The notes under the pieces: generated by a model
The model's database searches: none
What the model was told of the DNA's origin: nothing
The model's input: the letters and a program-made list of their open reading frames with translations, nothing else
Position numbers and translations under genes: made by a program
NCBI GenBank assembly: GCA_016187225.1
Contig: JACPKC010000010.1
Span: 3,541-67,540 of the forward strand
DNA: 64,000 bases
Direction of reading: 5' to 3'
Source: Candidatus Berkelbacteria bacterium
Lineage (GTDB): Bacteria; Patescibacteriota; UBA1384; JACPKC01
Shown: positions 1 to 64,000 of the stretch, piece after piece
How positions within the stretch are numbered: the first letter of the stretch is position 1
How the letters are laid out: the number at the start of each line of letters is the position of its first letter

Positions 1-553
1 CATCTTAATGACCTTATTAAGTTGGCTGGTGGCGCGCCGACCGCCGCGTCAGGTTAATCTTTGGTTTCGCCGCTTGCAACTCATTTCCGCCGCCCTTTAT
101 AGTTTGGGTCACGGCGGCAACGACGCTCAAAAAACGATGGGCATTATCGCGAGCCTCCTCGTTTCATCGGGTTATTTACAAGACTTTGCCGTGCCGCTTT
201 GGGTTGTTTTGGCCGCTCACGGAGCGATCGCCTTGGGCACCTTGGCCGGCGGTTGGCGGATCGTTAAAACGATGGGCACGCGGATCGTTAAGCTAACGCC
301 GGTCGGCGGCTTTGCGGCTGAAACCGGCAGCGCCGCTAGTCTCTTTTTAGCGACACACTTGGGCGCGCCGGTCAGCACTACCCACGTCATCACCGGCGCG
401 ATCTCCGGCGTGGGCGCCGCCGCCCGAATTTCCGCCGTCCGTTGGGGCGTCACCTTGCGAATTGTCTGGGCCTGGCTCTTAACGATCCCGTGCGCCGGCC
501 TCATGGCCTTTTTAACTTATGAGATTCTCCGGTTGCTTATCGCCGCGTTTTAA
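1..553 (+). CDS. Inorganic phosphate transporter, PiT family (C-terminal part; the 5' end lies outside the window)
   Basis: The ORF runs off the window start. The GHGGNDAQKTMGII motif and the glycine-rich TM repeat are typical of PitA/PiT permeases. Confidence 0.8.
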   Translation, partial: ILMTLLSWLVARRPPRQVNLWFRRLQLISAALYSLGHGGNDAQKTMGIIASLLVSSGYLQDFAVPLWVVLAAHGAIALGTLAGGWRIVKTMGTRIVKLTPVGGFAAETGSAASLFLATHLGAPVSTTHVITGAISGVGAAARISAVRWGVTLRIVWAWLLTIPCAGLMAFLTYEILRLLIAAF

Positions 554-573
554 AAGAAATAGAAGGAGGACGA

Positions 574-1194
574 ATGGCATTTTTTCCCAAAAATATCGAT
601 TTTTTTGAGCTGTTTGACGCGCAGGCCGAGCAATTGAAGGCGGCGGCGGTTTTACTGCGCGAGGTCGAGCACGTCAAGGATCTCAACGAGCACGCCCGGC
701 GCGTCCGCGAGGTTGAGCACGCCGCCGATCAAATCACCCACAAAATTTTTCAAACCCTCAACCAAACTTTCATCACCCCGATTGATCGGGAAGACATTAT
801 TGCCCTGGCCAGCCGGCTCGACGATGTGATCGACATGATTGATGTGACCGTCAGTCACCTGGCGCTCTATCATGTTTCGCCGCAAACGCGGGAGATCGAG
901 CAGTATCTTAATCTCTTAGATTCGATTATCGAAGAGGTCGGCAAGGCGGTGCCCGAACTCAAACGCGGCTCCAAGGGTCAGCAAACGATCATTAAACAAT
1001 CCGAGATTATCAACTTTATTGAAAACCAAGTCGATCAACATAACCGACGGACGATTGGCGAACTGGTCAATAATAGCCAGGATCCGATCACTGTCATTAA
1101 ACTCAAAGAGGTCTACGAGGATTTGGAGGCGATCGCCGACCGGTGCGAGGACGTGGCCAATATCCTGGAGACGATCGTGGTCAAGAATCAGTGA
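574..1194 (+). CDS. PhoU-like phosphate transport regulator (DUF47 / TIGR00153 family, Pit accessory protein)
   Basis: 206 aa helical protein immediately downstream of pit. The N-terminus FFPKNIDFFELFDAQAEQL and overall pattern resemble YkaA/PhoU-related proteins. An RBS, aaggagga, lies upstream. Confidence 0.7.
   Translation: MAFFPKNIDFFELFDAQAEQLKAAAVLLREVEHVKDLNEHARRVREVEHAADQITHKIFQTLNQTFITPIDREDIIALASRLDDVIDMIDVTVSHLALYHVSPQTREIEQYLNLLDSIIEEVGKAVPELKRGSKGQQTIIKQSEIINFIENQVDQHNRRTIGELVNNSQDPITVIKLKEVYEDLEAIADRCEDVANILETIVVKNQ
1120..1194. repeat. 75-bp direct repeat, copy 1 (the 3' end of the PhoU-like CDS including its stop codon)
   Basis: Identical to 2331-2405 except for one mismatch (g/t at 1125/2336). 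Confidence 0.9.
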
Positions 1195-1229
1195 GCGATG
1201 AGGCAATAGGTCGTAGGCAAGAGGCGGTT

Positions 1230-1523
1230 CTAATGAATCTTGAATTTTTTACCCAAGATTTGCTCTAGGGTTTTAATAGTCAGTTTGACTGAAGGATTGT
1301 TAGTTGAAGAGAGAATAAGCCGCTTACCAAATCTTTCTAAGAACGGCGTCAACACCTCATCGGCCCATGAAGGCGAGAGCGCCTCAACGCCCTCAAAATT
1401 TAAATTTAGGTCATCGTTTTTACCAAGCGTGACGAGATGGGGCGAATAGGCGGCATAGGCCTCTCGACCCGCCTGGCGGGAAGTGAGGACTGCACCAAAT
1501 TTTTTCATTGCGATTTCCATCAA
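1230..1523 (-). CDS. DUF4325 / STAS-like domain protein
   Basis: 97 aa. The sequence pattern is typical of small STAS-like DUF4325 proteins that pair with GHKL ATPases. It is tightly linked to the upstream minus-strand gene, with a 1-nt gap. Confidence 0.5.
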   Translation of the reverse strand: MMEIAMKKFGAVLTSRQAGREAYAAYSPHLVTLGKNDDLNLNFEGVEALSPSWADEVLTPFLERFGKRLILSSTNNPSVKLTIKTLEQILGKKFKIH

Positions 1524-1524
1524 T

Positions 1525-2253
1525 TCACCTAAAAGTTATTTCTGCAACGCAACCGCGAATTTGCATCGGTGACTTTGATAATACCAATTTGGCGTCTTTG
1601 CCCGTTAGGGCCAAGAAGGCATCGCCAGACCAGAATTTGAGATTTGAATTCATTTGCATCATTGCTTGTCGAACAAATTTTAAGCCATTGCCCCGATGTT
1701 CCGGCGCTCGGGCGGTTATAATTTCGGTAAAAGCCACTTTCAAGGCCTCTTGATGCGTCACCAACTGGGGGCGAATTCTTTTGAGAGTGGCCAAGATGCC
1801 AACGCCTCGATCAGCGAGCAAGATCGTCCTTTTGCCTAAGTCGTATGCAAAAAGCGCCCCGGGAATGTCCGGCCAGTTGCCTAAGTTGTGATCGAAAGAA
1901 TTATTGCCGATTTCGCCAGTGACGGCAGTAATCAGCGGGGCATTATGATGCTGTTTCGGATGGATTTGCAGAGCGGCATTCATGCGTTCCAGCCGCGCCT
2001 TGAAAGCGTCGCTCGTTGCGCAGTGCCACTCGGGGATGGGTTCGGTTGGGTCAAGGTCGCTGGCCCAATCGAGCGCGCTTTGCGTCAACCCTTTGGTTTG
2101 TTGTTGCAAATTGGCGAGAGAATAGTACAAACGTCCGCCTGGAGAGATAAAAGTTGCCGACAATGTTCCGGCTTTGTGCCACCGGCGTAAAGTGGCAATC
2201 GAGAGACCAAGGTAGCGCGCCGCTCGCCCAATTGAGAGATAGTTGCTTTTCAT
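1525..2253 (-). CDS. HTH (excisionase/MerR-type) fused to a GHKL-type ATP-binding domain protein
   Basis: The N-terminus YLSIGRAARYLGLSIATLRRWHKAGTL is an excisionase-family HTH. The C-terminus has N-box-like GEIGNNSFDHN and G1-box-like LADRGVGI motifs of histidine-kinase-like ATPases (RsbW-like). Confidence 0.55.
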   Translation of the reverse strand: MKSNYLSIGRAARYLGLSIATLRRWHKAGTLSATFISPGGRLYYSLANLQQQTKGLTQSALDWASDLDPTEPIPEWHCATSDAFKARLERMNAALQIHPKQHHNAPLITAVTGEIGNNSFDHNLGNWPDIPGALFAYDLGKRTILLADRGVGILATLKRIRPQLVTHQEALKVAFTEIITARAPEHRGNGLKFVRQAMMQMNSNLKFWSGDAFLALTGKDAKLVLSKSPMQIRGCVAEITFR

Positions 2254-2330
2254 AATTTGCTTGACCTAAATCTAAAATAAGTATACATTTATATACTTTT
2301 TTGTCAAGTGTATACAATTTATGGAATGGG

Positions 2331-2405
2331 GATTTTGAGGCGATCGCCGACCGGTGCGAGGACGTGGCCAATATCCTGGAGACGATCGTGGTCAAGAATC
2401 AGTGA
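2331..2405. repeat. 75-bp direct repeat, copy 2 (a displaced copy of the PhoU-like gene 3' end)
   Basis: Near-identical to 1120-1194. It lies immediately beyond the 1.1-kb two-gene cassette and is preceded by an AT-rich segment with a near-palindrome, gtatacatttatatac. Confidence 0.9.
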
Positions 2406-2438
2406 TTAATTAGGTAAGTAGCCCTATACCTTTTCGAT

Positions 2439-2462
2439 AAAAAAAAGCGCCCCGAAGGGCGC
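2439..2462 (-). terminator. Rho-independent terminator for the minus-strand gene ending at 2495
   Basis: The stem gcgccc/gggcgc has a cgaa loop. On the minus strand it is followed by a run of 8 T (the complement of the A8 at 2439-2446). Confidence 0.7.
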
Positions 2463-2494
2463 TTGACTTGATATCTCTTACCCTCCACTCGAAC

Positions 2495-3040
2495 CTATAA
2501 CGCAATAAATTCGAGTTCTTGAGGGTGAATCACCCTCATCCCTATCTCCTTGACGGTGAGAGCCTTGGCCCTCATCTCTCTTCGTGAATGGGGATAATTA
2601 CATACCCTCTTTCGATACTCGTGCAGACGAATCTGCGCTAGAAGTATCGGCGAGATGAGGTACAGGCCTGGCGCCCTGGGGTTGTTTTTGGTTTTCAGCC
2701 CCCAACGCAACGGGAAGCCCTTGCCGTTCATGGGGGCATCGGACAGGCGTTTCCAAAACCACCAGTCGATCCCCTTTGCGAACCTTGCGGGCACGTGATC
2801 ACCTCCCAGGATGAAAACGTCGACGTCCTTGTGAGACGCCAGCATCGCGCCGATGTCATTAACGCGACGCTTCCGCTTAATCCAGATCGAGAGCGCTAGT
2901 CCGCCAATGAGTACTCCAGGAATGTTATGCTCCTTGAGGTACTGATCGGCAGCTAATAGACCAGCGACACCTCTCTTTGGATTACCCGGTGACGGAGGTA
3001 GCTGCATTTGGCGGAGCGTGCAAGATAGTCCGATTGCCAT
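2495..3040 (-). CDS. Hypothetical protein, possibly with a minimal nucleotidyltransferase fold
   Basis: 181 aa. The segment GVLIGGLALSIW...DVDVFILG loosely fits the hG[GS]...DxD NTase signature. There is no firm family assignment. Confidence 0.35.
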   Translation of the reverse strand: MAIGLSCTLRQMQLPPSPGNPKRGVAGLLAADQYLKEHNIPGVLIGGLALSIWIKRKRRVNDIGAMLASHKDVDVFILGGDHVPARFAKGIDWWFWKRLSDAPMNGKGFPLRWGLKTKNNPRAPGLYLISPILLAQIRLHEYRKRVCNYPHSRREMRAKALTVKEIGMRVIHPQELEFIAL

Positions 3041-3052
3041 GATCTCTTATCC

Positions 3053-3448
3053 TTACTCACTAGATCCAGACGGGTCTTCATCGAAATACCGCTGTCTAAG
3101 CGACTCCACGAATCGCCCGTTTTCGAGTTGGGCTTTATAGTTAGTAAGCCCTTGGATGTAGGGAGCCATAAGCTCCTCTAGTCCGATCGTGCTTTGCCCA
3201 CCAGACTCCAAAAACACGACCACCTCTCGGAGGATGCGCAATAGCCCGTCTTTATCGGGCTTCAGGCAAGCCGGAATGCCGGGCAATGTTGCGCCGGCAT
3301 TCTCGACAAGTTCGCGAGCTTGCGCCAGCCAACACTTGGCTTCCTCGTAAGCCACTACGATCTGGAGATATCTCCTGATCTCCGCCTCGGCGAAACCGAG
3401 GACTTCGTACTCTTTGACCATTTGGTCTTCTTCTGCGTTTTTTTCCAT
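3053..3448 (-). CDS. Hypothetical alpha-helical protein (possible partner of the adjacent NTase-like protein)
   Basis: 131 aa acidic helical ORF co-oriented with 2495-3040 and separated from it by 12 bp. No recognisable motif. Confidence 0.35.
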   Translation of the reverse strand: MEKNAEEDQMVKEYEVLGFAEAEIRRYLQIVVAYEEAKCWLAQARELVENAGATLPGIPACLKPDKDGLLRILREVVVFLESGGQSTIGLEELMAPYIQGLTNYKAQLENGRFVESLRQRYFDEDPSGSSE

Positions 3449-4088
3449 GAGTCACCTTGATTCTAATCGGCCCTGAAGACTTGCGGGCTGGTATCCAGCC
3501 ACCGATTAGAGAGAGTACTGACACTCCTCATTCTCGAGATGGCATTAGCTATTCATCTAGAAAAGGAGAAGTGTCATTTTTGCTCGTTTTTTTCACTTAC
3601 AAAGAGTTCTCTCGATAAATTCGAGGTCAATCCTCAAGAATTTTCGTCTGACATATCTAATTGTTAGAGGTACAAAAACGAGTAACTGTACCAGATGAGG
3701 GGGGGGTGTCAAGGGGGATTAGTTCAGGTTGAAGTGTCCATCGTGTTGCACCAGCTGCTACTTTTCAACGAACATCCCCCATATTTTAGTCAAGGGAAAT
3801 GTGAATTTAGGCGACCTGTCGTTTATTCGCTTTATTACCGGCACGCTCGCAATGCAACCGAATCGCAACGATGACGGAAGTAAAGATATCGCTAAAGTTC
3901 GTTTGCCGAACTATCCCGAGGTTGAGAACATCCAAGCTCTCAATAGCTGGCTCCCGATTGCGCGCAACATTCAGAAATGCTTCAGCTGCCGTTACTGCAT
4001 CGTGGATAACTACTACAATAAATCGCAAAATAATCAGGAAATTGGGATGCCACCCGCGAATCTCATAGATCAAATTTAATGCGCCCAT

Positions 4089-5090
4089 ATGCATATGGAT
4101 AATGAATATCTTTCATCACCACCATTGCCTGAACCAGGCGTTGAACATGATCAGCCTGCTCGCGTGGCACAAGAAGATTTATTATCTCCTTCGCCGTTAG
4201 AATCGGCTGATTCTAGACACATCTACCAACCGGGCCAGCACGCTTGCCCGGTCAACTGTGCGTACTGCGTCATTACTGAAGTCGAATCGCGCAGAGATTT
4301 GTGGAACAAGAAGACGATCCTGGGCATCAATAAAGCCGCGACGATCCTCAATCCGCCGCCGGATCTAAATGACAAAAAAGCCATTCAGGAATTCTACGAT
4401 TTTCCGGTTGAGCTACTGAAAGGCGATATCGTTGGCTTTAATGCTATCTCGGATCCGTTTTGGCCAAAGTATCAAGATGCATTACAGCATTTTTTAGACA
4501 AAGTCCCGCCAGTGGCCAAGTTGGCAGTCTTCGTCACCAAATGGAATCCATCGGATCGCGTGCTCGATCAACTAGCTGAAATCCCAAATGTTCGCCTGAC
4601 CGTTTCGATTACGGGGCTCGATGGTTTGGAGCGCACAAAAACCACTCACCGATTAAGCGTGTTGCGCCGAGCCAAAAAACGCAATATCCAGACCTTCCCA
4701 ATCGTTCATCCGTATATTGCCGGCATGACAGATTTAAGTTTTTTACCGGAGTTACGGGATGTGGGCTACGACGTGATTGATGTGAAAGGCTTGCGTTATA
4801 ATCCGCAAACCATGAATCGTTGGATGCCGGAAGCGTCGCAACGCGTTTACCAAGGCACGGCCGAACGGGAAATCTTGCCCGAAGATGGCTGGCGAGAACA
4901 AGTTGAAGCGGCCGGTCTGCATTTGATGCCACCACGCGAGTGGTACCGAATTGGCTGGGATAAGCTCACACCCCACCTTGATCAGTCTGAAGCTCAAGAA
5001 CTGACGCAAAAGATTTTTGATCGATCGAATGTGACTTCATCCGATTCAATCCAGGCTGTGTTTGAAGCCGCCGTGAATCGCCGACTCTAA
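4089..5090 (+). CDS. Radical SAM protein (spore-photoproduct-lyase / DNA-photolyase-like family)
   Basis: The CPVNCAYC motif matches the CxxxCxxC 4Fe-4S/SAM signature near the N-terminus. The 333-aa length and the partial TIM-barrel pattern resemble SplB-like proteins. Confidence 0.55.
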   Translation: MHMDNEYLSSPPLPEPGVEHDQPARVAQEDLLSPSPLESADSRHIYQPGQHACPVNCAYCVITEVESRRDLWNKKTILGINKAATILNPPPDLNDKKAIQEFYDFPVELLKGDIVGFNAISDPFWPKYQDALQHFLDKVPPVAKLAVFVTKWNPSDRVLDQLAEIPNVRLTVSITGLDGLERTKTTHRLSVLRRAKKRNIQTFPIVHPYIAGMTDLSFLPELRDVGYDVIDVKGLRYNPQTMNRWMPEASQRVYQGTAEREILPEDGWREQVEAAGLHLMPPREWYRIGWDKLTPHLDQSEAQELTQKIFDRSNVTSSDSIQAVFEAAVNRRL

Positions 5091-5265
5091 CTTGGATAGA
5101 TGAGCGCTTGAAACGTTCGCAGGTGATAGATTATTTGATGGTCTTGTTGTAGCCATGGGACGTTCTGGTTCGGGGCACCATATTGTCGTCAGCCAACTTA
5201 GCTGTCAGGATTGAGCTAGCTTGGCCGCACGGCGGTCAAAATTTAATAACATGAGGTGAGAGCTG

Positions 5266-6657
5266 ATGCTCACACTGGAGAAAACGGTCGGTTTTTTGCC
5301 GATCTATGCCGGGCAGATGGAGCCGGCAAGTTGTAGCCGGGTTTGGCGCGGACCAAAGCCGGTCAATGCGGTGCATCTCATCCATATGGGCAATGTAAAG
5401 GATGTAGCGCGTTTGAACCCCAAGAATCTTAGGATGAAGCAATGGCTTGAAAAGGCCGATGCTCACTGGAATAAACATCACCAGTGGCCATGGTATCTAC
5501 GGGAAGTACTCGACCAACTCGCCTATAAGGCGATCGGTCACATAAAAATGAAAACGCGAGGCATCAGTTCGCAGGCGGTGCTCATTTTTGTGCCATGGCT
5601 GACTAAAGATTTTGAGTTTTCCCGGCACTATAAAACGCATCGCTGTCTGGCGCCACTCCTCAATGATGGGGAGAGTCGGTGTGGCGAGTGCGAGGAATGC
5701 CGATTGTACGATCAGGCCAAAGCGCTCCGCGAGGAAATCTTGGCAGGTATACGGCGCGCTATTAACGCCGCCGCCGAGTATGGAGCGGGATATGTTGGCT
5801 TGGGCGCTTTCACGAGTATCTTCACTGAAAACGGGATACTGGTAGAAAAGGAGTCACCGATTCCGATCACGAGCGGTAGCGACGGCACGGCCTACGGCCT
5901 TCAGCTCTGCATTGAGCGGGCGGCGCGACAGTTGGGTATCTCGCTCAAACGGAGCACGCTGACATTTGTCGGCGCTTCCGGATCGGTTGGTCGGCGTGGC
6001 TGCTTGTTGCTCGCTCGGAGGTTTGGTCGGATCATCCTTTCGGCGCGGAATCGGAGCGGTCTCGAGGGCGTTCGCAAGATGCTTCTCAATAACGGCATCA
6101 AGGAGCGGCGGATTGTTATCGAAACTGACATCAATCGCGCCGTGTCTCAAGCCGATGTGATCGTTTTGGCAACCTCGGCGGAAAGCGCCGCCGAGGTTGC
6201 GCTTGATCATCACGCAATTCGCCCGGGGAGTTTGGTGGCCGACGTGGGCAAGCCGCCTAATTTCGCAACTGACCCCATTGCTTTGGCCCAACTACCGTTT
6301 TTGGTAGTTGACGGAGCGAACATCCGTTTCCCGGGTGAATTTCAGGATGAGTCCTGGAAATTACTCGACCAGGGCGGCCAGAATGCGGTTTGGGGTTGTT
6401 CGGCGGAAACTTTTTTGCGTGGGCTGACTGGCGAGAAGGAAAGTACGTCGGTCGGTTCGCAAAGAAGCATCAAGCCGCTGCTTCAGGTCGTGAGGATGAT
6501 GAAGCGGTACGGCTTTAGAGTGGCGGATTTGCGTTCCGGCGGGTCGCCTATGCCAGTGGCCCGACTGGAAGAGGTGCGGCGAATCCGTCAGCAAGAAAGT
6601 CGCCGGCAAAAAGTCGGCGGCAAGTTTTTTTACCTCATGCCGGCGCGCATGAGGTAG
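5266..6657 (+). CDS. AAR-family (acyl-ACP-reductase-like, shikimate-DH-like Rossmann) oxidoreductase with an extra N-terminal domain
   Basis: The C-terminal 320 aa align by eye to cyanobacterial acyl-ACP reductase. Matching segments are TAYGLQLCIERAARQLGI...TFVGASGSVG, ILSARNRSGL, the conserved Cys context WGCSAETFL, and the C-terminal KRYGF. The N-terminal ~150 aa, with a CGECEEC motif, are unassigned. Confidence 0.5.
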   Translation: MLTLEKTVGFLPIYAGQMEPASCSRVWRGPKPVNAVHLIHMGNVKDVARLNPKNLRMKQWLEKADAHWNKHHQWPWYLREVLDQLAYKAIGHIKMKTRGISSQAVLIFVPWLTKDFEFSRHYKTHRCLAPLLNDGESRCGECEECRLYDQAKALREEILAGIRRAINAAAEYGAGYVGLGAFTSIFTENGILVEKESPIPITSGSDGTAYGLQLCIERAARQLGISLKRSTLTFVGASGSVGRRGCLLLARRFGRIILSARNRSGLEGVRKMLLNNGIKERRIVIETDINRAVSQADVIVLATSAESAAEVALDHHAIRPGSLVADVGKPPNFATDPIALAQLPFLVVDGANIRFPGEFQDESWKLLDQGGQNAVWGCSAETFLRGLTGEKESTSVGSQRSIKPLLQVVRMMKRYGFRVADLRSGGSPMPVARLEEVRRIRQQESRRQKVGGKFFYLMPARMR

Positions 6658-6687
6658 GGTGGGGTCTTCGCCAAGACCCCTTTTTTC
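6658..6687 (+). terminator. Rho-independent terminator
   Basis: The hairpin ggggtctt-cgcc-aagacccc is followed by TTTTTT directly after the stop codon of 5266-6657. Confidence 0.8.
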
Positions 6688-6723
6688 TTGTCTAAAAATC
6701 TTCGAGCGTGTAGCCTAATAAAC

Positions 6724-7023
6724 ATGGACGATCAAACGATCAACAAATTGGCCGTGTTGGCGCGGTTGGAGCTTCAGGCTGAAGAGCGGGCGCGGTTTGC
6801 CGCCAATCTTGCGGAAATTATCGCTTACGTCGAACAACTGAATGAAGTTGACGTGGCCGACGTGGAACCGACCAGTCAGGTGACGGGCCTTTTGAATGTG
6901 TTGCGGGAGGATAAGAGGGATGAGGCAAGAGGAATGAGGAAAAAGGAATTGGAGCAAATGGCGCCGGAGATGAGGGAAGGCTACGTCGTCGTGCCAAGCG
7001 TTCTTAGTCAGCCCGATTTATGA
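6724..7023 (+). CDS. gatC: Asp/Glu-tRNA amidotransferase subunit C
   Basis: Typical GatC sequence (ELQAEERARFAANLAEIIAYVEQLNEVDV). It lies immediately upstream of gatA. The ORF track begins at a TTG at 6688. The ATG at 6724 is the more likely start. Confidence 0.8.
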   Translation: MDDQTINKLAVLARLELQAEERARFAANLAEIIAYVEQLNEVDVADVEPTSQVTGLLNVLREDKRDEARGMRKKELEQMAPEMREGYVVVPSVLSQPDL

Positions 7024-7062
7024 TTAGTAATTTTTGATTGATGATTTTTGATTAAATTCATC

Positions 7063-7090
7063 ATGAACTATGAACCATGAACTATGAACC
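7063..7090. repeat. Tandem heptamer repeat (ATGAACT/ATGAACC) x4 overlapping the gatA start codon
   Basis: Directly visible as atgaactatgaaccatgaactatgaacc. The last unit supplies the gatA ATG at 7084. A related ATGAACTATGAACT occurs at the ftsI start (62761-62774). Confidence 0.85.
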
Positions 7091-8616
7091 TTGCCATTCA
7101 AACAATCACCGAAGCCTCTAAGCTTCTCGAAGAAGGAAAAATCTCGTCGCGCGAATTCACTGAAGAACACCTCGAGCGTATTCGCGAACGCGATGAGAGC
7201 ATTCATGCCTATTTAACCGTTGATCGGGCAGGGGCGTTGGAGGCGGCCAGCAAATCCGATGAGCGGCGAGCCGAGGGTAAGAGCTTGGGGCCGCTCGATG
7301 GCATCCCGATCTCGATTAAAGACGTGATCGTCACCGAAGGGATCGAGACGAGGGCCGCCTCAAAGATGTTGGCGGGGTTTGTGCCGCCCTATGACGCGAC
7401 AGTGGTCGCGCGTCTCAAGGCGGCTGGCGCGGTCATTTTAGGCAAGGTCAACTGCGACGCCTGGGCGCACGGCTCAAGCACTGAAAATTCCGATTTCGGG
7501 CCGAGCAAAAATCCTTGGGATTTGGGTCGGGTGCCGGGCGGCTCCTCGGGTGGTTCGGCTGCGGCCGTGGCCGCGGGGCTGGGCTTGGCCTCGATTGGCA
7601 CCGATACCGGCGGCTCGATCCGCCAACCAGCGGCGCTCTGCGGTGTGACCGGCTTAAAGCCAACGTACGGCCGGTTGAGCCGTTATGGTCTCATCGCGAT
7701 GGCCAGCTCGCTTGATTGCCCCGGGCCACTGGCGCGAAGCGCCGAAGACTGCGCGTTGTTATTTGAAGTCATGGCTGGCCGCGATCTGTTGGATTCCACG
7801 AGTTTGCCCACCTCACCCCTTACCCCTTACGCCTCATCACCTGATCGGCCTTTGGCCGAGTTAAAAATCGGCTTGCCCAAAGAATACTTTGCCGAAGGTC
7901 TTGATTCGCAAGTCGGGGCGGCCGTTAATCAAGCCGTGAAAACGCTCGAAAAGTTGGGTGCCACGATCATTGATGTCAGCTTGCCCCTGACGCCTTACGC
8001 CTTACCCGCTTACTATGTGATTATGCCAGCCGAGGTTTCAAGTAACCTCGCTCGCTACGATGGCTTGCGCTATGGCTATAGTGAAATCCGAAATCCGAAA
8101 TCCGAAATCCGAAACGCCAATGAATTGATTATTAAAAATAGAAGCCTTGGCTTTGGCGCCGAGGCGAAGCGGCGGATTATGATGGGCACTTACGTGCTCT
8201 CTTCTGGCTACTACGACGCTTACTACAAAAAAGCGATGCAAGTTCGCACGCTGATCGTCGAGGATTTTCACCAAGTCTTTGATCAAGTCGACGTTTTGGC
8301 CACGCCAACCAGCCCGATTCCAGCCTGGAAGTTAGGCGAGAAGGTGAACGATCCATTGCAAATGTACCTGGCGGATATCTACACCGTCTCGGCCAATCTG
8401 GCCGGCATTCCCGGCATCTCAATTCCTTGCGGCTTTGTCACATCGTCATCCTTGACCGGAAGCGATAGCGTTCCGGATCGAGGATCTCAACCCCTTCCAA
8501 TTGGCCTTCAACTTCTGGGCAATCAACTAGATGAAGAAAAAATCTTGCGCGTCGCCATTGCCTATCAGCGCGCAACCGATTGGCATTTATATGAACCGAA
8601 ATTCGAAAATTTCTAA
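7084..8616 (+). CDS. gatA: Glutamyl-tRNA(Gln) amidotransferase subunit A (amidase family)
   Basis: The amidase signature GGSSGGSAAAVAAG, the Ser-cisSer-Lys triad context and the 510-aa length fit GatA. It contains low-complexity insertions. Confidence 0.9.
   Translation: MNLAIQTITEASKLLEEGKISSREFTEEHLERIRERDESIHAYLTVDRAGALEAASKSDERRAEGKSLGPLDGIPISIKDVIVTEGIETRAASKMLAGFVPPYDATVVARLKAAGAVILGKVNCDAWAHGSSTENSDFGPSKNPWDLGRVPGGSSGGSAAAVAAGLGLASIGTDTGGSIRQPAALCGVTGLKPTYGRLSRYGLIAMASSLDCPGPLARSAEDCALLFEVMAGRDLLDSTSLPTSPLTPYASSPDRPLAELKIGLPKEYFAEGLDSQVGAAVNQAVKTLEKLGATIIDVSLPLTPYALPAYYVIMPAEVSSNLARYDGLRYGYSEIRNPKSEIRNANELIIKNRSLGFGAEAKRRIMMGTYVLSSGYYDAYYKKAMQVRTLIVEDFHQVFDQVDVLATPTSPIPAWKLGEKVNDPLQMYLADIYTVSANLAGIPGISIPCGFVTSSSLTGSDSVPDRGSQPLPIGLQLLGNQLDEEKILRVAIAYQRATDWHLYEPKFENF
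8083..8115. repeat. Heptanucleotide microsatellite (GAAATCC) of about 4.7 copies inside the gatA CDS
   Basis: The sequence gaaatccgaaatccgaaatccgaaatccgaaac encodes SEIRNPKSEIRN. The unit length is not a multiple of 3. Confidence 0.9.
8533..8586. repeat. Direct repeat copy 1: the native gatA 3' end
   Basis: About 54 bp, gaagaaaaaatcttgcgcgtcgccattgcctatcagcgcgcaaccgattggcat, recurs at 9487-9540 with about 89% identity. Confidence 0.8.
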
Positions 8617-8785
8617 TGAACTTGTTGCATAATTCACTTTTTTGTTATTGCGAGCTACGCGAAGCAATCCCGCCATGGCGGGAGACCGTGGCGATGACAA
8701 ATTTAATTATGAAATGACTTCACTGTGCTATGATTGGAACCTCCTGGGAATAGACCTCCTGAAACACTTTTGATATCGTCAATTT

Positions 8786-9004
8786 ATGCCAACGCCAAAT
8801 TATCGGATCAACGTGTTGCTATCGAAGGATGCGCGAGCAGTGCTCGTGCGATCTGCAAAACGCGATCGAATTCCCACTGCCACTAAAGCCGCGCAACTAC
8901 TTGAACTAGCGTTGGATATTGAAGAGGATGCACTCTTTGATCTAGTTGCGTCCAACCGAGATTCCAAGGCTGTTCGATATTTACGTCATACCGAAGCATG
9001 GTAA
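8786..9004 (+). CDS. Type II antitoxin, ribbon-helix-helix (CopG/RelB/ParD-like)
   Basis: 72 aa. The N-terminal beta-strand RINVLLSKDARAVL followed by helices is typical of RHH antitoxins. A RelE/ParE toxin lies downstream. Confidence 0.6.
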   Translation: MPTPNYRINVLLSKDARAVLVRSAKRDRIPTATKAAQLLELALDIEEDALFDLVASNRDSKAVRYLRHTEAW

Positions 9005-9007
9005 CTA

Positions 9008-9168
9008 TGAACTCATTGCATAATTATGTTGGTAGCTACAACGGTTTCGTGCGGGTTGCACACCGAAAACGGCTCGTCACCGATACGGCAGCATCGTCTC
9101 CTCACCGTTTCCAGCGTTCGCACCGCCCGAATCTATCTCGCTCCTAAAAGAATTATGCAATGAGTTCA
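9008..9168. repeat. 161-bp element bounded by perfect 18-bp inverted repeats (tgaactcattgcataatt / aattatgcaatgagttca), lying between the antitoxin and toxin genes
   Basis: The arms are at 9008-9025 and 9151-9168. A third arm-like copy, tgaacttgttgcataatt, sits at 8617-8634 directly after the gatA stop codon. The internal sequence has further hairpin potential. Confidence 0.75.
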
Positions 9169-9441
9169 ATGTACGACTTGCGCTACCACCCTGACGTGGT
9201 GCGAATCGACATCCCGAAAATTTCAAGTACTTGGCGAGTAAAAATTTGCAAAGCCATTGAACAGCGCTTGGCTACTGAACCAGCACTTTATGGCAAACCA
9301 TTACGGCGATCATTAAAGGGTTATCGAAAACTCCGCGTTAGCGACTATCGTATTGTTTTTCGCATTGAAGGTCGAGTTGTTAAAATTCTAATGATTGCTC
9401 ACAGATCAACTGTCTATGAAGTAATTAAAAAACGGACATAG
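9160..9441 (+). CDS. RelE/ParE-family type II toxin
   Basis: 93 aa. The segment RVSDYRIVFRIEGRVVKILMIAHRSTVY matches the RelE/ParE core. The first ATG lies inside the right IR arm. An alternative start exists at 9169. Confidence 0.7.
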   Translation: MSSMYDLRYHPDVVRIDIPKISSTWRVKICKAIEQRLATEPALYGKPLRRSLKGYRKLRVSDYRIVFRIEGRVVKILMIAHRSTVYEVIKKRT

Positions 9442-9486
9442 GAAACGACAACACCGACGAGGTGGAAGACACGAGGTGTTGCCAAG

Positions 9487-9540
9487 AAGAAAAAATTTTA
9501 CGCGGCGCCATTGCCTATCAGCGCGAAAGCGATTGGCATC
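9487..9540. repeat. Direct repeat copy 2: a degenerate displaced copy of the gatA 3' end
   Basis: The sequence gaagaaaaaattttacgcggcgccattgcctatcagcgcgaaagcgattggcat has about 6 mismatches to 8533-8586. It would encode ...ILRGAIAYQREAIGI followed by a stop. Confidence 0.8.
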
Positions 9541-9612
9541 TAGAATCAGTTCCATATTAACTTGACGCCCACGGAATATGTATCTACATTTTGGTAGACA
9601 CAAAGGAACTAA

Positions 9613-9870
9613 ATGAAGACAAAAATTCAAAAATGGGGCAACAGTTACGCCGTTCGTCTGCCAAAAAAAATCGTCGTCAAGTTGAGCCTCAAGCTTGGCA
9701 GTCCGGTGATGATTGAAGAAGATCGGGGGCAACTGATCGTTAAAAAAGCTCCTCAAGAAAAAGCAGTCACCCACCAAGATTGGGAACAATTCTTGATCCC
9801 AACTGGCAGGAAAAAGAAGAGAAACGTAAGCGATCGTGTCGATGAAATCGTATATGGCGTATCTCGTTGA
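9613..9870 (+). CDS. AbrB/MazE/SpoVT-family small DNA-binding protein (antitoxin-like)
   Basis: The segment IQKWGNSYAVRLPKKIVVKL is the swapped-hairpin AbrB/MazE signature. Its stop codon overlaps the TTG start of the following large ORF. Confidence 0.7.
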   Translation: MKTKIQKWGNSYAVRLPKKIVVKLSLKLGSPVMIEEDRGQLIVKKAPQEKAVTHQDWEQFLIPTGRKKKRNVSDRVDEIVYGVSR

Positions 9871-9944
9871 TAGTTCGGTTTGGATTGCACTATATTTCAA
9901 AAACGATCCGCACTAAGCTTTATAAATACATTGAAGCTATTATT

Positions 9945-12863
9945 ATGTCGAAAGAAATATTTCGTCCAAAAGAGCCAGAAGAACTACAAGAGCAGTTAGG
10001 AAATGCTGAAGCCCAATATGGGGTTCCTCTCTATTCTAGCGAGGCTGAACGAGATCGTATGTTGCGCGCAACGGCTCAAGAGTTAGCAGAAGTGTATCCA
10101 TTAAAGTATCGAGCGTATAAAGCTTCACTTCTAGCCACTCGACGTAACACCGAACCGCCTCTAGAAGTTAGTAGATGGATTGGAGCAATTAATAAAATTG
10201 AACGCTACATTGCCAAATTAGACACCGAATCCAATCTAAAACTACGCGAACATCAACAAGCAGTTTTTGATGATCTCCTTGATTTTTTTGAGGCCGGTTA
10301 TCATTCTGGGTATATCAAACTACCAACCGGCGCGGGCAAGACGGCCATCTTTCTTAAGCTTGCGGAAGTAACAGGGTTAAGAACTTTAATCCTTGTCCCC
10401 TCCGTAGCCCTCGTTGAACAAACCATTGAGAAAATTCAAGAATACCAACTTGGTCTCAATGCTTCTGCGTATTATAGCCACGGAAAAAATTTGTCTGGTC
10501 AAATCGTTGTCTGCACTTACCAGAGTTTTGAGAAGTTTTTGCGTGAAAGCAATGCGCAGAATCAAAAATACGAGCTGATTGTCACTGATGAAGCTCACCG
10601 ATCTCTAACAGACGCAAGGAAAAAGGCCGTCAAAGAACTGACCGACGATAGTGTTGTGATCGCTCTAACGGCAACACCCGATTTCAATGAAAAAAAAACT
10701 GTCCGTAACTCCTATGGAACTTTGATTCACGAAATGACAATCAATGAGGCAATTCTAAGCGGGATTCTTTCAGGCGTTAGATGCGTTTACCTCAAGACCA
10801 AGGTCGATCTTAGCAAAATGCCCGCCACCCCGTCTGGCGACTATCGGGAAGATGAACTCGAGAAAATATTGAACATCACTGCAAGAAACAAGGCCGCTCT
10901 TTCTTTTATCGATCAGCAGGCGTTTCGTGATCAACGAGGGCAACTTAAGCGCACGGTTACTTTTTGCATTTCGATTAATCATGCCGAGAGAATTGCTCAA
11001 ATGGCTCAAGAACGCGGAATTGCGGCCGAAGCAATCCATAGTGAACAAACTCATGAAGAACGCAGCGCGATTCTTAAGCGCTACAGCAACGGTCAGACTC
11101 GCTTACTGGCTACGGTGACAGCGCTCGCCGAGGGGTGGGATGAACCCAAGACGGAGATTATTTTAAACCTCCGTCCGACTCTCTCGGCAGTCTTAGCTGA
11201 ACAACGATTGGGCCGGGGACTTAGAACTAGCCCAGGCAAGCGTGGCGCAATCGTAATCGACGTTTTAGATTTTGACGAAAGTCAAGATTCTCACAGTGCA
11301 GGCAGGCCAATCACCGCGCCTCACATTTTACATGGTAATGTGGTATTTCCACCTGGTTTAGACGATGGCCTATCTGGTCCTGGCGGCACACTGATTCGTA
11401 ATGATTTACCAGACATGGAAGGTGTTGAGGCAATTGTGGGGGAAAGAGACGTATACCAACTTTTTGAACGCCTCCAGGGTTCAGACGCGACCACTGCAGG
11501 TGAGAAAATTTTAAAGACCTTGGAAGATGTTAGGTCGATATTTACTCAAGCTGGTTATAGTAGCGATGATGCTCTAAGAAGACTTGCGGCGCTTTCAAAA
11601 GAAAATTTTTTAAAAACAAATTTTACTTCAAACCGCTTTCAGGGCACGGGACGGAGTCTTCTGCGCCGATATTTTATGGATATACTTGGCAAAACTCCTC
11701 CTTCGCAAATTTTATCGCCTGATCTTCAAGATTTCTTCAAAAATGTTCTTGGGGAACTTCGTAAACATGGTCGCATCTTGAATACGCCTAAGCCTGCGCT
11801 TCTCATACTTTTACGGCGTGCCGCCGGTCAGCCAGTATTCGAGGAAGCGCTCAAGATTCATGCGAATATTGCCCAGTCGAATCAGCAACCGGAACTTGCG
11901 ACACTAGATGAGTTTATGCAAGCTTACGATTTGCCTAAACCAGAAAAGGGTTATACAAGATCAGACTTTTTGCAATTTTTAAAAAATTTCATAAGAGATG
12001 ACGCAAGAAGCGATGGCGAATCGCCCAAAAGAAATCGTAAATTGCTCGATCAAAACCACCGAATCACTATACAGAGACTTATAGATGATCTTACCGCCGA
12101 GGAGAAACAGTCGAAATTGCAAGTAGATGTCTGCCAGATAATACGAGAACATCCATATCTCTTCGGAATGACTCTTGAAGAACTAAAACAATCTGACGCG
12201 CGAGCCAAAGATGGGGCGTTTTCAGTCGGATCACTGCTGAATACTCTCAAGATAAAAAATGATACAGAATTAAGGTCTCTCCTGCGCGTTGGTTTTGATG
12301 CTATAGAAATCAGTCAATTGCGAGATAGAGCCAGAGAATCACTCAAGTTAGATTTTGAAAAGAAAAAATTTTCGCGTTTTATTACGCCAGAACGTTTTTC
12401 GCAGTTAACTTTTTTGCTTTTTGGTCAAGAACTCCCTGGCGAGTCTATCTATACATTCTTTGGGTTACCACGCAACCCAAGTCGTGAACAGTTTATTTCT
12501 CTAATCGATAGCATTATGGATGAGGTCTTTGCTAAACCGTTTTCACCCATGGATCCAGAGATCGTCATTCCTGCTATTAAAGATTCTCTAGGTCAGCAAG
12601 CAGTTTGGCCAAGATTTGAAGATTTGGGGAACGTGCGTTTACGTTCAGGATCAATTGATCCGAATGATGCGTCTTTGCGCACACTCTATGATCTCGTCGA
12701 TCGGTGGAATCTAGCTAGAACGGGCCAGGTAATAGAGCTTACGCGGGATGACTATGAACGATTTAAACGCGTATTCAAAACAGCATTGCCTAGCTTAGGT
12801 GATAAGAAAACTGCTATGGCTGATTTGCTTCGAGCGAGAATGAAGCATAGAGAAGGAAAATGA
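9945..12863 (+). CDS. Superfamily-2 helicase (ResIII / DEAH-type) with a C-terminal domain of about 500 aa of unknown function
   Basis: The helicase motifs are present: motif I LPTGAGKT, motif II TDEAHRS, motif III LTATP and motif VI QRLGRGLR. The ORF track starts at a TTG at 9867. The ATG at 9945 (MSKEIFRPK) is the more likely start. The C-terminal half is helical with no recognisable motif. Confidence 0.7.
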   Translation: MSKEIFRPKEPEELQEQLGNAEAQYGVPLYSSEAERDRMLRATAQELAEVYPLKYRAYKASLLATRRNTEPPLEVSRWIGAINKIERYIAKLDTESNLKLREHQQAVFDDLLDFFEAGYHSGYIKLPTGAGKTAIFLKLAEVTGLRTLILVPSVALVEQTIEKIQEYQLGLNASAYYSHGKNLSGQIVVCTYQSFEKFLRESNAQNQKYELIVTDEAHRSLTDARKKAVKELTDDSVVIALTATPDFNEKKTVRNSYGTLIHEMTINEAILSGILSGVRCVYLKTKVDLSKMPATPSGDYREDELEKILNITARNKAALSFIDQQAFRDQRGQLKRTVTFCISINHAERIAQMAQERGIAAEAIHSEQTHEERSAILKRYSNGQTRLLATVTALAEGWDEPKTEIILNLRPTLSAVLAEQRLGRGLRTSPGKRGAIVIDVLDFDESQDSHSAGRPITAPHILHGNVVFPPGLDDGLSGPGGTLIRNDLPDMEGVEAIVGERDVYQLFERLQGSDATTAGEKILKTLEDVRSIFTQAGYSSDDALRRLAALSKENFLKTNFTSNRFQGTGRSLLRRYFMDILGKTPPSQILSPDLQDFFKNVLGELRKHGRILNTPKPALLILLRRAAGQPVFEEALKIHANIAQSNQQPELATLDEFMQAYDLPKPEKGYTRSDFLQFLKNFIRDDARSDGESPKRNRKLLDQNHRITIQRLIDDLTAEEKQSKLQVDVCQIIREHPYLFGMTLEELKQSDARAKDGAFSVGSLLNTLKIKNDTELRSLLRVGFDAIEISQLRDRARESLKLDFEKKKFSRFITPERFSQLTFLLFGQELPGESIYTFFGLPRNPSREQFISLIDSIMDEVFAKPFSPMDPEIVIPAIKDSLGQQAVWPRFEDLGNVRLRSGSIDPNDASLRTLYDLVDRWNLARTGQVIELTRDDYERFKRVFKTALPSLGDKKTAMADLLRARMKHREGK

Positions 12864-12878
12864 AAGCAATCTTGAACG

Positions 12879-13322
12879 ATGTCTCTTTACCATAAAAAAC
12901 AAGCCGAGCCTTCAATGATCGGCAATATCTTTATTCAACTCGGGCGGGCTCTAGCTGGCTTGTGGCGGTTGATTTTTGGCTCAAAAGCAAAAAAACTCGA
13001 TGCGGCGAGGATGCTCGCCCAATTTGCCGAGATTGAGCGTCTGCTCGATTCGGGCGACTCAATCCACGCCTCGCAGGCGATCGTCCGGGCCGATAGTTTT
13101 TTAGATGCGGTGATGCGCCAAGTCGGCGGGCAAGGCAGTTCATTTGGCGAACGAGTCAGAAGCCTTGAAGCGCGTTTTGAGCGAAGCCTCTATCAGCAAA
13201 TCTGGGAGGCCCACAAGCTGCGCAACTTAATCGCCCATGAACATCCGCAGATTACTGTCGGTCAGGCACGATCAGTGTTACAGACATTTAGAAAAGCAGC
13301 TTCTGTTTTAGGAGCGTTCTAA
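12879..13322 (+). CDS. Hypothetical protein with a HEPN-like Rx4H motif
   Basis: 147 aa. KLRNLIAHEH fits the HEPN R-x4-6-H signature near the C-terminus. There is an N-terminal hydrophobic segment. Confidence 0.4.
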   Translation: MSLYHKKQAEPSMIGNIFIQLGRALAGLWRLIFGSKAKKLDAARMLAQFAEIERLLDSGDSIHASQAIVRADSFLDAVMRQVGGQGSSFGERVRSLEARFERSLYQQIWEAHKLRNLIAHEHPQITVGQARSVLQTFRKAASVLGAF

Positions 13323-13723
13323 TGATGAGTAGCGAAGTAGTAAGTAGCGAAGTAGCAAAGTTTGTTCGAACCGATGGCTTCGAGAGTTTGGTACTTTGGC
13401 AAAAGGCGATGGACCTTGTGACGGAAATTTATCGGTTCAGTGAACACTTTCCAAAAACAGAAGTCTATGGATTGACATCGCAACTACGAAGAGCAGCCAG
13501 TTCAATCCCGGCCAATGTTGCTGAAGGGTACGGTCGGTCATCAATCAAGGAAGAGCAACGCTTTCTTTCGATTGCCTATGGCTCACTCATGGAAGTTGAG
13601 ACCTTCTTAATTTTGGCTCAAAGGCTGGGCTATCTAAACGATCACCAATTTGTCCAACTAAATACGCTTCGTGGAGACGTCGGTAGCTTATTGATTGGTT
13701 ATAGAAGGAGTAAGCAGGAGTAG
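13322..13723 (+). CDS. Four-helix-bundle protein (23S rRNA intervening-sequence protein family, PF05635/TIGR02436-like)
   Basis: The segment LWQKAMDLVTEIYRFSEHFPKTEVYGLTSQLRRAASSIPANVAEGYGR is the family signature. The N-terminus carries a 15-bp tandem duplication at 13329-13358. Confidence 0.7.
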   Translation: MMSSEVVSSEVAKFVRTDGFESLVLWQKAMDLVTEIYRFSEHFPKTEVYGLTSQLRRAASSIPANVAEGYGRSSIKEEQRFLSIAYGSLMEVETFLILAQRLGYLNDHQFVQLNTLRGDVGSLLIGYRRSKQE

Positions 13724-13748
13724 CCTTTGCTACCTGCTACATTGCTAC

Positions 13749-15209
13749 ATGGCTACTATTCAATACGAAGTCACCATTGGCATGGAAATTCATGCCGAGT
13801 TGGCGACCAAGACTAAGATGTTTTGTGGTTGCCTGAACGCGCCGTTTGATTCGCCAGCTGGCGGAGGGCCTAACGCCAATGTCTGCCCAGTCTGTTTGGC
13901 GTTGCCCGGATCATTGCCGGTGATGAACCGACAGGCGATTGAGTGGGCGGTCGATCTTGGTTTTGATCTCGGATCAAAGATCGCCGAATTCACCAAGTGG
14001 GATCGAAAAAATTACTTCTATCCCGATCTGCCGAAAGGCTACCAAATTAGTCAATATGATTTGCCGCTTTTGACCGGCGGGGCGATCGAATTTAAGCTGG
14101 ACAACGAGATCAGAAAAATAAATTTAACCCGAGTCCATTTGGAGGAAGATACTGGCAAATTAGTCCATTCATCGTCGGGTCGCGAGTCGCTGGTCGATTT
14201 CAATCGAGCGGGGGTGCCGCTCTTAGAGTTGGTGACGGAGCCAGAACTTCATTCGGCCGAGGAGGCGAAGAAGCTTTGCCAGACCTATCAATTTATTCTC
14301 CAGCGGCGGGGCATTGCCCGGGCCGATATGGAAAAAGGGGAGATGAGGTGCGAGGCGAATATCTCAATAAGTCAAAAATCAAAAGTCAAAAGTCAAAAAT
14401 TAGGCACCAAGGTCGAAGTAAAAAATCTTAATAGCTTCCGGGCGGTGGAGCGGGCGATTAAGTATGAGGTCGAGAGGCAGATTGAGACCCTTGATGCGGG
14501 TGGGCAGGTTGAGCAAGAGACGCGGGGTTGGGACGACGCCAAACAGCAAACTTATGTTCAACGCAAAAAAGAGACGGCGGCCGACTATCGCTATTTTCCT
14601 GAACCAGACCTGCCGCCGGTGACGCCGGCAAATCTTTGGGATTTAGTTGCCAAAGAGCGCGATGCTTTGCCCTATCCGCATGAAGAGGCGGCCGAGGTGA
14701 TTCATGAATTTGGCTTGCCAGCCGAGGTGGCGGAATTGTTTACGACCAACGCCGAAGCCTTTGCTTATTGGGCGGAGTTGCGCGAGGAGTTGGCCGAACC
14801 GACGACCGAGCAGTTAAAACAACTCCAACTCGCCGCCTCGGTTTATGCCAATCTTGACCTTGCCCGCCAGCTTAATCCCACCCAACTGGTCGAATTGGCC
14901 GGGTTGGTGGTAGTCGGCGCCATTTCTCAATCACAAATCCGCGAGGTAGTGGCGGTTGTTATTGAGCGTGGTCTTGAGCCATCTGAAGTGGTCGATCAAT
15001 TAGGGTTAAAACAAATCAGCGATCAAGGCGAAGTCGAAGCCATTGTCGATCAGGTGCTAGGCGAGCAGTCGGAGGTGGTCGCCAAATACCGCTCGGGCAA
15101 GTCTGAAGTCTACGGCTTTCTCTTTGGCCAAGTGATGCGAGTGTCTAGAGGCAAGGCGAATCCGGCTATCATCGGCGAAATTTTAAAAAGGATGCTAAAG
15201 GAGGGATGA
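13749..15209 (+). CDS. gatB: Asp/Glu-tRNA amidotransferase subunit B
   Basis: MATIQYEVTIGMEIHAELATKTKMFCGC and the PEPDLPP motif are classic GatB. The ORF track includes an upstream extension from 13695. The gene is separated from gatA by about 5 kb. Confidence 0.9.
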   Translation: MATIQYEVTIGMEIHAELATKTKMFCGCLNAPFDSPAGGGPNANVCPVCLALPGSLPVMNRQAIEWAVDLGFDLGSKIAEFTKWDRKNYFYPDLPKGYQISQYDLPLLTGGAIEFKLDNEIRKINLTRVHLEEDTGKLVHSSSGRESLVDFNRAGVPLLELVTEPELHSAEEAKKLCQTYQFILQRRGIARADMEKGEMRCEANISISQKSKVKSQKLGTKVEVKNLNSFRAVERAIKYEVERQIETLDAGGQVEQETRGWDDAKQQTYVQRKKETAADYRYFPEPDLPPVTPANLWDLVAKERDALPYPHEEAAEVIHEFGLPAEVAELFTTNAEAFAYWAELREELAEPTTEQLKQLQLAASVYANLDLARQLNPTQLVELAGLVVVGAISQSQIREVVAVVIERGLEPSEVVDQLGLKQISDQGEVEAIVDQVLGEQSEVVAKYRSGKSEVYGFLFGQVMRVSRGKANPAIIGEILKRMLKEG

Positions 15210-15436
15210 TGTCAAAAGAATATCTGGGGAAGATTATTGAGTTAGTCACCGCCGCCTTTGGCTTGGTAGCGGCATTGGCTTGGAATGCGGCCATCCAAGA
15301 ATTGATTGAACGATTTTATCAGGCTGGCGATACCCTGACGGGCAAATTTATCTATGCCTTAGTAATTACTTTGTTCGCCGTGCTTATCACCATGGTGCTT
15401 GCTCGCATGCACGATCGAATCGGCAAGAAAAAGTAA
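15206..15436 (+). CDS. Small membrane protein (hypothetical, two TM helices)
   Basis: 76 aa with two hydrophobic helices. It overlaps the gatB stop codon. Confidence 0.45.
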   Translation: MMSKEYLGKIIELVTAAFGLVAALAWNAAIQELIERFYQAGDTLTGKFIYALVITLFAVLITMVLARMHDRIGKKK

Positions 15437-15470
15437 TAATTTGCTATACTTAGATGGTAAAGGAGGCTGT

Positions 15471-16691
15471 ATGCCTGCGATTACGTATCTTGACGAAGGT
15501 CCAGAGATTCCACCTGGCACAAATTCAATTCGTACTATCAGACAACATCGCCCGCGCGGCGGTTTCATCGTCCTCTTTTTATTTTTAAGTTTGCTGATGG
15601 GGTTTTTAGGGTCGGTCGCAGGTTTTTTATTGCTCACTAATGATGCCGTTGCGACTAAATTAGGCCTGAATACAGACGCAGGCATCGATCTTGGGTTAGG
15701 TAAGACCGAACGAGTAGTTCTTGAGGAAAGTTCAAAGGTCATTGATTCGGTTGCCAAGGTGAGCCCGGCGGTGGTTTCGATTAGCACAACGCGGAATATT
15801 CAGGATCTATTTGGTCGCATGATTGAACAAAAAGGCGGTGGAACTGGTTTTATCATTACATCGGATGGTTTAATTGTTACCAACAAACATGTCGTCTCGG
15901 AGACGGGCGCGACTTATACAGTTTTCACTTCTGATGGGCGAGATTTTGAGGCTAAAGTTTTGGCTCAAGATCCATTAAACGATCTTGCTGTCGTGAAGAT
16001 TGAAGCGACTGGTTTGCCAGTGGTTGAACTCGGGAGTTCGACTGACCTTAAAATTGGTCAGCATGTGATTGCAATCGGGAATGCCTTGGGCGAATTTAAT
16101 AACTCGGTAACACTTGGTGTTATCTCGGCCAAGGAGCGGCAAATTACTGCCGCTGGCGGGGGCGTTGAAGAAAGTTTAAGCGGTCTCTTGCAGACTGATG
16201 CGGCAATCAATCCTGGTAACTCGGGCGGTCCGCTTGTGAACTTATCCGGTCAAGTCGTGGGCATCAATACTGCCGTTGCGGGTGGGGCCGAGAACATCGG
16301 CTTTGCAATCCCGATCGATGTTGTCAAAAAAGCGATTGAATCGATTAAGGCGACCGGTGAAATTAAACGTCCGATGCTCGGCGTTCGCTATATCCCGGTT
16401 ACTAAGGAATTGGCGAAGGTCAATCAACTGCCAGCCGACTATGGCGTTTGGGTTTTGCCTGGGAGTACGCGAGGCGACGTAGCTGTCTTACCTGGTTCGC
16501 CAGCTGACAAGGCGGGGCTTGAAGAAAACGACATCATCACAGAAATCAATGACCAGCGCGTGGACGAAAATCATACACTAGTTGCTCGCTTGGCTGACTT
16601 CAAGCCAGGTGACAAAGTTACACTGACCGTGATTCAGGCTGGCGAGACGAAGAAAATCGAGGTCACTCTCGGTGAGCTTGAGGCGAATTGA
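15471..16691 (+). CDS. HtrA/DegP-family serine protease with a PDZ domain
   Basis: Trypsin-like motifs are GTGFIITSDGLIVTNKHV, DLAVVKI and GNSGGPLVN. There is a C-terminal PDZ domain. The RBS aaaggagg precedes the ATG at 15471. Confidence 0.85.
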   Translation: MPAITYLDEGPEIPPGTNSIRTIRQHRPRGGFIVLFLFLSLLMGFLGSVAGFLLLTNDAVATKLGLNTDAGIDLGLGKTERVVLEESSKVIDSVAKVSPAVVSISTTRNIQDLFGRMIEQKGGGTGFIITSDGLIVTNKHVVSETGATYTVFTSDGRDFEAKVLAQDPLNDLAVVKIEATGLPVVELGSSTDLKIGQHVIAIGNALGEFNNSVTLGVISAKERQITAAGGGVEESLSGLLQTDAAINPGNSGGPLVNLSGQVVGINTAVAGGAENIGFAIPIDVVKKAIESIKATGEIKRPMLGVRYIPVTKELAKVNQLPADYGVWVLPGSTRGDVAVLPGSPADKAGLEENDIITEINDQRVDENHTLVARLADFKPGDKVTLTVIQAGETKKIEVTLGELEAN

Positions 16692-16714
16692 GTCATTCCG
16701 ATGGCAAGGGTTAG

Positions 16715-17635
16715 TTACTCGATGGCTTCGGGAGATTCATTTTCTAATTCCTGCATAAGTTGATTGATTTTGAGTTCCCGTTCAGCAGTGCGAAGAGCGG
16801 TTATAACTGGCTTGAACTGGCCGCCAAGAACACGTTCAATCATTGAAAAGCTTTTCTGGATTCGGTGATCAGTAATTCTGTCTTGGGGGAAATTATACGT
16901 GCGAATTTTTTCGGAACGGTCACCGGTGCCAATTTGAGTTTTTCGGTCAATTCCAAGGGTTTGTTTTTGTTTTCGTTCTTTGAGCTCAAGGAGGCGAGAG
17001 CGAAGGACGGTGAGCGCTTTTTCCTTATTTTTATATTGTGAACGTTCGTCCTGACAGTTCACAACGATTCCGGTCGGTTGATGAGTGATTCGAACTGCCG
17101 TTTCCACTTTATTCACGTTTTGGCCACCAGCGCCACCCGAACGGTAGGTTTGGATAGTGAGTTCTGTTGGATTGAGATCAATGTCAACCGGTTCTGCGAT
17201 TGGCAGGATAGCCACGGTGACAGTCGAGGTATGAATTCGACCTTGTTTCTCGGTTTGCGGAATTCTTTGAACTCGGTGCACGCCCGATTCAAATTTGAGC
17301 GAATTATACACATCCGCGCCTTGGATTTCTGCGACCAAGGAGCGAAAGCCACCGAGGGGCGTCCGGTTAGAGTCAAGAATAGCTACCTGCCAGCGTTGGG
17401 TTTCGCCGTAGCGTTCGTACATTCTGAAAAGTTCAGCGGCAAAAAGTTCAGCTTCGTCGCCGCCCGTGCCGGCTCTAATTTCAAGGATCACCCCTCGTTC
17501 CTGGTGCGGGTCGGGCGACAGTAAGGCATCTTCGAGCTGACTGATCTCGCTGATCGCAAGTTCGGCCAGCTCGGGGTTACTCTCTTTAAGCGCCCGCGCC
17601 TCTTTGAGTTGTTTCGCCAATTCTTCTCGGTTCAT
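16715..17635 (-). CDS. prfA: Peptide chain release factor 1
   Basis: The GGQ motif sits in [12 protein letters not shown]. The sequence is close to E. coli RF1 across the [11 protein letters not shown]...[10 protein letters not shown] region. The start is set at the internal Met (MNREELAK). Confidence 0.9.
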
Positions 17636-17704
17636 GGCTAAAAGTTTACCAGATAGGAGGAACTTGCAGAAGTGGTTTGAATCTGATACCATCACCCAGA
17701 AATT

Positions 17705-18034
17705 ATGAAGTCAGGAATTCACCCAACCTACTATCCAACTGCCAAGGTTACTTGTAATTGCGGTATGTCTTTTGAAGTTGGCTCGACACAGAGCGAAATT
17801 CGCGTCGAGGTGTGTTCAAATTGCCACCCATTTTATACCGGCAAACAGAATCTGATCGATACTGCTGGTCGAGTCGATAAGTTTGAAGCTCGCCGCAAGC
17901 AAGCTCAAACTTATCAGGCTGAAAAGGCCAAATCCCAGAAAGATTCAGCTCAACCTAAAAGTGAAAAAAAGAGCGGTCGCGATGCTTTGAAGGAACTTCG
18001 TAAAACCGTGCTCCAAAAAGAGGTAATTAAATGA
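17705..18034 (+). CDS. rpmE: 50S ribosomal protein L31 with a Lys-rich C-terminal extension
   Basis: [11 protein letters not shown]...CNCG...[12 protein letters not shown] is the L31 zinc-ribbon signature. Confidence 0.85.
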
Positions 18035-18918
18035 CTACACCTTTGCCGAGCCTGCGCGATCTTGTAGATGCCGGCGCTCACTTTGGTCATCGTCGCTCGC
18101 GCAGTCATCCTAAAGCTCATCCCTATGTGTATGCTATCCGCGATCGCGTGTTGGTTGTGAATCTTGAGAAAACGCTTGAGAAACTTGAAGCGGCGCGAAA
18201 AGCGATTGAACAGTTTGCAAGCGCCCAGAAGAGCCTGCTTTTTGTTGGTACGAAACCTCAAGCTAAGGTCGCTATCAAATTAGCCGCCGAATTTTTAGAT
18301 CAGCCTTATATCACACATCGTTGGTTGGGTGGAATGCTGACGAATTTTGATACCATTCGTCTGAATTTAGGCAAACTCACTCGCTTGGAAGAGGTGGCGG
18401 CTTCGCCGGAATTTGCAGAATTCACCAAAAAAGAGCGAGGTCTTATCGGCAAGCGCATTGAGCGGCTCAATAAAATTTTCGGCGGGCTTAAAAAACTCGA
18501 CAAACTGCCTGATGTCTTGGTCGTGATTGATATTAATGAGGAAGACATCGCTGTCAGAGAAGCGCGGGCAAAAGGTATCCCTGTTATCGCCTTGGTTGAT
18601 ACTAATGCTAATCCCGAATTGGTCACTTACCCAATTCCGGGCAATGACGACTCGCGCAAAACTATTGAAATTATTTTGGGCCAGCTTACGGAGGCCTATC
18701 GGCGTGGTCAATCAAGATCGTTAAAACAGGAAGAAAATACGATTGTTGAATTGACTGAAGAATCTTTGGAACTTTTGCCGCAGTCGTCAGCTGAAATTAA
18801 GACTCGCGCAAAAAAAGCCGTAAAGGCGCAGGCGAAGAAATCAGTTGCCAAAAAGACCGTCGTCAGAAAGACGGTCAGCAAGAAACTAGCAAAGAGCTCA
18901 ACTCCGATCGAAAAATAA
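18031..18918 (+). CDS. rpsB: 30S ribosomal protein S2 with a Lys/Ala-rich C-terminal tail
   Basis: [32 protein letters not shown] matches the S2 N-terminus. tsf follows. Confidence 0.9.
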
Positions 18919-18919
18919 A

Positions 18920-19465
18920 ATGCCAATTTCAGCCGAACAAGTTAAAAAGCTTCGTGAAGTCACGGGCGTGGGGGTAATGGAGGCTAAAAAAGCCTTGGTT
19001 GAGCATCAAGGCGACTTTGAGGCGGCTGTGATCGCTCTCCGCCAGACGGGTGTTTCTAAAGCGGTCGAGAAAACCGATCGAGTTGCCGCCGAGGGGGTAA
19101 TTGGCAGTTATGTTCACACTAATAAACAAGTCGCGGCGTTTTTGTCGCTCAACTGTGAAACTGATTTTGTTGCTCGCACTGATGATTTTCAGCGTCTTGC
19201 TAAAGATATTGCGATGCACATTGCCGCCTTGGCGCCGCGTTATCTTTCTCGAGATTCTATTCCAAACGATCTCCTCGATCGCGACCCATCTCTGCTTGAG
19301 ACAGTTTTGCTTGACCAGCCTTTTGTTAAAGACGAGTCGCAAACGGTTGGCGAACTGATTAAATCATCAATTCACAGGCTCGGCGAGAATATTCAGATTA
19401 CTAACTTTGCCTATTTTGCGGTTAAGGGACCATCAAGTTGCACAGTCAATCCAAAGACCCAATAA
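18920..19465 (+). CDS. tsf: Elongation factor Ts (short form)
   Basis: The UBA-like N-terminus VKKLREVTGVGVMEAKKAL and the conserved EF-Ts core are present. The gene order is the conserved rpsB-tsf-pyrH-frr. Confidence 0.85.
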   Translation: MPISAEQVKKLREVTGVGVMEAKKALVEHQGDFEAAVIALRQTGVSKAVEKTDRVAAEGVIGSYVHTNKQVAAFLSLNCETDFVARTDDFQRLAKDIAMHIAALAPRYLSRDSIPNDLLDRDPSLLETVLLDQPFVKDESQTVGELIKSSIHRLGENIQITNFAYFAVKGPSSCTVNPKTQ

Positions 19466-20175
19466 TAAGAACCTACAGGCGAATTCTACTCAAGATCTCG
19501 GGCGAGATTTTGCGTGGCGAGGCAAGTGAAAGTTTTGATGAGGCAATTCTCGAACGACTTGCGACTGAAACCAAAGAAATTGTCGACGCCGGCCTGGAGC
19601 TGATGATTGTGGTTGGCGGCGGTAACATTTTTCGCCATTCAACTCACGCTCATCACGACATGGATCGCGTCACCGCCGATTACATGGGCATGTTGGCGAC
19701 AATCATTAACGGCCTTGCGCTTCAATCCGCTTTTGAACATGTTGGGCTCAAGACACGAGTTATGTCGGCGATCCGCGCCGAACAGGTTGTTGAACCTTAT
19801 ATTAGGCGGCGGGCAATTCGGCATGTGGAAAAAGGGCGTGTCGTTGTCTTGGTGGCTGGCACCGGCAATCCGTATTTTACGACCGATTCAGCGGCCGTTT
19901 TACGCGCCTCGGAGCTTGGATGCGACATTCTCTTGAAGGGCACAAAAGTTGACGGCATTTATACTCATGATCCAAAAAAAGATCCGACTGCCGAACGTTT
20001 TAACGCCCTCTCGTGTACAGAAGTTATCGAGCGGAAATTGCATGTCATGGATTTGACCGCTTTTACGATGGCGCGCGATAACCAGCTTCCGATCCTTGTT
20101 TTTGATATTCTAACCCCAGGCAATGCGGTGCGAGCGGCCAAGGGCGAGTCGATCGGAACCCTTGTTCAGCCTTAG
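19438..20175 (+). CDS. pyrH: UMP kinase
   Basis: RILLKISGE and VVGGGNIFR are carbamate/aspartokinase-fold motifs of PyrH. The 5' end is uncertain because it overlaps tsf. Confidence 0.85.
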   Translation: MHSQSKDPIIRTYRRILLKISGEILRGEASESFDEAILERLATETKEIVDAGLELMIVVGGGNIFRHSTHAHHDMDRVTADYMGMLATIINGLALQSAFEHVGLKTRVMSAIRAEQVVEPYIRRRAIRHVEKGRVVVLVAGTGNPYFTTDSAAVLRASELGCDILLKGTKVDGIYTHDPKKDPTAERFNALSCTEVIERKLHVMDLTAFTMARDNQLPILVFDILTPGNAVRAAKGESIGTLVQP

Positions 20176-20192
20176 TAGTTTCAAGGAGGAAA

Positions 20193-20741
20193 ATGACAAT
20201 TTCCCAATTGCGTCTGGCGAAAGATCGAATGAAAGAGGTAATTGAAAAATTTAGTGGCGAGCTTGCCGGTATTCACACTGGTCGCGCCAGTACTACCTTG
20301 GTTGAAAAAATTGAAGTTGAAAGTTATGGTCAACGCCTGCCGTTGAAGGCGATTGCAACGATCAACGTTCCTGAACCGACTCAAATCGCAATTGTGCCTT
20401 GGGATAAAGGACAACTCGTTCAAATCGAGGCGGCGATTCGGGAGTCGGATTTGAGTGTGAATCCAACCAATGACGGTCAGGCCGTAAGGATCAATTTTCC
20501 GCCTATGACGCAAGAGCGCCGCGGAGAACTCACTAAACTTGTCAAAAAAATCGGCGAGGAAGCTAAAGTTGCTCTCCGGACCATTCGCCATGATCTCCTT
20601 GAAGAGGTCAAGAAAGACCCCGCGGCGACCGAGGATGACAAATTCAGCGCCATCAAAGACTTCGACAAGTTGGTTGAAGAGCACAATCTCCGCGTCGATC
20701 AGCTAGTTAAAGACAAAGAAGCTCAAATCTTGAAGGTTTAA
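20193..20741 (+). CDS. frr: Ribosome recycling factor
   Basis: The 182-aa length and conserved RRF pattern (LAGIHTGRAS...VNPTNDGQAVRINFP) fit RRF. Confidence 0.9.
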   Translation: MTISQLRLAKDRMKEVIEKFSGELAGIHTGRASTTLVEKIEVESYGQRLPLKAIATINVPEPTQIAIVPWDKGQLVQIEAAIRESDLSVNPTNDGQAVRINFPPMTQERRGELTKLVKKIGEEAKVALRTIRHDLLEEVKKDPAATEDDKFSAIKDFDKLVEEHNLRVDQLVKDKEAQILKV

Positions 20742-20743
20742 CT

Positions 20744-21793
20744 ATGACATTGATCCTCACGATTCTCCTTTTTATTTTGATTTTTGGCATCGTGATTATC
20801 ATTCACGAAGCGGGTCATTTTTTGGTGGCGCGGCGCGAAGGCATGCGCGTTAAAGAATTTGCTTTCGGCTTTCCTCCTCGGATTTTCAGCAAGCGCAAAG
20901 GTCAGACGCGCTACACGTTTAATTCAATCCCATTGGGCGGGTATGTGAGCATTTTAGGTGAAGAAGAGGAGTCGGAGGCAAAAGACAGTTTTAACAAAAA
21001 AAAGCCGATGGCGCGCCTTCGCGTAGTTTTAGCAGGAATTGGGATGAATTTTATTCTAGCTTGGGTTCTTCTTATTCTGTATTTTTGGGTGGCGCCATTT
21101 GGGCCGAAAATTGACGCTGTGGCCGTGGCCAATGTCTATGCCGGTTCGCCAGCCGAGGCGGCTGGTATTAAGATGAATGATTTTATCGTCTCGGCCAACG
21201 GCACGTTACTGACCTCGGATGAGATATTAGGTGAATTTACTCGCGCTCACAGAGGAGAGGCGGTGACTCTGGTTATTCGAAGTCAAGGCAAGGAGAAAGC
21301 TCTAACGGTTCAATTAAGCGCTGACGAAAAAGCGCCACTGGGTGTTGCGATTGCGGATGTGGGTGCTCTCCCGACTATTCCTTGGTATTTGGCGCCTTGG
21401 CATGCTCTCGTCGAGATGTTTAATGTTACGGTCGCGGTACTTGGCTTTCTCGGTCAATTGATTGTCAAAATTTTTGGCGTCTCGACTTCGGCTTCGATCC
21501 AAGCTGTTTCTGGGCCAGTCGGCATCTTCTCTCAACTTAAACAAATTATGATTTTAGGAGCGCCTGCGGTCGTGCACTACGCCGCCTTGATCTCACTCGC
21601 GGTTGGTATTTTTAACCTTCTGCCGATTCCAGCCCTCGACGGCGGCCGTGCCATTTTTCTCTTCTTCGAAAGTATTTTCGGCAAGCGCGCTCTCTCGCAC
21701 GCAACTGAAGCCTGGGTTCACGCCATCGGTTTTTTTGTATTGATTCTCATTATCATTGTTGTCACTTACTTTGATATTCAGCGCTTAGGATAG
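20744..21793 (+). CDS. rseP: RseP-like site-2 protease (M50 zinc metalloprotease with a PDZ domain)
   Basis: The HEAGH zinc motif sits in TM1. There is a PDZ segment and a C-terminal LDGG motif. Confidence 0.8.
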   Translation: MTLILTILLFILIFGIVIIIHEAGHFLVARREGMRVKEFAFGFPPRIFSKRKGQTRYTFNSIPLGGYVSILGEEEESEAKDSFNKKKPMARLRVVLAGIGMNFILAWVLLILYFWVAPFGPKIDAVAVANVYAGSPAEAAGIKMNDFIVSANGTLLTSDEILGEFTRAHRGEAVTLVIRSQGKEKALTVQLSADEKAPLGVAIADVGALPTIPWYLAPWHALVEMFNVTVAVLGFLGQLIVKIFGVSTSASIQAVSGPVGIFSQLKQIMILGAPAVVHYAALISLAVGIFNLLPIPALDGGRAIFLFFESIFGKRALSHATEAWVHAIGFFVLILIIIVVTYFDIQRLG

Positions 21794-21883
21794 TTGCTTG
21801 TGAGTCTGATGGTTTTTCTGCATACTTAAATAGTTGTGTTTTTCAATAATCCTCACGACTAATACAGTTTATAAGGACAATGT

Positions 21884-23134
21884 ATGCGTCAGAAGCAACT
21901 CTTTGGAAAAACTCGTCGCGACATTGCCAAAGAAGAGGTAAGCGCTAACGCTCAATTTTTGACGAGGGGCGGGTTTATCGAGAAAACGGTGGCTGGCGTC
22001 TACAATTTTTTGCCTTTGGGTCTGCGTGTTCTTAAAAATATTCAAGAAATTATCCGTGAAGAGATGAATGCGCTTGGAGCGAATGAGCTTTTGCTCTCAT
22101 CGCTTGCGCCGGTGAGTCTGTGGCGCGAAACCGATCGCTTTGAAAACTACGACGCTCTAATGAAAGCAATTGGCGCCAACCCCGCCTCGCGCGCAATCAA
22201 TGCCACGGCATACATCTTAAACCCGACTCATGAAGAAGTTGTCACTCCTTTAGTTGGGAAATTTATCTCAAGCTATAAAGATTTGCCGCTAGCAGTTTAT
22301 CAGATTCAAACTAAATTCCGTAATGAACCGCGAGCAAAATCAGGTTTATTGCGCGGGCGCGAATTCAGCATGAAGGATCTCTACAGTTTTCATCGCGATG
22401 AGGCTGATTTTGAAAAATACTACACTCGAGTAGCCGAGGCTTATAGGCAAATTTTCACTCGTTGCGGCCTCAAAGCCATTAAAACTGAAGCTTCGGGCGG
22501 CGCGTTCAGCAAATTCTCGCACGAGTTTCAGGTCATCACGCCGAGTGGCGAGGATACTATTTTTTATTGTGAAAATTGCGGTTGGTCGCAAAATCGTGAG
22601 ATTGCGACTCTAAAAGAAGGTGATATGTGTCCGACTTGTCAAAAAACAGTTGCATCGGCTAAAGCGATTGAAGTTGGCAACATTTTCCCTCTCAAGACAC
22701 GTTTCAGCGATGCCTTTGGCCTTGCTTACGCAGACGAGACGGGTAAAAAACAGCCGATTATCATGGGTTGTTACGGCATCGGGCCGAGTCGCGTGATGGG
22801 GGCAATTGTTGAGGTCCACCACGACAAAGAGGGGATTATGTGGCCAGCAAGCGTAGCGCCTTTCCAAGCGCATTTAATTTCTATTCAAGCCGATCTTGAA
22901 GCCGAAAAACTTTATCAGGCGCTTAAAGAGGTGGGCATTGAGATTTTGTATGACGATCGCGATCTTTCGCCCGGTCAAAAGTTTGCCGACGCTGATTTAA
23001 TTGGTCTGCCAGTGCGCTTGATCGTGAGCGCCAAGACATGTGCGACCGACTCTGTTGAATTGAAATTACGGAGCAAATCTAAATCAGAACTCGTCAAACG
23101 AAACGTGCTGGCGCGCAAAATTAAGGAGGGGTAA
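21884..23134 (+). CDS. proS: Prolyl-tRNA synthetase (short form lacking the editing domain)
   Basis: The N-terminus aligns to ProRS (GVYNFLPLGLRVL..., LNPTHEEVVTPL). There is a class II core and a zinc-ribbon insertion CENCGW...CPTCQ. Confidence 0.75.
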   Translation: MRQKQLFGKTRRDIAKEEVSANAQFLTRGGFIEKTVAGVYNFLPLGLRVLKNIQEIIREEMNALGANELLLSSLAPVSLWRETDRFENYDALMKAIGANPASRAINATAYILNPTHEEVVTPLVGKFISSYKDLPLAVYQIQTKFRNEPRAKSGLLRGREFSMKDLYSFHRDEADFEKYYTRVAEAYRQIFTRCGLKAIKTEASGGAFSKFSHEFQVITPSGEDTIFYCENCGWSQNREIATLKEGDMCPTCQKTVASAKAIEVGNIFPLKTRFSDAFGLAYADETGKKQPIIMGCYGIGPSRVMGAIVEVHHDKEGIMWPASVAPFQAHLISIQADLEAEKLYQALKEVGIEILYDDRDLSPGQKFADADLIGLPVRLIVSAKTCATDSVELKLRSKSKSELVKRNVLARKIKEG

Positions 23135-23136
23135 TT

Positions 23137-23922
23137 ATGGCAGAGATGAAAAAACTAGTGATTGGCAACTGGAAAATGAATCCATCGCTTGAAGAAGCGC
23201 GTAAAATTGCTGGCAAATTGCATGAGCGTTTAGCTAAAGAAAAAAATTTGCCAGAAGTAATAATCTGTCCACCTTTGCCATGGCTGATTCCGGTTAAGGA
23301 ATCTTTTTCAAATCATATCCTTTTAGGTGCGCAGAATGCCGTGCCGGGTAAGTTTGGCGCTGAAACGGGCAGTGTTTCTGTTGGCATGCTGAAACCTTAC
23401 ATTCAGTATTTGATTATCGGCCATTCAGAACGCCGATTAAGCGGTCGAGAAACCCACGAAACAATCGCGCTCAAGGTGCGCGATGCTCTTAAACAAGGTG
23501 TCACGCCAGTGGTTTGCGTGGGTGAATTTGTTCCTCTCTATGATAAGCATCGTCGGCGTGGCCGACCGACACGCAAAGAAGCCGAGAGTAATATCTTTAT
23601 GCAACTTCGGCGAGCGCTCAAAAATGTGCCATTGACGGATTTTAGTAAGCTTGTGCTTGCTTATGAGCCAGTTTGGGCAATTGGGACAGGCGAATCAGCG
23701 AGCGCCGAGTACGTTCTGCAGATGGTCAAGCGTTTACGCAAGACCCTTAGTCGCTTGGGTGGCCGCCGTCGCGCCACGCGAGTTCGGATTCTGTATGGCG
23801 GTTCAGTTGATGCTAAAAATGCCGCTGATTACGCCACGACTCCAGGCGTTGATGGCGTGCTGGTCGGCACGGCTTCACTCAAGGCCCCCGAGTTTATGAA
23901 AATAGTTTCAGCGTTTGCTTAG
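23137..23922 (+). CDS. tpiA: Triosephosphate isomerase
   Basis: VIGNWKMN, IIGHSERR and AYEPVWAIGTG are TIM signatures. Confidence 0.9.
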   Translation: MAEMKKLVIGNWKMNPSLEEARKIAGKLHERLAKEKNLPEVIICPPLPWLIPVKESFSNHILLGAQNAVPGKFGAETGSVSVGMLKPYIQYLIIGHSERRLSGRETHETIALKVRDALKQGVTPVVCVGEFVPLYDKHRRRGRPTRKEAESNIFMQLRRALKNVPLTDFSKLVLAYEPVWAIGTGESASAEYVLQMVKRLRKTLSRLGGRRRATRVRILYGGSVDAKNAADYATTPGVDGVLVGTASLKAPEFMKIVSAFA

Positions 23923-23933
23923 GAGGAAAGACT

Positions 23934-24935
23934 ATGCTTCGTGTTGCAATTAACGGTTTTGGGCGAATTGGTCGAGTAGCGGCCAAGATTATGCAAAAGC
24001 ATTCGGAACTTGAACTTGTTGCTGTTAATGATCTGGGGGATGCGGTCACGCTTGCGCATCTCTTGAAATATGACACCGTTTATGGTCGCTACGAAGGCCT
24101 GATATCGGCCAATGACAATATAATTACGATTGATGGCAAGTCGGTCGTCGTTTTGAGTGAAAAAGAACCCGATAAATTACCTTGGGGAGAGTATCAGATT
24201 GATGTGGTTATCGAAGCGACCGGCAAGTTTACGAAGAAAGATGATGCCGCCAAACACTTGCAAGCCGGCGCCAAAGCCGTTGTCATTTCGGCGCCAAGTA
24301 AGGGCGAGAACCCCGCGCCAACTTTTTTGCGCGGTGTCAACGATAATAAGTTAAGCGACGAACAGATAATTAACAACGCTTCATGCACAACTAATTCGAT
24401 CGCGCCCGCAATTCAAGTGCTCGAAGAAGTGTTTGGCGTTGAGCGAGCGTTGATGACAACCGTTCATGGTTACACCTCGACTCAACATATCCAAGATGGC
24501 CCCCATAAAGATCTTCGTCGTGGCCGAGCCGCGGCGGCTAATATTATTCCGACCAGCACCGGCGCGGCAGTCGCTACAACCGAGGCAATCCCGACGCTCA
24601 AAGGACGATTTGATGGTCTAGCTCTCCGAGTGCCAGTTATCAATGGCTCACTTTCAGATATTACCGCAGTCCTGAAGAAAGAGGCGAGCGTTGATGAGGT
24701 GAATGCGGCCTTCATTGCCGCGGCGAGCACCGAGCGTTATCAAGGCGTTTTGACCGTAACCAATGAGCCAATTGTTTCTTCAGATATTATTGGCGATTCG
24801 CACTCTGCAACCATTGATCTCGAACTTACGAGAGTAAATGGCAATCTTGTTAAAGTCTTCGTCTGGTACGACAATGAATTTGGCTATGCCAGCCGTCTCG
24901 TTGAGATGGTGGAAAGATTAGGCGCGCATGACTGA
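23934..24935 (+). CDS. gap: Glyceraldehyde-3-phosphate dehydrogenase
   Basis: The NAD-binding motif INGFGRIGR and the catalytic SCTTN are present. Confidence 0.9.
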   Translation: MLRVAINGFGRIGRVAAKIMQKHSELELVAVNDLGDAVTLAHLLKYDTVYGRYEGLISANDNIITIDGKSVVVLSEKEPDKLPWGEYQIDVVIEATGKFTKKDDAAKHLQAGAKAVVISAPSKGENPAPTFLRGVNDNKLSDEQIINNASCTTNSIAPAIQVLEEVFGVERALMTTVHGYTSTQHIQDGPHKDLRRGRAAAANIIPTSTGAAVATTEAIPTLKGRFDGLALRVPVINGSLSDITAVLKKEASVDEVNAAFIAAASTERYQGVLTVTNEPIVSSDIIGDSHSATIDLELTRVNGNLVKVFVWYDNEFGYASRLVEMVERLGAHD

Positions 24936-25161
24936 AATTGAAATTATTGAGAAACAGTACCAAGCTTTACATGCCTGGTCCGAAGAAGTGCGCTGGCGAT
25001 CAACGGATATAGAGATACTTACATCTTTGGATTGGTTGCCAATGCTCATGGTTGCTAAGGCCGATATGCAAACAATCAAAGATGAAATTTACGAAATAAA
25101 AGTTTTGCGCGATGCACTCCAACGTGATATTGAGCGGATCAGACGTTCGTCAAAATTTTAA
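24928..25161 (+). CDS. Hypothetical small protein
   Basis: 77-aa ORF overlapping the gap stop codon. It is helical and charged with no recognisable family. Confidence 0.3.
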   Translation: MTEIEIIEKQYQALHAWSEEVRWRSTDIEILTSLDWLPMLMVAKADMQTIKDEIYEIKVLRDALQRDIERIRRSSKF

Positions 25162-25173
25162 CGGTCGTAGAAT

Positions 25174-26367
25174 TTATAGATCGCGGTCGAGTATTTCTAG
25201 AGCGGGAAGTTTAAGGCCGGCAAGAAACTCAAGCGTGGCGCCACCACCTGTCGATACAAACGTGAATTGATTAAAATCAACCTTTTGCTCGTCTAAAAAT
25301 CCGATCGTATCTCCGCCGCTCACAATCGTGAGCGCCGACTGGTTATTAGCGATTGAACGTGCTATGTCAAGGCTGGCAAATTTAAATTCTTGCGCGGTTA
25401 AACTTGTGACACCCAGCGTCCCATTCCAAAAAATCGTTTTTGCGCTAGCTAATCTTTCTTTGAACATATCGCGAGTTTTTGAGCCAAGATCCATAGTTTT
25501 TTCATTCTGCCAGACAAAGTCGCTTGGCAGAGCAAATTTGCTTGGGTCGCGTTTATAGAATCCGTTTGCTTTCTCAAGTTGATTGTCGTCTACAGTCGAG
25601 CGTTTAACATTTATGCCTTGAGCTTTGGCAAATGTATTCGCCATTACGCCGCCAAGCAGAAACAAATCAGCCCGATCAAAAAAACGCTCAATTAAAGGCA
25701 ATTTTGTCTCGGTTTTTGCGCCACCAAGCACGAGCATGAACGGGTGTTGAATGCGCGCATTGAGCTTAGAAAGATTCTCAATTTCTTTGGCAAGCTGAAA
25801 ACCGGCGACGATTGGAATGTGTTTGGCCACGCCAACGGTTGAAGCTTCAGCTCGATGCGCCATCGCAAAGGCATCGAAAACGTAAAGATCGCCAAGGCTG
25901 GCGAGGTCAGCCGCAAATAAATCGTCGTTCGCCCCCTCGCGCCAATCAAACCGAATATTTTCGAAGAGATGGAGGCCTTTATCGATAATGTAGGCCGGAA
26001 GAGGGAAGTTCTCGATGAATGTTTCGCCAAGTTTTTCAGGTTGAAGGCCAAGCAAGGTTTTTAGGTGAAGCGCGACCGGTTTCAGGCTTAAACGTGGATT
26101 GCCGGCTTGGATAAGTTCAACGCGTTCTTTAGGGCGCATCACTGGCCGGCCGAGCTTGCTCACAAGTATTATCCTTTTTGCGCCGTGAGTGCGCAGATAT
26201 TCAATTGTTGGCAAGCACGCTCGCATCCGGACATCGCTTGCGAGTTGACCAGTTGGAGTGAGTGGATCATCAAAATCAACCCGCGCCACGACATACTTGC
26301 CTTGAACATCAGTCTCTGAAAGTTGTTTCATCATTAATAATCGTAGCAACCTAGTTGAACTCGTCAA
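25174..26367 (-). CDS. pgk: Phosphoglycerate kinase
   Basis: VVARVDFDDPL...ILVSKLGRP and the C-terminal GGGA...VSTGGGA nucleotide-binding motifs are present. The true start may be the internal Met (MMKQL). Confidence 0.85.
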   Translation of the reverse strand: MTSSTRLLRLLMMKQLSETDVQGKYVVARVDFDDPLTPTGQLASDVRMRACLPTIEYLRTHGAKRIILVSKLGRPVMRPKERVELIQAGNPRLSLKPVALHLKTLLGLQPEKLGETFIENFPLPAYIIDKGLHLFENIRFDWREGANDDLFAADLASLGDLYVFDAFAMAHRAEASTVGVAKHIPIVAGFQLAKEIENLSKLNARIQHPFMLVLGGAKTETKLPLIERFFDRADLFLLGGVMANTFAKAQGINVKRSTVDDNQLEKANGFYKRDPSKFALPSDFVWQNEKTMDLGSKTRDMFKERLASAKTIFWNGTLGVTSLTAQEFKFASLDIARSIANNQSALTIVSGGDTIGFLDEQKVDFNQFTFVSTGGGATLEFLAGLKLPALEILDRDL

Positions 26368-26391
26368 ATCTCCCAGGTATACTTTTTAACT

Positions 26392-27078
26392 ATGACGTCT
26401 TCGGCAGGAAAGTTTCCCCACATCGAGGCAGTCGTGCGGGAGATTGTCCCGCTCGCGACTGATATGAAGGAATTTACATTCGAACGCGCTGACAGAATGC
26501 CGTATGCATTTCGAGCTGGCCAGCACTTTCTTGTTTGGAATGGCAATAAGTATTCGGCCTTTTCGTTGACTTCGTTGCCTCGTGAGACAAGTCGATTTAA
26601 TTTTGCCGTTAAACGTCATGGCGAGCTAACAAGCTACTTACTCGATGAGGTTGCGATTGGCGATAAGGTGACGATCACGTTACCTCAAGGCCGCGGTTTT
26701 GATCCAGAAAAACTTGTTGGCCGCGAACTTTGGTTTATTGCTGGTGGAATCGGGCTCATGGGGCTTTCGGCTCAAATTTTAGAAATCGAAGCCGAGCCTG
26801 AAAGATTTGGTCAGAATCATAAACTTTTTTACGGCCTTAAAGATCGCAGTGAACTTCTTTGGCCCGATCGACTTGAAAGCTGGCGCAAATTTATGACAAT
26901 CGACATTACGGGCGATGGCCGACATCTCTTGGGCGATTTACTTCACGAGGGGATTGAGGGGCACGCTCAAGTCACGGCTCTAATTTGCGGTCCCGCTGTT
27001 TTTTTTCAACCGATTTACCGCCTTTTGGTTAAAATTGGGGTCCTACCCGATTATATTTTGACAAACATTTGGGAGTAG
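26392..27078 (+). CDS. FAD/NAD(P)-binding oxidoreductase (ferredoxin-NADP-reductase-like; PyrK / sulfide-dehydrogenase-like)
   Basis: An RxYS-like FAD motif (RAGQHFLV...YSAFS) and the NAD-binding WFIAGGIGL are present. Confidence 0.55.
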   Translation: MTSSAGKFPHIEAVVREIVPLATDMKEFTFERADRMPYAFRAGQHFLVWNGNKYSAFSLTSLPRETSRFNFAVKRHGELTSYLLDEVAIGDKVTITLPQGRGFDPEKLVGRELWFIAGGIGLMGLSAQILEIEAEPERFGQNHKLFYGLKDRSELLWPDRLESWRKFMTIDITGDGRHLLGDLLHEGIEGHAQVTALICGPAVFFQPIYRLLVKIGVLPDYILTNIWE

Positions 27079-27080
27079 AT

Positions 27081-28283
27081 ATGAGTTCCGTTCAAGTGAC
27101 TAAACATCAAAAAAAACCTCACTCGCGTCACGAATTTACGGTTGAAGTTTCGGCTGTTAAGATGGTTGAATTTTTCGAGCGCGCCTATGAAAAGTTGGCC
27201 GCGACGGTCGAGATTAAGGGTTTTCGTCGTGGTCAGGCGCCAAAACTAATGACAATTCAGCGGATTGGAAGCGAACGTTATTTTCAGACCGCCCTCGATC
27301 TGGCCTTGCCTACCACCTATGTCGAAGCGGCGAAATCACTTAATTTAAGGCCAGTTAGTCCGCCTGAAATTAACATCGTTGGCTATGGCGAGGGCGCCCC
27401 GTTTACCTACGTCGTTGTCGTCGACGTAATTCCTGAAGTTGATCCTGGCAAATACAAAGCAATCAGAGTCAAGCCGCCCAAGAGTAACATTTCAGTCGCT
27501 CAAAAAGAGATTGACGAAGTGCTCGAACGGTTACGCAAACAGCAGGCCAAAGTGGAGCCGGTCGGCCGTCCGGCTCAAAAAGGCGACCGTGTCGAGATCG
27601 ACTACGTGGGCACAGTTGATAACGTGAAGAGGGATGACCTTTCAAGCCAGCATTTTCCACTCATGCTCGGCGAAGGCGTTCTTTCAAAAACATTTGAAAG
27701 TCAATTGATTGGCAAGAAAAAGGGTGAAACCGTGGAATTTGAGGACAAGGTCAATGATCAGAAAGTGCATTTCGCGGTTGTTGTGCATGAAGTTACTGAA
27801 GTAACTTTGCCGGAGCTCACGCCTAAATTTGCCGAGCAGTTCGGTCGTAAAAATGATATCGATCTAAAAGAGGCGATTGAATCGCAATTGAAGGCTGAAA
27901 AGGAAGCGGCCGCTCGCCATGAACTTGAGAATGTTGTTTTAGAAGCAGTGATGAAGGAGGCGAGGCTCGATATACCGAGAAGTCTGGTTGAAGAGGAAAT
28001 TTCGCGTCGGATTGATCAAATCAAACAGCAGTTGGGCACAATGTTTCCAAAGTTTCTCGAGAGAGAAAAAAAGACTGAAACAGAACTCCGCAAGGAGCTT
28101 GTTCCGCAAGCCGAGAGAATAGTTAAAACAGGGTTGATCATGGGTGAAATTGCCAAGCGAGAGGGTTTTGGCACGGATCGCAAGTCAGGCGAAGACGATA
28201 TTGCTCTGCAACGTCGGGTTGTTCATGAGACGCTTAATTTCCTGATTGCCTCGGCAACCGAAATAAAGGCTACTGACAACTAG
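27081..28283 (+). CDS. tig: Trigger factor
   Basis: GFRRGQAPK in the ribosome-binding N-domain, an FKBP-like middle region and a C-terminal helical arm are present. Confidence 0.85.
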   Translation: MSSVQVTKHQKKPHSRHEFTVEVSAVKMVEFFERAYEKLAATVEIKGFRRGQAPKLMTIQRIGSERYFQTALDLALPTTYVEAAKSLNLRPVSPPEINIVGYGEGAPFTYVVVVDVIPEVDPGKYKAIRVKPPKSNISVAQKEIDEVLERLRKQQAKVEPVGRPAQKGDRVEIDYVGTVDNVKRDDLSSQHFPLMLGEGVLSKTFESQLIGKKKGETVEFEDKVNDQKVHFAVVVHEVTEVTLPELTPKFAEQFGRKNDIDLKEAIESQLKAEKEAAARHELENVVLEAVMKEARLDIPRSLVEEEISRRIDQIKQQLGTMFPKFLEREKKTETELRKELVPQAERIVKTGLIMGEIAKREGFGTDRKSGEDDIALQRRVVHETLNFLIASATEIKATDN

Positions 28284-28362
28284 TTGACCGTCTTGATTTT
28301 TGCTTTGGATTAGCTCACACTCACGCCGCATCTTGGATGGAAATGGAAGGGGATTAACAACA

Positions 28363-29127
28363 ATGGAGAAATTTCCGGCGGTTATCTTGGCTGGCGGCGC
28401 CTTTCGGCAGAGGTTTTTTTGGCGTGAAAAGACGCCCAAATGCTTCAAGGAGGTTGGTGGGGCGCCGTTGGTCGCGTACGCTGTAGCGGCGGCGCGCCAT
28501 TCACCACTTGTTAACTCGGTTACTTTGGTTGCCGAGCTCAACGAGTGTTTGCTCGGCAAAAATTGTTTCCGGCAATTTGTCGATAGATTCGTTGAACCGG
28601 GCGCGACAATTATTGGGAGCATGCGGGCTGGTTCGAAGAATTTGGGCCCGGATGAGCCCACGCTCTATCTCTGCGGAGATATGCCAAAAGTTACTGCCGA
28701 AATGGTGACGCGGGTGGTCGAGGTCTGCCAGCGCAAGCCCGAAGCGGATGCCTGGTACATCTACTGCTCGCAAGCGAACGCGAGCCGAGCGATGCCAGCA
28801 TTCCCCCATACCTACGCCCAACTGGCCGAAGGGACGTTCTGCGGGACTGGGGTCGGCATCCTCCGGCCGAAAGTGCTCGCTTCGCCAATCATCGGAGCGC
28901 TCGAAGAGTCACGCAAAAGCGTGCTTGGTTTACTCGGTCAGTTGGGTTCGAATTTTGTGTTTCGGTACTTCTTCGGACCGAAGCCAACCCTTGGCGAGCT
29001 CGAGGCAAGAATGAGTGAGATTTTTGGCTATCGTTTTATTGGTCTCGAGGCGCTTGACGGCGAACTCACGATCGACATCGATACGCCTAAGAAGCTCGAG
29101 CTTGTCCAGCTTGCGCCCGCTTCTTGA
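28363..29127 (+). CDS. NTP-transferase domain protein (MobA-like / CofC-like nucleotidyltransferase)
   Basis: The N-terminal PAVILAGG motif is characteristic of sugar-phosphate and cofactor nucleotidyltransferases. The start is taken at Met22 of the track ORF. Confidence 0.5.
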   Translation: MEKFPAVILAGGAFRQRFFWREKTPKCFKEVGGAPLVAYAVAAARHSPLVNSVTLVAELNECLLGKNCFRQFVDRFVEPGATIIGSMRAGSKNLGPDEPTLYLCGDMPKVTAEMVTRVVEVCQRKPEADAWYIYCSQANASRAMPAFPHTYAQLAEGTFCGTGVGILRPKVLASPIIGALEESRKSVLGLLGQLGSNFVFRYFFGPKPTLGELEARMSEIFGYRFIGLEALDGELTIDIDTPKKLELVQLAPAS

Positions 29128-29152
29128 GCGCCCTTCGGGGCGCCTCTTTTTT
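29128..29152 (+). terminator. Rho-independent terminator
   Basis: The hairpin gcgccc-ttcg-gggcgc is followed by a T-run, directly after the stop codon at 29127. Confidence 0.75.
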
Positions 29153-29205
29153 ATTCTCGCCCGGCAATGTAATATCAAAATGAATCGAAAACAAAGGAGA
29201 TTTCT

Positions 29206-29826
29206 ATGAGCGAACTAAGATCGCAGATTCTTATTCCGACCGTGATTGAAAAATCCCAGTTTGGCGAACGCGCTTATGATATTTACTCGCGTCTTCTCAA
29301 AGAGCGAATCATCTTTGTTAGCGGTACGATCGAAGACTATATGGCGAATTTAATCGTTGCCCAGCTTCTCTTTTTGGAATCCGTCGATCAGAATCGCGAT
29401 ATTCAGCTTTATATCAACTCGCCCGGCGGGTCGGTAACGGCTGGGATGGCGATCTATGACACGATGGAACATATCAAGCCGCCTGTTAGCACGATCTGTG
29501 TCGGCATGGCCGCTTCAATGGGCGCATTTTTGCTCGCCGGCGGCGCCAAAAGCAAACGTTTTGCTCTACCCAATGCGAAGGTGATGATTCATCAGGTCAT
29601 GGGCGGCGCCACTGGCCAGGCAACAGATATTAAGATTCAGGCCGAGGAGATTCTGCGCGTCAAGGCAACGATGAACAAGATTCTTTCAGAAAAAACCGGC
29701 CAGCCAATTGGTAAGATCGAAGAAGATACCGAACGCGATAAATATCTCTCGGCGGCAGAAGCTAAGGCTTACGGCCTCATCGATGATGTGATTGGAGCAG
29801 TGAGTCATGCAGATAAAAAATTGTAG
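29206..29826 (+). CDS. clpP: ATP-dependent Clp protease proteolytic subunit
   Basis: The Ser-His-Asp triad context [14 protein letters not shown] and the [18 protein letters not shown] motif are present. The RBS aaaggag lies upstream. Confidence 0.95.
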
Positions 29827-29876
29827 CCGAACGCGAGATTTTGCTTTAGATTTCGGGTATAGTCCAGAGCAGAAAG

Positions 29877-29897
29877 GATGGTTACGACCATCTTTTT
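29877..29897 (+). terminator. Possible weak terminator after clpP
   Basis: The hairpin gatggt-tacg-accatc is followed by TTTTT. The stem is only 6 bp. Confidence 0.35.
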
Positions 29898-29952
29898 GCT
29901 ATTTAAGGAGGCAGAAGCATTGAGTAGAGATGCAAGATTTGTTCCTGGCGTC

Positions 29953-30435
29953 ATGTTCGATTGGATGGGGACACTTTATGACCCGGAAGCAGAGGAGCTT
30001 TACCCCGGAGTGATCGAGGTTCTCGAGCACCTCAAAGTCGCCTACTACCGTCGGGGGATCGTCTCGATCGTTCGGATCGACATAAAAAAAGAGTGTCTCG
30101 ATCAGATTGAACGAACTGGAGCTTCCAGTTACGTTTCGGATGTTCTGGTTACGCGCGAACGCGACAAATTTTTTGTCTGTAACGAACTCCTCAATCTGTG
30201 GGGCATCGACCCGCAATATCTTTACGTGGTCGATGATCGATGTGCTCCGCGTCGATCACTCCATTGGGGTTCGATCGTTGGCGCCAATCTGGTCTGGATG
30301 CGTCGAGGAAGATATAAAGATGAGATGCCTATAGGTTACGAAGTGACACATGTCATCACCGATATTCGTGAACTGCCGGCAGTGCTCAACTTGCCGCCGA
30401 TTGCCATCTGTCGGCGCAGGAATTCTCTTAACTAA
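29953..30435 (+). CDS. HAD-like hydrolase (degenerate motif I)
   Basis: MFDWMGTLYD resembles HAD motif I (DxDGTL) with the second Asp replaced by Met. The start is uncertain (track ORF from 29878). Confidence 0.35.
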   Translation: MFDWMGTLYDPEAEELYPGVIEVLEHLKVAYYRRGIVSIVRIDIKKECLDQIERTGASSYVSDVLVTRERDKFFVCNELLNLWGIDPQYLYVVDDRCAPRRSLHWGSIVGANLVWMRRGRYKDEMPIGYEVTHVITDIRELPAVLNLPPIAICRRRNSLN

Positions 30436-30487
30436 TGAGGCCGCCGCTCATTTGAGCGGTTCGGCCTCTTCTCTTGTGTCGCAAGTG

Positions 30488-30517
30488 TTGACAGGACGAG
30501 CTTTCATAGCCTATACT
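30488..30517 (+). promoter_or_regulatory. Sigma70-like promoter candidate for the 16S rRNA
   Basis: TTGACA (30488-30493), an 18-bp spacer, then TATACT (30512-30517), about 245 bp upstream of the 16S 5' end. Confidence 0.55.
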
Positions 30518-30761
30518 CGCAGTTAGTGAGGTTCGAATGACCCACGAGGGTTAATAGAAGCAAAAAGCGTATGCAGATTTGCAAACGATGCAACTGCATC
30601 GTTTTTGTTTGTTACAACGGGCTTCGACTTTGAACTTTGATAATTGACGCCAGCATAACTTGGTTTTTGAATTGGTTGAAAAATGAGCCTCGCCGGTTTT
30701 AGACCGGCCGCCACTGCGAGCGTTATCGCAGATATTTGAAGTTTCAAACTTCTCTTTTTGA

Positions 30762-30796
<35 letters not shown>

Positions 30797-31042
30797 TGCG
30801 CCTAACACATGCAAGTCGAGTGGGTTTAGACCCACGGCAGACGGGTGAGTAATGGCAAGGAACGTACCACGAGGTCGGGCATAACCCGCCGAAAGGCGGG
30901 ATAATTCCCGATACGCCTCCGGGTGAAAGTTTTTCGCCTCGTGAGCGGCCTTGCTCCTATCAGCTTGTTGGTAAGGTAACGGCTTACCAAGGCTCTGACG
31001 GGTAGCTGGTCTGAGAGGACGACCAGCCACAATGGCACTGAG

Positions 31043-31074
<32 letters not shown>

Positions 31075-31075
31075 T

Positions 31076-31111
<36 letters not shown>

Positions 31112-31471
31112 GACACCGCGTGGAGGAAGACGGTCTTCGGATTGTAAACTCCTTTTCTCTGAGACGATTATGACGGTACCAGAGGAATAAGCACCGGCTA
31201 ACTACGTGCCAGAAGCCTCGGTGATACGTAGGGTGCAAGCGTTATCCGGAATTATTGGGCGTAAAGAGCTCGTAGGTGGCTTTGTTCGTTCCGTGTTAAA
31301 TCTCCAGGCTCAACTTGGAGGCCGCACGGAAGACAGCAAAGCTCGAGTCCAGCAGGGGTCAGCGGAATTGGCGGTGTAGCAGTGAAATGCGTTGATATCG
31401 CCAGGAACACCGATGGCGAAGGCAGCTGACTAGGCTGGTACTGACACTAAGGAGCGAAAGCGTGGGGAGCG

Positions 31472-31509
<38 letters not shown>

Positions 31510-31580
31510 TTGCTGACTAGGTATTCGAAGTATCGACCCTTTGTGTACCGAAGCTAACGCGTCAAGTCAGCCGCCTGGGA

Positions 31581-31622
<42 letters not shown>

Positions 31623-31623
31623 T

Positions 31624-31661
<38 letters not shown>

Positions 31662-32075
31662 AGCGAGGAACCTTACCAAGATTTGACATCTCCGGAACCC
31701 TGCAGAAACGCGGGGGTGCCCTTCGGGGAGCCGGATGACAGGTGATGCACGGTCGTCGTCAGCTCGTGTCGTGAGATGTACGGTTAAGTCCGCAAACGAG
31801 CGAAACCCTCATCCTGTGTTGTATTTCACGGGAGACTGCCTCGTTCAACGGGGAGGAAGGTGGGGATGACGCCAGATCAGCGTGTCTCTTACATCTTGGG
31901 CGACACACGTGCTACAATGGCGACAACAGCGGGTCGCAAAGCTGTAAAGCAGAGCTAATCCCTTAAATGTCGCCTCAGTTCGGATTGAGGGCTGAAACTC
32001 GCCCTCATGAAGCCGGAATCGCTAGTAAACGCAGATCAGCCATGCTGCGTTGAATACGTTCTCGAGCCTTGTACA

Positions 32076-32618
32076 AAATAGAATGCGCCATTCCTTGTCA
32101 GTGGCGAGTCCGTTCAAATCGGACCTGGCCGCCAGAGACGGTCAGAAGCGAACGCGCAGTCCTGCGGAGCGATCCACAGGGTGAAGGGTGCTAGTAGCAG
32201 TATCCAGCTTGAATTTTATAAACGGCGTGATCGGTGGACGATCCTGCGTACAATTGGAGAAGTCATCTCTGTATTTTTCCGGTCGCGTATTTGGAATCGA
32301 GATGGATGCGAATTGCACTGACAAGACAATGGGAGAGCTTATAGACTCCTCTATGTGTATTCACGTGGGGGTAGATTCATCGTAAGATGGTATCGATGGG
32401 CTATAAGCAGTCTGCAGAGTCCATAGTACCCGGAGTCTCAACAGTTGTTGAGATCGAAGGGGAAGGGACTAATCCAGCCATAAAAGGATGGAGGAACTCA
32501 AACAGTTGTGCGAACAGATTGAGTTCCTTCGGGGCTAGAGCTTCGCTAGGGTACGGGAAAACCGTGTGCCCAGCGGCGACGGAACTCATGGTAGTAATGC
32601 CTGTGCAGTATCCGGGAA
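32076..32618 (+). mobile_element. ORF-less intron-like insertion in the 16S rRNA (after the CCTTGTACA block)
   Basis: About 540 nt separate ...ccttgtaca from ...caccgcccgtcac, which are contiguous in canonical 16S. The boundaries are approximate. Confidence 0.7.
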
Positions 32619-32708
32619 CACCGCCCGTCACGTGAGCCGAGTTGGTAATACCCAAAGTCCCACTTTTGTGGGCCGACGGTAGGATCAGTAAGGAGCACGA
32701 AGTCGTAA

Positions 32709-33430
32709 AATTGTTGCGACCTTGCTAGGTAACCGGCAAGAAAAACCCTGCTGTATCGGTGAAACCCCTCCTCTCTAGTAGAATAAAGATGTGAGGACAA
32801 TACCGAGGGAACCCATGCCTTCAATGGGACTCCGTAGAGACTACACGCAGGCTCCTTTGCAGGAGATTGAATCGTATCTCGTTGGCGCAAGTCACGATGG
32901 TACTTGGAATCAGCGTCACAAGACTTTTCGCTATACACAGCGAGAACGCTCTTGGCTTGAGCTGGTTCAGCGGCTACTCGGTAGCCTGAACAGACGGAGT
33001 TGGCTGTACCGTGAAGGTCAACAACGCACCGTCTGGGCACTAGAAACGACATATTGTCCTTCAGGTGACTCGTGGCACTTATTGCCACATAGTCAAATAG
33101 AATGGATTGGGTACATTCGTGGTTTCTTTGATGCTGAAGGTGGCTTACCGAAGAATGCGACAAGTCGGTTTTATTTACAATTTGTACAGAAGAACCGCAG
33201 GAAGCTCGATATAATTCGCTCGACTTTGGAGGAGTTGGACATCCCATGTGGAGCCCTTCATATACCCAGTAAGCGAGTTGATCCAAATTATTGGCGCTTT
33301 TTCGTCTCGACACGGTCACATCGAAAGTTCGCCGACGTAATTGGATCTTGGCATCCACGCAAGTCGTACATTCTCTCTGGAAGGATGAAGATATAGTCCA
33401 TGCCCTGTAGTAATATTGGGAACACCATGA
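32709..33430 (+). mobile_element. Intron in the 16S rRNA 3' region carrying a LAGLIDADG homing-endonuclease ORF
   Basis: About 720 nt are inserted between gaagtcgtaa and acaaggtatccctagggg. The boundaries are approximate. Confidence 0.75.
32791..33396 (+). CDS. LAGLIDADG homing endonuclease (intron-encoded)
   Basis: The 201-aa ORF lies inside the 16S insertion. The segment IGYIRGFFDAEGG matches the LAGLIDADG motif. Confidence 0.7.
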   Translation: MRTIPREPMPSMGLRRDYTQAPLQEIESYLVGASHDGTWNQRHKTFRYTQRERSWLELVQRLLGSLNRRSWLYREGQQRTVWALETTYCPSGDSWHLLPHSQIEWIGYIRGFFDAEGGLPKNATSRFYLQFVQKNRRKLDIIRSTLEELDIPCGALHIPSKRVDPNYWRFFVSTRSHRKFADVIGSWHPRKSYILSGRMKI

Positions 33431-33569
33431 ACAAGGTATCCCTAGGGGAATCTGGGGATGGATCACCTCCTTTCTAACGGAATTTTGAGAGCTTTGCTCT
33501 CGACCGTAGGTCGGTCTCATTTTTCAACCATTCAGCAACCAAGAGTCGTCCGGAGGGACGATTTTTGGT

Positions 33570-34052
33570 TTGAGGAGATGTGAAGTGAAATTACGCATTC
33601 GAAACGGAACAAAAATTTATTTCAACAGATGGTTCGCGGTAACGATTTTTGGGCTTCTGATTGCAAGTATTGCCATTTGGATTTTATCGAAGCCAAAATC
33701 AGCGATTCAGAGCGAAGTAGTTCAAGCCGCGGCTGAAGCACAAGCCAATATCGCGCGTGTTTTGGCGGCGCATGTTGATTGGACGAGCACCGATTTTCGC
33801 GTTGCCAACCAGGATTCAATCAACTGGCAGAGATGCAAACTCGAAGTCAATGCCGCTCAATTCGACACCGGCTATAGTGTCTTTGTCGATCAAATCAAAA
33901 TCGGTGAAACACTCGCGATTCCGCACGACAGTTTGCAAGCAAAAAACGGTGCGGTTTATAATTATTCAACCAATCCCCCTCACCGCTTTACGATTCGTTG
34001 TCAAAATGCCGACACTCGCATGGGTATCTTTATCGGTTCGGTCGCCCAGTGA
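33570..34052 (+). CDS. Hypothetical membrane-anchored protein (N-terminal TM helix plus an extracytoplasmic domain)
   Basis: 160-aa ORF about 95 bp after the 16S 3' end. It has one N-terminal TM segment, FAVTIFGLLIASIAIWIL. Confidence 0.4.
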   Translation: MRRCEVKLRIRNGTKIYFNRWFAVTIFGLLIASIAIWILSKPKSAIQSEVVQAAAEAQANIARVLAAHVDWTSTDFRVANQDSINWQRCKLEVNAAQFDTGYSVFVDQIKIGETLAIPHDSLQAKNGAVYNYSTNPPHRFTIRCQNADTRMGIFIGSVAQ

Positions 34053-34084
34053 CCCTAACAGGAGGGTGTGCTATTCTGAAAACA

Positions 34085-34486
34085 ATGAACCAAGCTCTCA
34101 AACTTGGCTGGATTAGTGTTCTCGTCTGGTGGTATCAGATTGTGCCTGGGTTGCTTGTGCATCATGCCCGGCTTTTCTTCTTGATGGTGATTGACTATTT
34201 TTCATTTGGTATTCTCGCGAGCACTCTTTTTGAGCCGTGGAAGCGCGATGAGATCTCAACGGAAAACTTAAGTTTGCAAGATAGAATTCAAGTTTTTGGC
34301 CTCAACTTAATCACTCGTTTCTTTGGTTTTCTCATGCGATCGGCCGCTATCACGGCTGGCGTCATCATCCTTCTGGCGTTGGCTTTAGTCGCTTGTTTGG
34401 TTGCCGTCTTTTGGCTTATGGCGCCCTTGCTTGCACTCATTCTCGGCGTCAATGGCATCCTGACCATCCTTGGGGGCGAGCGATGA
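34085..34486 (+). CDS. Hypothetical integral membrane protein (about 4 TM helices)
   Basis: Hydrophobic throughout. Its stop codon overlaps the ATG of the following Clp-like gene (ATGA). Confidence 0.45.
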   Translation: MNQALKLGWISVLVWWYQIVPGLLVHHARLFFLMVIDYFSFGILASTLFEPWKRDEISTENLSLQDRIQVFGLNLITRFFGFLMRSAAITAGVIILLALALVACLVAVFWLMAPLLALILGVNGILTILGGER

Positions 34487-36993
34487 TTCGTTTTGAGGGC
34501 GCGCTTGGCATTGAGCTTGCTCGACTTCAGATTCATCTTGAATCAAAATCGGCTGTTATGCTTCGATCGCTAATTATTGCCGGTGCGAGTTTTGCTCTGT
34601 TATATCTGTGTCTGACGCTTTTTAATCTCATCCCGGTCTGGCCAACTTTGTTTGGTTTCGTTGAACTGGGTTTTGGTATAGGTTTCTTATGGGGAATGCG
34701 CGAACTCTATTTGACTTGGGTATTGCATCACACCTTGCCGTCAGTTGCGCTTGCTCTGCGCACCCAGCACCCTGATTGGTTAACCACGACTAATTTTCTC
34801 GACTACGTTTCACCAGAATTGGGCAGAATTTTTTTACGAGCGCGGACTGAAGCGGGAGTTCAAGTTGATACCTTGATTAAAGCTAGTCTTACCGAACCCG
34901 TGATCAATTCGCTCCTCGCGCGCGCCGGGTTCTTAACGCCGTTAGCCACTGAAACGGAAACTACCTCGGCGCCAAAATTGCCCGAACCGATTACCGCACC
35001 CGATGCTTTACTTGCTTACGCCGCCCAAGAAGCAATTGTGCTCAAGCAGGCAGTGATCGACGTTAATCACTTTCTCTACGTGCTCGCGGAGCATTATCAG
35101 CCGGTTGCCGATCGCTTATTTGCTCACAATCTTGAGCTCAATGATTTAGCCGAAGCGATCGCGTGGTATGAACGCCATCGCCATCGCGTTCAGCGCAGAT
35201 TCTTTTGGGAGCGGGGGAAGGTGGGTATTTATGGCATTGGTCGAGATTGGTCGGCTGGGTACACGCCTACCTTGTCGCACTTCTCGATCGATCTCGCGCG
35301 CTATCTCCAGGATGCAGACTTGCAAACACAGATCGTTGGTCGTGAGCAAGTGATCGATCAGATCGAGCAGATTTTAGCGAGTGAGACGCGCACGAACGTA
35401 CTTTTAGTTGGTCGCGTTGGCGTTGGTAAGCGCACCGTGGTGAATGGGCTCGCGGCGCGAATTGCGTCGGGCGAGGTTTCTCGCAGTTTGGCAAATAAGC
35501 ATGTCCTCGAGCTCGACGTTGCCCAAGTGTTGGCCGGACTTGGAGACAGGGGCGCGATTGAGTTTCGCTTGATGCGCGTTTTACGCGACGCCGAGCGTGC
35601 TGGCAACATCATTTTATTTGTCAATAATATCCACACCCTGCTTTCTTCGGCCTACGGCAAGGTTGGCTCGATTAACGCGGGCGAAGTACTCGCGCCGTTT
35701 TTACGCTCTGGGCGGATTCAGCTTATTGCCGCAACAACGCCAATGGACTATCACGCAATCATTGAAGCCCAGGGCACGGTGAGAGATTCTTTTCGGCGAA
35801 TCGAGGTTCAGGAACCAGCGCCAACCGAGGCGGTGATACTTGCCGAAGATGTGGCTCTTCATCTTGAAGCGCGCCACGGTGTCTTTATTGCTTTGCCGGT
35901 CATCAAAAAGGCGGTTGAGTTTGGCCATCGCTATGTGCAAGGCGCGCCTTTGCCAGAAAGTGCGCTCACGCTTTTGGAGGCGGCGGCAATTCGAGCCTCA
36001 AATGAACAACGTGAATTGGTGACGTTTGAAGATATTGATGTGGTGGTTTCGGAGCAGACACGTGTGCCGGTCGGCGAGGTTCAAATGAGCGAGAAAGCTC
36101 GCCTCTTAAATTTGGAAGATGTTTTACATGATCGCGTGATCGGCCAAGATGAGGCAATTGTGGCGGTGGCAAGCGCCTTGCGCCGAGCGCGGTCTGGCCT
36201 AGGAACCGGCAAACGACCAATTGGCAGTTTCCTTTTTTTGGGGCCGACGGGCGTTGGCAAAACCGAGACGGCGCGCGCCTTGGCGGAAACGTATTTTGGG
36301 AGTGAAAAATCAATGGTGCGCCTCGATATGAGCGAGTTTCAAAGCCCAGCCTCGCTTGCGCGATTGATTGGCGCGCCAACTGAAGCGCAACAGGCGGGGA
36401 GTGGCCAGCTTACAAGCGCGATTAAGGATGCGCCGTTCAGTCTGATCCTTCTCGATGAGGTTGAGAAATCCCATCCAAACATTCTCAACGTGTTTCTGCA
36501 GATCCTCGATGATGGCCGGGTGACTGATGGTCGAGGTGAGACCGTTGATTTCACGAACGCAATCATCATTGCGACTTCGAATGCCGGCTCCGAATTTATT
36601 CGGAGCCACATTCAGGCAGGTGAAAATATGGAACAATTGCGCGACGAACTTTTGAATGCACTTCAGAGCCAAGGTTTATTCAAGCCAGAGTTTCTTAATC
36701 GATTTGACGCAGTGGTCGCCTTCAAACCGCTTTTACCAGATCAATTGATGCAAATAGTTGATTTACAGCTTAAGGGTTTGAATGCGCGTCTGGCAGAGCA
36801 AGATGTGCAAATTTCACTCACCGAGGCGGCTAAAAAACGCTTGGCCGAACTTGGTTATCAGCCGGAATTTGGCGCGCGAGCGTTGCGACGAGTTATGCAA
36901 GATCGAGTTGAAAACATGATTGCCTCGCGCTTGCTGGCCGGTGAAATAAAGCGTGGCCAGACCCTCGCCATCGACGCATCAGATCTTGAATGA
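34483..36993 (+). CDS. Membrane-anchored ClpB/ClpC-like AAA+ ATPase with a degenerate first nucleotide-binding domain
   Basis: The N-terminus has about 3 TM helices. NBD1 aligns to ClpB but has Walker A GRVGVGKRT and Walker B ILFVNNIH, where NN replaces DE. NBD2 is intact, with GPTGVGKTE and LILLDEVEKSHPN. The C-terminal domain is Clp-type. Confidence 0.75.
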   Translation: MIRFEGALGIELARLQIHLESKSAVMLRSLIIAGASFALLYLCLTLFNLIPVWPTLFGFVELGFGIGFLWGMRELYLTWVLHHTLPSVALALRTQHPDWLTTTNFLDYVSPELGRIFLRARTEAGVQVDTLIKASLTEPVINSLLARAGFLTPLATETETTSAPKLPEPITAPDALLAYAAQEAIVLKQAVIDVNHFLYVLAEHYQPVADRLFAHNLELNDLAEAIAWYERHRHRVQRRFFWERGKVGIYGIGRDWSAGYTPTLSHFSIDLARYLQDADLQTQIVGREQVIDQIEQILASETRTNVLLVGRVGVGKRTVVNGLAARIASGEVSRSLANKHVLELDVAQVLAGLGDRGAIEFRLMRVLRDAERAGNIILFVNNIHTLLSSAYGKVGSINAGEVLAPFLRSGRIQLIAATTPMDYHAIIEAQGTVRDSFRRIEVQEPAPTEAVILAEDVALHLEARHGVFIALPVIKKAVEFGHRYVQGAPLPESALTLLEAAAIRASNEQRELVTFEDIDVVVSEQTRVPVGEVQMSEKARLLNLEDVLHDRVIGQDEAIVAVASALRRARSGLGTGKRPIGSFLFLGPTGVGKTETARALAETYFGSEKSMVRLDMSEFQSPASLARLIGAPTEAQQAGSGQLTSAIKDAPFSLILLDEVEKSHPNILNVFLQILDDGRVTDGRGETVDFTNAIIIATSNAGSEFIRSHIQAGENMEQLRDELLNALQSQGLFKPEFLNRFDAVVAFKPLLPDQLMQIVDLQLKGLNARLAEQDVQISLTEAAKKRLAELGYQPEFGARALRRVMQDRVENMIASRLLAGEIKRGQTLAIDASDLE

Positions 36994-37439
36994 TTGACCA
37001 CTCATCTTCATTCTTTCTCTATTACCGTATACAATCATCTCGCAGCCGGAACTCCCCGTTCGATAAAAAATTTTGAGCGGGACGAGGGAGCCCGGACGAG
37101 AGGATTTTTGAGGCAGAAAATTGATCGTTGTACCTCTCATCTGCATCGCCCGCACGTCGGGCCATCGATCAATTTTCTGCCTTCCAGTAAGATTTCGGAG
37201 TTGGTTACGGGGTAAGTAACCATGTGTCTGGCGACTGTCAGACATGCGTGAAGTAGTAGACATCAGGCTATTTCACGCCTCCGATTTTTACCTAGGTCGG
37301 AATGCCGAAATAAGTATGAGTACATGTACATTGCGCTCACGGCATTTCGACCTTTCTCTCGGCCTCGTTCTCGCCACGGGGCCATTTTCTTGTTTACAGA
37401 AGGATTTTCCGCTATAGTTTTTGCGTTTAGGGCGTGTAG

Positions 37440-37516
37440 CTCAGTCGGTTAGAGCGCGTCACTGATAATGACGAGGTCCCAGGTTCGAATCCTGGCACGC
37501 CCACCAAAATCTGACT
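37440..37516 (+). tRNA. tRNA-Ile (anticodon GAU)
   Basis: A cloverleaf can be drawn with acceptor stem gggcgtg/cacgccc and anticodon loop cuGAUaa. The 3' CCA is encoded. This is the typical ITS tRNA. Confidence 0.9.
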
Positions 37517-38311
37517 TTACTCGTCATCCTTCTGGAGTTCGAGGCCGAGGTCGCTGAGAAACTCCTCGATCAGTCGGGCCGAACTCTCTCCGACGCCAAA
37601 CACTTCTCTTAGTGCTTTTGGAGTGTAGGTGTCGGCAAGGACACGGAGAGTCGCATCCGGAGCATTGTTCCAGAGTGGTGGTCTGTTTCTTTCCCAATCT
37701 ATAGATGTTTCACATTGCCTAGGAATTTGAAGAGCAAAGGCGAGTGGGCCAAATATCTTCAGTTTTTTTACGACGTCTAGAATGCTTTCATCCAGCATCT
37801 GAATGTCAGCTTCAGCCGAGTAGAAGTTTGAGGCGGACGGAATTCGTCCGATCTCTACCTTATCCTTTGCTCGATCTCTGAGGTATCTTGATATTCCCGC
37901 ATGCTTTAGTTTGATACCATTGAATACTAATCTTTTTATTCTCCGTAGTCTGCTCACACTCATCCCTTTTATGCGAAGCAGGTCGGTAGCGCTTGTTTCT
38001 AGAAGCTGCTGAATGGTGTAAATGCCACCATCTTGCAGTACTCGGATCATATTTCTTCTGCAAGTATCGGGGTAGCCAGGTAAAGTTGAGTCTTCTAGTA
38101 ACAAGGTTGGTGGAGTTACTTTGTCCCAAGCCACCCTCGCCAGGACAAAAACCACTCCATCTACTCGTTGATTATACTGGATGGTAAAGTAGTGGTCTTC
38201 TGGATTAGCTCCCAGGAACACCTCTATCGCTTTGGATAGATCCTCCACTTCGCCGACTGAAGCTATGACCTCGAACCTTGGCTGGTTGTCAGGGTTACAT
38301 TGAGATTCCAC
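37517..38311 (-). CDS. Hypothetical DNA-binding protein with two helix-hairpin-helix motifs (RNA polymerase alpha-CTD-like)
   Basis: TIQQLLETSATDLLRIKGMSVSRLRRIKRLV and the C-terminal LADTYTPKALREVFGVGESSARLIEEFL resemble HhH motifs. The gene abuts the tRNA-Ile 3' end in convergent orientation. Confidence 0.4.
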   Translation of the reverse strand: MESQCNPDNQPRFEVIASVGEVEDLSKAIEVFLGANPEDHYFTIQYNQRVDGVVFVLARVAWDKVTPPTLLLEDSTLPGYPDTCRRNMIRVLQDGGIYTIQQLLETSATDLLRIKGMSVSRLRRIKRLVFNGIKLKHAGISRYLRDRAKDKVEIGRIPSASNFYSAEADIQMLDESILDVVKKLKIFGPLAFALQIPRQCETSIDWERNRPPLWNNAPDATLRVLADTYTPKALREVFGVGESSARLIEEFLSDLGLELQKDDE

Positions 38312-38420
38312 GTTGATTTCCTCCTATTGAAAAATAATTTTTCAAAGAACTAGTCAATTTATACCAGAAACTCTTCGATTTGTTAACAACTTAGGTAAGA
38401 ACTTACGCTATACTCAAATT

Positions 38421-38894
38421 GTGTTATTGACACCACATATTTTGGTCGGTGCAACTGTTGGCGTCGTTGCCCAAGATCCAGTAGTTGGGTTTCTTGGTGG
38501 AGTTGCGAGCCACTTCGTTTTGGATGCAATTACGCACACCGATCCGGGTACTTGGCACTTCGATGAGCCATTTCCTCAAAAACTCGACGAACGTGATCTG
38601 ACAGTTGGTTTTACCGATGCAGCGGTCGCGTTCTTTAGTTTTCTGCTTTTAGCCGGCGTCGCGCCCCTCGTTGCGCCAGGCCCACTCGCAGGCGCTCTCG
38701 GTGGTTTGTTACCCGATGTGATTGGTCTTGCCCCGCTTTTTATACCTAAACTCGCGACCGTCAAGGGGCTCGACCGTTACTATGCCTTTACTCACCGCAT
38801 TCATCGCACGGCGCCGCCTTCAAAATGGCTACTTGGCATTTTCACGCAAATTATTGTGATAGGATTTGCCGTATGGTACTTGCTCGGCTCATAG
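38421..38894 (+). CDS. Hypothetical membrane protein, possibly related to DUF457 metal-dependent hydrolases
   Basis: 157 aa with a hydrophobic core. SHFVLDAITH loosely resembles the DUF457 His/Asp motif. Confidence 0.35.
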   Translation: MLLTPHILVGATVGVVAQDPVVGFLGGVASHFVLDAITHTDPGTWHFDEPFPQKLDERDLTVGFTDAAVAFFSFLLLAGVAPLVAPGPLAGALGGLLPDVIGLAPLFIPKLATVKGLDRYYAFTHRIHRTAPPSKWLLGIFTQIIVIGFAVWYLLGS

Positions 38895-39124
38895 TATTTA
38901 TGCTAACTTTCGGTGTCGGGCTTGGGTTGATTCGGAGCGCCGAGTGGTGTGTGCGCAATTTCGGCACGATGGACTGGGCGGAAAAACATCTGGGCCCTGG
39001 CGGCAGTTATTCTGCTTGGAAACTTTTTGGGGTGATTACGATTATTCTAGGATTCCTCTACGCAATCGGGCAGTTCAATGTTACGCCACAGGATGCAGGG
39101 ATACTCTCAACTGCGCCTTAACCA

Positions 39125-39200
39125 GGGCCAGTAGCTCATCTGGCAGAGCGCCACATTTGCAATGTGGAGGTACGGGGTTCGAATCCCCGCTGGTCCACCA
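39125..39200 (+). tRNA. tRNA-Ala (anticodon UGC)
   Basis: The acceptor stem gggccag/ctggtcc includes the G3:U70 Ala identity pair. The anticodon loop is uuUGCaa. CCA is encoded. Confidence 0.9.
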
Positions 39201-39291
39201 AAATCTGACTTTCAGAAAATTGACCGGCGCGATTTTTTCTAGAGTTATGATAAGATTATTTCACATTGAAATAACCAGAGAGGAGATATTA

Positions 39292-39510
39292 ATGACTCTT
39301 ACGAAAGAAGATTTAAAAGAACTTCGATCGATTGTGAAAGAAGAAGTATCCAACGGAATTGGAATGACCGAAGGGCGGTTGAATGACAAAATCGAAACTT
39401 CCGAAGGGCGGTTGAATGACAAAATCGAAACTTCCGAAGGGCGGTTGAATGACAAAATCGAAACTTCCGAAGGGCGGTTGAATGACAAAATCGAAACAAA
39501 CTTCTATTGA
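39292..39510 (+). CDS. Small protein with four tandem 11-aa repeats (TSEGRLNDKIE)
   Basis: The track ORF continues upstream to 38866. Met at 39292 follows an RBS-like gagagg, with ATG 10 nt downstream. The repeats are encoded by the 33-bp tandem array. Confidence 0.45.
   Translation: MTLTKEDLKELRSIVKEEVSNGIGMTEGRLNDKIETSEGRLNDKIETSEGRLNDKIETSEGRLNDKIETNFY
39368..39496. repeat. 33-bp tandem repeat of about 3.9 copies (ccgaagggcggttgaatgacaaaatcgaaactt)
   Basis: The copies are perfect except for the last few nt of copy 4. The array lies in the coding frame of 39292-39510. Confidence 0.9.
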
Positions 39511-39805
39511 ACAGTCAAAAAATGAAATCATCTCCATTTTGAGTCGAGAGATTAACGATTTAGCCGAGATTAATCATGCGATCATTGAGCGAGTGGACAA
39601 AATTTCGGAGCTCGAAAAACGGATTATTCGAATTGAGAATAAGGTCGGCATAGCCGGTTGATTTTGATGTGCTCCTCGATATCGCCTCCATAGAACTGAT
39701 ATCGATCTCGAATCTAATGAGTTTAATCGGCTCTTTCATCTCACTTATAATAAACGGGAGGTAAAGAAGAGCCAGAAAATTTATCAACTCCTCAACCCAT
39801 CAGTA

Positions 39806-40027
39806 ATGAGTCGGTTAATTGATGCTCGTTATGAGTTGGGTAAATTTGAACTCCTGTTCCGCGATCGAATCATGCTCATAAGCGTGCCCAACATGCTCGA
39901 TTTAAAATATACTAATTTTAAGAAAAAAATCGAGATCGACCATCGAGATATTACTATCGTACAGGATGAATTGGAAAAGCTACTTCATTATGTGGGTGAC
40001 ATCGTTCCAAAACTTGACCGACCATAA
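39806..40027 (+). CDS. Hypothetical protein
   Basis: 73-aa ORF with no recognisable motif. Confidence 0.25.
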   Translation: MSRLIDARYELGKFELLFRDRIMLISVPNMLDLKYTNFKKKIEIDHRDITIVQDELEKLLHYVGDIVPKLDRP

Positions 40028-40088
40028 ATACTTGACATCCATGAGAGAGAGGTAGGATTCAATTAGAATGAGTTGAATAAGGGGGAAT

Positions 40089-40790
40089 ATGAAAGAAGAG
40101 CAAGGGCTTTGGGGAAAATTACGGTTGCTTTATACGAATCCACGTGAATTCTGGCAGTCAGTCGGTCAAGACCATAACATTCGTACTCCACTTATTTTAT
40201 GGTTCTTCCTATCTCTCCTGCCGATCATTTTGCTGGGCGCGTTCATGCTTACATTGGGTAACGCTGATGCATCTCGCTATTATTCTCTGATTGCGCTCCT
40301 CTTCATTGTTGTGTCCTTTATTGGTTTGTTCATGAATAGCACCGGCCTCTATTTTGGAGCCAAAGCCTTCAATGGCACGGGAAGTTTTACGCAGACTTTG
40401 AAAATCTACGTATATTCCACGCTTGCACCTTTTCTTCCTGCCTTCTTTATTACTCTTTTATTCATATTTTTCCTGTTTTTGATTGATCGGGGGAATGAGT
40501 CTGCTACGTTCTCGCCGCTTGTCGTAGGGACTATGATGCTTATTCCTGCCCTAGGCATCCTCATCTACCAAATCGTACTCATTGTCCGAGGACTCGAGGT
40601 TGTCCATACGCTTTCGAATGGCAAGGCAATCTTAGCCTGGCTCCTTGGATTGGTCTTGACGTCAATAGTGTCCAGTATGGTGGCGCCGGTTGTGGGTATT
40701 CCACTGGCTGGCTTTCTTGCAGATTCGATTGAGTCTTCCTCCACATCTAATCCGGAAACATCCCAACTAGAACAAGAATTCTCAATGTAG
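40089..40790 (+). CDS. Yip1-domain-like integral membrane protein
   Basis: 233 aa with about 5 TM helices. The N-terminal soluble segment followed by a multi-TM core resembles Yip1/YIF1-type proteins. Confidence 0.4.
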   Translation: MKEEQGLWGKLRLLYTNPREFWQSVGQDHNIRTPLILWFFLSLLPIILLGAFMLTLGNADASRYYSLIALLFIVVSFIGLFMNSTGLYFGAKAFNGTGSFTQTLKIYVYSTLAPFLPAFFITLLFIFFLFLIDRGNESATFSPLVVGTMMLIPALGILIYQIVLIVRGLEVVHTLSNGKAILAWLLGLVLTSIVSSMVAPVVGIPLAGFLADSIESSSTSNPETSQLEQEFSM

Positions 40791-40826
40791 GGCTCCTGTG
40801 CTAAACGCTAACTATCAGGCGTAATA

Positions 40827-40860
40827 CAAAACACACCGGCCAGAGCCGGTGTGTTTTGTT
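40827..40860. terminator. Bidirectional rho-independent terminator between convergent genes
   Basis: The hairpin aaaacacaccggc-caga-gccggtgtgtttt has A/T runs on both sides. Confidence 0.7.
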
Positions 40861-40873
40861 GTTGTTTAGTGGA

Positions 40874-41269
40874 TCAGTTGACTGCAAGGATCATGCCCAT
40901 CACTACGAGCGTGAGTAGTTGATTACCATTATTGATTAGCCACAAATCCCATGATCGGTCTTCCCAGGCGGTGTTCATTAAAGAATATGTGGCGACGAAA
41001 CCAAGCCAAATCCAAAATCCAAGCAGGGCGCCCTCGCCAAGCGTATTTGCCTGTTTATATTCGATGAAGTAGGCAAAGATATATGCCGTTATGAATGCCG
41101 CCGCGATACTCGCAACGTAGCTCGCGCTGGCGCCAGAAAGATTACTTTTTTTATTGCCGATCGCCTTCATCCAGGATTCAGTGAAGACTCCATACCAGGT
41201 CGCGCCAATTACAACTGCGGCCGCCGCGGCCATGACGATCGCCCATAGATTGACAGAGACTTCAGACAT
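40874..41269 (-). CDS. DUF1761-like small membrane protein
   Basis: About 130 aa with 4 TM helices and conserved Trp/Gly positions (WMKAIG, FWIWLGFVATY). The start is taken at MSEVSVNLW. Confidence 0.45.
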   Translation of the reverse strand: MSEVSVNLWAIVMAAAAAVVIGATWYGVFTESWMKAIGNKKSNLSGASASYVASIAAAFITAYIFAYFIEYKQANTLGEGALLGFWIWLGFVATYSLMNTAWEDRSWDLWLINNGNQLLTLVVMGMILAVN

Positions 41270-41367
41270 AAAATTTCTCTCCTTCTTCTTTTTAAAGTGT
41301 AAAGAATGAAGAATAAAGAGTAAAGAATACATTTATTACTCGACAAGTTCTGGCTAAGAGTGTCAAA

Positions 41368-42132
41368 ATGCAAATTATGGATTATTCTCGGATTTTTGTT
41401 ACTGGCGCTTCGAGCGGAATTGGCGCCGCGCTGGCGCGCGCGTATGCCCGACCGAATATAATTCTTGGTTTGGCGGCGCGCCGCGTTGAAAAACTTAAAG
41501 CGGTCGCTCAGGACATTCGAGATCGTGGCGCCCAAGCGTATATTTATGAACTCGATATAACGGATATCGATGCAACTGAATGCGTCGCCCAAAAATTTGT
41601 AAAAAGTGCGGGCGGGATTGATTTAGTGATTGCTAATGCCGGCATTGGCGGCTGGGCGCATCCAGTTCAAACCGATCCGAGAAAATTAACTACGATTATC
41701 AACACGAACGTGAACGGGGTTATTAACACGGTCGGGGCGTTTTTGCCGTCAATGGTGGCCGCGCGGCGCGGTCACCTGGCTGTTTTGAGTTCAATCGCCG
41801 GTTTTAGGGGTCTGCCCGGCGGAGTCTATTCGGCTTCAAAGGTTGCCATTCGTTATATGTTGAATGGTTGGCGATTTGATCTCAAGCCTTACAATATCCA
41901 TGTTACAACTCTTTATCCGGGTTTTGTTGAAACCGAGATGACGGGGAGTAAGCGTTGGTATCCATTTTTAATCAGCGCCGATCAGGCGGCGGTTGAAATA
42001 AAACGGGCGATTCAGCAAAAGAAAGCACATTGGGTTTTTCCTTGGCCATGGCGTTTGATCGTGCCGATTTTGCGGATTTTGCCAGGCGTTTTAATTCGCA
42101 GGCCAGTTCGTTCGCTTTCGAACCGTAAATAA
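41368..42132 (+). CDS. Short-chain dehydrogenase/reductase (SDR)
   Basis: The cofactor motif is TGASSGIG. The catalytic motif is YSASKVA (YxxxK). The NAG-like motif is IANAGIG. Confidence 0.85.
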   Translation: MQIMDYSRIFVTGASSGIGAALARAYARPNIILGLAARRVEKLKAVAQDIRDRGAQAYIYELDITDIDATECVAQKFVKSAGGIDLVIANAGIGGWAHPVQTDPRKLTTIINTNVNGVINTVGAFLPSMVAARRGHLAVLSSIAGFRGLPGGVYSASKVAIRYMLNGWRFDLKPYNIHVTTLYPGFVETEMTGSKRWYPFLISADQAAVEIKRAIQQKKAHWVFPWPWRLIVPILRILPGVLIRRPVRSLSNRK

Positions 42133-42146
42133 TTTACAATTATGAT

Positions 42147-42599
42147 ATGCAGATTAAGAGTTCAGCTTTTGAGAATAATGGCTCCATTCCTAGGCAGTAT
42201 ACTTGCCAGGGAGAAAGTTTAAGCCCGCCACTTACAATTAACGATGTGCCAGTTGAGGTGAAAAGTTTAGCTTTGATTATGGAAGATCCAGATGTGCCGC
42301 GTTCAATTCGCCCCGATGGCATGTGGGATCACTGGGTGATTTGGAATGTCGATCCAAAAACAGTTGAAATTTTGGAAGGCATCGAACCCAAAGGAGTGTA
42401 TGGCCAGACAACCTCAAATACTCAAAAATACGTCGGTCCCTGCCCACCAGATCGCGAACATCGCTATTTCTTCAAGCTTTACGCGCTTGATGCTAAATTA
42501 ACTCTCACGCCAGGGAGTTCAAAACGTCAACTTGTCTCGGCGATGCAGGGGCATATCTTGACTACTGCGACCCTGATTGGTCGCTATAAGAAATTTTAG
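42147..42599 (+). CDS. YbhB/YbcL-family phosphatidylethanolamine-binding-like protein (PEBP)
   Basis: The segments DHWVIWNV...GP.PP...HRYFFKLYALD match the bacterial PEBP signature. Confidence 0.8.
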   Translation: MQIKSSAFENNGSIPRQYTCQGESLSPPLTINDVPVEVKSLALIMEDPDVPRSIRPDGMWDHWVIWNVDPKTVEILEGIEPKGVYGQTTSNTQKYVGPCPPDREHRYFFKLYALDAKLTLTPGSSKRQLVSAMQGHILTTATLIGRYKKF

Positions 42600-43537
42600 C
42601 CCAACCGCTTGACAACCCCTCAAAACATCGGTAGAAATATAAATAGGCATGAGTGTTAACCCAACAACTTGGAGGAAACGCGCGGTCTAGGCTCACCACT
42701 TTTTGGTGTTTTTCCGCCGCGGTCGGCGGTTTTTTATGTCCGATGGCCTGCTGTCCTGAAGTAAATATTTCGGAGAGCTGGTGATCAGCCGAACTTTCAC
42801 AATATGGTTCTAAAAGTGAAGTGGCAATCACACCGAGAAAATTATGGGAATCGTATTGAGCAAAGAGCTTCTGCGGTTCTCCGGATACATTAAGGGCGTA
42901 TGGTGGATGCCTTGGGAGAAGAAGCCGACGAAGGACGTAGCGGGCTGCGATAAGCTTCGGGGAGGTGCCGAGCAACCTTTGATCCGAAGATGTCCGAATG
43001 GGGAAACCTTCCTGCTTGAAGAGCAGGAGACGTCAGGTTTGCTCCCCCACAGTAATTCCACCGTCAGATCCAGACACTAACGGATCGTACGACGGTTTTT
43101 AAAGCGGATTCACTGTGGAGGGGCAAACCTGATGTCGGGCACCTGGGGAACTGAAACATCTTAGTACCCAGAGGAAGAGAAAACAAAACACTCTGTTTTG
43201 AGTGAAATTTTATGATGGATTTCAGAATCGGATGTAGGTGTTCGTTTATCACGGATTCCGACCTCCGTTTTCTGTCATCCGTCCTCTGAAATTTGTGATT
43301 CCGCTAGTAGCGGCGAGCGAACGCGGACCAGCCTTGCGACGGGATGGCAAAAATGAATAGCTGAATGCTCCTGGAACGGACAGCCAAAGAGGGTGAGAGA
43401 CCCGTAAGCGAAATTCTTTTTTGTTCTGAACGTTGCCGTTTTGTTCTTTAATTTGAGCAAAATGCAAGTACATCGAGACACGTGAAATCTCGATGGAAGA
43501 CCGGTGGATCATCATCGAAGGCTAAATACTTCTTCTC

Positions 43538-43583
<46 letters not shown>

Positions 43584-45403
43584 AGCCGGGGAGTGAAATA
43601 GCACCTGAAACCGTATGCCTACAAGGAGTCGGAGCTCGAGCTTGCTCGGGTGACGGCGTGCCTTTTGAAGAATGAGCCAACGAGTTTGTCGTCGTGGCCG
43701 GCCTGCCTTTGGCGGGTCTAGGTTAAGGAACGAGAGTTCCGGAGCCACAGCGAAAGCGAGTCTTAACCGGCGATTTAGTCGCGATGACAAGACCCGAAAC
43801 CGGGTGAGCTACCCATGGTCAGGATGAATCTCGTCGAAAGACGAGAGAAGGTCCGAACCCACCAGCCTCGTAAAACTGGGGGATGAACTGTGGGTAGAGG
43901 TGAAACGCCTATCGAACCCGGAGATAGCTGGTTCTCCTCGAAATATATTTAGGTATAGCCTCACGTAGGCGCCTGGGGGTAGAGCACTGATTGGATTTCG
44001 GCGTCGCAAGATGTCGCATCCAGCCAAACTCCGAATACCAGGTTAGCTATTGCGTGGGAGTCAGTCCGTGGGGGCTAAGCTCCACGTGTCAAAAGGGAAA
44101 CAACCCAGACCATCAGCTAAGGTCCCAAAATTCTTTCTAAGTGGAAAAGGATGTGATGAACCAAAGACAACTAGGAGGTTGGCTTAGAAGCAGCCATCCC
44201 TTCAAAGAGTGCGTAACAGCTCACTAGTCGAGGTTTGTCGCGCCGAAAATTTAACGGGGCTCAAGATAGATACCGAAGCTATGGGTCAGCGCTCTGCGCT
44301 GGCGGTAGAGGAGCGTTCGTATTGCAGTGAAGCGGAAGCGTAAGCGACCGTGGAGCGATATGAAGTGCGAATGTTGGCATGAGTAACGAAAAGCAGGCGA
44401 GAACCCTGCTCACCGAATGTCCAAGGTTTCCCGGGCTACGATAATCGACCCGGGGTTAGTCGGTCCTAAGCCTGACCAGCAGGCGATGGATTTCAGGTTG
44501 ATATTCCTGAACTTCCTTTGTTGTACCCACGCGGGACGCTTCTTCAAGCTTCATCACGCTGTATGGTTATGAGTGATGAGGGGAGCGGGAGACGAGAAAA
44601 GCGCGTGACTAATTGGCAAAGGAAACCGTACCGCAATCCAACACAGGTGGACGAGGCGAGGAGCCTAAGGTGAACGAGAGAACCCTCTTAAAGGAACTCG
44701 GCAAAAAAGCGGCTGTAACTTCGGAATAAAGCCTACCTGACGCAAGTCAGGTCGCAGCGAATGTTTGCCAGGCGACTGTTTACCAAAAACACAGGTCTCT
44801 GCAAACCCTTCGGGGGACGTATAGGGGCTGACGCCTGCCCAGTGCTAGAAGGTTACGGGGAGGATTGATTCCAAGTTTACTTGGATGAGGTCTGAACTTA
44901 AGCCCTAGTGAACGGCAGCAGTAACTATAACTGTTCTATGGTAGCGAAATTCCTTGTCAGGTAAATTCTGACCCGCACGAACGGCGTAACGGTCTGGTAA
45001 CTGTCTCTAAGAGGGACTCGGTGAAATTGCACTACCGGTAAAGATGCCGGTTACTTACAGCAAGACGGAAAGACCCCGTGGAGCTTTACTACAGCTTGAT
45101 ATTGGTTCACGTGCTACTTTGTGTAGCGTAAGTGGGAGCGTCACGCGCCAATGAAACACCACTCTTGGTACCGCGTGAATCTAACTCTGTTGGTAGGACC
45201 AACAGAAGACAGTGTCTGGTGGGTAGTTTAACTGGGGCGGTTGCCTCCTAAAAAGTAACGGAGGCGTTCAAAGGTACTCTAATTCCGTATGGAAATCGGA
45301 ATGATAGCGCAATCGCATAAGAGTGCTTGACTGCAAGGCTGACACGCCGAGCAGCTACGAAAGTAGGAGATAGTGAACCGGTCCGCATGTATGACAGTCG
45401 GAC

Positions 45404-45444
<41 letters not shown>

Positions 45445-45485
45445 AGCGCCCAATAGTCCACATAGACGGCGCTGTTTGGCACCTT

Positions 45486-46306
45486 AACATTGGGGTGCTG
45501 CAGGAGTAATTCTGTACCAAAAATGTGGCTTATAACGGTGAACCCCCACTCTTTACAGTGGTACAATGAAGTAAAGAAGGGCGATACCGTGGGAAGTCTG
45601 ACCTCAATCCAACACGCGATTTTGGTAGGAAGTATGCTAGGCGATGGTACACTACGCAAACAAGGCGCAAGAAAGAACGCCTTATTTGAAGTGAACCATT
45701 CAGTCAAGTTTAAAACCTATGTTGATTGGAAGTGGAAACACTTTCAAGAGTATGTTTTAACACCACCAAAATCACGCCTCGGTAAAGGCGTTCGTGTTGC
45801 GTATCGGTTTACGACTCGTAGCCTTCCGATTTTTACCAGTTATTACCGCTGGTTTTACCCAAATCAGAAGAAACAGCTTCCAGATAATATTAAGCTAGAT
45901 GCCAAAGGTTTGGCAGTTTGGTTTATGGATGATGGAACACGATGTCGGAATGCAACCTATTTCAATACCCAGCAGTTTCGCATCGCAGAGCAATGTCTCT
46001 TGCGGCGGCAACTAAAGAAGATTGGAATTAGGTCGACATTAAGTCGAGATAAGCAGTATTGGCGTTTATACGTTGATACTGAAAGCACGAAAAGACTAAT
46101 GCAAATTATTAGCCCTTACGTTTTATCTTGCTTCCAATACAAATTGAGATATGACCCCGTAACGACTGAGTCGAAAGACGAGATTTCGAACGCAAGTTCG
46201 AGATAACACGCCACCTCCTATTTTGTCAGCTAGACATGGCTTAGGCCTCTGTCTAGTAATAGGAAGAAGATATAGTCTGCACCATATGTAAATATGGATT
46301 AAAGTA
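45486..46306 (+). mobile_element. Intron in the 23S rRNA domain V (after GTTTGGCACCT)
   Basis: About 820 nt separate gtttggcacct from cgatgtcggctcatc, which are contiguous in canonical 23S. It contains ORF 45490-46206. Confidence 0.75.
45490..46206 (+). CDS. Double-motif LAGLIDADG homing endonuclease (intron-encoded)
   Basis: Two motifs are present: [10 protein letters not shown] and AVWFMDDGT. The true start is probably an internal codon. Confidence 0.7.
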
Positions 46307-46399
46307 CGATGTCGGCTCATCCTATCCTGGGGCTGAAGCAGGTCCCAAGGGTTTAGTTGTTCACTAATTAAAAGGGTACGCGAGCTGGGTTCAGAACGT

Positions 46400-47170
46400 A
46401 AATTACATTGCGCTCTACTCTTGAAATGGAGTAGGATACGGGTGCACATCGCACACAACCGACCCAACCCGTCGGTTACCGTATCAACATCTGACTAAAA
46501 TCGGTGAAACCCAATCACCAACGACCAAACGTTGGAAAGGGCAATACCGAGGGAAGATCAGGTCGTGACGAACGAAGAGAAAGCCTACATAGCGGGATTT
46601 TTAGATGGTGATGGTTGCATTATGGCGCAGTTGGTTCGTCGAAAAGATTACATTTTTGGCTACCAAGTGCGGACAAGCATTGTCTTTTACCAGAATCAGA
46701 CTCACCAAGAGATCCTTTCTTGGCTCAAATCGATGCTAGATATTGGCTACATCCGTCAGCGGAATGACGGTATGGCTGAATACACCATCGTTGGATTGCG
46801 TGACGTGCGACACATTGTTGCACTGTTGCTTCCGTTCCTTCGTCTCAAACAGGAATTAGCACAACTGATCATTCACTTGATTGATTCGTATCCAGCCACC
46901 ATGACGCCAAACGAACTCGTTCGTCTTGGCAGACTGGTAGATGCGACGGCAGCGTTCTCGTATTCAAAACGACGAACGAATACCGTTGCGACTGTGATCG
47001 ATTTCCTGCACCAACACGATCTTTTCCCCGTAGAGACTTCGACTACTCGCAAGAATGGTAGTCGGGATTCCTCGTAGGCGAGGGATAATACGTCAGCCCC
47101 TCCTTTGGATTATTTCTTCCAAAGAGGGTGAAGATATAGTCCGTGCCACCAGGAATGGTGGAACAACACG
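46400..47170 (+). mobile_element. Second intron in the 23S rRNA domain V (after AGAACGT)
   Basis: About 770 nt separate gggttcagaacgt from cgtgagacagtttggtcc. It contains ORF 46532-47077. Confidence 0.75.
46532..47077 (+). CDS. LAGLIDADG homing endonuclease (intron-encoded)
   Basis: YIAGFLDGDGCI matches the LAGLIDADG motif. The 181-aa ORF lies wholly inside the insertion. Confidence 0.7.
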   Translation: MERAIPREDQVVTNEEKAYIAGFLDGDGCIMAQLVRRKDYIFGYQVRTSIVFYQNQTHQEILSWLKSMLDIGYIRQRNDGMAEYTIVGLRDVRHIVALLLPFLRLKQELAQLIIHLIDSYPATMTPNELVRLGRLVDATAAFSYSKRRTNTVATVIDFLHQHDLFPVETSTTRKNGSRDSS

Positions 47171-47314
47171 CGTGAGACAGTTTGGTCCTCATCTGCTGTG
47201 AGCGTTTTGAAACTTGAGGGGGTCTATTCCCAGTACGAGAGGACCGGAATGGACGGACCGCTGGTGTACGAGTTGTCTCACCCCGAGGCAGTGCTCGGTA
47301 GCTATGTCCGGTTC

Positions 47315-47347
<33 letters not shown>

Positions 47348-47519
47348 GGCCCCAAGATTAGGTTTCTTTAAGACCCGTCGGAGATTACGACGTTGATAGG
47401 CTCGAGGTGGAAGGCGCGTAAGCGTTGGAGCCGTAGAGTACTAATGGTCGCAGTATTCGGAGAACCGCAGAGGTTCGTTGATCGTGGTGATCGCTACTTC
47501 ACATAATTTAGCTAGAGTG

Positions 47520-47637
47520 CTGGTGCCTGGTGCGCGGGGGACACACCCGTTCCCATTCCGAACACGGTAGTTAAGCTCCGTAGCGCTGATGATACTACAG
47601 CCGCAAGGCTGTGGGACAGTAAGTCGGCGCCGGCACT
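47520..47637 (+). rRNA. rrf: 5S rRNA
   Basis: It aligns to 5S consensus (CCGTTCCCATTCCGAACACGG...GTAGCGCTGATGATACT...GTGGGAC). Helix I pairs gcctggtg with caccggc-like 3' sequence. Confidence 0.85.
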
Positions 47638-47650
47638 CTGGCTAGATGAA

Positions 47651-47673
47651 AAAGACGCGTTTGCGTCTTTTTT
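47651..47673 (+). terminator. Rho-independent terminator of the rRNA operon
   Basis: The hairpin aaagacgc-gttt-gcgtcttt is followed by TTT directly after the 5S gene. Confidence 0.8.
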
Positions 47674-47708
47674 GGTATACTAATTTCGTAATCAAAATAA
47701 GGAGGTTT

Positions 47709-47864
47709 ATGCATTGGATCACACTTATCCTCGGTATTTGGGTTTTTATCTCGCCGTGGCTTCTAGGTTTCTCCGACAACGCCGCTGGACTTTGGAGCAA
47801 TATTCTGGCGGGGCTTATTTTGGTCATAGTCTCAATTTATGGACTCTCAAATACGGAGTCATAA
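47709..47864 (+). CDS. SPW-repeat small membrane protein
   Basis: The motif WITLILGIWVFISPWLLGF (W..G.W....SPW) is typical of the SPW repeat family. The RBS aaggagg lies 7 nt upstream of the ATG at 47709. Confidence 0.55.
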   Translation: MHWITLILGIWVFISPWLLGFSDNAAGLWSNILAGLILVIVSIYGLSNTES

Positions 47865-47986
47865 GTAAGTTCTTGGTTCATGCGGGGCGAAGCAACCTGG
47901 TAAGCGTTATCACTGGCTAAAGCCCTCGTGATGTAGTTGAGAGACTACATCTAGGGATTGATGCAATATCTGATACCGTAGACTGA

Positions 47987-49318
47987 ATGCCGATGAGAAT
48001 TATTACTGATTTCCACATCCATTCACGTTTTGCGCGGGCGTGTTCAAAACGATTGACTTTACCAATAATTGCGGCTTGGGCACAGATTAAGGGTATCGAT
48101 CTTGTTGGCACCGCCGATTTTACTCACCCAGTCTGGTTATCGGAGATCAGAAAACAGTTAACAGAAGATGGGGAGGGGATTTACAGACTTCGAGATGAGT
48201 TCAGAGTTGATCTGCCATACGCGGTGAAAGAACCTCGACCGGTGCGATTTACCCTCACGCATGAAATCGCGACGATTTGGAGTCAGAATGGGAAATTGCG
48301 AAGGATGCATACTGTTGTGGTGGCGCCAAATCTTGAGGTTGCGGAAAAATTGACCAAAACTCTTACTCCCCATGGTAAACTCGGCGCTGACGGCCGGCCA
48401 ATTTTAGGCATGAGCGCACGGACCCTGGCCGAATTGGCATGGTCAGTTGATGAACGGATGCTAATAATTCCGGCGCATGCTTGGACGCCATGGTTTGCGG
48501 TTTTTGGCTCACAGTCGGGATTTGATTCACTTGAAGAGTGTTTTGGCGCCGATCTCGTCGATCGAATTCCGGCGATTGAAACGGGGATGAGTTCGAATCC
48601 GGCAATGAATTGGCAACTCTCCGCGCTTGATTCAGTCGCGCTTATTTCTTGTTCCGATGGCCATTCACCAGATAACCTCGGCCGCGAAGCGACGGTTTTC
48701 CATGTCGAAGATGATCTATCCTTTGGCCTCGTTGCTAAAATGATCTGGGAAGCCGCTCCGATCAGACGTCAAAATAATCAAACACACAAATCACAAACCA
48801 TGAATTATCTTGACTATACGATTGAGTTCTTTCCCGAAGAGGGTAAATATCATCACGATGGTCACCGTCTCTGTGGGGTAAACTGGAATCCAGAAGAGCG
48901 CAAACGACACCAAGGTATGTGTACCAGTTGCGGCAAACCTGTCACAGTCGGCGTTCTCTCGAGGATTGATGCCCTGGCTGATCGTCCGCTTGGCTTCAGG
49001 CCCGATGGCGCGCCGCGTTTTCTCTCGATCGTTCCCATTCGCGATATTGCTTCGGCTCTGCTTTTAGTCGGTAAAAAGACCAAAGCAGTCGATAAACTTT
49101 ACACCTCGCTCATAAGCTCGCTTGGCCCGGAGTTTGATGTGCTGCTAGATGCTCCAGTCGAAAAAGTACGCGAGGCAAGTTCGGAGAATTTTGCCGAAAT
49201 TATCGCCGCGATGCGCGCTGGCAACGTCTGCATGCGCCCCGGTTATGATGGAGTTTATGGCGTTTTGGAACTTCCTTCACATCAGCCAAAGCAGACGTCG
49301 TTATTTCAAAAGGCGTAG
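47987..49318 (+). CDS. Endonuclease Q-like PHP-domain protein with a C-terminal zinc finger
   Basis: The N-terminus IITDFHIHSRFARACSKRLTLPIIAAWAQIKGIDLVGTADFTHPVW resembles the EndoQ/TIGR00375 PHP start. The C-terminus has CGVNW...CTSCGKPV Cys pairs. Confidence 0.5.
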   Translation: MPMRIITDFHIHSRFARACSKRLTLPIIAAWAQIKGIDLVGTADFTHPVWLSEIRKQLTEDGEGIYRLRDEFRVDLPYAVKEPRPVRFTLTHEIATIWSQNGKLRRMHTVVVAPNLEVAEKLTKTLTPHGKLGADGRPILGMSARTLAELAWSVDERMLIIPAHAWTPWFAVFGSQSGFDSLEECFGADLVDRIPAIETGMSSNPAMNWQLSALDSVALISCSDGHSPDNLGREATVFHVEDDLSFGLVAKMIWEAAPIRRQNNQTHKSQTMNYLDYTIEFFPEEGKYHHDGHRLCGVNWNPEERKRHQGMCTSCGKPVTVGVLSRIDALADRPLGFRPDGAPRFLSIVPIRDIASALLLVGKKTKAVDKLYTSLISSLGPEFDVLLDAPVEKVREASSENFAEIIAAMRAGNVCMRPGYDGVYGVLELPSHQPKQTSLFQKA

Positions 49319-49321
49319 TCT

Positions 49322-49912
49322 ATGACCGATAAAACTCACCAAATTCTTGGACTCGCGACCGCCACAGTCGGATTTTTTGTGATTCATCCCGATATTGATC
49401 TTACCTGGTCGGTCGCTGGCACTCTTCTCTTTGGTTCGTTTTTTGGCTCGATCTTGCCAGACATCGATCAACCGACATCGAATTTTTGGGATTCAGTGCC
49501 GCTTGGGAAGATCATCAATAGGCCGCTTGCCAAGACGCTTGGTGGTCATCGTAATCTCTCACACTCAATTCTTGGGTTTCTCTTATTTACCTGGATCGTT
49601 GGCTGGTTATTCACGGCGCTCATTCGTCCAGACAGCTTTGTCAGTCAAGTTATTTTCCTCGAAAGTTTCCAACTTGGATTTATTGCGCACCTAATTGCCG
49701 ATTCAGTTACCGTTCAGGGAATCCCGGTTTTTTGGCCATTGGGCGGCAACATGGGTTTTCCGCCTCGACCACTGCATGGAGCGCGTATCCTAACAGGCAA
49801 GTGGTTTGAGAATTTAGTTGTTTTCCCGGTGTCGATTCTTGGTTTTATTTTTCTACTCGCCAATTACTCGAATCGCCTTTGCTTGATTTTGTCAGATTGG
49901 TTATGTCGGTAG
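49322..49912 (+). CDS. DUF457 (YdjM-like) membrane-bound metal-dependent hydrolase
   Basis: The motifs LPDIDQPTS, GGHRNLSHS and HLIADSVTVQGIPVFWP match the YdjM/PF04307 signature. Confidence 0.7.
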   Translation: MTDKTHQILGLATATVGFFVIHPDIDLTWSVAGTLLFGSFFGSILPDIDQPTSNFWDSVPLGKIINRPLAKTLGGHRNLSHSILGFLLFTWIVGWLFTALIRPDSFVSQVIFLESFQLGFIAHLIADSVTVQGIPVFWPLGGNMGFPPRPLHGARILTGKWFENLVVFPVSILGFIFLLANYSNRLCLILSDWLCR

Positions 49913-49919
49913 TGTCGAT

Positions 49920-50804
49920 ATGCCTGAATTACCTGAAGTCGAGATAGTCGCGCGAGGTTTGGCCAAGCGATTAGTCGATCAAACCGTGATCAATGTCCAG
50001 GTGTCGAATCAAAAGAGTTTCCTTGCAGACGCGGCAGATATTCAAAAGCACCTCATTCGCGCGCGCGTCCTATCGGTGAGGCGACGGCAAAAGTTGATTC
50101 TGATTGAATTATCGAACGGCTGGATGTTAGTTATTCATCTTAAAATGACGGGACAATTGATATTTTTATCAAGCAAAAAATCCTTCGTCGGTGGGCATCC
50201 GGAGAAGGTTTACACTCAATCGTTGCCTAACAAACATACGCATGTGGTCATTAATTTCAGCCACGGTATTCTATATTTCAACGATTTGCGCAAATTCGGC
50301 TGGATGCGTCTCTTTACTCGGCGAAAAGAGACGGACAGCAGACATCGGTCGATCGAAGAATTCTTGCAAGCGTTAATGCTCGGGCCAGAGCCACTCGAAG
50401 GAGATTTTACGGTTCAGTGGTTAAAAGATCGGTTGCAGAAGCGACAGATTCCTATCAAGCAAGCATTAATGGATCAAAAAATCGCCGCCGGGGTCGGAAA
50501 TATTTATGCCGACGAAGCTTTGTTTCGAGCTGGCATTCAACCCGAACGGTTGGCAAAATCTTTGAAAATCCAAGAAATCGCAAAATTACATCGAACCATT
50601 CGAGATGTTTTGCGCTTAGGCATTATTCGGGGCGGCACTAGTGTCAATACCTATCTAAATAGCGAGGGCACGCCCGGTAAGATGCAAGCGTACTTAAAAG
50701 TTTATGGGCGTAGAGGGCAAAGGTGTTTCAAATGTAAGCATCTGATTAAACGAATTCGAATTGGTCAACGCTCAACACATTTTTGTCCAGTGTGCCAGAA
50801 ATAA
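49920..50804 (+). CDS. mutM: Formamidopyrimidine-DNA glycosylase (Fpg/Nei family)
   Basis: The N-terminus is MPELPEVE (catalytic Pro2/Glu3). There is an H2TH motif and a C-terminal zinc finger CFKC...CPVCQ. Confidence 0.9.
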   Translation: MPELPEVEIVARGLAKRLVDQTVINVQVSNQKSFLADAADIQKHLIRARVLSVRRRQKLILIELSNGWMLVIHLKMTGQLIFLSSKKSFVGGHPEKVYTQSLPNKHTHVVINFSHGILYFNDLRKFGWMRLFTRRKETDSRHRSIEEFLQALMLGPEPLEGDFTVQWLKDRLQKRQIPIKQALMDQKIAAGVGNIYADEALFRAGIQPERLAKSLKIQEIAKLHRTIRDVLRLGIIRGGTSVNTYLNSEGTPGKMQAYLKVYGRRGQRCFKCKHLIKRIRIGQRSTHFCPVCQK

Positions 50805-50854
50805 TTTGTCATAACTTCCTTGTCTTTTCTCCTGTCAGTCGGTAATCTCAAGAA

Positions 50855-51754
50855 ATGAAACCGACTTTACTTGTCCTGGCGGCAGGTGTTGGCAGTCGTT
50901 ACGGCGGACTTAAACAGCTTGATCTCGTTGGTTCGCTGGGGACAATTATCGATTATTCAGTTTACGATGCCCTGGAGGTTGGTTTTGGCAAAATTGTTTT
51001 TGTAATTAACAAACTTCTGCAAGCGGAATTTGAAACGAAAATCGGCAGGAAATATGCTAAAGTTTGCGAGATTGCGTACGTGCGCCAAGAGCTCACGAGC
51101 GATTTGCTAGTTGGATTCAATCTACCGTCCGCGCGCAGTAAGCCCTGGGGAACGGGACATGCAATTTTAGTTGCCGAAGAGGCGATTCAAGAACCTTTCG
51201 TGGTGGTGAATGCGGATGATTTTTATGGCCGAGAATCTTTTCGGGTGATTGCAAATTTTTTACGTTCGTCGAATGAGTACGGCTTGGTTGGTTTTACGCT
51301 TAAAAACACTCTCTCAAAGCACGGGACAGTCTCACGCGGCATCTGCCGTCTTGATAAAGGTAGTTATCTCACGAACGTGACTGAACTAACTCGGATCGGT
51401 ATTGACGATGATCAAATTTATTATCTCGATGCTTATGATCAGCGCCAGGCGCTGACTGGCCGCGAAACAGTTTCAATGGGAATGTGGGCTTTCCAGCCGA
51501 CAATTTTCAAGCACTTGCGTCAGCAGTTTCTAGAATTTCTTACTGCGCGCGGCCAGGATCTCAAAGCTGAATTTTTTATTCCAACTGTTGTCAGTCGCCT
51601 TATCGAGACCCAGCAAGCTAGAGTGCGGGTTTTGAGCTCCAATTCCAGATGGTTCGGCATGACACTTAAAGAAGATCGAGAAAACGTTCGTCAAACACTT
51701 AACGCCTTAAAGGAGCAATATGAAGATTTCATTCCACAGTCAGGCGCTCGATAA
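50855..51754 (+). CDS. Sugar-phosphate nucleotidyltransferase (NTP-transferase domain)
   Basis: LVLAAGVGSRYGGLKQ is the G-x-G-x-R motif of glucose-1-P nucleotidyltransferase-like enzymes. Confidence 0.6.
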   Translation: MKPTLLVLAAGVGSRYGGLKQLDLVGSLGTIIDYSVYDALEVGFGKIVFVINKLLQAEFETKIGRKYAKVCEIAYVRQELTSDLLVGFNLPSARSKPWGTGHAILVAEEAIQEPFVVVNADDFYGRESFRVIANFLRSSNEYGLVGFTLKNTLSKHGTVSRGICRLDKGSYLTNVTELTRIGIDDDQIYYLDAYDQRQALTGRETVSMGMWAFQPTIFKHLRQQFLEFLTARGQDLKAEFFIPTVVSRLIETQQARVRVLSSNSRWFGMTLKEDRENVRQTLNALKEQYEDFIPQSGAR

Positions 51755-53189
51755 ACTTGCGCTTGAAGCCTTAATTGTACCGCTCGCAGTTGGTGGCGCA
51801 TCTAAAATGCCGGCCGAATTGCAATCTAAAATCCCCCAAACAGCTTTTGCAAGTTTTCAGGGAAAAATTGGTCAGCACGTCGCTATTTTCCCGAATCAAG
51901 GCGTTCTTGAGAGAATTATCTTAGTGGGTTTGGGTGATACTCAAAGCGACATTGCCTTGACTGAACGCTTGCGGCGCTCGGTCGCTTTTGGGACGCGTGA
52001 GAGTCTTAAGTTGTCAGCGAGTAAAATTGGAATCTACCTGCCGGAAACTAATGAGACTGTCCTCTATGAATCCGCGCTAATGCCGATTTTAGCGGCTTAT
52101 AGATATGAAAAACATCGTTCCAAAAAAGAAGATCATAAAGAACTTGAACATCTTGTTTTAATCGGTGACAAGAAGCTTGCCAAGACCCGATCGATTCTTG
52201 AGTGGGTTGCAATTATTGCTGACAGTGTGCGAATTGCGCGCGACCTTGTGAATGCTCCGAGTAATATTATGACACCGAAGAGGCTTGCTCAAGCGGCGCG
52301 AACGATGATGAGTGGCATCAAGCATTGCACAATCGCAACTTGGGGATTGCCTGAACTGATGCGCAAAAAGTTTGGCGCTCTTCTAGCCGTTGCCCAGGGT
52401 TCGGATGAAGAACCTCAACTCATCACTCTGCAATATCAACCGCCAGCCGCGAAGAAAACAGTTGTTTTTGTTGGTAAGGGTGTAACCTTTGACACCGGCG
52501 GCATCAATCTCAAGCCTGAACGCGGGATCGAGGGCATGCAGATGGATATGGCTGGTGGCGCGATTGTACTCACAGCCGTAACTGCAATCGCGAAGCTCAA
52601 GCTCCCAATTCGCGTCATCGCGATCGTACCAGCGACTGAAAACATGCCAAGCGGCGCCGCGCTTAAGCCTGGAGATATAGTGACTACGCTAGCTGGCCTA
52701 ACAATTGAGGTTGCTAATACCGATGCCGAGGGGCGCATGATTTTAGCCGATGCGCTTACTTACGCCGCCGATTTTAAACCCGATCAGATAATCGATTGCG
52801 CCACGCTCACCGGCGCCGCTCTCGTTGCTTTGGGCGAAGAGCAGGCCGCCTTAATCGGCAATAATTCTACGTTCGTTGATCAAATAATAAAGGCGGGTAC
52901 GGTAACTGGAGAAGAGCTGTGTCGTTTGCCGCTCACCGATGATTACCGAGAGCATGTTAAAAGCGAGATCGCTGATGTTAAAAACGTTGGCCGAAAGAGC
53001 AATGCCGGGGTAATTTCAGGGGCGGCGTTTTTAGAAAAATTCGTTCCCAAAGATCTGCCTTGGGCGCATATCGATTTGGCTGGACCGGCCATTCGTTCTT
53101 ACCCTCGCTCCTATGAACCAAAGGGTGGCACGGGCTGGGGAGTCCGTCTCCTGATTGAATATATTCATTCATGCATTTCAGAGGCATAA
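51720..53189 (+). CDS. pepA: Leucyl aminopeptidase (M17 family)
   Basis: The NTDAEGR signature and the catalytic Lys/Asp context (VGKGVTFDTGG) are present. Confidence 0.9.
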   Translation: MKISFHSQALDKLALEALIVPLAVGGASKMPAELQSKIPQTAFASFQGKIGQHVAIFPNQGVLERIILVGLGDTQSDIALTERLRRSVAFGTRESLKLSASKIGIYLPETNETVLYESALMPILAAYRYEKHRSKKEDHKELEHLVLIGDKKLAKTRSILEWVAIIADSVRIARDLVNAPSNIMTPKRLAQAARTMMSGIKHCTIATWGLPELMRKKFGALLAVAQGSDEEPQLITLQYQPPAAKKTVVFVGKGVTFDTGGINLKPERGIEGMQMDMAGGAIVLTAVTAIAKLKLPIRVIAIVPATENMPSGAALKPGDIVTTLAGLTIEVANTDAEGRMILADALTYAADFKPDQIIDCATLTGAALVALGEEQAALIGNNSTFVDQIIKAGTVTGEELCRLPLTDDYREHVKSEIADVKNVGRKSNAGVISGAAFLEKFVPKDLPWAHIDLAGPAIRSYPRSYEPKGGTGWGVRLLIEYIHSCISEA

Positions 53190-53190
53190 A

Positions 53191-53904
53191 ATGCGAATTC
53201 TGCTTATTCAATGTCGGACTGATGCTTCGCAGGCGCATGAACAATACTGTGTGCAAACGCATGCTGGTCAATCAGTTAAAACCTTGACAGTTGTTAATCC
53301 GATTATAGAGCCAGGTTCGGTACAGGCGGCGGGTTTTGATTATGACGCGGTCATTCTGGGCGGTTCGGGCGAGTTCCAGCTTTCACGGCCCACTCCTGAA
53401 CTTGGATGCGCTTTAGATGAACTTTGCCCTATTCTCGACCAAATTTTAGAACGAGAGTTGCCATTTTTAGGTATGTGTTTTGGCCATCAAATTTTAGCTT
53501 GGCACTTAGGTATGCCTGTTGAGGAAAATCACGAAGAATCTCAAATTGGGAGTTTTGAGGTTAGTCTTTCTGAAAATGGTCAAGCTGATCCAATTTTTCA
53601 AGGTATTCCAGCAACTTTCATAGCTCAACATGGGCATAAAGATTGTGTTATGCGACTGCCACTAAATGCAACTCATCTTGCCAGCGGCGCCCGACACTGT
53701 AATGATGGCTATCGCATTGGATCGCGGGCATATGGTTTACAATTTCATCCCGAGCTCACTCTTGACGATCTTATTGAACGACTAAAACTTTATCCGAGTT
53801 ATTTGAAAGGTAAAACTCTTGAAGAAGCCCGCGGAGATTTTCAGGCTTCTCCAGAAGCGCCCAAGGTTCTCAAAAATTTTTTTGCCCTCGCTCGTATTGG
53901 CTAG
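53191..53904 (+). CDS. Class I glutamine amidotransferase-like protein
   Basis: The catalytic Cys context GMCFGHQ and the His/Glu near the C-terminus (LQFHPE) are present. The start is taken at MRILLIQ. Confidence 0.7.
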   Translation: MRILLIQCRTDASQAHEQYCVQTHAGQSVKTLTVVNPIIEPGSVQAAGFDYDAVILGGSGEFQLSRPTPELGCALDELCPILDQILERELPFLGMCFGHQILAWHLGMPVEENHEESQIGSFEVSLSENGQADPIFQGIPATFIAQHGHKDCVMRLPLNATHLASGARHCNDGYRIGSRAYGLQFHPELTLDDLIERLKLYPSYLKGKTLEEARGDFQASPEAPKVLKNFFALARIG

Positions 53905-53934
53905 TGTCAGCAGACGATTAGAGAGGATACACCT

Positions 53935-54678
53935 ATGACCATACTCAAAACTCGTGGCGTTGTGCTCAAGCGTCGGGTTTACGGCGAGGCGGATCGAATT
54001 CTTACTATCCTGACGCCGCGTCTCGGTAAAATTACGGCAATCGCCAAAGGCTCACGTCGGCCAACGAGCAAATTGGTCGGCCATTTAGAATTATTCTATC
54101 TGGTTGATTGGGTGCTCGCTGAAGGTCGAACTTGGTACATTGTTTCCAGCGCTGAAACAGTCGTATCTTTTCAAAACTTGCAAAAAGAGTTGTCCATAAC
54201 GAGTGCGGCTGGCTATATCGCCACACTCATTGATCGAGTTTTACCGGAGGGTGAAACATCGTCCCGACTCTATCATTTAGCAATCGAGACATTCACAACC
54301 TTGACCCGCGCCCATGCCGAGCTGATTCTTCGTCAAACTGAATGGCAAATTTTACTTGCGATTGGCTTACGGCCCGAATTACATCGGTGCAGTCATTGTG
54401 CTCAAGCATTAACACCAACTCATCTCGGTCTATGCCCAACACGAGGCGGTGCGCTGTGTGTGAATTGCCTGATGAGCGAAGCAATCCACATTCCAGTTAC
54501 CGCAACCACACTCAAGCTTTTACGTCTTTTTGAACAGGCGCCAAAAATGCTTGCGCGGCGCCTAGTAGTCCCGAAAGCAATCACTCAAGAGCTTGAGCGG
54601 GTCACTCGCGCTTTCCTAGAACACGCCCTGGAGAAGCCAATCCCATTTCAAGGGTTAATCGCACATGCTAACAATTAA
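53935..54678 (+). CDS. recO: DNA repair protein RecO
   Basis: The N-terminal OB-fold has GVVLKRRVYGEADRILTILT. The C-terminal zinc finger is CSHC...CVNC. Confidence 0.8.
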   Translation: MTILKTRGVVLKRRVYGEADRILTILTPRLGKITAIAKGSRRPTSKLVGHLELFYLVDWVLAEGRTWYIVSSAETVVSFQNLQKELSITSAAGYIATLIDRVLPEGETSSRLYHLAIETFTTLTRAHAELILRQTEWQILLAIGLRPELHRCSHCAQALTPTHLGLCPTRGGALCVNCLMSEAIHIPVTATTLKLLRLFEQAPKMLARRLVVPKAITQELERVTRAFLEHALEKPIPFQGLIAHANN

Positions 54679-55795
54679 CCTCGCCGCTATCCGAGAGAAC
54701 ATTCGGATTTTGAAAACAGCGGCGGCGCCTGCCAAATTCATGGCTGTCGTTAAAAATAATGCCTATGGTCATGGTCTAATCGAGGTCGCTCAAGCGGCGC
54801 TTGAAGCAGGCAGTGATTGGCTCGGCGTGATCCATGTGAGTGAAGGCGTCCAGTTACGCGATACGGGCATCACGGCGCCAATTCTTGTACTCGGCTACGT
54901 GCCGCCCGAAGATATTCCTCACGCAGTTCACTATCGTATCGATATTCCACTCATCAATCTTGAGCACGCGCACAAGGTGCGCTCAAAAATTCCGACTGGC
55001 AAGAAACTTCGCGTGCATCTCAAGATTGAAACCGGGCTCAATCGTTTTGGCGTCACAAGCCTTGAACTCTTGGAGCTCGCTCAATTTATTGGTTTAAGAT
55101 CAGCGCATTCCGGACAAAACTCGGCTTTTAGCCCGATCGGAGTTTATTCACATTTGGCGGCTGTCGAAGAAGTGGCTTTTGGCCATGCTCGGCTTCAACT
55201 TGACAATTTTGATGAACAGACACGTCGCCTCGGCGCGCATAAAAATGGAGACTTATTGCGCCACATTGCCGCTACGGCCGCAATTTTAATGTTGCCAGAA
55301 AGCCATCTCGATTTAGTGCGTTCAGGGATTGGTATTTATGGTCTCTGGCCGTCAGCCGAGATTGCCCGTCGAGTTGACCATCCAACAGCTCGACTTCAAC
55401 CAGCGCTCGAATGGAGCGAGCCGATCGCCGAGCTTAAAAAGGTTCAGGCAAATCAGCCTGTTGGTTACGGTTGTTCGTGGAAACCGATCAAAGATGCGAC
55501 CGTTGCATTAATAGCAATAGGTTATGCTGACGGACTGGATCGGAAGTTTTCTAGCATTGGAGTTGTTGAGGTGCTGGATACAGAGTGTCCAATCGTCGGC
55601 AGAATTTGTACGAACGTGACTTTTATCGACGTTACGCATGTGCCACGGGTAACAGTCGGCGACGAGGTGATTTTATTATCAGCCTCACAAACTTCGCCTG
55701 CTTCTGCGCAGGCACAGGCGGATCGAATTAATACTATTCACTATGAGTTAGTTAGTCGATTGCCAATACACATCCAACGATCGTATATTCAATAA
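54665..55795 (+). CDS. alr: Alanine racemase
   Basis: The PLP-binding VVKNNAYGHG motif and the overall two-domain length fit alanine racemase. Confidence 0.85.
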   Translation: MLTINLAAIRENIRILKTAAAPAKFMAVVKNNAYGHGLIEVAQAALEAGSDWLGVIHVSEGVQLRDTGITAPILVLGYVPPEDIPHAVHYRIDIPLINLEHAHKVRSKIPTGKKLRVHLKIETGLNRFGVTSLELLELAQFIGLRSAHSGQNSAFSPIGVYSHLAAVEEVAFGHARLQLDNFDEQTRRLGAHKNGDLLRHIAATAAILMLPESHLDLVRSGIGIYGLWPSAEIARRVDHPTARLQPALEWSEPIAELKKVQANQPVGYGCSWKPIKDATVALIAIGYADGLDRKFSSIGVVEVLDTECPIVGRICTNVTFIDVTHVPRVTVGDEVILLSASQTSPASAQAQADRINTIHYELVSRLPIHIQRSYIQ

Positions 55796-55798
55796 CTT

Positions 55799-56569
55799 AT
55801 GATCGGAATTTTTGATTCAGGAGTTGGAGGTTTGTTTGTTTTTAAGCGCCTGCAGAGCGCCTTGCCGAAGAATTCTTTTATTTATTTAGCTGATCAGGCT
55901 TTTGCGCCCTATGGCGAGCGAACGCAAAGTGAGATCCAAGCGCGCACAAAAAAGATAGTTGAATTTTTAGTTCATAAAGGCTCGCGGCTGATAGTAATTG
56001 CTTGCAATACAGCCACCCTGAACGCAGTGAACTTCCTCCGCAAAACATTCCCAGTCCTTCCTATCGTTGGTATGGAGCCGGCTGTTAAGCCCGCAACCAA
56101 AAGACATAAAAATATCATCGTTTTGGGTACGAACTCGACGGTACGGAATAGACGCTATCGCACGCTTATTAACCGTTATGCCGCTGGCAAACAAGTTTGG
56201 CACCTGGGCGCGCCAGATTTGGTGCGCCAAGTTGAACGCGGTGAACTCGATGATTTGACCGCGCTCAAGAATATTTTAAGTTCACCAACTCAAGCTGGTG
56301 CGACCGCTTTTGTAGTTGGATGTACTCACTTTTCATTTTTAACTCCGGCTATTCAACGCATCTGCTCAGGCCTTGAAATTTTCGATGGAGCCGAAGGAAC
56401 GGTCGCTGAAGCGGCGCGCCAGGCGATTGCTTTGAATTTGAAAGATCACAAGCCGACCAATCAATTTTTTACGACTGGAGCAAGTAAAAAAGTTTCGTTT
56501 TTGGGGCAAGCCATTAACTTAAACGCTCTTTACCCGTCGCAAGTCACGGGTATACAATGCAAGCAATGA
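55799..56569 (+). CDS. murI: Glutamate racemase
   Basis: The IGIFDSGVGGL start and the ACNTA and GCTH catalytic Cys motifs are present. Confidence 0.9.
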   Translation: MIGIFDSGVGGLFVFKRLQSALPKNSFIYLADQAFAPYGERTQSEIQARTKKIVEFLVHKGSRLIVIACNTATLNAVNFLRKTFPVLPIVGMEPAVKPATKRHKNIIVLGTNSTVRNRRYRTLINRYAAGKQVWHLGAPDLVRQVERGELDDLTALKNILSSPTQAGATAFVVGCTHFSFLTPAIQRICSGLEIFDGAEGTVAEAARQAIALNLKDHKPTNQFFTTGASKKVSFLGQAINLNALYPSQVTGIQCKQ

Positions 56570-57885
56570 CAAAATATTCAGAAAATTTTATGGAGATACT
56601 CGTTTCGCTCGCCAAGCGGCGTGGGTTTGTGTTCCCCTCGGCCGAGATTTACGGCGGTCTTGGAGCTGTCTGGGACTACGGTCCGCTCGGGGCACTTATG
56701 AAGCAAAATTTACGCACTCTTTGGCTCGAGCGGTTTATCTATAGTCGCCAGGATGTTATTCCGATTGAGGCTTCTATTCTTACTAATCGAAAAGTGCTTC
56801 AGGCTTCCGGCCACGAAAAAGGATTTAGCGACTCGCTCGTTGAGTGTCGAATCTGTCACGAACGGTTTCGGTCAGATCACGAGATACCACAGGCAAAAGA
56901 TCACAAGCATGACCTGACTAAAGCAAAGCAGTTCAATATTATGTTTAAGACTTACGCTGGGCCAATCGAGAATGAGGGCAACCTAGTTTATCTAAGACCC
57001 GAAACAGCCCAAGGAATGTTTACTAATTTCAAACTTGTTGCCGATGCTCTCCGTTTGCACCCTCCGTTTGGCATTGCTCAGATTGGCAAAAATTTCCGGA
57101 ATGAAATTACGACCGGTCATTTTATCTTTAGATTGCGTGAACTCGAAATTGCCGAACTTGAGTATTATGTCTTACCTGAAGACGCGGCGCGTTGGAACGA
57201 TGTTTGGGTCAAGGAATGGCAAACTTTTTTTGCCGATCTTGGTTTGAGTGGTGATAAAGTTCGAATTCGAATTCTTGAGGCGGATGAGCGGGCTCACTAT
57301 GCCGCCTCCAATATGGACTTTGAGTATGAATTTCCTTTTGGCTGGGGCGAATTTGCCGGCGTTGCTAATCGAACCGACTACGACTTGAAGAATCATATTG
57401 AGCATTCAGGCAAAGACCTAACCTGGTTTAATGAGGAAGCTAAAGAGAAAATAATTCCTTATGTGATCGAGCCAACACTCGGACTTGATCGCCTTTTGAT
57501 GGCTCTTCTTGTGCAGGGTCTCATGATTTCTGATGGAACCGATGGGCGCGAAGCGGGGGAGATGGTTTTGAAACTCCATCCGCGAGTTGCACCAATCACG
57601 GTCGCAGTCTTTCCGCTTGTCAAAAAGGAAGGGCTGGCGGAGCTTGCGGGTGAAATTGCGATGGAACTTCGCACAAGCAGAATTGGTTATATTCAAACGG
57701 ATGAGTCGGGTTCGATTGGACGACGCTATCGCCGTCAAGATGAAATTGGCACACCATTTTGCGTTACAGTCGATTTTCAAACCAAAGAAGATGGCACTGT
57801 GACGATCCGCCAGCGCGACACACTTAAACAGGAACGCGTTCATCGCACCGAACTCGCTGTTAAACTTAAAGAATCACTTGCATAA
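56557..57885 (+). CDS. glyQS: Glycyl-tRNA synthetase (alpha2 dimeric type)
   Basis: The N-terminus LAKRRGFVFPSAEIYGGLGAVWDYGPLG and the class II motifs fit GlyRS at 442 aa. Confidence 0.9.
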   Translation: MQAMTKYSENFMEILVSLAKRRGFVFPSAEIYGGLGAVWDYGPLGALMKQNLRTLWLERFIYSRQDVIPIEASILTNRKVLQASGHEKGFSDSLVECRICHERFRSDHEIPQAKDHKHDLTKAKQFNIMFKTYAGPIENEGNLVYLRPETAQGMFTNFKLVADALRLHPPFGIAQIGKNFRNEITTGHFIFRLRELEIAELEYYVLPEDAARWNDVWVKEWQTFFADLGLSGDKVRIRILEADERAHYAASNMDFEYEFPFGWGEFAGVANRTDYDLKNHIEHSGKDLTWFNEEAKEKIIPYVIEPTLGLDRLLMALLVQGLMISDGTDGREAGEMVLKLHPRVAPITVAVFPLVKKEGLAELAGEIAMELRTSRIGYIQTDESGSIGRRYRRQDEIGTPFCVTVDFQTKEDGTVTIRQRDTLKQERVHRTELAVKLKESLA

Positions 57886-57978
57886 AAAACCTGGCGGGAG
57901 GATGCGCCAGGCTAAAGAAAGGGTGACTATAAAAAAACTTGTCGAGTGTCTGATGTTGCCTCGACTAATTTTCTACTC

Positions 57979-58563
57979 TCACCATCCGGAGGTCTCGTGT
58001 TCCAGGCACGCGATCTCGCCTTCTTCACAGATTGGCAATCCAGGCTTTTGCCGACCTGCGAGGATCGCATCGAGTTCATCGATGTCGAACGGCGCCGCGA
58101 CGTATCTTTCCAGGATTTTGACCAGGAAATCCTGGAAAGATCGACCATAGTGGGCTTTAATCGGATGCAGATTGAAAGCCCAACAGATGGCCTCGCGAGC
58201 TATTCGTGAAACGCGGCGGTTGCCGACTGTTATCTCGGCGTACAGTCGCAGTCCGCGTTCGAAAAGCTCGCTTCGCTCGTCTGGCGAACATCTTCTGTGC
58301 CGATCGCCAACCAGCAATTGGACGATCTGGTGAACGTTGCCATTTTCGGCAACGTTGGTGGCGTCAAAGCCCGTGGTGCTGACGCCACACTCTTTGAGAA
58401 GCCCGAAGGCTTCTCGGACCTCTGTGACAGGGGTTATTGCCCCCATTCCAAAGATCATATTCAGTTCCTCCGTTCGCTTTTTGCTCGTGAGTGAGCACAA
58501 GCAGTATGATAATATCATAGAAAGACATCGAGATACTGAATATGAAGGAGGGGGATGGGGCAA
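57979..58563 (-). CDS. Hypothetical protein
   Basis: 194-aa minus-strand ORF. The likely start is at the internal MIFGMGAITPV. It is helical. A relation to all-alpha NTP pyrophosphohydrolases is speculative. Confidence 0.3.
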   Translation of the reverse strand: MPHPPPSYSVSRCLSMILSYCLCSLTSKKRTEELNMIFGMGAITPVTEVREAFGLLKECGVSTTGFDATNVAENGNVHQIVQLLVGDRHRRCSPDERSELFERGLRLYAEITVGNRRVSRIAREAICWAFNLHPIKAHYGRSFQDFLVKILERYVAAPFDIDELDAILAGRQKPGLPICEEGEIACLEHETSGW

Positions 58564-60114
58564 TTGAAAACCAGTTCGCCAAACGGCCGACTTTTAATTT
58601 GGGTTTATGCGCTTGGAGCCGGTGTGGCCGCAATGAGCACCCCGGTACTGTTTGTAATTCTGCCGTTTTTAATTCAAGAATTTTCTTTGAACGCAATGGA
58701 CATTGAATGGACACTGGTGGCGCGCACGTTGCCATTTGTTCTGGCATTTCTCGTGGCCGGATCACTCGCCAGGCGATTCTCAATGCGAAACTTGCTGATT
58801 TTAAGCTCAATCTTTATTATATTCGGCTCAATTGCCGCCATTGATGCCTGGGCGCTAACTTCATTACTCGCGGCTCAAATTCTAATTGGCCTTGGAGCCG
58901 GTTTATTTTTGTCAATTAGTCTGACTTTTCTAAAAGCAGTGACTGCTAAAACGCAGTTGGCAAATATGATGCGCATATGGTTTTTAGGCGCTGTCCTTCT
59001 AGCCGCTCTCGGCCCATTGATTGCGGGTTGGTTAATGTTGAAAGGAGAGTGGCCAGCCGTGTTTTGGTTTCAGATTCTCGTTTTTGTTATTACGAGCGGA
59101 GCGCTTTTAAAGCAAGGTGCGATTGAGGAACCCGCAAGCTCAAAAATTGAGATTGATTGGCTAGGCTGGATTCTCCTGGCCTTGATACTTTTCGGTTTAA
59201 GTTTTGCCTCGATTCAACTGCCCAATTTAGGACCTAATAGTTTCTCTGTGCTCTTGGCGCTGACGGCGAGCTTTGTTATAGCAGTTGTTTTTATCTTCGT
59301 TGAATTAGCCGCTCCCGCGCCTCTGATAAACTTAACTCTTTTCAAATCAAGAACGCCTTTAGGCGCCAACGGCGCGAGTCTTTTACTTGCTTCGGCTCTG
59401 GGTATTTTTCTGATTGTTTTGACGCTTGAGCTTGAGCAGGTTCAAAAACTTTCTCCTCCCTTGATCGGTCTCACTCTGGCTTTGCCCGGCTTAAGCGCGT
59501 TGATATTGAGGGGGCCGGCGTATCTAATGACCGATCGTTTAGGCGCTCGACTTCCGCTTTTGGTTGGCGCAATTTTGATGGCCGTGGGTTTTATGGAACT
59601 TGCCCGGATTAGCCTCACTGCTCCTTACCTCTCCGACATCTTGCCAGGTGTAATTCTTTTGGGGTTTGGTTTGCCTTTCGTTCGCGCCTCGCTTAGACAG
59701 TCGGCATTGCAAGTTGAAGAAGAGCAAATTGAACACGCCTCAAGATTGAACGCCGGACTTGGCCACCTGACTTTCTTGATAGTGGCAACTTTTTTCTTGG
59801 GCAACATGATGAGCGCGACTAAGCAGGAACTCGTGCGTGAACTCAATGGCGTGATTTTACTCTCACAGGATCGCATTTCAATCCTAAAAGCGGCGCAGAA
59901 CCTAGAGCCGATCACTTTTTCGGTTTCACTTGATGATTTTGCGCGCCAAGCAATTAAGCAGAGTGTTAAAAATGCCCAGCATTTAGGGCATAAAAAAATG
60001 TTTAATATTGCTTCAGCCTTAGCGTTTGGAGCCGCTTTAATTGCGATCTTTCTTCTGCCAGCGTATAAAACACCGCCGAATCCAAAAAGAAAAGAGGCTT
60101 TAACGCCTCTATGA
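58555..60114 (+). CDS. MFS transporter (14-TM, DHA2-like)
   Basis: Hydropathy shows about 14 TM helices. The loop motifs are typical of the major facilitator superfamily. Confidence 0.75.
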   Translation: MGQLKTSSPNGRLLIWVYALGAGVAAMSTPVLFVILPFLIQEFSLNAMDIEWTLVARTLPFVLAFLVAGSLARRFSMRNLLILSSIFIIFGSIAAIDAWALTSLLAAQILIGLGAGLFLSISLTFLKAVTAKTQLANMMRIWFLGAVLLAALGPLIAGWLMLKGEWPAVFWFQILVFVITSGALLKQGAIEEPASSKIEIDWLGWILLALILFGLSFASIQLPNLGPNSFSVLLALTASFVIAVVFIFVELAAPAPLINLTLFKSRTPLGANGASLLLASALGIFLIVLTLELEQVQKLSPPLIGLTLALPGLSALILRGPAYLMTDRLGARLPLLVGAILMAVGFMELARISLTAPYLSDILPGVILLGFGLPFVRASLRQSALQVEEEQIEHASRLNAGLGHLTFLIVATFFLGNMMSATKQELVRELNGVILLSQDRISILKAAQNLEPITFSVSLDDFARQAIKQSVKNAQHLGHKKMFNIASALAFGAALIAIFLLPAYKTPPNPKRKEALTPL

Positions 60115-60132
60115 GACCTGTTTCAAGGGTCT

Positions 60133-60765
60133 CTATTTCTTGCAACCAAGCTCAAGCGCCTGCCGGAGAACGATTAAGTGGGGTTCGGCCAAAAAAACGT
60201 GGAGCTCGCCACTTATCTCTCTGGGTTTGGGTTCGCCGTGAGCCTTGACCGCCCAATCGTATGAGATTGGCTGATTGATCTTGCGCCAACGCGTGTTGAG
60301 TGCGGGCAAGATCGGTTGCCACGGATCGCGTTTATGATATTTTTTCATCTCATCTAACGCGAGCGCCACGTTCACGAGGATGAGTTCGGAGATAATTCGA
60401 GACTCGAGAAGCGGGAAATCCACTCTTCTCGCCGTCACTCGCCCCAGGAGAAGTTTTTCCTGTTCTCTACAGTAGTAGAGATCACAATACTCTTTGGTAA
60501 CAATCTCCACCTCGAATTCTTCCGACGTGAAGTGATAGGCCGGATGAATGTTGTCGGGAGTGAAATTGATATACACTCCACCCACAAAATCACCCGCCTT
60601 CTCGCGTGTAAGCACAAGGTCAACTGTGACCTCGTACTCATTGTGGCCGCGTCGCCGCCGTTGCCCACTTGCCATTTTAATACCTTCCTCTCGAAGAAAG
60701 TACGGGCATCCTAGGAGAAAATAGAATTGAAAGCAAGAGTAATTGGCCTGTTTGTGGTTTTCCAC
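60133..60765 (-). CDS. Hypothetical protein
   Basis: The track ORF is 210 aa. The likely start is at MASGQRRRRGH. No recognisable family. Confidence 0.3.
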   Translation of the reverse strand: MENHKQANYSCFQFYFLLGCPYFLREEGIKMASGQRRRRGHNEYEVTVDLVLTREKAGDFVGGVYINFTPDNIHPAYHFTSEEFEVEIVTKEYCDLYYCREQEKLLLGRVTARRVDFPLLESRIISELILVNVALALDEMKKYHKRDPWQPILPALNTRWRKINQPISYDWAVKAHGEPKPREISGELHVFLAEPHLIVLRQALELGCKK

Positions 60766-60796
60766 TTGTTACTTCTGACCCCAAAAGGTATTGTCA

Positions 60797-60852
60797 GTGG
60801 TGTCGCGTGGGGAGATGTGGAAAAAAGTGGGGAAAACATAAAAATCTGTGGA
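60797..60852 (+). promoter_or_regulatory. Array of GTGG(G) direct repeats with 10-bp spacing upstream of mraZ (MraZ-box-like operator)
   Basis: GTGG occurs at 60797, 60807, 60817 and 60827 at exact 10-bp phasing, and again at 60848. The array ends about 16 bp before the mraZ ATG. Confidence 0.6.
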
Positions 60853-60867
60853 AAACTGAAAGATACC

Positions 60868-61284
60868 ATGTTTGTCGGCGAGTACACCCACACACTTGAT
60901 CCCAAAGGTCGCCTCGCGATCCCTTACCGCCTGCGTCGCGAACTGGAAGAGGGTGCCTTTATAACTCGAGGCATCGACGGTTGCTTAGCGCTTTACACGC
61001 GTCACGAATGGGAAAAAATAGCTGACAAAATTTCTAATTTGCCATTCTCCGACTCTAAAGCGCGGCGTTTCTCACGTTTTTTTCTTGCTGGCGCGGCTGA
61101 AGTCGAATTCGATAAACAGGGTCGCGTTCTTCTGCCCGGGTATCTGCGTGAATTTGCTCAATTGAAAACAGAAGTCGTGATTGCGGGTGTTTATACCCGA
61201 ATTGAGATTTGGAGTAAAACGACTTGGGAGCAACAAAAAACAGAGCTTACGCCGGAAGAAGATCTAAAAGGCCTGGCAATTTGA
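60868..61284 (+). CDS. mraZ: Transcriptional regulator MraZ
   Basis: MFVGEYTHTLDPKGRLAIP and a second DxxGR repeat (DKQGRVLLP) are present. It is the first gene of the cell-division cluster. Confidence 0.9.
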   Translation: MFVGEYTHTLDPKGRLAIPYRLRRELEEGAFITRGIDGCLALYTRHEWEKIADKISNLPFSDSKARRFSRFFLAGAAEVEFDKQGRVLLPGYLREFAQLKTEVVIAGVYTRIEIWSKTTWEQQKTELTPEEDLKGLAI

Positions 61285-61466
61285 GGAAAATTGGTGAGGG
61301 AGGCATTAACTCTTTCACCCCGTCTTCCTCAAGGGGCAGTTAAAAGGAGGGGTGCCTGATCCAAGTTACAACTGATTTGGGTTGGGTCCGGGCGCGCTGG
61401 CGTCCCAGTTTCGGAGGGGAAATTAGGACGCCGCGTTCCGGCACATGAAAGCAGAATACGTCTATT

Positions 61467-62405
61467 ATGCGCCCGCTTACACATATCCCCGTCCTTGGTT
61501 CTGAAGTCGTCGCAAGTCTTAAGTTGTTGCCCGGAGACGAGGCGATCGACGCCACGCTGGGCTTGGGGGGACACGCGTCCCTGATCCTTAAAAATATTGG
61601 TCCGCACGGCAGACTATTAGGGATTGAGCGTTCGGCAAAAGGTTTGGTGAGCGCACGCATTAACCTTAAAGAATTTGACTCGCAAATTAATCTTGTTCAA
61701 GGCGATTTTCGCGATCTCGAGGCGATTGCTCGAGATCATGGTTACACCGAAGTCGCAGGCGTTCTTTTTGATCTGGGGTTGGCTTCATGGCAAATCGATA
61801 CGGGTGAGCAAGGCGTAAGTTTTCAAGTTGATACCTTGCTAGATATGCGGCTCACGCCGTTTACTCCCCATGATTTTACTTCCAGCGATAGTGACCCAAA
61901 TAAATGGACCGGAAACGCGGCGCTCGCACGGACTGTGAGAGCTTGGCGCTTCCGGTCGGCGCACGAATTTATTAATTCAGCGTCGGCGGGAGAAATTTCC
62001 AATGTGTTGCGGAGCTTTGGCGATATTCATATTGCTCGGCGCTTAACTGAAAGAATTGTCTCGGGGCGCGCGCAGACGCCGGTTGAGCGCACCAGTGATT
62101 TAGTTGCGCTGATTGGCAGTTCAACTCCACGTTTGTTGGCCTTGGTTTTTCAGGCACTTCGAATTCTTGTGAACGATGAGTTCGGTGCCCTCGTGGCTGG
62201 CGTTCGTGGTGGTTGGCGAGTGGTAAAATCCGGCGGTCGGTTGGCAGTGATCAGTTTTCAAAGCGAGGAGGATCGGCTCGTAAAACGAATTTTACGCTCA
62301 CTTGATGGAGCTGGCCGAATTCTGCGCCTGCAGCCGTTACCAGCCGAGGTTAACTTAAACCCCCGCGCGCGCAGTAGTACGCTTCGGGTCATTGAAAGAA
62401 AGTAG
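61467..62405 (+). CDS. rsmH: 16S rRNA (cytosine1402-N4)-methyltransferase
   Basis: HIPVLGSEVV...DATLGLGGHA is the RsmH/MraW SAM-binding start. Confidence 0.9.
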   Translation: MRPLTHIPVLGSEVVASLKLLPGDEAIDATLGLGGHASLILKNIGPHGRLLGIERSAKGLVSARINLKEFDSQINLVQGDFRDLEAIARDHGYTEVAGVLFDLGLASWQIDTGEQGVSFQVDTLLDMRLTPFTPHDFTSSDSDPNKWTGNAALARTVRAWRFRSAHEFINSASAGEISNVLRSFGDIHIARRLTERIVSGRAQTPVERTSDLVALIGSSTPRLLALVFQALRILVNDEFGALVAGVRGGWRVVKSGGRLAVISFQSEEDRLVKRILRSLDGAGRILRLQPLPAEVNLNPRARSSTLRVIERK

Positions 62406-62412
62406 GAGGCAA

Positions 62413-62757
62413 ATGGGGCATACGATTCCACTTACAACAAACGGCAAATATACCGAGGGCGTTCGAAAACGCACTCTCGAAAGAACGGTCCAGCTCGGGC
62501 CAGTAAGTTTGCGTATTTTAACAATTGCTTCACTGGCGAGCTTGCTTTTATTTTACCTTGCCCAAACGACGCAAAGCGCCACTCGATCTTACGAGGTTCA
62601 GGCTTTGGAGCAGAAAAAACAAGAATTGCTCGATGAGGTAGAGCGTCTTGATCTTGAATCTCAACGTCTCCAATCACTCGGCAGTATTCAGCAAGGGCTT
62701 GGCGATGAGCTGAAAAAAGATTTTGAAACTGCCGGAGAACTTAAGGTTGTTGAATAG
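62413..62757 (+). CDS. ftsL: FtsL-like cell division protein
   Basis: Small bitopic protein with one TM helix (ILTIASLASLLLFYL) followed by a coiled coil. It sits between rsmH and ftsI as in dcw clusters. Confidence 0.6.
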   Translation: MGHTIPLTTNGKYTEGVRKRTLERTVQLGPVSLRILTIASLASLLLFYLAQTTQSATRSYEVQALEQKKQELLDEVERLDLESQRLQSLGSIQQGLGDELKKDFETAGELKVVE

Positions 62758-62760
62758 TTC

Positions 62761-64000
62761 ATATGAACTATGAACTGTCGGCTCATTCCCCGCACATTGT
62801 CAGGCAACGCCTCAATATTCTTGTCGGTGGTGTCATACTGATTGCCGCTCTCATTTCTTGGCGACTCTTGCAAAAGGGTGTTATTGAGCATCCACTCTAT
62901 GCCGCTCAAGCTGAAAATCAATATGAGATCTCAAAAGAGCTTCCAAGTCGGCGCGGAACTATTTATGCTCAAGACTATGAACTTGGCCGCCGCGTTCCAA
63001 TGGCTTCTACGGAGGAGCGTTTCGATATTTCGGTTGTGCCCCGGAATGTCAAAGATAAACCTGCCGCCGCTCAAATTTTAGCCACCATTTTTAATCTTGA
63101 GAAAGAAGAGGTGTTGACAGCCATTAGCAACGAGCGTCTTTATCTGCCGCCGCTTGTCCGAGGTGTTCCAAAAGAAAAACGCGATGAAATTGTGAGCCAA
63201 GGTTTTGCTGGTCTTTTGGTAGAAAAGCGCCATGAGCGAGTTTACCCGGAAAATCAATTGGCGGCGCAATTGCTTGGTTTTGTGAATCGAGAAGGCGCTG
63301 GTAATTACGGGATCGAAGGTTATTACGATCGCGAGCTTAGAGGTGTTTCAGGGTCGGTGGTGGGTGAAAAGGATACTCTGGGGCGAATTATCTCGACGCT
63401 TCAAAAAGTTGCTCCCGAAGACGGAATTGATGTCGAGTTGACTCTTGATCACAATGTTCAATTTGCAGTTGAGGAACGCCTCTATCGCGGTGTTGAAGAA
63501 TCCGGGGCGTCGGGTGGACAAGTTGTGATTATGAATCCGACGTCTGGTGAAATTATCGCCCTCGGTGGAACGCCGTCATTTGATCCGAATAAGTTTTCCG
63601 AGTTTGCTAGTCAACCTGATCGGTTTCGTAACCCGGTAATTGGCACAACGTATGAACCCGGTTCGATTTTCAAACCACTTATTATGGCTTCAGCAATCGA
63701 CCTCGGCAAAGTCGAACCCGATACAACGGAAACTTTCAACAAGTCAGTTACGGTCCAAGGTTATGAGATCCACACCGCTCTCGACAAAGCCTATGGTAAC
63801 GAAACCATGACCCAGGTTTTGGAAAATTCCGATAATGTAGGCATGGTTTGGGTGTCAGGCAAAATGAGTAATGAAGAATTAAGAAATAAACTGACAAGTT
63901 TTGGGATTGATGAAAAAACCGGCATTGATCTAGCTGGTGAGGATGCGGGCTTGCTATTAGCTTTGCCTCTTTGGAGGGAGATTCATCGCGCTACAATCGC
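62761..64000 (+). CDS. ftsI: Penicillin-binding protein FtsI/PBP2-like transpeptidase (3' end outside the window)
   Basis: Reading frame 1 from the ATG at 62761 translates without stops to the window end. It contains an N-terminal TM segment, a PBP dimerisation region, and the transpeptidase motifs SIFK (SxxK) and SDN (in ENSDNVG). It is absent from the ORF track because it does not terminate within the window. Confidence 0.8.

What the first reader, a model, noticed from the sequence alone, without database searches (positions are those of the whole stretch)
1120..2405. A 1.1-kb two-gene cassette inserted at the 3' end of the PhoU-like gene, flanked by 75-bp direct repeats that duplicate the gene's 3' end
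The last 75 bp of the PhoU-like CDS (1120-1194, including the stop codon) recur almost perfectly at 2331-2405, with one mismatch. The repeats bracket 1195-2330, which carries two tightly linked minus-strand genes. These encode an excisionase-type HTH fused to a GHKL (RsbW-like) ATPase, and a DUF4325/STAS-like protein. This layout is the footprint left by site-specific integration into a gene's 3' end, with the integrating DNA carrying a replacement 3' end. The cargo looks like a partner-switching or signalling pair, not housekeeping. The near-identity of the repeats suggests recent insertion, or gene conversion between the copies.
Basis: seen in the sequence. Interest (0 to 1): 0.75.

Follow-up and report, generated by a model that had tools for sequence, protein, structure and literature searches.

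The report
Integrase-less two-gene islet in PhoU-like gene
A 1.2-kb piece of foreign DNA carrying a two-gene signalling switch sits in the tail of a phosphate-regulator gene, flanked by duplicate copies of that tail, and the same gene pair shows the same integration footprint at other gene ends in related bacteria although it never carries an enzyme to move itself.

Summary
Bases 1119-1194, the last 25 codons plus stop of a PhoU_div/DUF47 gene, recur at 2330-2405 with one mismatch (G1125/T2336). No shuffle reproduced this.

The gene pair occurs in at least 554 Patescibacteria species genomes and is linked in 79 of 80 loci examined. In about 12 of 79 loci it is bracketed by 31-137-nt direct repeats. 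Where the target could be identified (8 other loci plus the window), the repeat duplicates a gene's 3' end: tRNA-Ser, tRNA-Ala, tRNA-Asn, 5S rRNA and several protein genes.

No repeat-bounded unit contains a recombinase. One locus (L012) has a tyrosine integrase element in tandem at the same 5S site.

Best explanation: a non-autonomous, CIME-like mini-island, inserted by site-specific recombination with an integrase supplied in trans or since lost.

No empty site could be found, because the nearest relative's PhoU gene is only 68% identical. No recombinase was found in the 64-kb window.

The parts
574..1194 (+). Target gene: PhoU_div/DUF47 family protein (206 aa), downstream of a PiT phosphate transporter gene (8-553). 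It is intact despite the insertion.
   Evidence: Pfam PF01865 at 2e-25 covering profile positions 14-213 of 214. Homologues are 205-206 aa, and the C-terminal 25 residues are highly conserved.
1119..1194 (+). Direct repeat copy 1 (attL-like): the regenerated 3' end of the PhoU_div gene, covering the last 25 codons plus the TGA stop. It carries the family-invariant Leu184 codon TTG.
1195..1229 (.). 35-nt spacer between repeat copy 1 and the stop codon of the STAS-like gene. This is the STAS-proximal end of the islet. No terminator was found here.
   Evidence: Sequence and terminator scan. No motif is shared with the equivalent junctions of 11 other loci.
1230..1520 (-). DUF4325 / STAS-like protein. 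The start at 1520 (96 aa) is chosen by alignment with homologues; NCBI annotates 92 aa. The motif P-S-W-x-D-E is invariant, and its Ser is a candidate phospho-acceptor.
   Evidence: Pfam PF14213 at 6e-5. Alignment A3. AlphaFold2 model with pLDDT 91.9. Best small-protein fold matches are RsbV homologue TM1442, TM1081, RsbS and SpoIIAA, with TM-score 0.56-0.65.
1525..2253 (-). 242-aa fusion protein. Residues about 1-60 form a Xis/BldC/MerR-type winged HTH. Residues about 100-242 form a SpoIIAB/RsbW-type GHKL domain with intact N box (GEIGNNSFDHN), G1 box (DRGVG) and G2 box (HRGNGLK).
2254..2329 (-). The cassette's own promoter and operator. It has TTGACA (2307-2302), a 16-nt spacer and TATACT (2285-2280), overlapped by TGTATAC boxes (2316-2310, 2287-2281; variant at 2296-2290). 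The outermost box lies about 13 nt from repeat copy 2.
   Evidence: Promoter scan scoring 11 of 12. The box array is conserved across loci, with 2.2 boxes per 100 nt upstream against 0.05 downstream, and spacings of 10 and 20-21 nt.
2330..2405 (+). Direct repeat copy 2 (attR-like): the displaced, non-coding 3' fragment of the PhoU_div gene. It has T at 2336, which would turn invariant Leu184 into Phe.
   Evidence: The T variant is also present in the independent Logan contig L001.
2445..2464 (-). Strong hairpin terminator of the neighbouring minus-strand gene 2495-3040. It is part of the presumed pre-insertion context immediately downstream of PhoU_div.

Best explanation
Bases 1195-2329 plus one repeat copy form a 1,211-bp non-autonomous mini-island, comparable to a CIME. 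It entered the 3' end of the PhoU_div gene by a reciprocal crossover within a roughly 70-nt stretch that the incoming DNA shared with the gene.

The crossover regenerated the gene (copy 1) and left the displaced original 3' end behind as copy 2. This is the classical product of tyrosine-integrase site-specific integration. The recombinase is not in the islet, so it must have acted in trans, from another element or the host, or have been lost. That step is inferred.

The two copies are 75/76 identical, so either the event is recent or the donor belonged to the same population.

The cargo is a self-contained operon with its own promoter. A Xis/BldC-type HTH is fused to a SpoIIAB/RsbW-like GHKL kinase domain. 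It probably binds the phased TGTATA(C/G) boxes over its own -35 and -10 elements. Its activity is probably switched by binding and phosphorylating the STAS-like DUF4325 partner on its invariant Ser. Both functional points are inferred from fold, motifs and conserved operator architecture.

Shown: the repeat, the gene content, the folds, the family-wide linkage of the two genes, the recurrent 3'-end-duplicating repeats at unrelated targets, and the absence of recombinase genes inside these units.

Inferred: integrase involvement, autoregulation, kinase activity, and what the module does for the cell.
For: - **Repeat and anatomy.**
- **Independent assemblies.** They reproduce the junctions and the T variant.
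- **Family size and linkage.** At least 554 genome loci encode the HTH-GHKL protein. The STAS gene follows it in 79 of 80 loci.
- **Flanking repeats are enriched.** Direct repeats were found at 6 of 70 cassettes against 5 of 426 shifted control positions. About 12 repeat-positive loci were found in total.
- **Identified targets are all gene 3' ends.**
  - tRNA-Ser: last 27 nt plus 89 nt downstream (L005).
  - tRNA-Ala: last 48 nt (L011).
  - tRNA-Asn 3' end (L063).
  - 5S rRNA: 93 nt, 99% identical (L012).
  - EamA, SpoU, Trypsin_2 and HAD coding-sequence ends.
  - Counting the window, that is 9 of 9 at 3' ends and none at 5' ends.
- **Match to mapped islands.** tRNA-integrated genomic islands are described as a regenerated target plus a displaced fragment marking the island ends (Islander abstract, PMC4383910).
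- **Tandem integrase element in L012.** The order is intact 5S, then ORF plus cassette, then a 5S fragment, then a tyrosine integrase (PF00589, 9e-33) with an HTH_36 gene. This matches the CIME accretion scheme described in PMC5704250.
- **Diverse contexts.** 144 nearest neighbours matched 176 Pfam families. Phage_integrase was joint top of that list, but with only 3 members.
- **Not a conserved fragment.** Relatives have a single-copy PhoU_div 3' end only 68-75% identical to the repeat, and no cassette.
- **Folds.**
- **Operator boxes.**
Against: - No integrase or other recombinase lies in the islet, in any of about 12 repeat-bounded units, or in the 64-kb window. Catalysis is therefore inferred, not shown.
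- No empty site or excised circle was observed. The nearest PhoU_div relative is only 68% identical.
- Repeats and inner junctions of 12 loci share no common motif. No single recombinase or att specificity explains them all.
- The same two genes are repeatedly the only content between repeats. Random decay of larger elements would not obviously produce that.
- In two populations sampled many times, the identical cassette always sits in the same place. It is therefore not visibly mobile on short timescales.
- Only about 15% of loci show repeats.
- A 76-nt near-perfect duplication of the host's own sequence would also fit a target-duplicating insertion mechanism.
Confidence: 0.6

Rival explanations
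1. Campbell-type homologous recombination. A circular DNA carrying the two genes plus a roughly 76-nt copy of the PhoU_div 3' end, from the same or a sister population, integrated by a single RecA-mediated crossover. That gives the same direct-repeat structure without any site-specific recombinase.
For: The product is topologically identical to what is seen. The copies are 75/76 identical, so the homologous stretch came from essentially the same sequence, while relatives are only 68-75% identical. No recombinase was found, and the repeats of different loci share no motif. Small recombinase-less islands that recombine through flanking repeats have been reported in E. coli (PMC5426353, PMC3191183; abstracts).
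Against: All 9 identified targets are gene 3' ends and none is a 5' end, although a 5'-end duplication would be equally harmless. By sign test this gives p of about 0.002 (inference). The tRNA repeats start in the anticodon-stem or T-arm region and run to the 3' end, as in integrase-mapped islands (PMC4383910). Several repeats are short (31-48 nt) or only 84-90% identical, which makes them poor RecA substrates. Natural transformation delivers linear single strands, not circles (established knowledge).
Confidence: 0.17
2. Self-mobilising minimal element. The Xis-like HTH-GHKL protein, regulated by the STAS partner, acts as a recombination directionality or architectural factor. It recruits a host tyrosine recombinase such as Xer to move its own cassette. 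Less likely, it is itself part of a new recombination machinery.
For: The HTH is structurally closest to BldC, the RdfS excisionase and Pukovnik Xis, and shows a weak TIGR01764 'excise' hit. In the window, its phased direct-repeat boxes start about 13 nt from repeat copy 2. The two genes are repeatedly the sole content between repeats in 8 loci. A Xer-like recombinase gene lies within a few kb of the cassette in 5 of 80 loci.
Confidence: 0.08
3. Target-site duplication by an unknown insertion mechanism, or local duplication with gene conversion. The 76 nt were copied from the host gene itself at insertion, for example by widely staggered breaks filled in. The single mismatch would be later drift in the unconstrained copy.
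For: Copy 2 is 75/76 identical to the host's own sequence. The one difference hits the family-invariant Leu184 codon in the non-coding copy, as expected for drift.
Against: No known prokaryotic transposition mechanism gives 31-137-nt duplications of variable length (established knowledge). The cassette has no terminal inverted repeats; the only inverted pair, 1399-1413 / 2262-2276, is internal. In other loci the copies differ by 4-16% and include different tRNA acceptor stems (L005), which fits imported rather than duplicated sequence. A pure duplication does not explain the restriction to 3' ends.
Confidence: 0.08
4. Assembly artefact. The assembler walked a repeat loop, and the true state is an empty site plus a separate molecule or a different strain.
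For: The k=31 Logan graph alone cannot distinguish A-R-B-R'-C from A-R-C plus a B-R' circle.
Against: The two copies differ at one base, and the T variant is contiguous with cassette sequence in an independent assembly. Only 71 nt separate the variant from the junction, so ordinary reads and large k-mers resolve the order. The deposited 320-kb contig has the integrated order (inference). The same layout recurs in about 12 unrelated assemblies. A 1.2-kb circle has no replication gene.
Confidence: 0.04

Closest known systems
CIMEs (cis-mobilizable elements) and tandem accretion of integrative elements, as described for Streptococcus ICEs and IMEs (PMC5704250)
   Same: Flanked by attL/attR-type direct repeats that include the 3' end of the target gene. 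No integration or transfer genes of its own. One family member (L012) sits in tandem with an integrase-bearing element at the same target.
   Different: It is only 1.2 kb with two genes. The same cargo recurs at many unrelated targets across a whole phylum-level group (Patescibacteria). Descent from an ICE or IME is not shown, conjugation genes are unknown here, and no cognate integrase lies in the 64-kb window.
tRNA/tmRNA-integrated genomic islands mapped by a regenerated target plus a displaced fragment (Islander, PMC4383910)
   Same: The endpoint logic is the same: an intact target gene at one end and its displaced 3' fragment at the other. Relatives of this cassette use tRNA-Ser, tRNA-Ala and tRNA-Asn 3' ends.
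   Different: The target here is a protein gene, PhoU_div. There is no island-encoded integrase, which those islands normally carry. At 1.2 kb it is, as far as I know, well below the sizes usually reported for such islands.
SpoIIAB-SpoIIAA and RsbW-RsbV partner-switching modules, and SiaB-SiaC
   Different: No sigma factor target and no PP2C phosphatase is encoded in the unit. The kinase is fused to a Xis/BldC-type DNA-binding domain, so the output is probably direct DNA binding. The partner belongs to DUF4325, not the canonical STAS family. Pfam HATPase models do not detect the kinase domain.
BldC and Xis / recombination directionality factors (MerR-like winged HTH proteins)
   Same: The N-terminal 52 residues superpose on BldC (27% identity), RdfS (29%) and Pukovnik Xis (25%) with rmsd 1.5-1.8 A. 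The upstream region carries phased direct-repeat boxes at spacings of 10 and 20-21 nt.
   Different: It is fused to a kinase domain and is not next to an integrase gene. The boxes overlap its own promoter. No role in recombination has been shown.
Small recombinase-less E. coli island (microcin H47) that recombines through flanking direct repeats (PMC3191183, PMC5426353)
   Same: A small island flanked by imperfect direct repeats and lacking its own site-specific recombinase (abstracts).
   Different: That is a single island in one species with a different cargo. I have not checked whether its repeats duplicate a gene's 3' end, and I read only the abstracts.

Membership tests
Integrase-mediated genomic island at a gene 3' end | Direct repeats consisting of the regenerated target 3' end and a displaced 3' fragment | tested here: met
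   1119-1194 completes the PhoU_div gene and 2330-2405 is a non-coding copy.
Integrase-mediated genomic island at a gene 3' end | Island-encoded tyrosine or serine recombinase | tested here: not met
   The only two genes inside are the HTH-GHKL and DUF4325 genes. A tyrosine recombinase HMM built from 6 CPR integrases and two serine recombinase probes found nothing in the window.
Integrase-mediated genomic island at a gene 3' end | Empty site (attB) in related genomes | tested here: inconclusive
   No close relative is available; the best PhoU_div match is 68% identical. Three distant relatives have PiT-PhoU_div without the cassette or the duplication.
CIME (cis-mobilizable element) | Retains attL and attR but lacks integration and transfer genes | tested here: met
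   Repeats are present and there is no recombinase or transfer gene. That the repeats function as att sites is inferred.
CIME (cis-mobilizable element) | A cognate integrase-bearing element in the same genome or in tandem that can act on its att sites | tested here: inconclusive
   None in the 64-kb window. The rest of the 320-kb contig and genome was not available. Met in related locus L012.
CIME (cis-mobilizable element) | Derivation from an ICE or IME by decay | not testable with these tools
   No intact parent element carrying this cassette was seen among 80 loci.
SpoIIAB/RsbW-type partner-switching module | GHKL (Bergerat-fold) kinase with N, G1 and G2 boxes | tested here: met
SpoIIAB/RsbW-type partner-switching module | Adjacent STAS-fold antagonist with a phosphorylatable Ser | tested here: met
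   Adjacent in 79 of 80 loci. The STAS fold gives TM-score 0.65 to TM1442 and 0.61 to SpoIIAA. A Ser in the PSW motif is invariant. Phosphorylation itself was not tested.
SpoIIAB/RsbW-type partner-switching module | Sigma factor target and PP2C phosphatase input | tested here: not met
   Neither is in the unit. A fused HTH takes the place where an output would be expected.
Excisionase / RDF (HTH_17, TIGR01764) | Small winged-helix DNA-binding fold of the Xis/MerR class | tested here: met
Excisionase / RDF (HTH_17, TIGR01764) | Encoded with, and acting on, an integrase and att sites | tested here: not met
   There is no adjacent integrase. The binding boxes overlap the cassette's own promoter, and their distance to the repeats varies from about 2 nt to more than 1.5 kb between loci.
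Integron gene cassette | attC recombination site and an integron integrase / attI platform | tested here: not met
   The repeats are gene 3' ends that differ between loci and share no motif. There is no integrase in the window.
Transposon / insertion sequence | Transposase, terminal inverted repeats and a short fixed-length target duplication | tested here: not met
   No transposase hit. No terminal inverted repeats. The duplications are 31-137 nt and vary in length.
Known anti-phage defence systems (PADLOC-DB v2) | Protein matches to a catalogued system | tested here: not met
   Only the HTH matches mad1 (4.7e-8), and the DUF4325 protein has no hit. Few of the 144 neighbours are defence genes.

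The most novel reading that the evidence does not exclude
The cassette is a minimal parasite of integrases. In this reading, the two genes encode a partner-switch-regulated excisionase-like DNA-bending protein, and this lets a 1.2-kb, recombinase-less unit borrow host Xer-type or foreign tyrosine recombinases. It could then insert into, and leave, the 3' ends of conserved genes throughout the Patescibacteria. Such a signal-controlled, RDF-only mobile element has not been described, as far as I know.
Probability: 0.08. Interest if true: 0.85.

Novelty: new variant of a known kind. Interest (0 to 1): 0.55.

Why it matters
Standard island finders require an integrase gene and, as far as I know, a minimum island size. 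Repeat-bounded units of about 1.2 kb with no recombinase would therefore be invisible to them.

Here one uncharacterised gene pair is present in at least 554 Patescibacteria species genomes. It repeatedly carries the footprint of site-specific integration at tRNA, 5S rRNA and protein-gene 3' ends. That points to trans-mobilised mini-islands as a route of gene flow in these very small, symbiotic genomes.

It also gives DUF4325 a concrete, testable context: a STAS-type partner of a DNA-binding SpoIIAB/RsbW-like kinase, with a conserved operator. DUF4325 is mentioned in only three papers of the searched library.

If the module turns out to control its own excision, or to act as an addiction or defence module that outlives its carrier elements, it would explain why it so often sits alone between att sites.

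Tried and rejected
- **Empty-site search.**
  - Exact-protein look-ups for PhoU_div and for the 97-aa DUF4325 ORF found nothing on record.
  - The metagenome scan with PhoU_div gave at best 41% identity.
  - The protein search gave at best 68% identity.
  - Logan contigs around the 181-aa neighbour end inside the repeat and are uninformative.
- **Recombinase search.**
  - Pfam, NCBIfam and PADLOC on ORFs 1230-6657.
  - tblastn and an HMM built from 6 CPR tyrosine recombinases against the window.
  - All were negative. The rest of the genome was not available.
- **Phage origin.** Only 1 locus was found in 2.9 million viral contigs, so this is not a typical phage gene.
- **Defence island.** PADLOC on the cassette and on 144 neighbours found little.
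- **Recent jumping.** Two populations with 24 and 14 contigs carrying the identical protein always show the same context.
- **Common att or terminal motif.** A k-mer comparison of 12 repeat pairs and inner junctions was no better than shuffles.
- **Third repeat copy or larger bounded island in the window.** None.
- **Integron or transposon readings.** Rejected: no attC, no terminal inverted repeats, no transposase.
- **Excluded loci.** The repeats of L019 and L045 look like dispersed palindromic or multi-copy intergenic repeats. They were not counted as att-like evidence.
- **Literature.** Three papers in the searched library mention DUF4325. I did not open them; none has it in title or abstract.
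Full report
**1. The observation**

The window carries a direct repeat at 1119-1194 and 2330-2405. It is 76 nt long with one mismatch (G1125 against T2336), and 1126-1194 = 2337-2405 is 69 nt of exact identity. There are only two copies in 64 kb, and no match in 100 dinucleotide-preserving shuffles. A loose blastn finds no third copy.

Copy 1 is the real end of ORF 574-1194. That ORF is a PhoU_div/DUF47 protein (PF01865, 2e-25, aligned to the end of the profile). It follows a PiT phosphate transporter gene. Its homologues are all 205-206 aa, and the last 25 residues are among the most conserved.

Leu184 is invariant in the family. Copy 1 has its TTG codon, while copy 2 has TTT at the mismatch. 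Copy 2 is therefore a non-coding, displaced fragment.

**2. Not an artefact of one assembly**

Logan contig L001 (run SRR12113424, 1,202 bp) equals window 1165-2366. It starts 30 nt before the end of copy 1 and stops 30 nt after the T variant of copy 2. Contigs carrying the downstream 181-aa gene, from two runs, stop 30 nt inside copy 2.

These are the break points expected for a true two-copy repeat in a k=31 graph. They confirm three junctions and the T variant independently. The graph alone cannot exclude an empty site plus a circle. However, the variant lies only 71 nt from the junction, so the order in the deposited 320-kb contig should be resolvable by reads. That is an inference, and it is listed as the first decisive check.

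**3. What lies between the repeats**

Two minus-strand genes lie between the copies, the second starting 5 nt after the first one's stop.

- **The 242-aa protein (1525-2253).** It has a MerR/HTH_17 N-terminus, and the TIGR01764 'excise' model scores just below its cut-off. Pfam sees no ATPase domain, but 28 homologues keep invariant N, G1 and G2 boxes.
- **The 96-aa protein (1230-1520).** It is DUF4325 (PF14213, at threshold). Its model (pLDDT 91.9) resembles the RsbV homologue TM1442, TM1081, RsbS and SpoIIAA, with TM-score 0.56-0.65 and weak E-values. It has an invariant P-S-W-x-D-E motif.

**4. The cassette's own promoter**

On the minus strand, TTGACA (2307-2302), a 16-nt spacer and TATACT (2285-2280) score 11 of 12. 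TGTATAC boxes overlap these elements.

The same architecture, three to four TGTATA(G/C) boxes around the -35 and -10 elements, is visible in almost all related loci. Boxes average 2.2 per 100 nt upstream against 0.05 downstream, with spacings of 10 and 20-21 nt. This suggests the HTH binds phased direct repeats and represses its own operon (inferred).

**5. The family**

The HTH-GHKL protein has more than 4,400 database homologues. The best 120 are about 240-250 aa, and the sources that name them call them Patescibacteria or candidate-phyla bacteria. The window itself comes from a Candidatus Berkelbacteria contig of 320,597 bp.

A scan of one genome per species found at least 554 loci. In the 80 fetched, the DUF4325 gene follows directly in 79; the exception is cut by the contig end. 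Only one locus was found in 2.9 million viral contigs.

The 144 nearest neighbour genes matched 176 different Pfam families, so the contexts are unrelated. Phage_integrase is joint top of that list, but with only 3 members. Few neighbours are defence genes, and PADLOC matches only the cassette's HTH, to mad1.

**6. The key extension: the repeat footprint recurs**

The flanking-repeat layout is not peculiar to this window. Direct repeats bracket the gene pair in about 12 of 79 loci. With a strict criterion they occur at 6 of 70 cassettes, against 5 of 426 control positions shifted by 2-5 kb.

Where the target can be identified, it is always a gene's 3' end:

| Locus | Target duplicated |
|---|---|
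| L005 | Last 27 nt of tRNA-Ser plus 89 nt downstream |
| L011 | Last 48 nt of tRNA-Ala |
| L063 | End of tRNA-Asn plus downstream sequence |
| L012 | 93 nt of 5S rRNA, 99% identical; intact gene scores 87.6 bits, the fragment 40.6 bits |
| L053 | 3' end of an EamA transporter gene |
| L070 | 3' end of a SpoU methylase gene |
| L004 | 3' end of a Trypsin_2 peptidase gene, with its terminator |
| L016 | 3' end of a HAD-like hydrolase gene |

With the window, that makes 9 of 9 at 3' ends and none at 5' ends.

In eight cases, including the window, the two genes are the only content between the repeats. In L002, L012, L016 and L081 one or two further genes of unknown function are included. In nearly all cases the right-hand repeat lies within about 130 nt of the STAS gene's stop.

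None of these units contains a recombinase. Repeats and inner junctions share no motif across loci.

**7. Interpretation**

A regenerated target plus a displaced 3' fragment is how integrase-mediated islands in tRNA genes are recognised (Islander, PMC4383910).

An element that keeps attL and attR but has lost its integration genes is called a CIME. CIMEs are often found in tandem with integrase-bearing elements that use the same site (PMC5704250). L012 shows exactly that order: intact 5S, then ORF plus cassette, then a 5S fragment, then a tyrosine integrase (PF00589, 9e-33) and an HTH_36 gene.

I therefore read window 1195-2405 as a 1,211-bp non-autonomous mini-island, integrated by site-specific recombination with an integrase acting in trans or since lost.

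The near-identity of the copies (75/76) contrasts with relatives' PhoU_div ends, which are only 52-57/76 identical and single-copy. The incoming homologous stretch therefore came from the same or a sister population, or the event is very recent, or the copies have been homogenised.

**8. What weakens this reading**

- No recombinase was found in the window. Only 6 of 80 loci have a tyrosine recombinase within 6 kb.
- No empty site could be found. The nearest PhoU_div is 68% identical. Three related lineages have PiT-PhoU_div followed by unrelated genes and no cassette.
- Two well-sampled populations show the identical cassette in a fixed position.
- Random decay of different parent elements does not obviously explain why this same pair is so often the sole survivor.

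The rivals are Campbell-type homologous recombination, a cassette-directed mechanism using borrowed recombinases, an unknown target-duplicating insertion, and assembly error. The exclusive 3'-end bias and the tRNA sublocations argue against the first. The lack of any shared junction motif and the promoter location of the boxes argue against the second. The 4-16% divergence of repeats elsewhere, including different acceptor stems in L005, argues against the third. Independent assemblies and recurrence argue against the fourth.

**9. Function of the cargo (inferred)**

The cargo looks like an autoregulated switch. A DNA-binding SpoIIAB/RsbW-like kinase would be controlled by, and would probably phosphorylate, a STAS-type partner.

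It differs from canonical partner-switching modules. It has no sigma factor and no PP2C phosphatase in the unit, and it carries a fused Xis/BldC-type HTH. Only three papers in the searched library mention DUF4325, and I did not open them. What the module does for the cell, whether regulation, addiction or defence, is open.

**10. Verdict**

The mechanism is a known kind (a CIME-like, att-flanked islet) in an unusual form: tiny, lacking a recombinase, and carrying a recurrent uncharacterised cargo across the Patescibacteria.

Interest is moderate to good (0.55). The most novel surviving reading, a signal-regulated, excisionase-only element that parasitises integrases, has a low probability (about 0.08).

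Noticed in passing
window 2280-2316 (minus strand); also the upstream regions of L002-L081: A conserved array of three to four TGTATA(G/C) boxes at spacings of 10 and 20-21 nt overlaps the -35 and -10 elements of the cassette promoter. It is present in most of the 80 loci and is probably the operator of the Xis/BldC-like HTH.
   Followed up: partly
window 2495-3448 (minus strand): A tightly linked gene pair, 181 aa (2495-3040) and 131 aa (3053-3448), has no Pfam, NCBIfam or PADLOC hit. It is followed by a strong terminator (2464-2445) directly beside repeat copy 2. The exact 181-aa protein was found in only two sequencing runs.
   Followed up: partly
window 2406-6657: The stretch between PhoU_div and gatC (6688) holds ORFs that are unannotated or only weakly annotated. 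These are a 333-aa ORF (4089-5090) with no hit and a 463-aa ORF (5266-6657) resembling acyl-ACP reductase or the PigE N-terminus. The region is not syntenic with three related lineages, so the PhoU_div 3' flank looks like a variable region.
   Followed up: partly
L012 1-5107: The order is 23S end, intact 5S rRNA, an unknown 367-aa ORF plus the cassette, a second 5S copy with a divergent 5' end, a tyrosine integrase and an HTH_36 gene. This is a textbook tandem accretion at a 5S rRNA gene, which I believe is an uncommon integration target.
   Followed up: yes
L024 5640-5684 and 5769-5813: The 3' end of tRNA-His plus a hairpin is duplicated 129 nt apart (82% identical), just upstream of the cassette. 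It may be a solo att scar from an earlier insertion or excision.
   Followed up: no
L077 1587-1661, 3341-3414, 4739-4820, 9347-9413, 10907-10988: Five copies of a 66-82-nt intergenic repeat, 97-100% identical, are spaced 1.4-4.5 kb apart around the cassette in a Saccharibacteria contig. Their nature is unknown; they may be REP- or MITE-like, or att arrays.
   Followed up: no
L019 2965-2993, 3426-3504, 5537-5614, 5637-5660: A perfect palindrome, GGTACCAGGTACGTACCTGGTAC, is dispersed in three to four copies. It looks like a REP-type element, so this locus was not counted as att evidence.
   Followed up: partly
neighbours of the cassette in 2 of 144 cases (alignment A2); window 1525-2253 N-terminus: PADLOC model mad2 (MADS system) matches two neighbouring genes at up to 8e-55. 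The cassette's HTH matches mad1 at 4.7e-8. This hints that some cassettes sit beside, or substitute into, MADS-like loci.
   Followed up: no
L070 position 1; L122 and L123 ends: Several public contigs begin or end inside the flanking repeat or just after the GHKL gene. These repeats evidently break short-read assemblies, so such islets are probably under-counted.
   Followed up: no
L012 6380-6517: An Rfam LOOT RNA match (60 bits against a gathering score of 46.4) lies in the integrase-bearing element next to the cassette.
   Followed up: no

Follow-up and report, generated by a model that had tools for sequence, protein, structure and literature searches.

A toxin-antitoxin cassette bracketed by a duplicated gatA 3' end in the gat operon of a Candidatus Berkelbacteria genome

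Gene content of the gat locus

The window, meaning the whole 64-kb stretch of DNA analysed in this work, contains the co-oriented genes gatC (6688..7023, plus strand; PF02686, 9e-19; TIGR00135), gatA (7084..8616, plus strand; TIGR00132, 555 bits, above the cutoff) and gatB (about 13749..15209, plus strand; PF02934 and PF02637; NF004012, 530 bits). The gatA gene appears intact and functional, and an NCBI Candidatus Berkelbacteria protein (P0001) matches its product at 100% identity. The DNA between gatA and gatB encodes, on the same strand, a ribbon-helix-helix (RHH) type antitoxin (8786..9004), a RelE/ParE-family toxin (9169..9441), a MazE/AbrB-like (SpoVT-AbrB) protein (9613..9870; PF04014, 2.8e-11), an SF2 helicase of 972 aa (9945..12863), a helical protein of 147 aa with the motif HKLRNxIAHEHP, here called X (12879..13322), and a 23S_rRNA_IVP or four-helix-bundle protein (13322..13723; PF05635, 2.6e-37). 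The names given in a preliminary description of the sequence to the RelE toxin, the MazE/AbrB protein, the SF2 helicase and the four-helix-bundle protein agree with these Pfam and family matches, and X had no family match in profile searches. The helicase has ResIII/DEAD and Helicase_C domains in a RadD-like core, while its C-terminal half of ~500 aa gave no family match; the family is rare, the next relative being just 35% identical. A promoter-like site and a palindrome (9562-9600) lie ahead of the MazE gene, and no flanking repeat of its own was found for the MazE-helicase module.

The distance from gatA to gatB is 5136 nt, the largest among the 97 loci with gatB downstream of gatA, 72 of which have a gap of at most 60 nt. 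The preliminary description had interpreted this gap as an island of about 5 kb that splits the operon and carries, among other cargo, a HEPN-motif protein (X) and the four-helix-bundle protein. The gap itself does measure 5.1 kb between the gatA stop and the gatB start. However, the gene order in Berkelbacteria relatives is gatC-gatA-X-gatB, with X between gatA and gatB in all of them, and in L161-L166 and L174 X keeps its position at 53-60% identity. Since X is conserved and syntenic across the lineage, it is a member of the operon and not cargo. A homologue of the IVP protein occupies the same position in L161 and L162 (66% identical) and is missing from L163, L165 and L174; at the X|gatB junction this gene is an older resident whose presence varies, and so is likewise not part of the island. 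The toxin-antitoxin pair and the helicase, on the other hand, are absent from relatives with 66-69% GatA identity, in which gatA overlaps X and gatB follows. Across L161-L166 and L174, with GatA in that same range, gatA is followed by X or another ORF with neither toxin-antitoxin pair nor helicase, and the toxin-antitoxin cassette plus MazE-helicase module was found in none of the four distinct Berkelbacteria relatives examined. The comparison with relatives therefore removes X and the IVP gene from the proposed island and retains the rest: the operon reads gatC-gatA-X-(IVP)-gatB, with a lineage-specific insertion of 4.26 kb (8617-12878) at the gatA|X junction that comprises the toxin-antitoxin cassette, a gatA remnant and the MazE-helicase module. 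As the closest GatA relative is 71% identical and none of the available relatives is near-identical with an empty site, we infer the pre-insertion state from these comparisons.

Base composition follows the same division. Both inserted modules have a foreign-looking GC3 of 0.36-0.47 (RHH, 0.40; RelE, 0.36; helicase, 0.37), compared with 0.52-0.61 in the gat genes and X (gatA, 0.61; X, 0.52; gatB, 0.57).

The toxin-antitoxin cassette and its hairpin elements

The cargo between gatA and the remnant is, judged by its sequence, a typical type II RelE/ParE-RHH toxin-antitoxin module. The antitoxin (72 aa) had no Pfam match of its own and is 47-54% identical to genes of 72-74 aa located 5' of RelE in L171-L173. 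A partner of this size directly 5' of RelE is conserved in four loci, two of which give an RHH_5 match (best 6.3e-5). The toxin matches PF05016 (2.1e-8, 35.1 bits, cutoff 23); its homologous start is at 9169, compared with a mechanical ORF start at 9160, and the 90-aa form is 100% identical to P0241. The order of a 72-aa RHH antitoxin and a 90-aa RelE, with many CPR homologues of the latter at 60-73% identity, is that of Patescibacteria RelE/ParE-RHH modules. In contrast to homologous pairs, in which the two genes are adjacent or overlapping, the operon in the window is split by a hairpin element of 161 nt, and copies of a gene end flank the whole module on both sides.

Two MITE-like hairpin elements, neither assigned to a strand, were identified in the cassette. 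Element A (8617..8722, 106 nt) begins right after the gatA stop codon, carries at its ends 18-nt inverted repeats akin to TGAACTCATTGCATAATT and folds into a long hairpin (z = -2.7). Element B (9008..9168, 161 nt) has perfect 18-nt inverted termini, extends exactly from the antitoxin stop (+3 nt) to the RelE start and folds at -56.3 kcal/mol (z = -4.8). Matches to the terminal motif TGAACTCATTGCATAATT account for four termini, with 0.07 expected, and so define these two elements. Both are short and non-coding, with terminal inverted repeats and more than one copy, as MITEs are; no clear target-site duplication was seen at either element and no transposase within the window. A comparison of the A/B motif with viral contigs gave one exact match, which is at chance level. 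A further small hairpin, CAACACC...GGTGTTG (9450..9481, plus strand; -12.3 kcal/mol, z = -2.8), lies in the space from the RelE stop to the gatA remnant. Hairpins of the form AACACCGAG...CTCGGTGTT, located 3' of stop codons in L173, loosely resemble it.

The 32-nt hairpin at 9450-9481 shows no GTTRRRY/RYYYAAC boxes by eye. Integron attC sites are imperfect palindromes of 57-141 nt with R'' and R' boxes. An integron gene cassette or CALIN was rejected, as this hairpin does not fit an attC site and no IntI integrase was found in the window.

The duplicated gatA 3' end

The gatA 3' end (8533-8589) and a downstream segment (9486-9542) form a direct repeat of 57 nt with 51 identical positions. The preliminary description had reported a repeat of 54 bp at about 89% identity, and careful alignment confirms the homology of the two copies and their position on either side of the RHH/RelE cassette. 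This is one of four families of direct repeats of at least 30 nt in the 64 kb. Its identical core is 20 nt long (CGCCATTGCCTATCAGCGCG), with mismatches on both flanks, and at up to three mismatches the core occurs just at the two repeat sites (0.00 expected from shuffles). The repeat thus has an att-like signature: it consists of direct repeats of the 3' end of a target gene, gatA, that stays intact.

Both copies are in frame up to a stop codon. Copy 1 with its own tail, YEPKFENF and a stop (8533..8616, tail 8590-8616, plus strand), is the gatA terminus now in use. Copy 2 with the tail ESVPY and a stop (9486..9560, tail 9543-9560, plus strand) translates as EEKILRGAIAYQRESDWHLESVPY, a plausible gatA C-terminus; because it runs in frame to its own stop, we regard its 24 codons as a gatA end that was displaced. 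The homology begins and ends abruptly. Over the 30 nt 5' of the repeat the copies are unrelated, and past the residues WHL the tails, 27 and 18 nt long in copies 1 and 2, are identical at only 6 of 18 positions (P = 3e-8 under uniform 89% identity), no better than shuffles. GatA tails are hypervariable from lineage to lineage, and together with the abrupt end of similarity this favours two gene-end alleles over a local duplication followed by drift. The copy 1 tail resembles that of the relative P0004 (ending in RDPEF and a stop) more than the remnant's tail does, ESVPY being the odd one among relatives. GC3 of the remnant is 0.32, low like that of the island, and the remnant may therefore be the imported piece.

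The six mismatches between the copies (copy 1/copy 2: C/T, G/A, T/G, C/A, C/G and T/C) are not confined to adenines. No reverse transcriptase match was obtained among the scanned ORFs of the window, and the IVP protein matches the Avd model below the cutoff (8e-4). A diversity-generating retroelement was rejected on the mismatch pattern and the lack of a reverse transcriptase match.

Duplicated gene ends at other loci

The same design is present at a PhoU_div (DUF47) gene of the window (574..1194, plus strand; PF01865, 2.1e-25), where, as already described, the PhoU-like 3' end brackets a DUF4325 cassette. The last 75-76 nt of the gene (1119-1194) are repeated at 2330-2405 with 75 of 76 positions identical, up to the stop codon. 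The displaced remnant (2330..2405, plus strand) contains 24 codons and a stop. The cassette between the copies (1195..2329, minus strand) encodes a DUF4325 (STAS-like) protein (1230-1523) and a 242-aa protein (1525-2253) with a MerR/excisionase-type HTH match below the curated cutoff and, by eye, GHKL-ATPase-like motifs; its own promoter and palindromes are found at 2254-2329. A hairpin and then a minus-strand T-run, seen by eye 3' of the remnant, are placed to terminate the convergent gene.

Another genome (L175) provided a third case, where the 3' end of a XerC/D-like gene is duplicated and lies on both sides of a homologue of the window's helicase, with remnants of 78 and 78 nt. GC3 of this helicase is 0.53, compared with 0.64-0.72 in its neighbours. 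The PiT-PhoU_div locus of L175 lacks the second cassette of the window. All three remnants span 24-27 codons plus a stop, and the elements measure 0.95, 1.2 and 3.0 kb with one operon each. A scan for C-terminal remnants over 176 loci (2.4 Mb) returned these three remnants only, other high scorers being tandem paralogues or DNA repeats, and no common motif of the three duplicated segments was seen by eye. With the PhoU_div case real and a third in L175, the recurrent process at gene 3' ends proposed earlier is credible. The same can be said of build-up by successive insertions, given the two nested MITE-like elements and the differences among relatives at both junctions, gatA|X and X|gatB.

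Origin of the insertions

Among the scanned ORFs of at least 110 aa in the 64 kb, no match to integrase, transposase or reverse-transcriptase families was obtained, and the RHH/RelE cassette encodes just RHH and RelE. The search for integrases suggested earlier was thus negative for the scanned ORFs of the window. No related intact element with an integrase was found in the loci searched.

With middling confidence, we propose a recombination between the resident gene and incoming DNA that bore a homologous gene end, by which the resident terminus was displaced. Foreign DNA would have entered the gatA|X junction on two or more occasions. First would have come the MazE-helicase module, which fits precisely between the former stop codon of gatA and X, and the RHH/RelE cassette would have followed with its own promoter, on DNA that carried the last ~28 gatA codons of a closely related lineage. 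Recombination inside the shared 57 nt would have put the incoming terminus on the resident gatA and kept the gene intact, either by one crossover with a circular molecule or by pairing of homologous sequence at one end combined with an illegitimate join at the opposite end. The resident's last 24 gatA codons would have ended up beyond the cassette as a remnant that is in frame but not translated, and elements A and B would have inserted last. As the cassette has no recombinase gene, the reaction would have relied on recombination functions of the host or on an enzyme from elsewhere; RecO is encoded in the window. The sequences themselves show the insertion relative to relatives, the homologous repeat with its abrupt edges, the foreign composition and the recurring design, whereas we infer in what order the events took place, in what form the DNA came in and which kind of enzyme acted. 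A point against a simple crossover is that the copy 1 tail should then be the imported one, yet it is the one that looks more like that of P0004. Nothing in the proposed mechanism explains the remnant length of 24-27 codons.

An unlikely, though substantial, alternative is a decayed or cis-mobilizable integrative element, with the gatA segments as attL and attR and the integrase lost or acting in trans. A tyrosine or serine integrase would then have used a site ~80 nt before the gatA stop codon, with the element supplying a replacement gene end. Direct repeats of a target-gene 3' end beside an intact target are the classic integrase signature, the 20-nt identical core lies between mismatches, one design recurs at three genes, and an excisionase/MerR-type HTH is present in the 242-aa protein at PhoU_div, albeit below the curated cutoff. 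CIMEs moreover keep attL and attR after loss of the integration genes and form tandem arrays by accretion (PMC5704250). However, the cassettes and the scanned ORFs of the 64 kb lack an integrase, and three independent decays to a single operon with intact ends, at 0.95, 1.2 and 3.0 kb, would be unparsimonious. Nor is a common sequence obvious at the three sites, which would call for three or more integrase specificities. It is more doubtful still that the remnant is not the resident's old terminus but the left end of an imported MazE-helicase block. Here the toxin-antitoxin cassette would already have been 3' of gatA when a donor gatA-MazE-helicase-X fragment entered, joined by homology in X at the right and illegitimately at the left with the donor's last 24 gatA codons. 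This reading accommodates the low GC3 of the remnant (0.32, fitting the island), its odd ESVPY tail next to a tail in use like that of P0004, and its direct contact with the MazE promoter-like region; one-sided homology with an illegitimate join is an established route (PMC3240628). It leaves PhoU_div and L175 unexplained, where the remnant is followed by a native terminator hairpin (by eye) and the cargo lies between the copies; it needs a fragment ending 24-27 codons before the stop three times by chance, and X shows no compositional break, with GC3 (0.52) like that of core genes.

Far less probable is a local duplication (target-site or tandem, produced by the inserting element or by replication slippage) with subsequent drift of the unused copy. 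The PhoU_div copies, at 75/76, do look like those of a recent duplication, but the gatA similarity falls from 89% to random at one point, with tails of 27 and 18 nt, and no transposase gene was found in the window. We know of no transposase that makes target duplications of 75-84 nt. We attach the smallest probability to an assembly artefact, such as a chimera built from strain variants or from an episome and the chromosome. The window does come from a metagenome-assembled genome, and the 69 identical bases of the PhoU repeat could confuse small k-mers. Logan assemblies (k = 31) of two samples cover 8088-9167 and 9139-22863 at 100% identity, and in both samples the contigs end within the cassette at 9139-9167, at the right end of element B. 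The two contigs share 29 nt located precisely at the inverted terminus of B, as expected of a multi-copy MITE end. On either side of this break, gatA-copy 1-tail-A-RHH and RelE-hairpin-copy 2-MazE-helicase-X-gatB are each recovered at 100% in the independent assemblies, the gatA remnant among them. The gatA and L175 repeats are too diverged for graph collapse, and the antitoxin and toxin halves need each other.

Relation to known systems

The proposed displacement of a gene end has partial parallels. Like integrase islands in the 3' ends of tRNA or protein genes and the CIMEs derived from them by integrase loss, the cassettes show direct repeats of the target 3' end and a replacement end borne by the element that keeps the target intact, and such arrays can grow by accretion at one site (PMC5704250). 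Unlike these, they lack an integrase in the scanned 64-kb ORFs, consist of ~1-3 kb units with a single operon and leave a 24-27-codon remnant at three unrelated targets. The attL/attR comparison suggested in the preliminary description is thus a fair analogy, limited by the missing integrase in the window and the lack of a common motif by eye. The cassettes resemble att-flanked elements after integrase loss, for which the ~1-kb size and constant remnant length are unusual.

In orphan rhs-CT/cdiA-CT systems, a new 3' end with its cargo displaces the old end downstream, and the displaced fragment keeps some upstream coding sequence and misses translation initiation signals (PMC3967940). There, however, the fragment moved downstream is itself a functional toxin domain and the gene is diversified, whereas here it is the terminus of a housekeeping gene with no evident role, and cargo and target gene are unrelated. 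The microcin H47 island of E. coli is a small island flanked by short direct repeats and mobile without encoding a site-specific recombinase (PMC3191183, PMC5426353), but it belongs to another organism, has other cargo and is far larger than ~1 kb. In homology-facilitated illegitimate recombination, foreign DNA enters through homology at one end without an element enzyme during transformation or conjugation (PMC3240628). Highly conserved genes such as gatA would be good anchors for this process. The outcome usually described for it is insertion with loss of recipient DNA and no regular duplication of the anchor.

Implications for gene gain in Patescibacteria

The comparison also removes an annotation trap: in this lineage the small HEPN-like protein encoded between gatA and gatB belongs to the conserved operon and is not cargo. 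CPR bacteria have tiny genomes with few recognisable mobile elements, and how they gain accessory genes is therefore poorly understood. In the window, accessory operons lie within essential and highly conserved operons that nevertheless stay unbroken, and a displaced gene end marks each. As a tentative and rather improbable proposal, CPR bacteria or Berkelbacteria may have a new kind of cassette insertion that needs no recombinase encoded by the element, in which small self-contained operons travel with ~25 3' codons of a conserved host gene, replace its terminus and leave a remnant of 24-27 codons plus a stop, a fixed length that would then stem from a mechanistic ruler and not from chance; the cargo may include toxin-antitoxin, HTH-ATPase/STAS and helicase operons. 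If the design is general, scans for C-terminal remnants would provide a simple, annotation-free map of genes recently gained by uncultured lineages, and the unvarying length of the remnants would indicate a specific, testable recombination mechanism.

Gene content of the gatA-gatB interval

Gene calls and domain matches bore out the gene content that the preliminary description gave for the interval between gatC-gatA and gatB. Downstream of gatC (6688-7023) and gatA (7084-8616) lie a 72-aa antitoxin gene (8786-9004), a ParE/RelE toxin gene (9169-9441), a MazE/AbrB-like gene (9613-9870), a gene for a 972-aa SF2 helicase (9945-12863), a 147-aa gene designated X (12879-13322), and a 23S_rRNA_IVP four-helix-bundle gene, IVP (13322-13723). 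These are followed by gatB (13749-15209), DUF5654 and HtrA. The helicase stop codon and the start of X are separated by 15 nt. GC3 ranges from 0.36 to 0.47 in the inserted genes versus 0.52-0.61 in gatC, gatA, X and gatB.

The GatA sequence of the window matches, at 100% identity, an NCBI Candidatus Berkelbacteria protein encoded on a 320-kb contig. Exact-match look-ups with the window GatA and PhoU_div proteins returned no entry, and scans of genome and metagenome contigs with GatA gave relatives of at most 57% identity among the matches listed. Useful relatives were obtained by protein search and contig look-ups, and the comparison covered the contigs of four distinct relatives from Berkelbacteria (GatA identity 66-69%). 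The order gatC-gatA-X-gatB-DUF5654-HtrA was found in L163/L164, L165 and L166, the last being a short contig whose GatA protein is identical to that of L165, while L161/L162 has gatC-gatA-X-IVP-gatB. Compared with these relatives, positions 8617-12878 are DNA specific to the window genome. Among 97 loci having gatB downstream of gatA, the gap is at most 60 nt in 72, and the largest is that of the window.

In L174 the order is gatC-gatA-128 aa-X-281 aa-gatB, with an extra ORF at each junction, and therefore both operon junctions are variable in the Berkelbacteria lineage. These 128-aa and 281-aa ORFs (L174 2286-3971), located between gatA and X and between X and gatB, have no Pfam match. Low-complexity sequence was also noted within the conserved genes: an insert SEIRNPKSEIRN in GatA (about 8088), exactly where one Logan contig begins, and KSKVKSQK in GatB (14369-14405), made of TCAAAA-type repeats. 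A repeat of related, T/A-rich sequence is present between gatC and gatA (7011-7051).

Duplication of the gatA 3' end

Alignment of the two copies with their flanks confirmed that a duplicated gatA 3' end brackets the toxin-antitoxin pair. Positions 8533-8589 and 9486-9542 are identical at 51 of 57 nt, including a fully identical 20-nt core, which with up to three mismatches occurs at these two sites only (0.00 expected). Read in frame, the second copy gives EEKILRGAIAYQRESDWHLESVPY up to its own stop codon (9558-9560); set against 120 homologues, in which the tail past the conserved WH is short and hypervariable, it is believable as a GatA C-terminus. The left edge of the similarity is sharp, the 30 nt upstream of the two copies being unrelated. 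On the right, the tails after WHL (27 and 18 nt) resemble each other no better than shuffled sequence, with 6 of 18 positions identical (P = 3e-8 were 89% identity to continue). Two alleles of a gene end would give this pattern. Local duplication followed by drift would not yield so abrupt a loss of similarity at the tails; a DGR reading was rejected for its wrong mismatch pattern and the absence of a reverse transcriptase among the window ORFs scanned, and an integron reading for the absence of attC and, in the window, of IntI.

Both halves of the structure are reproduced, since Logan contigs cover either side. Window positions 9139-22863 and 9139-14398 are present at 100% identity in two independent Logan assemblies (RelE-copy 2-MazE-helicase-X-IVP-gatB), and positions 8088-9167 in a third Logan contig (gatA-copy 1-antitoxin). 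These contigs share a 29-nt overlap at the inverted terminus of a hairpin element, B, which is a natural branch point for a k = 31 graph. We consider the gatA insertion structure real and not an assembly artefact.

Content of the inserted DNA

This kind of toxin-antitoxin pair is a standard module of CPR genomes, and RelE homologues at 60-73% identity are common. In L171, L172 and L173 a gene of 72-74 aa, 47-54% identical to that of the window, adjoins or overlaps each RelE gene upstream; two of the four antitoxins match RHH_5, and PDB sequence searches with the antitoxin gave no placement. PADLOC returned nothing for the toxin-antitoxin pair, MazE or IVP, and for the helicase matched only the generic helicase cores of PbeA and restriction enzymes. 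Rfam found nothing in the region 8500-9700. L173 (4663-6349) has four copies of a 35-nt hairpin (AACACCGAGTG...CACTCGGTGTT), three of which closely follow a stop codon, and a 116-nt direct repeat (88% identical) starting with this hairpin flanks a HicAB-like cassette beside the RHH/RelE pair. In the same locus an element about 165 nt long, with ATGCC repeated at its flanks, separates the antitoxin start from the promoter of the toxin-antitoxin pair.

Two related elements within the cassette look like nested MITEs. Element A (8617-8722, 106 nt) begins right after the gatA stop codon; element B (9008-9168, 161 nt) splits the antitoxin-toxin pair, being placed exactly from the antitoxin stop to the RelE start, and has perfect 18-nt inverted termini. 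The terminus TGAACTCATTGCATAATT is common to both elements (four termini versus 0.07 expected), and both fold into long hairpins. Logan contigs from two samples end at the right end of B, which suggests further copies of it in the metagenome. A small hairpin (9450-9481) lies between RelE and the gatA remnant, directly 3' of which are a promoter-like site and a palindrome, then MazE and the helicase. Viral contigs were searched as well: neither the repeat core and MITE terminus nor the HTH-ATPase protein and helicase gave any match above chance level.

Recurrence of the architecture

The preliminary description had pointed to a second such case at PhoU_div, and this stands: positions 1119-1194 and 2330-2405 are identical at 75 of 76 nt, both ending at the stop codon. 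The cassette between them, on the minus strand, has its own promoter, a DUF4325/STAS-like gene and a 242-aa gene (1525-2253, minus strand). The product of the latter has an N-terminal MerR/HTH_17 domain, an excisionase-type DNA-binding domain scoring under the NCBIfam cutoff, and GHKL-ATPase-like motifs (by eye); together with the STAS-like DUF4325 protein it suggests a partner-switching-like module. Past the PhoU_div remnant, a hairpin followed by a T-run on the minus strand (by eye) is positioned to terminate the convergent gene.

A third case was met through the genomic context of P0123, a helicase homologue (36% identical). In L175 (2865-6816), the helicase gene directly follows a XerC/D-like recombinase gene at the latter's 3' end, and the last 25 codons of the recombinase gene (YTHLTDQHLRDVHQAFHGKRRKNQR) recur just past the helicase as YAHLTDQHFRDVHKAFRSKRRRKQS. 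This helicase is likewise a GC3 outlier. Downstream of the Xer remnant are a hairpin (by eye), PiT and PhoU_div, the same pair that hosts the second cassette of the window.

When the last 30 residues of each ORF of at least 100 aa were scanned across 176 loci (2.4 Mb), only these three remnants were found; the remaining strong matches were tandem paralogues or DNA repeats. The remnants of gatA, PhoU_div and the L175 gene comprise 24, 24 and 25 codons plus a stop, and the replacing ends 27, 24 and 25 codons. L107, a look-alike that emerged when the DNA of 171 loci was compared with itself, has no remnant; it contains a pair of paralogous pilin-like genes surrounding apparent transposase-like ORF fragments (by eye). 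No motif common to the three duplicated segments and their junctions was seen by eye. A 12-mer, AAGCAATCTTGA, right after the helicase stop codon (12864-12875), is identical in L175 (6805-6816), where it ends the Xer remnant (chance estimate about 5e-5); it has one other match in 2.4 Mb.

Probable insertion mechanism and known systems

Insertion by replacement of a gene's 3' end fits as the most likely mechanism. Incoming DNA would carry the cassette and a homologous gene end; recombination within the shared segment would attach the incoming end to the resident gene, moving the old end past the cassette. The reaction may have been a single crossover of Campbell type, homologous recombination on one side with an illegitimate join on the other, or site-specific recombination by an enzyme whose gene lies elsewhere. 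An empty-site junction would run from gatA upstream sequence through the repeat to GAATCAGTTCCATATTAA-MazE, and a circle junction would read GGTGTTGCCAA-repeat-TATGAACCGAAATTC. The main uncertainty concerns which of the two gatA copies is native; under a simple crossover, the tail in use would be the imported one. The tail used by gatA resembles that of P0004, a relative's GatA, and the remnant is island-like in GC3, so we retain the alternative that the remnant came in with the MazE-helicase block, forming its left end, although this does not fit the PhoU_div and L175 cases.

Among ORFs of at least 110 aa scanned in the 64-kb window, integrase, transposase and reverse-transcriptase families were not found. 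RecO is encoded there, and mobile-element proteins are limited to the LAGLIDADG endonucleases of the 23S rRNA region. The rRNA operon (30755-47635) is spread over 17 kb. With the 16S gene it includes a group II intron domain match (32372-32468), a ClpB-like ATPase gene, tRNA-Ile and tRNA-Ala (37451-37518 and 39145-39212), a 33-nt tandem repeat (39357-39521) and several ordinary genes ahead of the 23S gene, in which the LAGLIDADG ORFs lie (45490-46206 and 46532-47077), followed by 5S. The two tRNA genes are 1.6 kb apart, with ORFs on both strands between them, and share the 12 nt AAATCTGACTTT after CCA, which may reflect a processing signal or one more insertion scar.

CIMEs are att-flanked islands whose integrase has been lost (PMC5704250); the window structure works alike, but is set apart by the absence of an integrase among the ORFs scanned, by its size and by its regular remnant length. 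Also among the closest systems are the 3' modules displaced as "orphans" in rhs and cdi loci (PMC3967940), homology-facilitated illegitimate recombination (as outlined in PMC3240628), and small integrase-less islands with direct-repeat flanks (as outlined in PMC3191183 and PMC5426353).

X and IVP

The HEPN-motif and four-helix-bundle proteins had been counted as parts of the island. By the gene orders and identities in relatives, X is instead a conserved operon member and IVP an older variable occupant, already present at the same position in L161 (66% identical). All Berkelbacteria relatives examined carry X between gatA and gatB (L161 11473-11898; L163 11470-11904; L165 11479-11931; L174 2669-3124), as an all-helical protein of 141-151 aa with 53-60% identity and an invariant HKLRNxIAHxH, an Rx4H, HEPN-like motif. 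Weaker homologues (~30% identity) occupy the gatA-gatB interval in the more distant loci L070, L082, L086 and L130. X had no match in Pfam, NCBIfam or PADLOC, and its single-sequence AlphaFold model (pLDDT 55) was too poor for a fold search. X may be a partner of the amidotransferase that has so far escaped recognition.

Follow-up and report, generated by a model that had tools for sequence, protein, structure and literature searches.

REPINs are REP doublets that form hairpins and are mobilised by RAYT transposases. ERIC/IRU sequences of enterobacteria and Rickettsia palindromic elements are found in transcribed intergenic regions or beside and inside ORFs. Bacterial MITEs are short, lack a transposase, have terminal inverted repeats and a long stem-loop, and are recognised from filled and empty sites (PMC3184786, PMC10969869). 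The hairpins of Correia elements are co-transcribed and can alter the expression of adjacent genes, through promoters at their ends and through RNase III cleavage (PMC2649163, PMC2229807). Patescibacteria are not mentioned in a 2024 MITE review (PMC10969869), and a full-text literature search on MITEs and Candidate Phyla Radiation bacteria gave a single paper, which is unrelated. Small non-autonomous mobile elements are barely documented in these bacteria.

The locus described here lies in a window of 64,000 nucleotides from Candidatus Berkelbacteria bacterium (contig JACPKC010000010.1, assembly GCA_016187225.1), and all coordinates refer to that window. Two palindromic units, A and B, stand next to each other, one upstream of a toxin-antitoxin operon and one inside it. 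With a probability of about 0.7, they represent a non-autonomous, MITE-like palindromic element whose family is absent from Rfam and from the literature searched.

Units A and B and the neighbouring genes

Unit B is a palindromic element of 161 bp (9008-9168), detected by arm search, inverted-repeat search, and folding. Its left arm, TGAACTCATTGCATAATT, occupies 9008-9025 on the plus strand and begins 3 nt past the antitoxin stop codon (TAA 9002-9004). The right arm at 9151-9168, on the minus strand, is the exact reverse complement and ends 1 nt ahead of the toxin ATG (9169). The 125 bp between the 18-bp arms are imperfectly palindromic. The sequence matches the first-pass annotation, which described perfect 18-bp inverted repeats around 125 bp of structured DNA. 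No other close-range inverted repeat in the window is as long as unit B, whose complementarity extends imperfectly beyond the arms, to 29 nt per arm (86% complementary). The whole unit forms an end-to-end hairpin of -57.2 kcal/mol (z = -5.1), and the interior is self-complementary even with 36 nt trimmed from each end (z = 3.3).

An arm search with up to 3 mismatches finds four matches in the 64-kb window, compared with 0.07 expected from shuffles, and none of 100 shuffles reaches four. All four copies fall within 552 bp, and a mismatch-tolerant search of the remaining 63 kb finds no others. The arm-like copy reported earlier after gatA is present at 8617-8634 on the plus strand (TGAACTTGTTGCATAATT, 16/18 to the B arm), and its first base directly follows the gatA stop codon (TAA 8614-8616). 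It had been taken for a stray third arm; it is in fact the left arm of unit A, a degenerate unit of 106 bp (8617-8722) between the gatA stop and the toxin-antitoxin promoter, recognised by arm search and folding. Its partner is a fourth arm at 8705-8722 on the minus strand (TGAAGTCATTTCATAATT, also 16/18 to the B arm), with which it pairs, and the two match each other at 14 of 18 positions. Unit A likewise folds into an end-to-end hairpin (-31.9 kcal/mol, z = -2.25). Its right end resembles the left end of unit B (71% over 41 nt), and the two units may therefore have opposite orientations. Unit A looks like an older, shorter, and degenerate copy of the unit B family, 290 bp upstream of B.

The coding capacity of unit B is limited to overlapping reading frames of 36-49 codons, and those short ORFs of the elements that were checked have no exact match in the protein collection. 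A promoter and terminator scan finds nothing in or at either unit, and no terminator-like T-run is present. An outward-facing promoter at the right end of B was considered and rejected, as only weak -10-like hexamers are visible by eye. Unit A is flanked by ATG and CTG.

The antitoxin gene (8786-9004, plus strand) encodes a protein of 72 aa, assigned to the ribbon-helix-helix (RHH) type by homology, an AlphaFold2 model, and fold matches. It corresponds to NCBI protein HYW32_02790 (Candidatus Berkelbacteria bacterium). It has no match in Pfam or NCBIfam. A word-indexed search retrieved the antitoxin itself alone, and the family of 175 representatives, with proteins of about 73 aa, was obtained by exhaustive search. 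Identity with the genes directly upstream of toxin homologues in relatives is 46-54%. In the AlphaFold2 model (pLDDT 91.6), an extended N-terminus leads into two helices. The best fold matches are mostly ribbon-helix-helix proteins (Arc, CopG, TacA, AmrZ, ParD), with E-values that are non-significant because the domain is tiny. The neighbour-gene identity, the two-helix model, and the predominant fold make the original label of RHH antitoxin reasonable.

The RelE/ParE-family toxin gene (9169-9441, plus strand) is intact and encodes 90 aa. It matches Pfam ParE_toxin (2e-8) and TIGR02385 (3e-6). An alignment of 30 family members shows 26 invariant residues, all of which this toxin retains. There are 703 homologues; among the matches listed, most have about 90 aa and align from the ATG at 9169 (MYDLRYHP...). 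Gene calls in two other assemblies also place the start at this ATG. The first-pass annotation put the first ATG of the toxin inside the right arm. An ATG does occur there, at 9160-9162, but the homologues and gene calls put the real start at 9169, just outside the arm. Exact look-up of the GatA protein and of a 93-aa version of the toxin returned no record.

In relatives, gatC and gatA are followed, with no gap after gatA, by a gene for 141-144 aa, an optional four-helix-bundle gene, and then gatB. The window contains about 4.3 kb of extra DNA after gatA. This block comprises unit A, the toxin-antitoxin pair with unit B, a gatA remnant, a MazE-like gene, and a helicase gene of 998 aa. The 57 nt of the gatA region that precede its final 27 nt are duplicated (8533-8589 and 9486-9542, 89% identity). 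Since the 4.3 kb are absent after gatA in relatives, the toxin-antitoxin pair and the hairpins sit in an acquired block.

The locus in relatives and other metagenomes

The junction between antitoxin and toxin was compared with that of four toxin homologues (64-73% toxin identity), which are family-level relatives and not sister strains. The two genes overlap in L125 and L126 (both ATGA) and in L172 (TAATG), and they are 10 nt apart in L124. The gap in the window is 164 nt, and 161 nt of it are unit B. An uninterrupted junction in relatives had been proposed as a test of an insertion, and the overlap in three of the four relatives and the 10 nt in the other agree with it. Without unit B, the window reads ...GCATGG TAA CT(A) ATG TACGAC..., which is a relative-like junction, and the predicted empty-site allele is GCATGGTAACTATGTACGAC (or one A more or fewer). 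The comparison supports unit B as an insertion at the point where stop and start codons meet in a compact RHH-RelE/ParE operon. One of the two initial suggestions was a miniature inverted-repeat element within the toxin-antitoxin operon, and it agrees with the uninterrupted junctions in the four relatives and with an element of identical arms in an unrelated context elsewhere.

Three of the relatives (L124, L125, L126) have sequence upstream of the antitoxin gene and were aligned with the window (alignment A6). All three have TTGACA, 17 nt, TACACT, 6 nt, and ATG, and their spacer contains the invariant ACACTTTTGA within GATACACTTTTGATACA. The window has a corresponding arrangement at 8751-8785 on the plus strand. 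TAGACC (8751-8756) and TATCGT (8774-8779) are the putative -35 and -10 hexamers, separated by a 17-nt spacer with ACACTTTTGA (8764-8773), and 6 nt lie between the latter hexamer and the ATG. This geometry would fit a leaderless transcript. The region conserved across the family is likely to be its promoter/operator, which is intact in the window.

Assemblies of the same organism from two Logan runs were retrieved by exact-protein look-up. One contig (L001) is identical to 8088-9167 of the window and ends there, and two others (L002, L003) begin at 9139. The Logan assembly graph is presumably set at k = 31. With this setting, the breaks at 9167 and 9139 would mean that the 31-mer at 9138-9168, the right end of B (TCGCTCCTAAAAGAATTATGCAATGAGTTCA), is preceded and followed by at least two different sequences, and it behaves as a branching k-mer node in both Logan assemblies. 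Its outer edge (9168) is the end of the inverted repeat. This suggests that another copy of the right end of B, with another interior and another flank, exists in those communities.

An exact scan for the 18-mer in JGI metagenome contigs gives 39 loci, 38 of which are solitary chance matches in unrelated sequence. The remaining contig, L133 (Ga0182027_10754852, 1,024 bp), contains a 163-bp unit with a perfect 18-mer at each end, in opposite orientations. Genes for a membrane-anchored protein and a DUF5652 protein lie beside it, and no toxin-antitoxin gene is present on the 1-kb contig. DUF5652 is found largely in Patescibacteria. The ends of B and the L133 element align by Blast over 37 nt at 92% and 36 nt at 83%, including the identical 18-nt arms, and the first 15 subterminal nt of one end match at 12 of 15 positions. 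With the more similar end taken as the right end, this end adjoins the ATG of a gene in both cases. Both elements share the flanks ...TA[TGAACT...AGTTCA]ATG..., so that TA precedes and ATG follows; the flanks can be read as a duplication of a 1-nt A or of a 3-nt ATG, the TG of which also belongs to the repeat. The interiors are unrelated (cross-comparison z about 1), yet each is self-complementary, with z of 3.3-4.2 for B and 7.1-8.5 for L133, the lower values (3.3, 7.1) being those with 36 nt trimmed per end. The terminal 18 bp pair perfectly in both, and the folding z of the L133 element is -10.6. L133 has one unit only, with no second in the following 730 bp.

Other collections yielded solitary or unrelated matches. 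No metagenome match other than L133 has an inverted partner within 4 kb. A distant partner in L163 is due to chance, since the N-terminus of an ORF is encoded by the arm at this locus and the stretch between the two matches contains no transposase. A degenerate arm pattern with 14 fixed bases was searched in 596 Gb of genome contigs, where a few hundred chance matches are estimated, and those among the matches listed are single and unrelated. L020 alone among the listed matches has an inverted partner nearby (3 mismatches); it is an AT-rich inverted repeat of another kind. Viral contigs contain one solitary arm match. BLAST of unit B against plasmid and phage collections gives no match, and Rfam at two thresholds returns just a meaningless mir-471 match (E = 2.6). 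An autonomous element or transposase with these termini was found neither among the window ORFs scanned nor near any metagenome match.

Possible identities of the units and effect on the toxin

The units have the features of bacterial MITEs in several respects. At 106 and 161 bp, they are within the limit of about 400 bp and contain no transposase gene. Terminal repeats and stem-loops are present, and the arms match each other fully in B and L133 and at 14 of 18 positions in A. Filled and empty sites can be compared at the four family-level loci (64-73% toxin identity). Three copies are known, namely two adjacent ones at a single locus, one of them degenerate, and L133. The family termini consist of the 18 bp TGAACTCATTGCATAATT, invariant in the two full copies, and similarity continues for about 15 nt further in. 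The interiors differ completely between copies, yet each is self-complementary and gives one long hairpin. Conserved ends with unrelated interiors are unusual for a MITE family and bear more resemblance to attC sites or REPINs. For the units of this genome, we infer both mobility and a transposition mechanism.

The other initial suggestion was that the arms are operator half-sites for the RHH antitoxin, and a related possibility is a conserved leader; either would have evolved in place for autoregulation. RHH repressors bind inverted repeats, the antitoxin is RHH-like by model and fold matches, and one unit sits upstream of its gene. However, the relatives lack the arms and their core TTGCATAATT; no arm sequence is found in related Berkelbacteria loci, even at 4 mismatches. 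They conserve instead ACACTTTTGA between -35 and -10, a motif without similarity to the arms or the core, which the window retains at 8764-8773. The arms are outside the promoter: 28 nt separate unit A from the -35 box that follows it, and unit B is downstream of the antitoxin gene. Half-sites that are 70-125 bp apart with a palindromic interior do not have operator geometry, and identical arms occur on L133, where there is no toxin-antitoxin gene. Autoregulation through the arms can hardly be credited. Integron-like sites are also very improbable. In that case, the units would be attC-like recombination sites, folded as single strands, which delimit an antitoxin and a toxin cassette and are moved by a site-specific recombinase. 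The conserved ends, the hairpin interior variable in length and sequence, and the outermost ...GAAC / GTTC..., with the AAC/GTT triplets that characterise attC R boxes, are consistent with such sites. The units start 0-3 nt past a stop codon, B and L133 end at a start codon, and one strand folds better in both full copies (-74.6 vs -54.9 and -75.8 vs -62.8 kcal/mol). The better-folding strand is antisense to the abutting gene in both, a lead that is not significant. The right end GTTCAAT fits attC GTTRRRY at 6 of 7 positions, and the left end TATGAAC misfits RYYYAAC, of which AAC alone fits. The folded strand of attC sites has an unpaired central spacer and extrahelical bases, neither of which interrupts the perfect 18-bp terminal helix here. 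The window ORFs scanned include no integrase or tyrosine recombinase, L133 carries one unit and no array, and in relatives the antitoxin and toxin form one overlapping operon, not two cassettes.

A structured regulatory hairpin of RNA or DNA, such as a terminator, an insulator, or a processing site, would be kept for its effects on the gatA and toxin-antitoxin transcripts and spread by recombination or horizontal transfer, without transposition. The very stable hairpins, the suggestive positions, one just behind gatA and one separating the antitoxin gene from the toxin gene, and the intactness of the latter two genes are in line with this. It is nevertheless unlikely: there is no Rfam family match and no terminator-like T-run, the interior sequence is not conserved between copies, and identical termini at an unrelated locus of another organism require a mobility mechanism. 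This reading also coincides to a large extent with that of a MITE whose side effects include changes in expression. Retron ncRNA, type III antitoxin RNA, and IS200/IS605 guide RNA were rejected, as the ORFs scanned near the locus include no reverse transcriptase or TnpB/IscB and there is no Rfam match. Quite improbable, too, is an undescribed class of Candidate Phyla Radiation hairpin elements, with invariant 18-bp termini and a freely replaceable palindromic interior. Such elements may move as folded single strands by a site-specific mechanism (attC-like or IS200/IS605-like), may have start-codon ATGs as their targets, also in leaderless genes, and may be tolerated because a frame from the left-flank ATG carries ribosomes through the hairpin to the authentic start. 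Three hints, none decisive, point in this direction: the shared flanks with an end at a start codon, the same strand folding better, and an open frame in all copies. The frame from the flanking ATG extends over 33-52 codons in all three copies (joint shuffle probability about 0.004); other frames are also fairly open, and this lead is not significant.

As a MITE-like element, unit B would have inserted in an operon with a pre-insertion junction of about ...TGG TAA CT ATG TAC.... Unit A would have inserted earlier, between the gatA stop and the promoter of the operon, and then decayed. In relatives, toxin translation is probably coupled to that of the antitoxin through stop and start codons that overlap or adjoin. 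In the window, the toxin ATG is at the foot of the 18-bp perfect helix (hairpin of about -55 to -57 kcal/mol as mRNA), and the 9 bases ahead of it, at the position of a ribosome-binding site, are paired inside the helix. In relatives, the start is preceded by the GG of a conserved Trp codon; here, this GG stands before an ATG at 9007 at the left edge of the element. Unit B thus probably lowers or re-routes toxin translation. Toxin synthesis should fall relative to that of the antitoxin or need read-through ribosomes. These could start at 9007, follow a 47-codon frame through the hairpin to the stop codon TAA 9145-9147, and resume translation 21 nt further on. A lower toxin-to-antitoxin ratio would be harmless and either outcome tolerable, which would account for the persistence of the insertion beside two intact genes.

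The element would add a new family in a poorly covered group. The locus also represents a natural experiment, in which the translational coupling of a type II toxin-antitoxin system is replaced by a structure of about -55 kcal/mol at the stop/start junction. Invariant termini with unrelated palindromic interiors could point to the mechanism of recognition and movement. In practical terms, the start codon of the toxin is corrected and the real promoter/operator motif of the toxin-antitoxin family is identified. The exact stop/start placement and the conserved ends with replaceable palindromic interiors are curiosities of an otherwise ordinary kind of finding.

Comparison with known elements

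REPINs: The units resemble REPINs in having two conserved short inverted sequences, a less conserved spacer, and a hairpin formed by the whole unit, and in being non-autonomous. In contrast, the 18-mer is no palindrome in itself, it lacks GTAG, and the window shows no RAYT gene.

Integron attC sites: The AAC...GTT ends, the interior variable in sequence and length, and the position between the stop codon of one gene and the start codon of the next are shared with attC sites. Units A and B differ in that they have no bulged bases, unpaired spacer, cassette array, or integrase.

ERIC/IRU and Rickettsia palindromic elements: These are likewise imperfect palindromes of 100-150 bp that form a single long hairpin (PMC3184786). 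They are conserved over their full length, whereas conservation here covers the terminal 18 nt and, more weakly, about 15 nt further.

Correia elements: The Correia elements (CREE/NEMIS) of Neisseria are also about 100-160 bp long, have terminal inverted repeats, and lie beside gene starts (PMC2649163, PMC2229807). They differ in their conserved core, IHF site, and TA duplication, none of which is seen in A and B, and there is no sequence similarity.

Chunjie and Nezha: Chunjie of Geobacter uraniireducens (cited in PMC10969869) and the cyanobacterial Nezha (PMC3184786) are likewise shorter than 250 bp and without a transposase. They have terminal inverted repeats and a predicted long stem-loop, lie between operon genes, and were recognised through filled and empty sites. 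Both occur in many copies per genome, their interiors are conserved, their direct-repeat duplications are clear, and their parent IS is known. In contrast, units A and B belong to a family of three known copies with unrelated interiors and an ambiguous duplication (1-nt A or 3-nt ATG). Functionally, units A and B come closest to MITEs inside operons such as Chunjie, to Correia elements, and to the ERIC and Rickettsia palindromic elements.

The DNA between gatA and gatB

In the related Berkelbacteria gat loci (L167–L171), gatA is immediately followed by a gene of 141–144 aa, optionally by a four-helix-bundle gene of the 23S_rRNA_IVP family, and then by gatB. Compared with these relatives, the window carries about 4.3 kb of additional DNA after gatA (8617–12878). 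The site after gatA is, by this comparison of gene order, an insertion hot spot in the window genome. The window also has a four-helix-bundle protein gene (13322–13723; TIGR02436/23S_rRNA_IVP family) between gatA and gatB, an arrangement shared by one of two relatives at the species level that were compared (L167/L168). The encoded protein weakly resembles the DGR accessory protein Avd, and none of the neighbouring ORFs scanned stood out as a reverse transcriptase.

The 3′ part of gatA occurs in two direct copies, 8533–8589 and 9486–9542 (57 nt, 89% identity), of which the second is an out-of-context remnant encoding EEKILRGAIAYQRESDWHLESVPY followed by a stop. The 953 bp from copy to copy contain unit A (8617–8722) and unit B (9008–9168), both copies of the MITE-like hairpin element, and the toxin-antitoxin pair, comprising the RHH-type antitoxin gene (8786–9004) and the RelE/ParE-family toxin gene (9169–9441). 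This layout is as expected from single-crossover integration of a small circular DNA with a gatA 3′ fragment, or from an island that brings a replacement gene end. The stretch that separates the toxin stop codon from the gatA remnant (9442–9485) contains a short hairpin, CAACACC...GGTGTTG, that lacks a T-run. The toxin-antitoxin transcript could terminate here, or the acquired block could have its boundary here. Within gatA, the 7-bp unit GAAATCC is present in four tandem copies (8083–8110) encoding SEIRNPKSEIRN. The Logan assembly contig L001, from the same organism, starts inside this repeat, which suggests that the repeat varies in length or is ambiguously assembled.

Promoter geometry of the toxin-antitoxin family

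The toxin-antitoxin family has the conserved promoter TTGACA-17-TACACT-6-ATG, with ACACTTTTGA invariant (window 8751–8785 and the upstream regions of the related loci L124, L125, and L126). The distance from the end of the −10 box to the antitoxin ATG is 6 nt in three of the four aligned loci, and this short gap suggests leaderless transcripts. The membrane-protein gene on an unrelated metagenome contig (L133) has the identical geometry once its element is removed: TATCAT, 6 nt, ATG.

The rRNA region

The 16S and 23S rRNA genes (region 30755–47635) are 10.7 kb apart. Between them are tRNA-Ile, tRNA-Ala, and protein-coding genes for a ClpB-like ATPase, Yip1, DUF1761, a short-chain dehydrogenase, and PEBP. 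A group II intron domain match (32372–32468) lies directly past the 16S gene, and the start of a LAGLIDADG endonuclease ORF (45490–46206) falls inside the 23S match, at its 3′ end.

MazE-like gene and helicase

A MazE/AbrB-type antitoxin-like gene (9613–9870) shares 4 nt with the beginning of a ResIII/DEAD-box helicase gene (9867–12863). The helicase gene, of 998 aa, occupies the place expected for a MazF-type toxin gene, and the two may form a defence module or be an unusual case of an antitoxin paired with a helicase.
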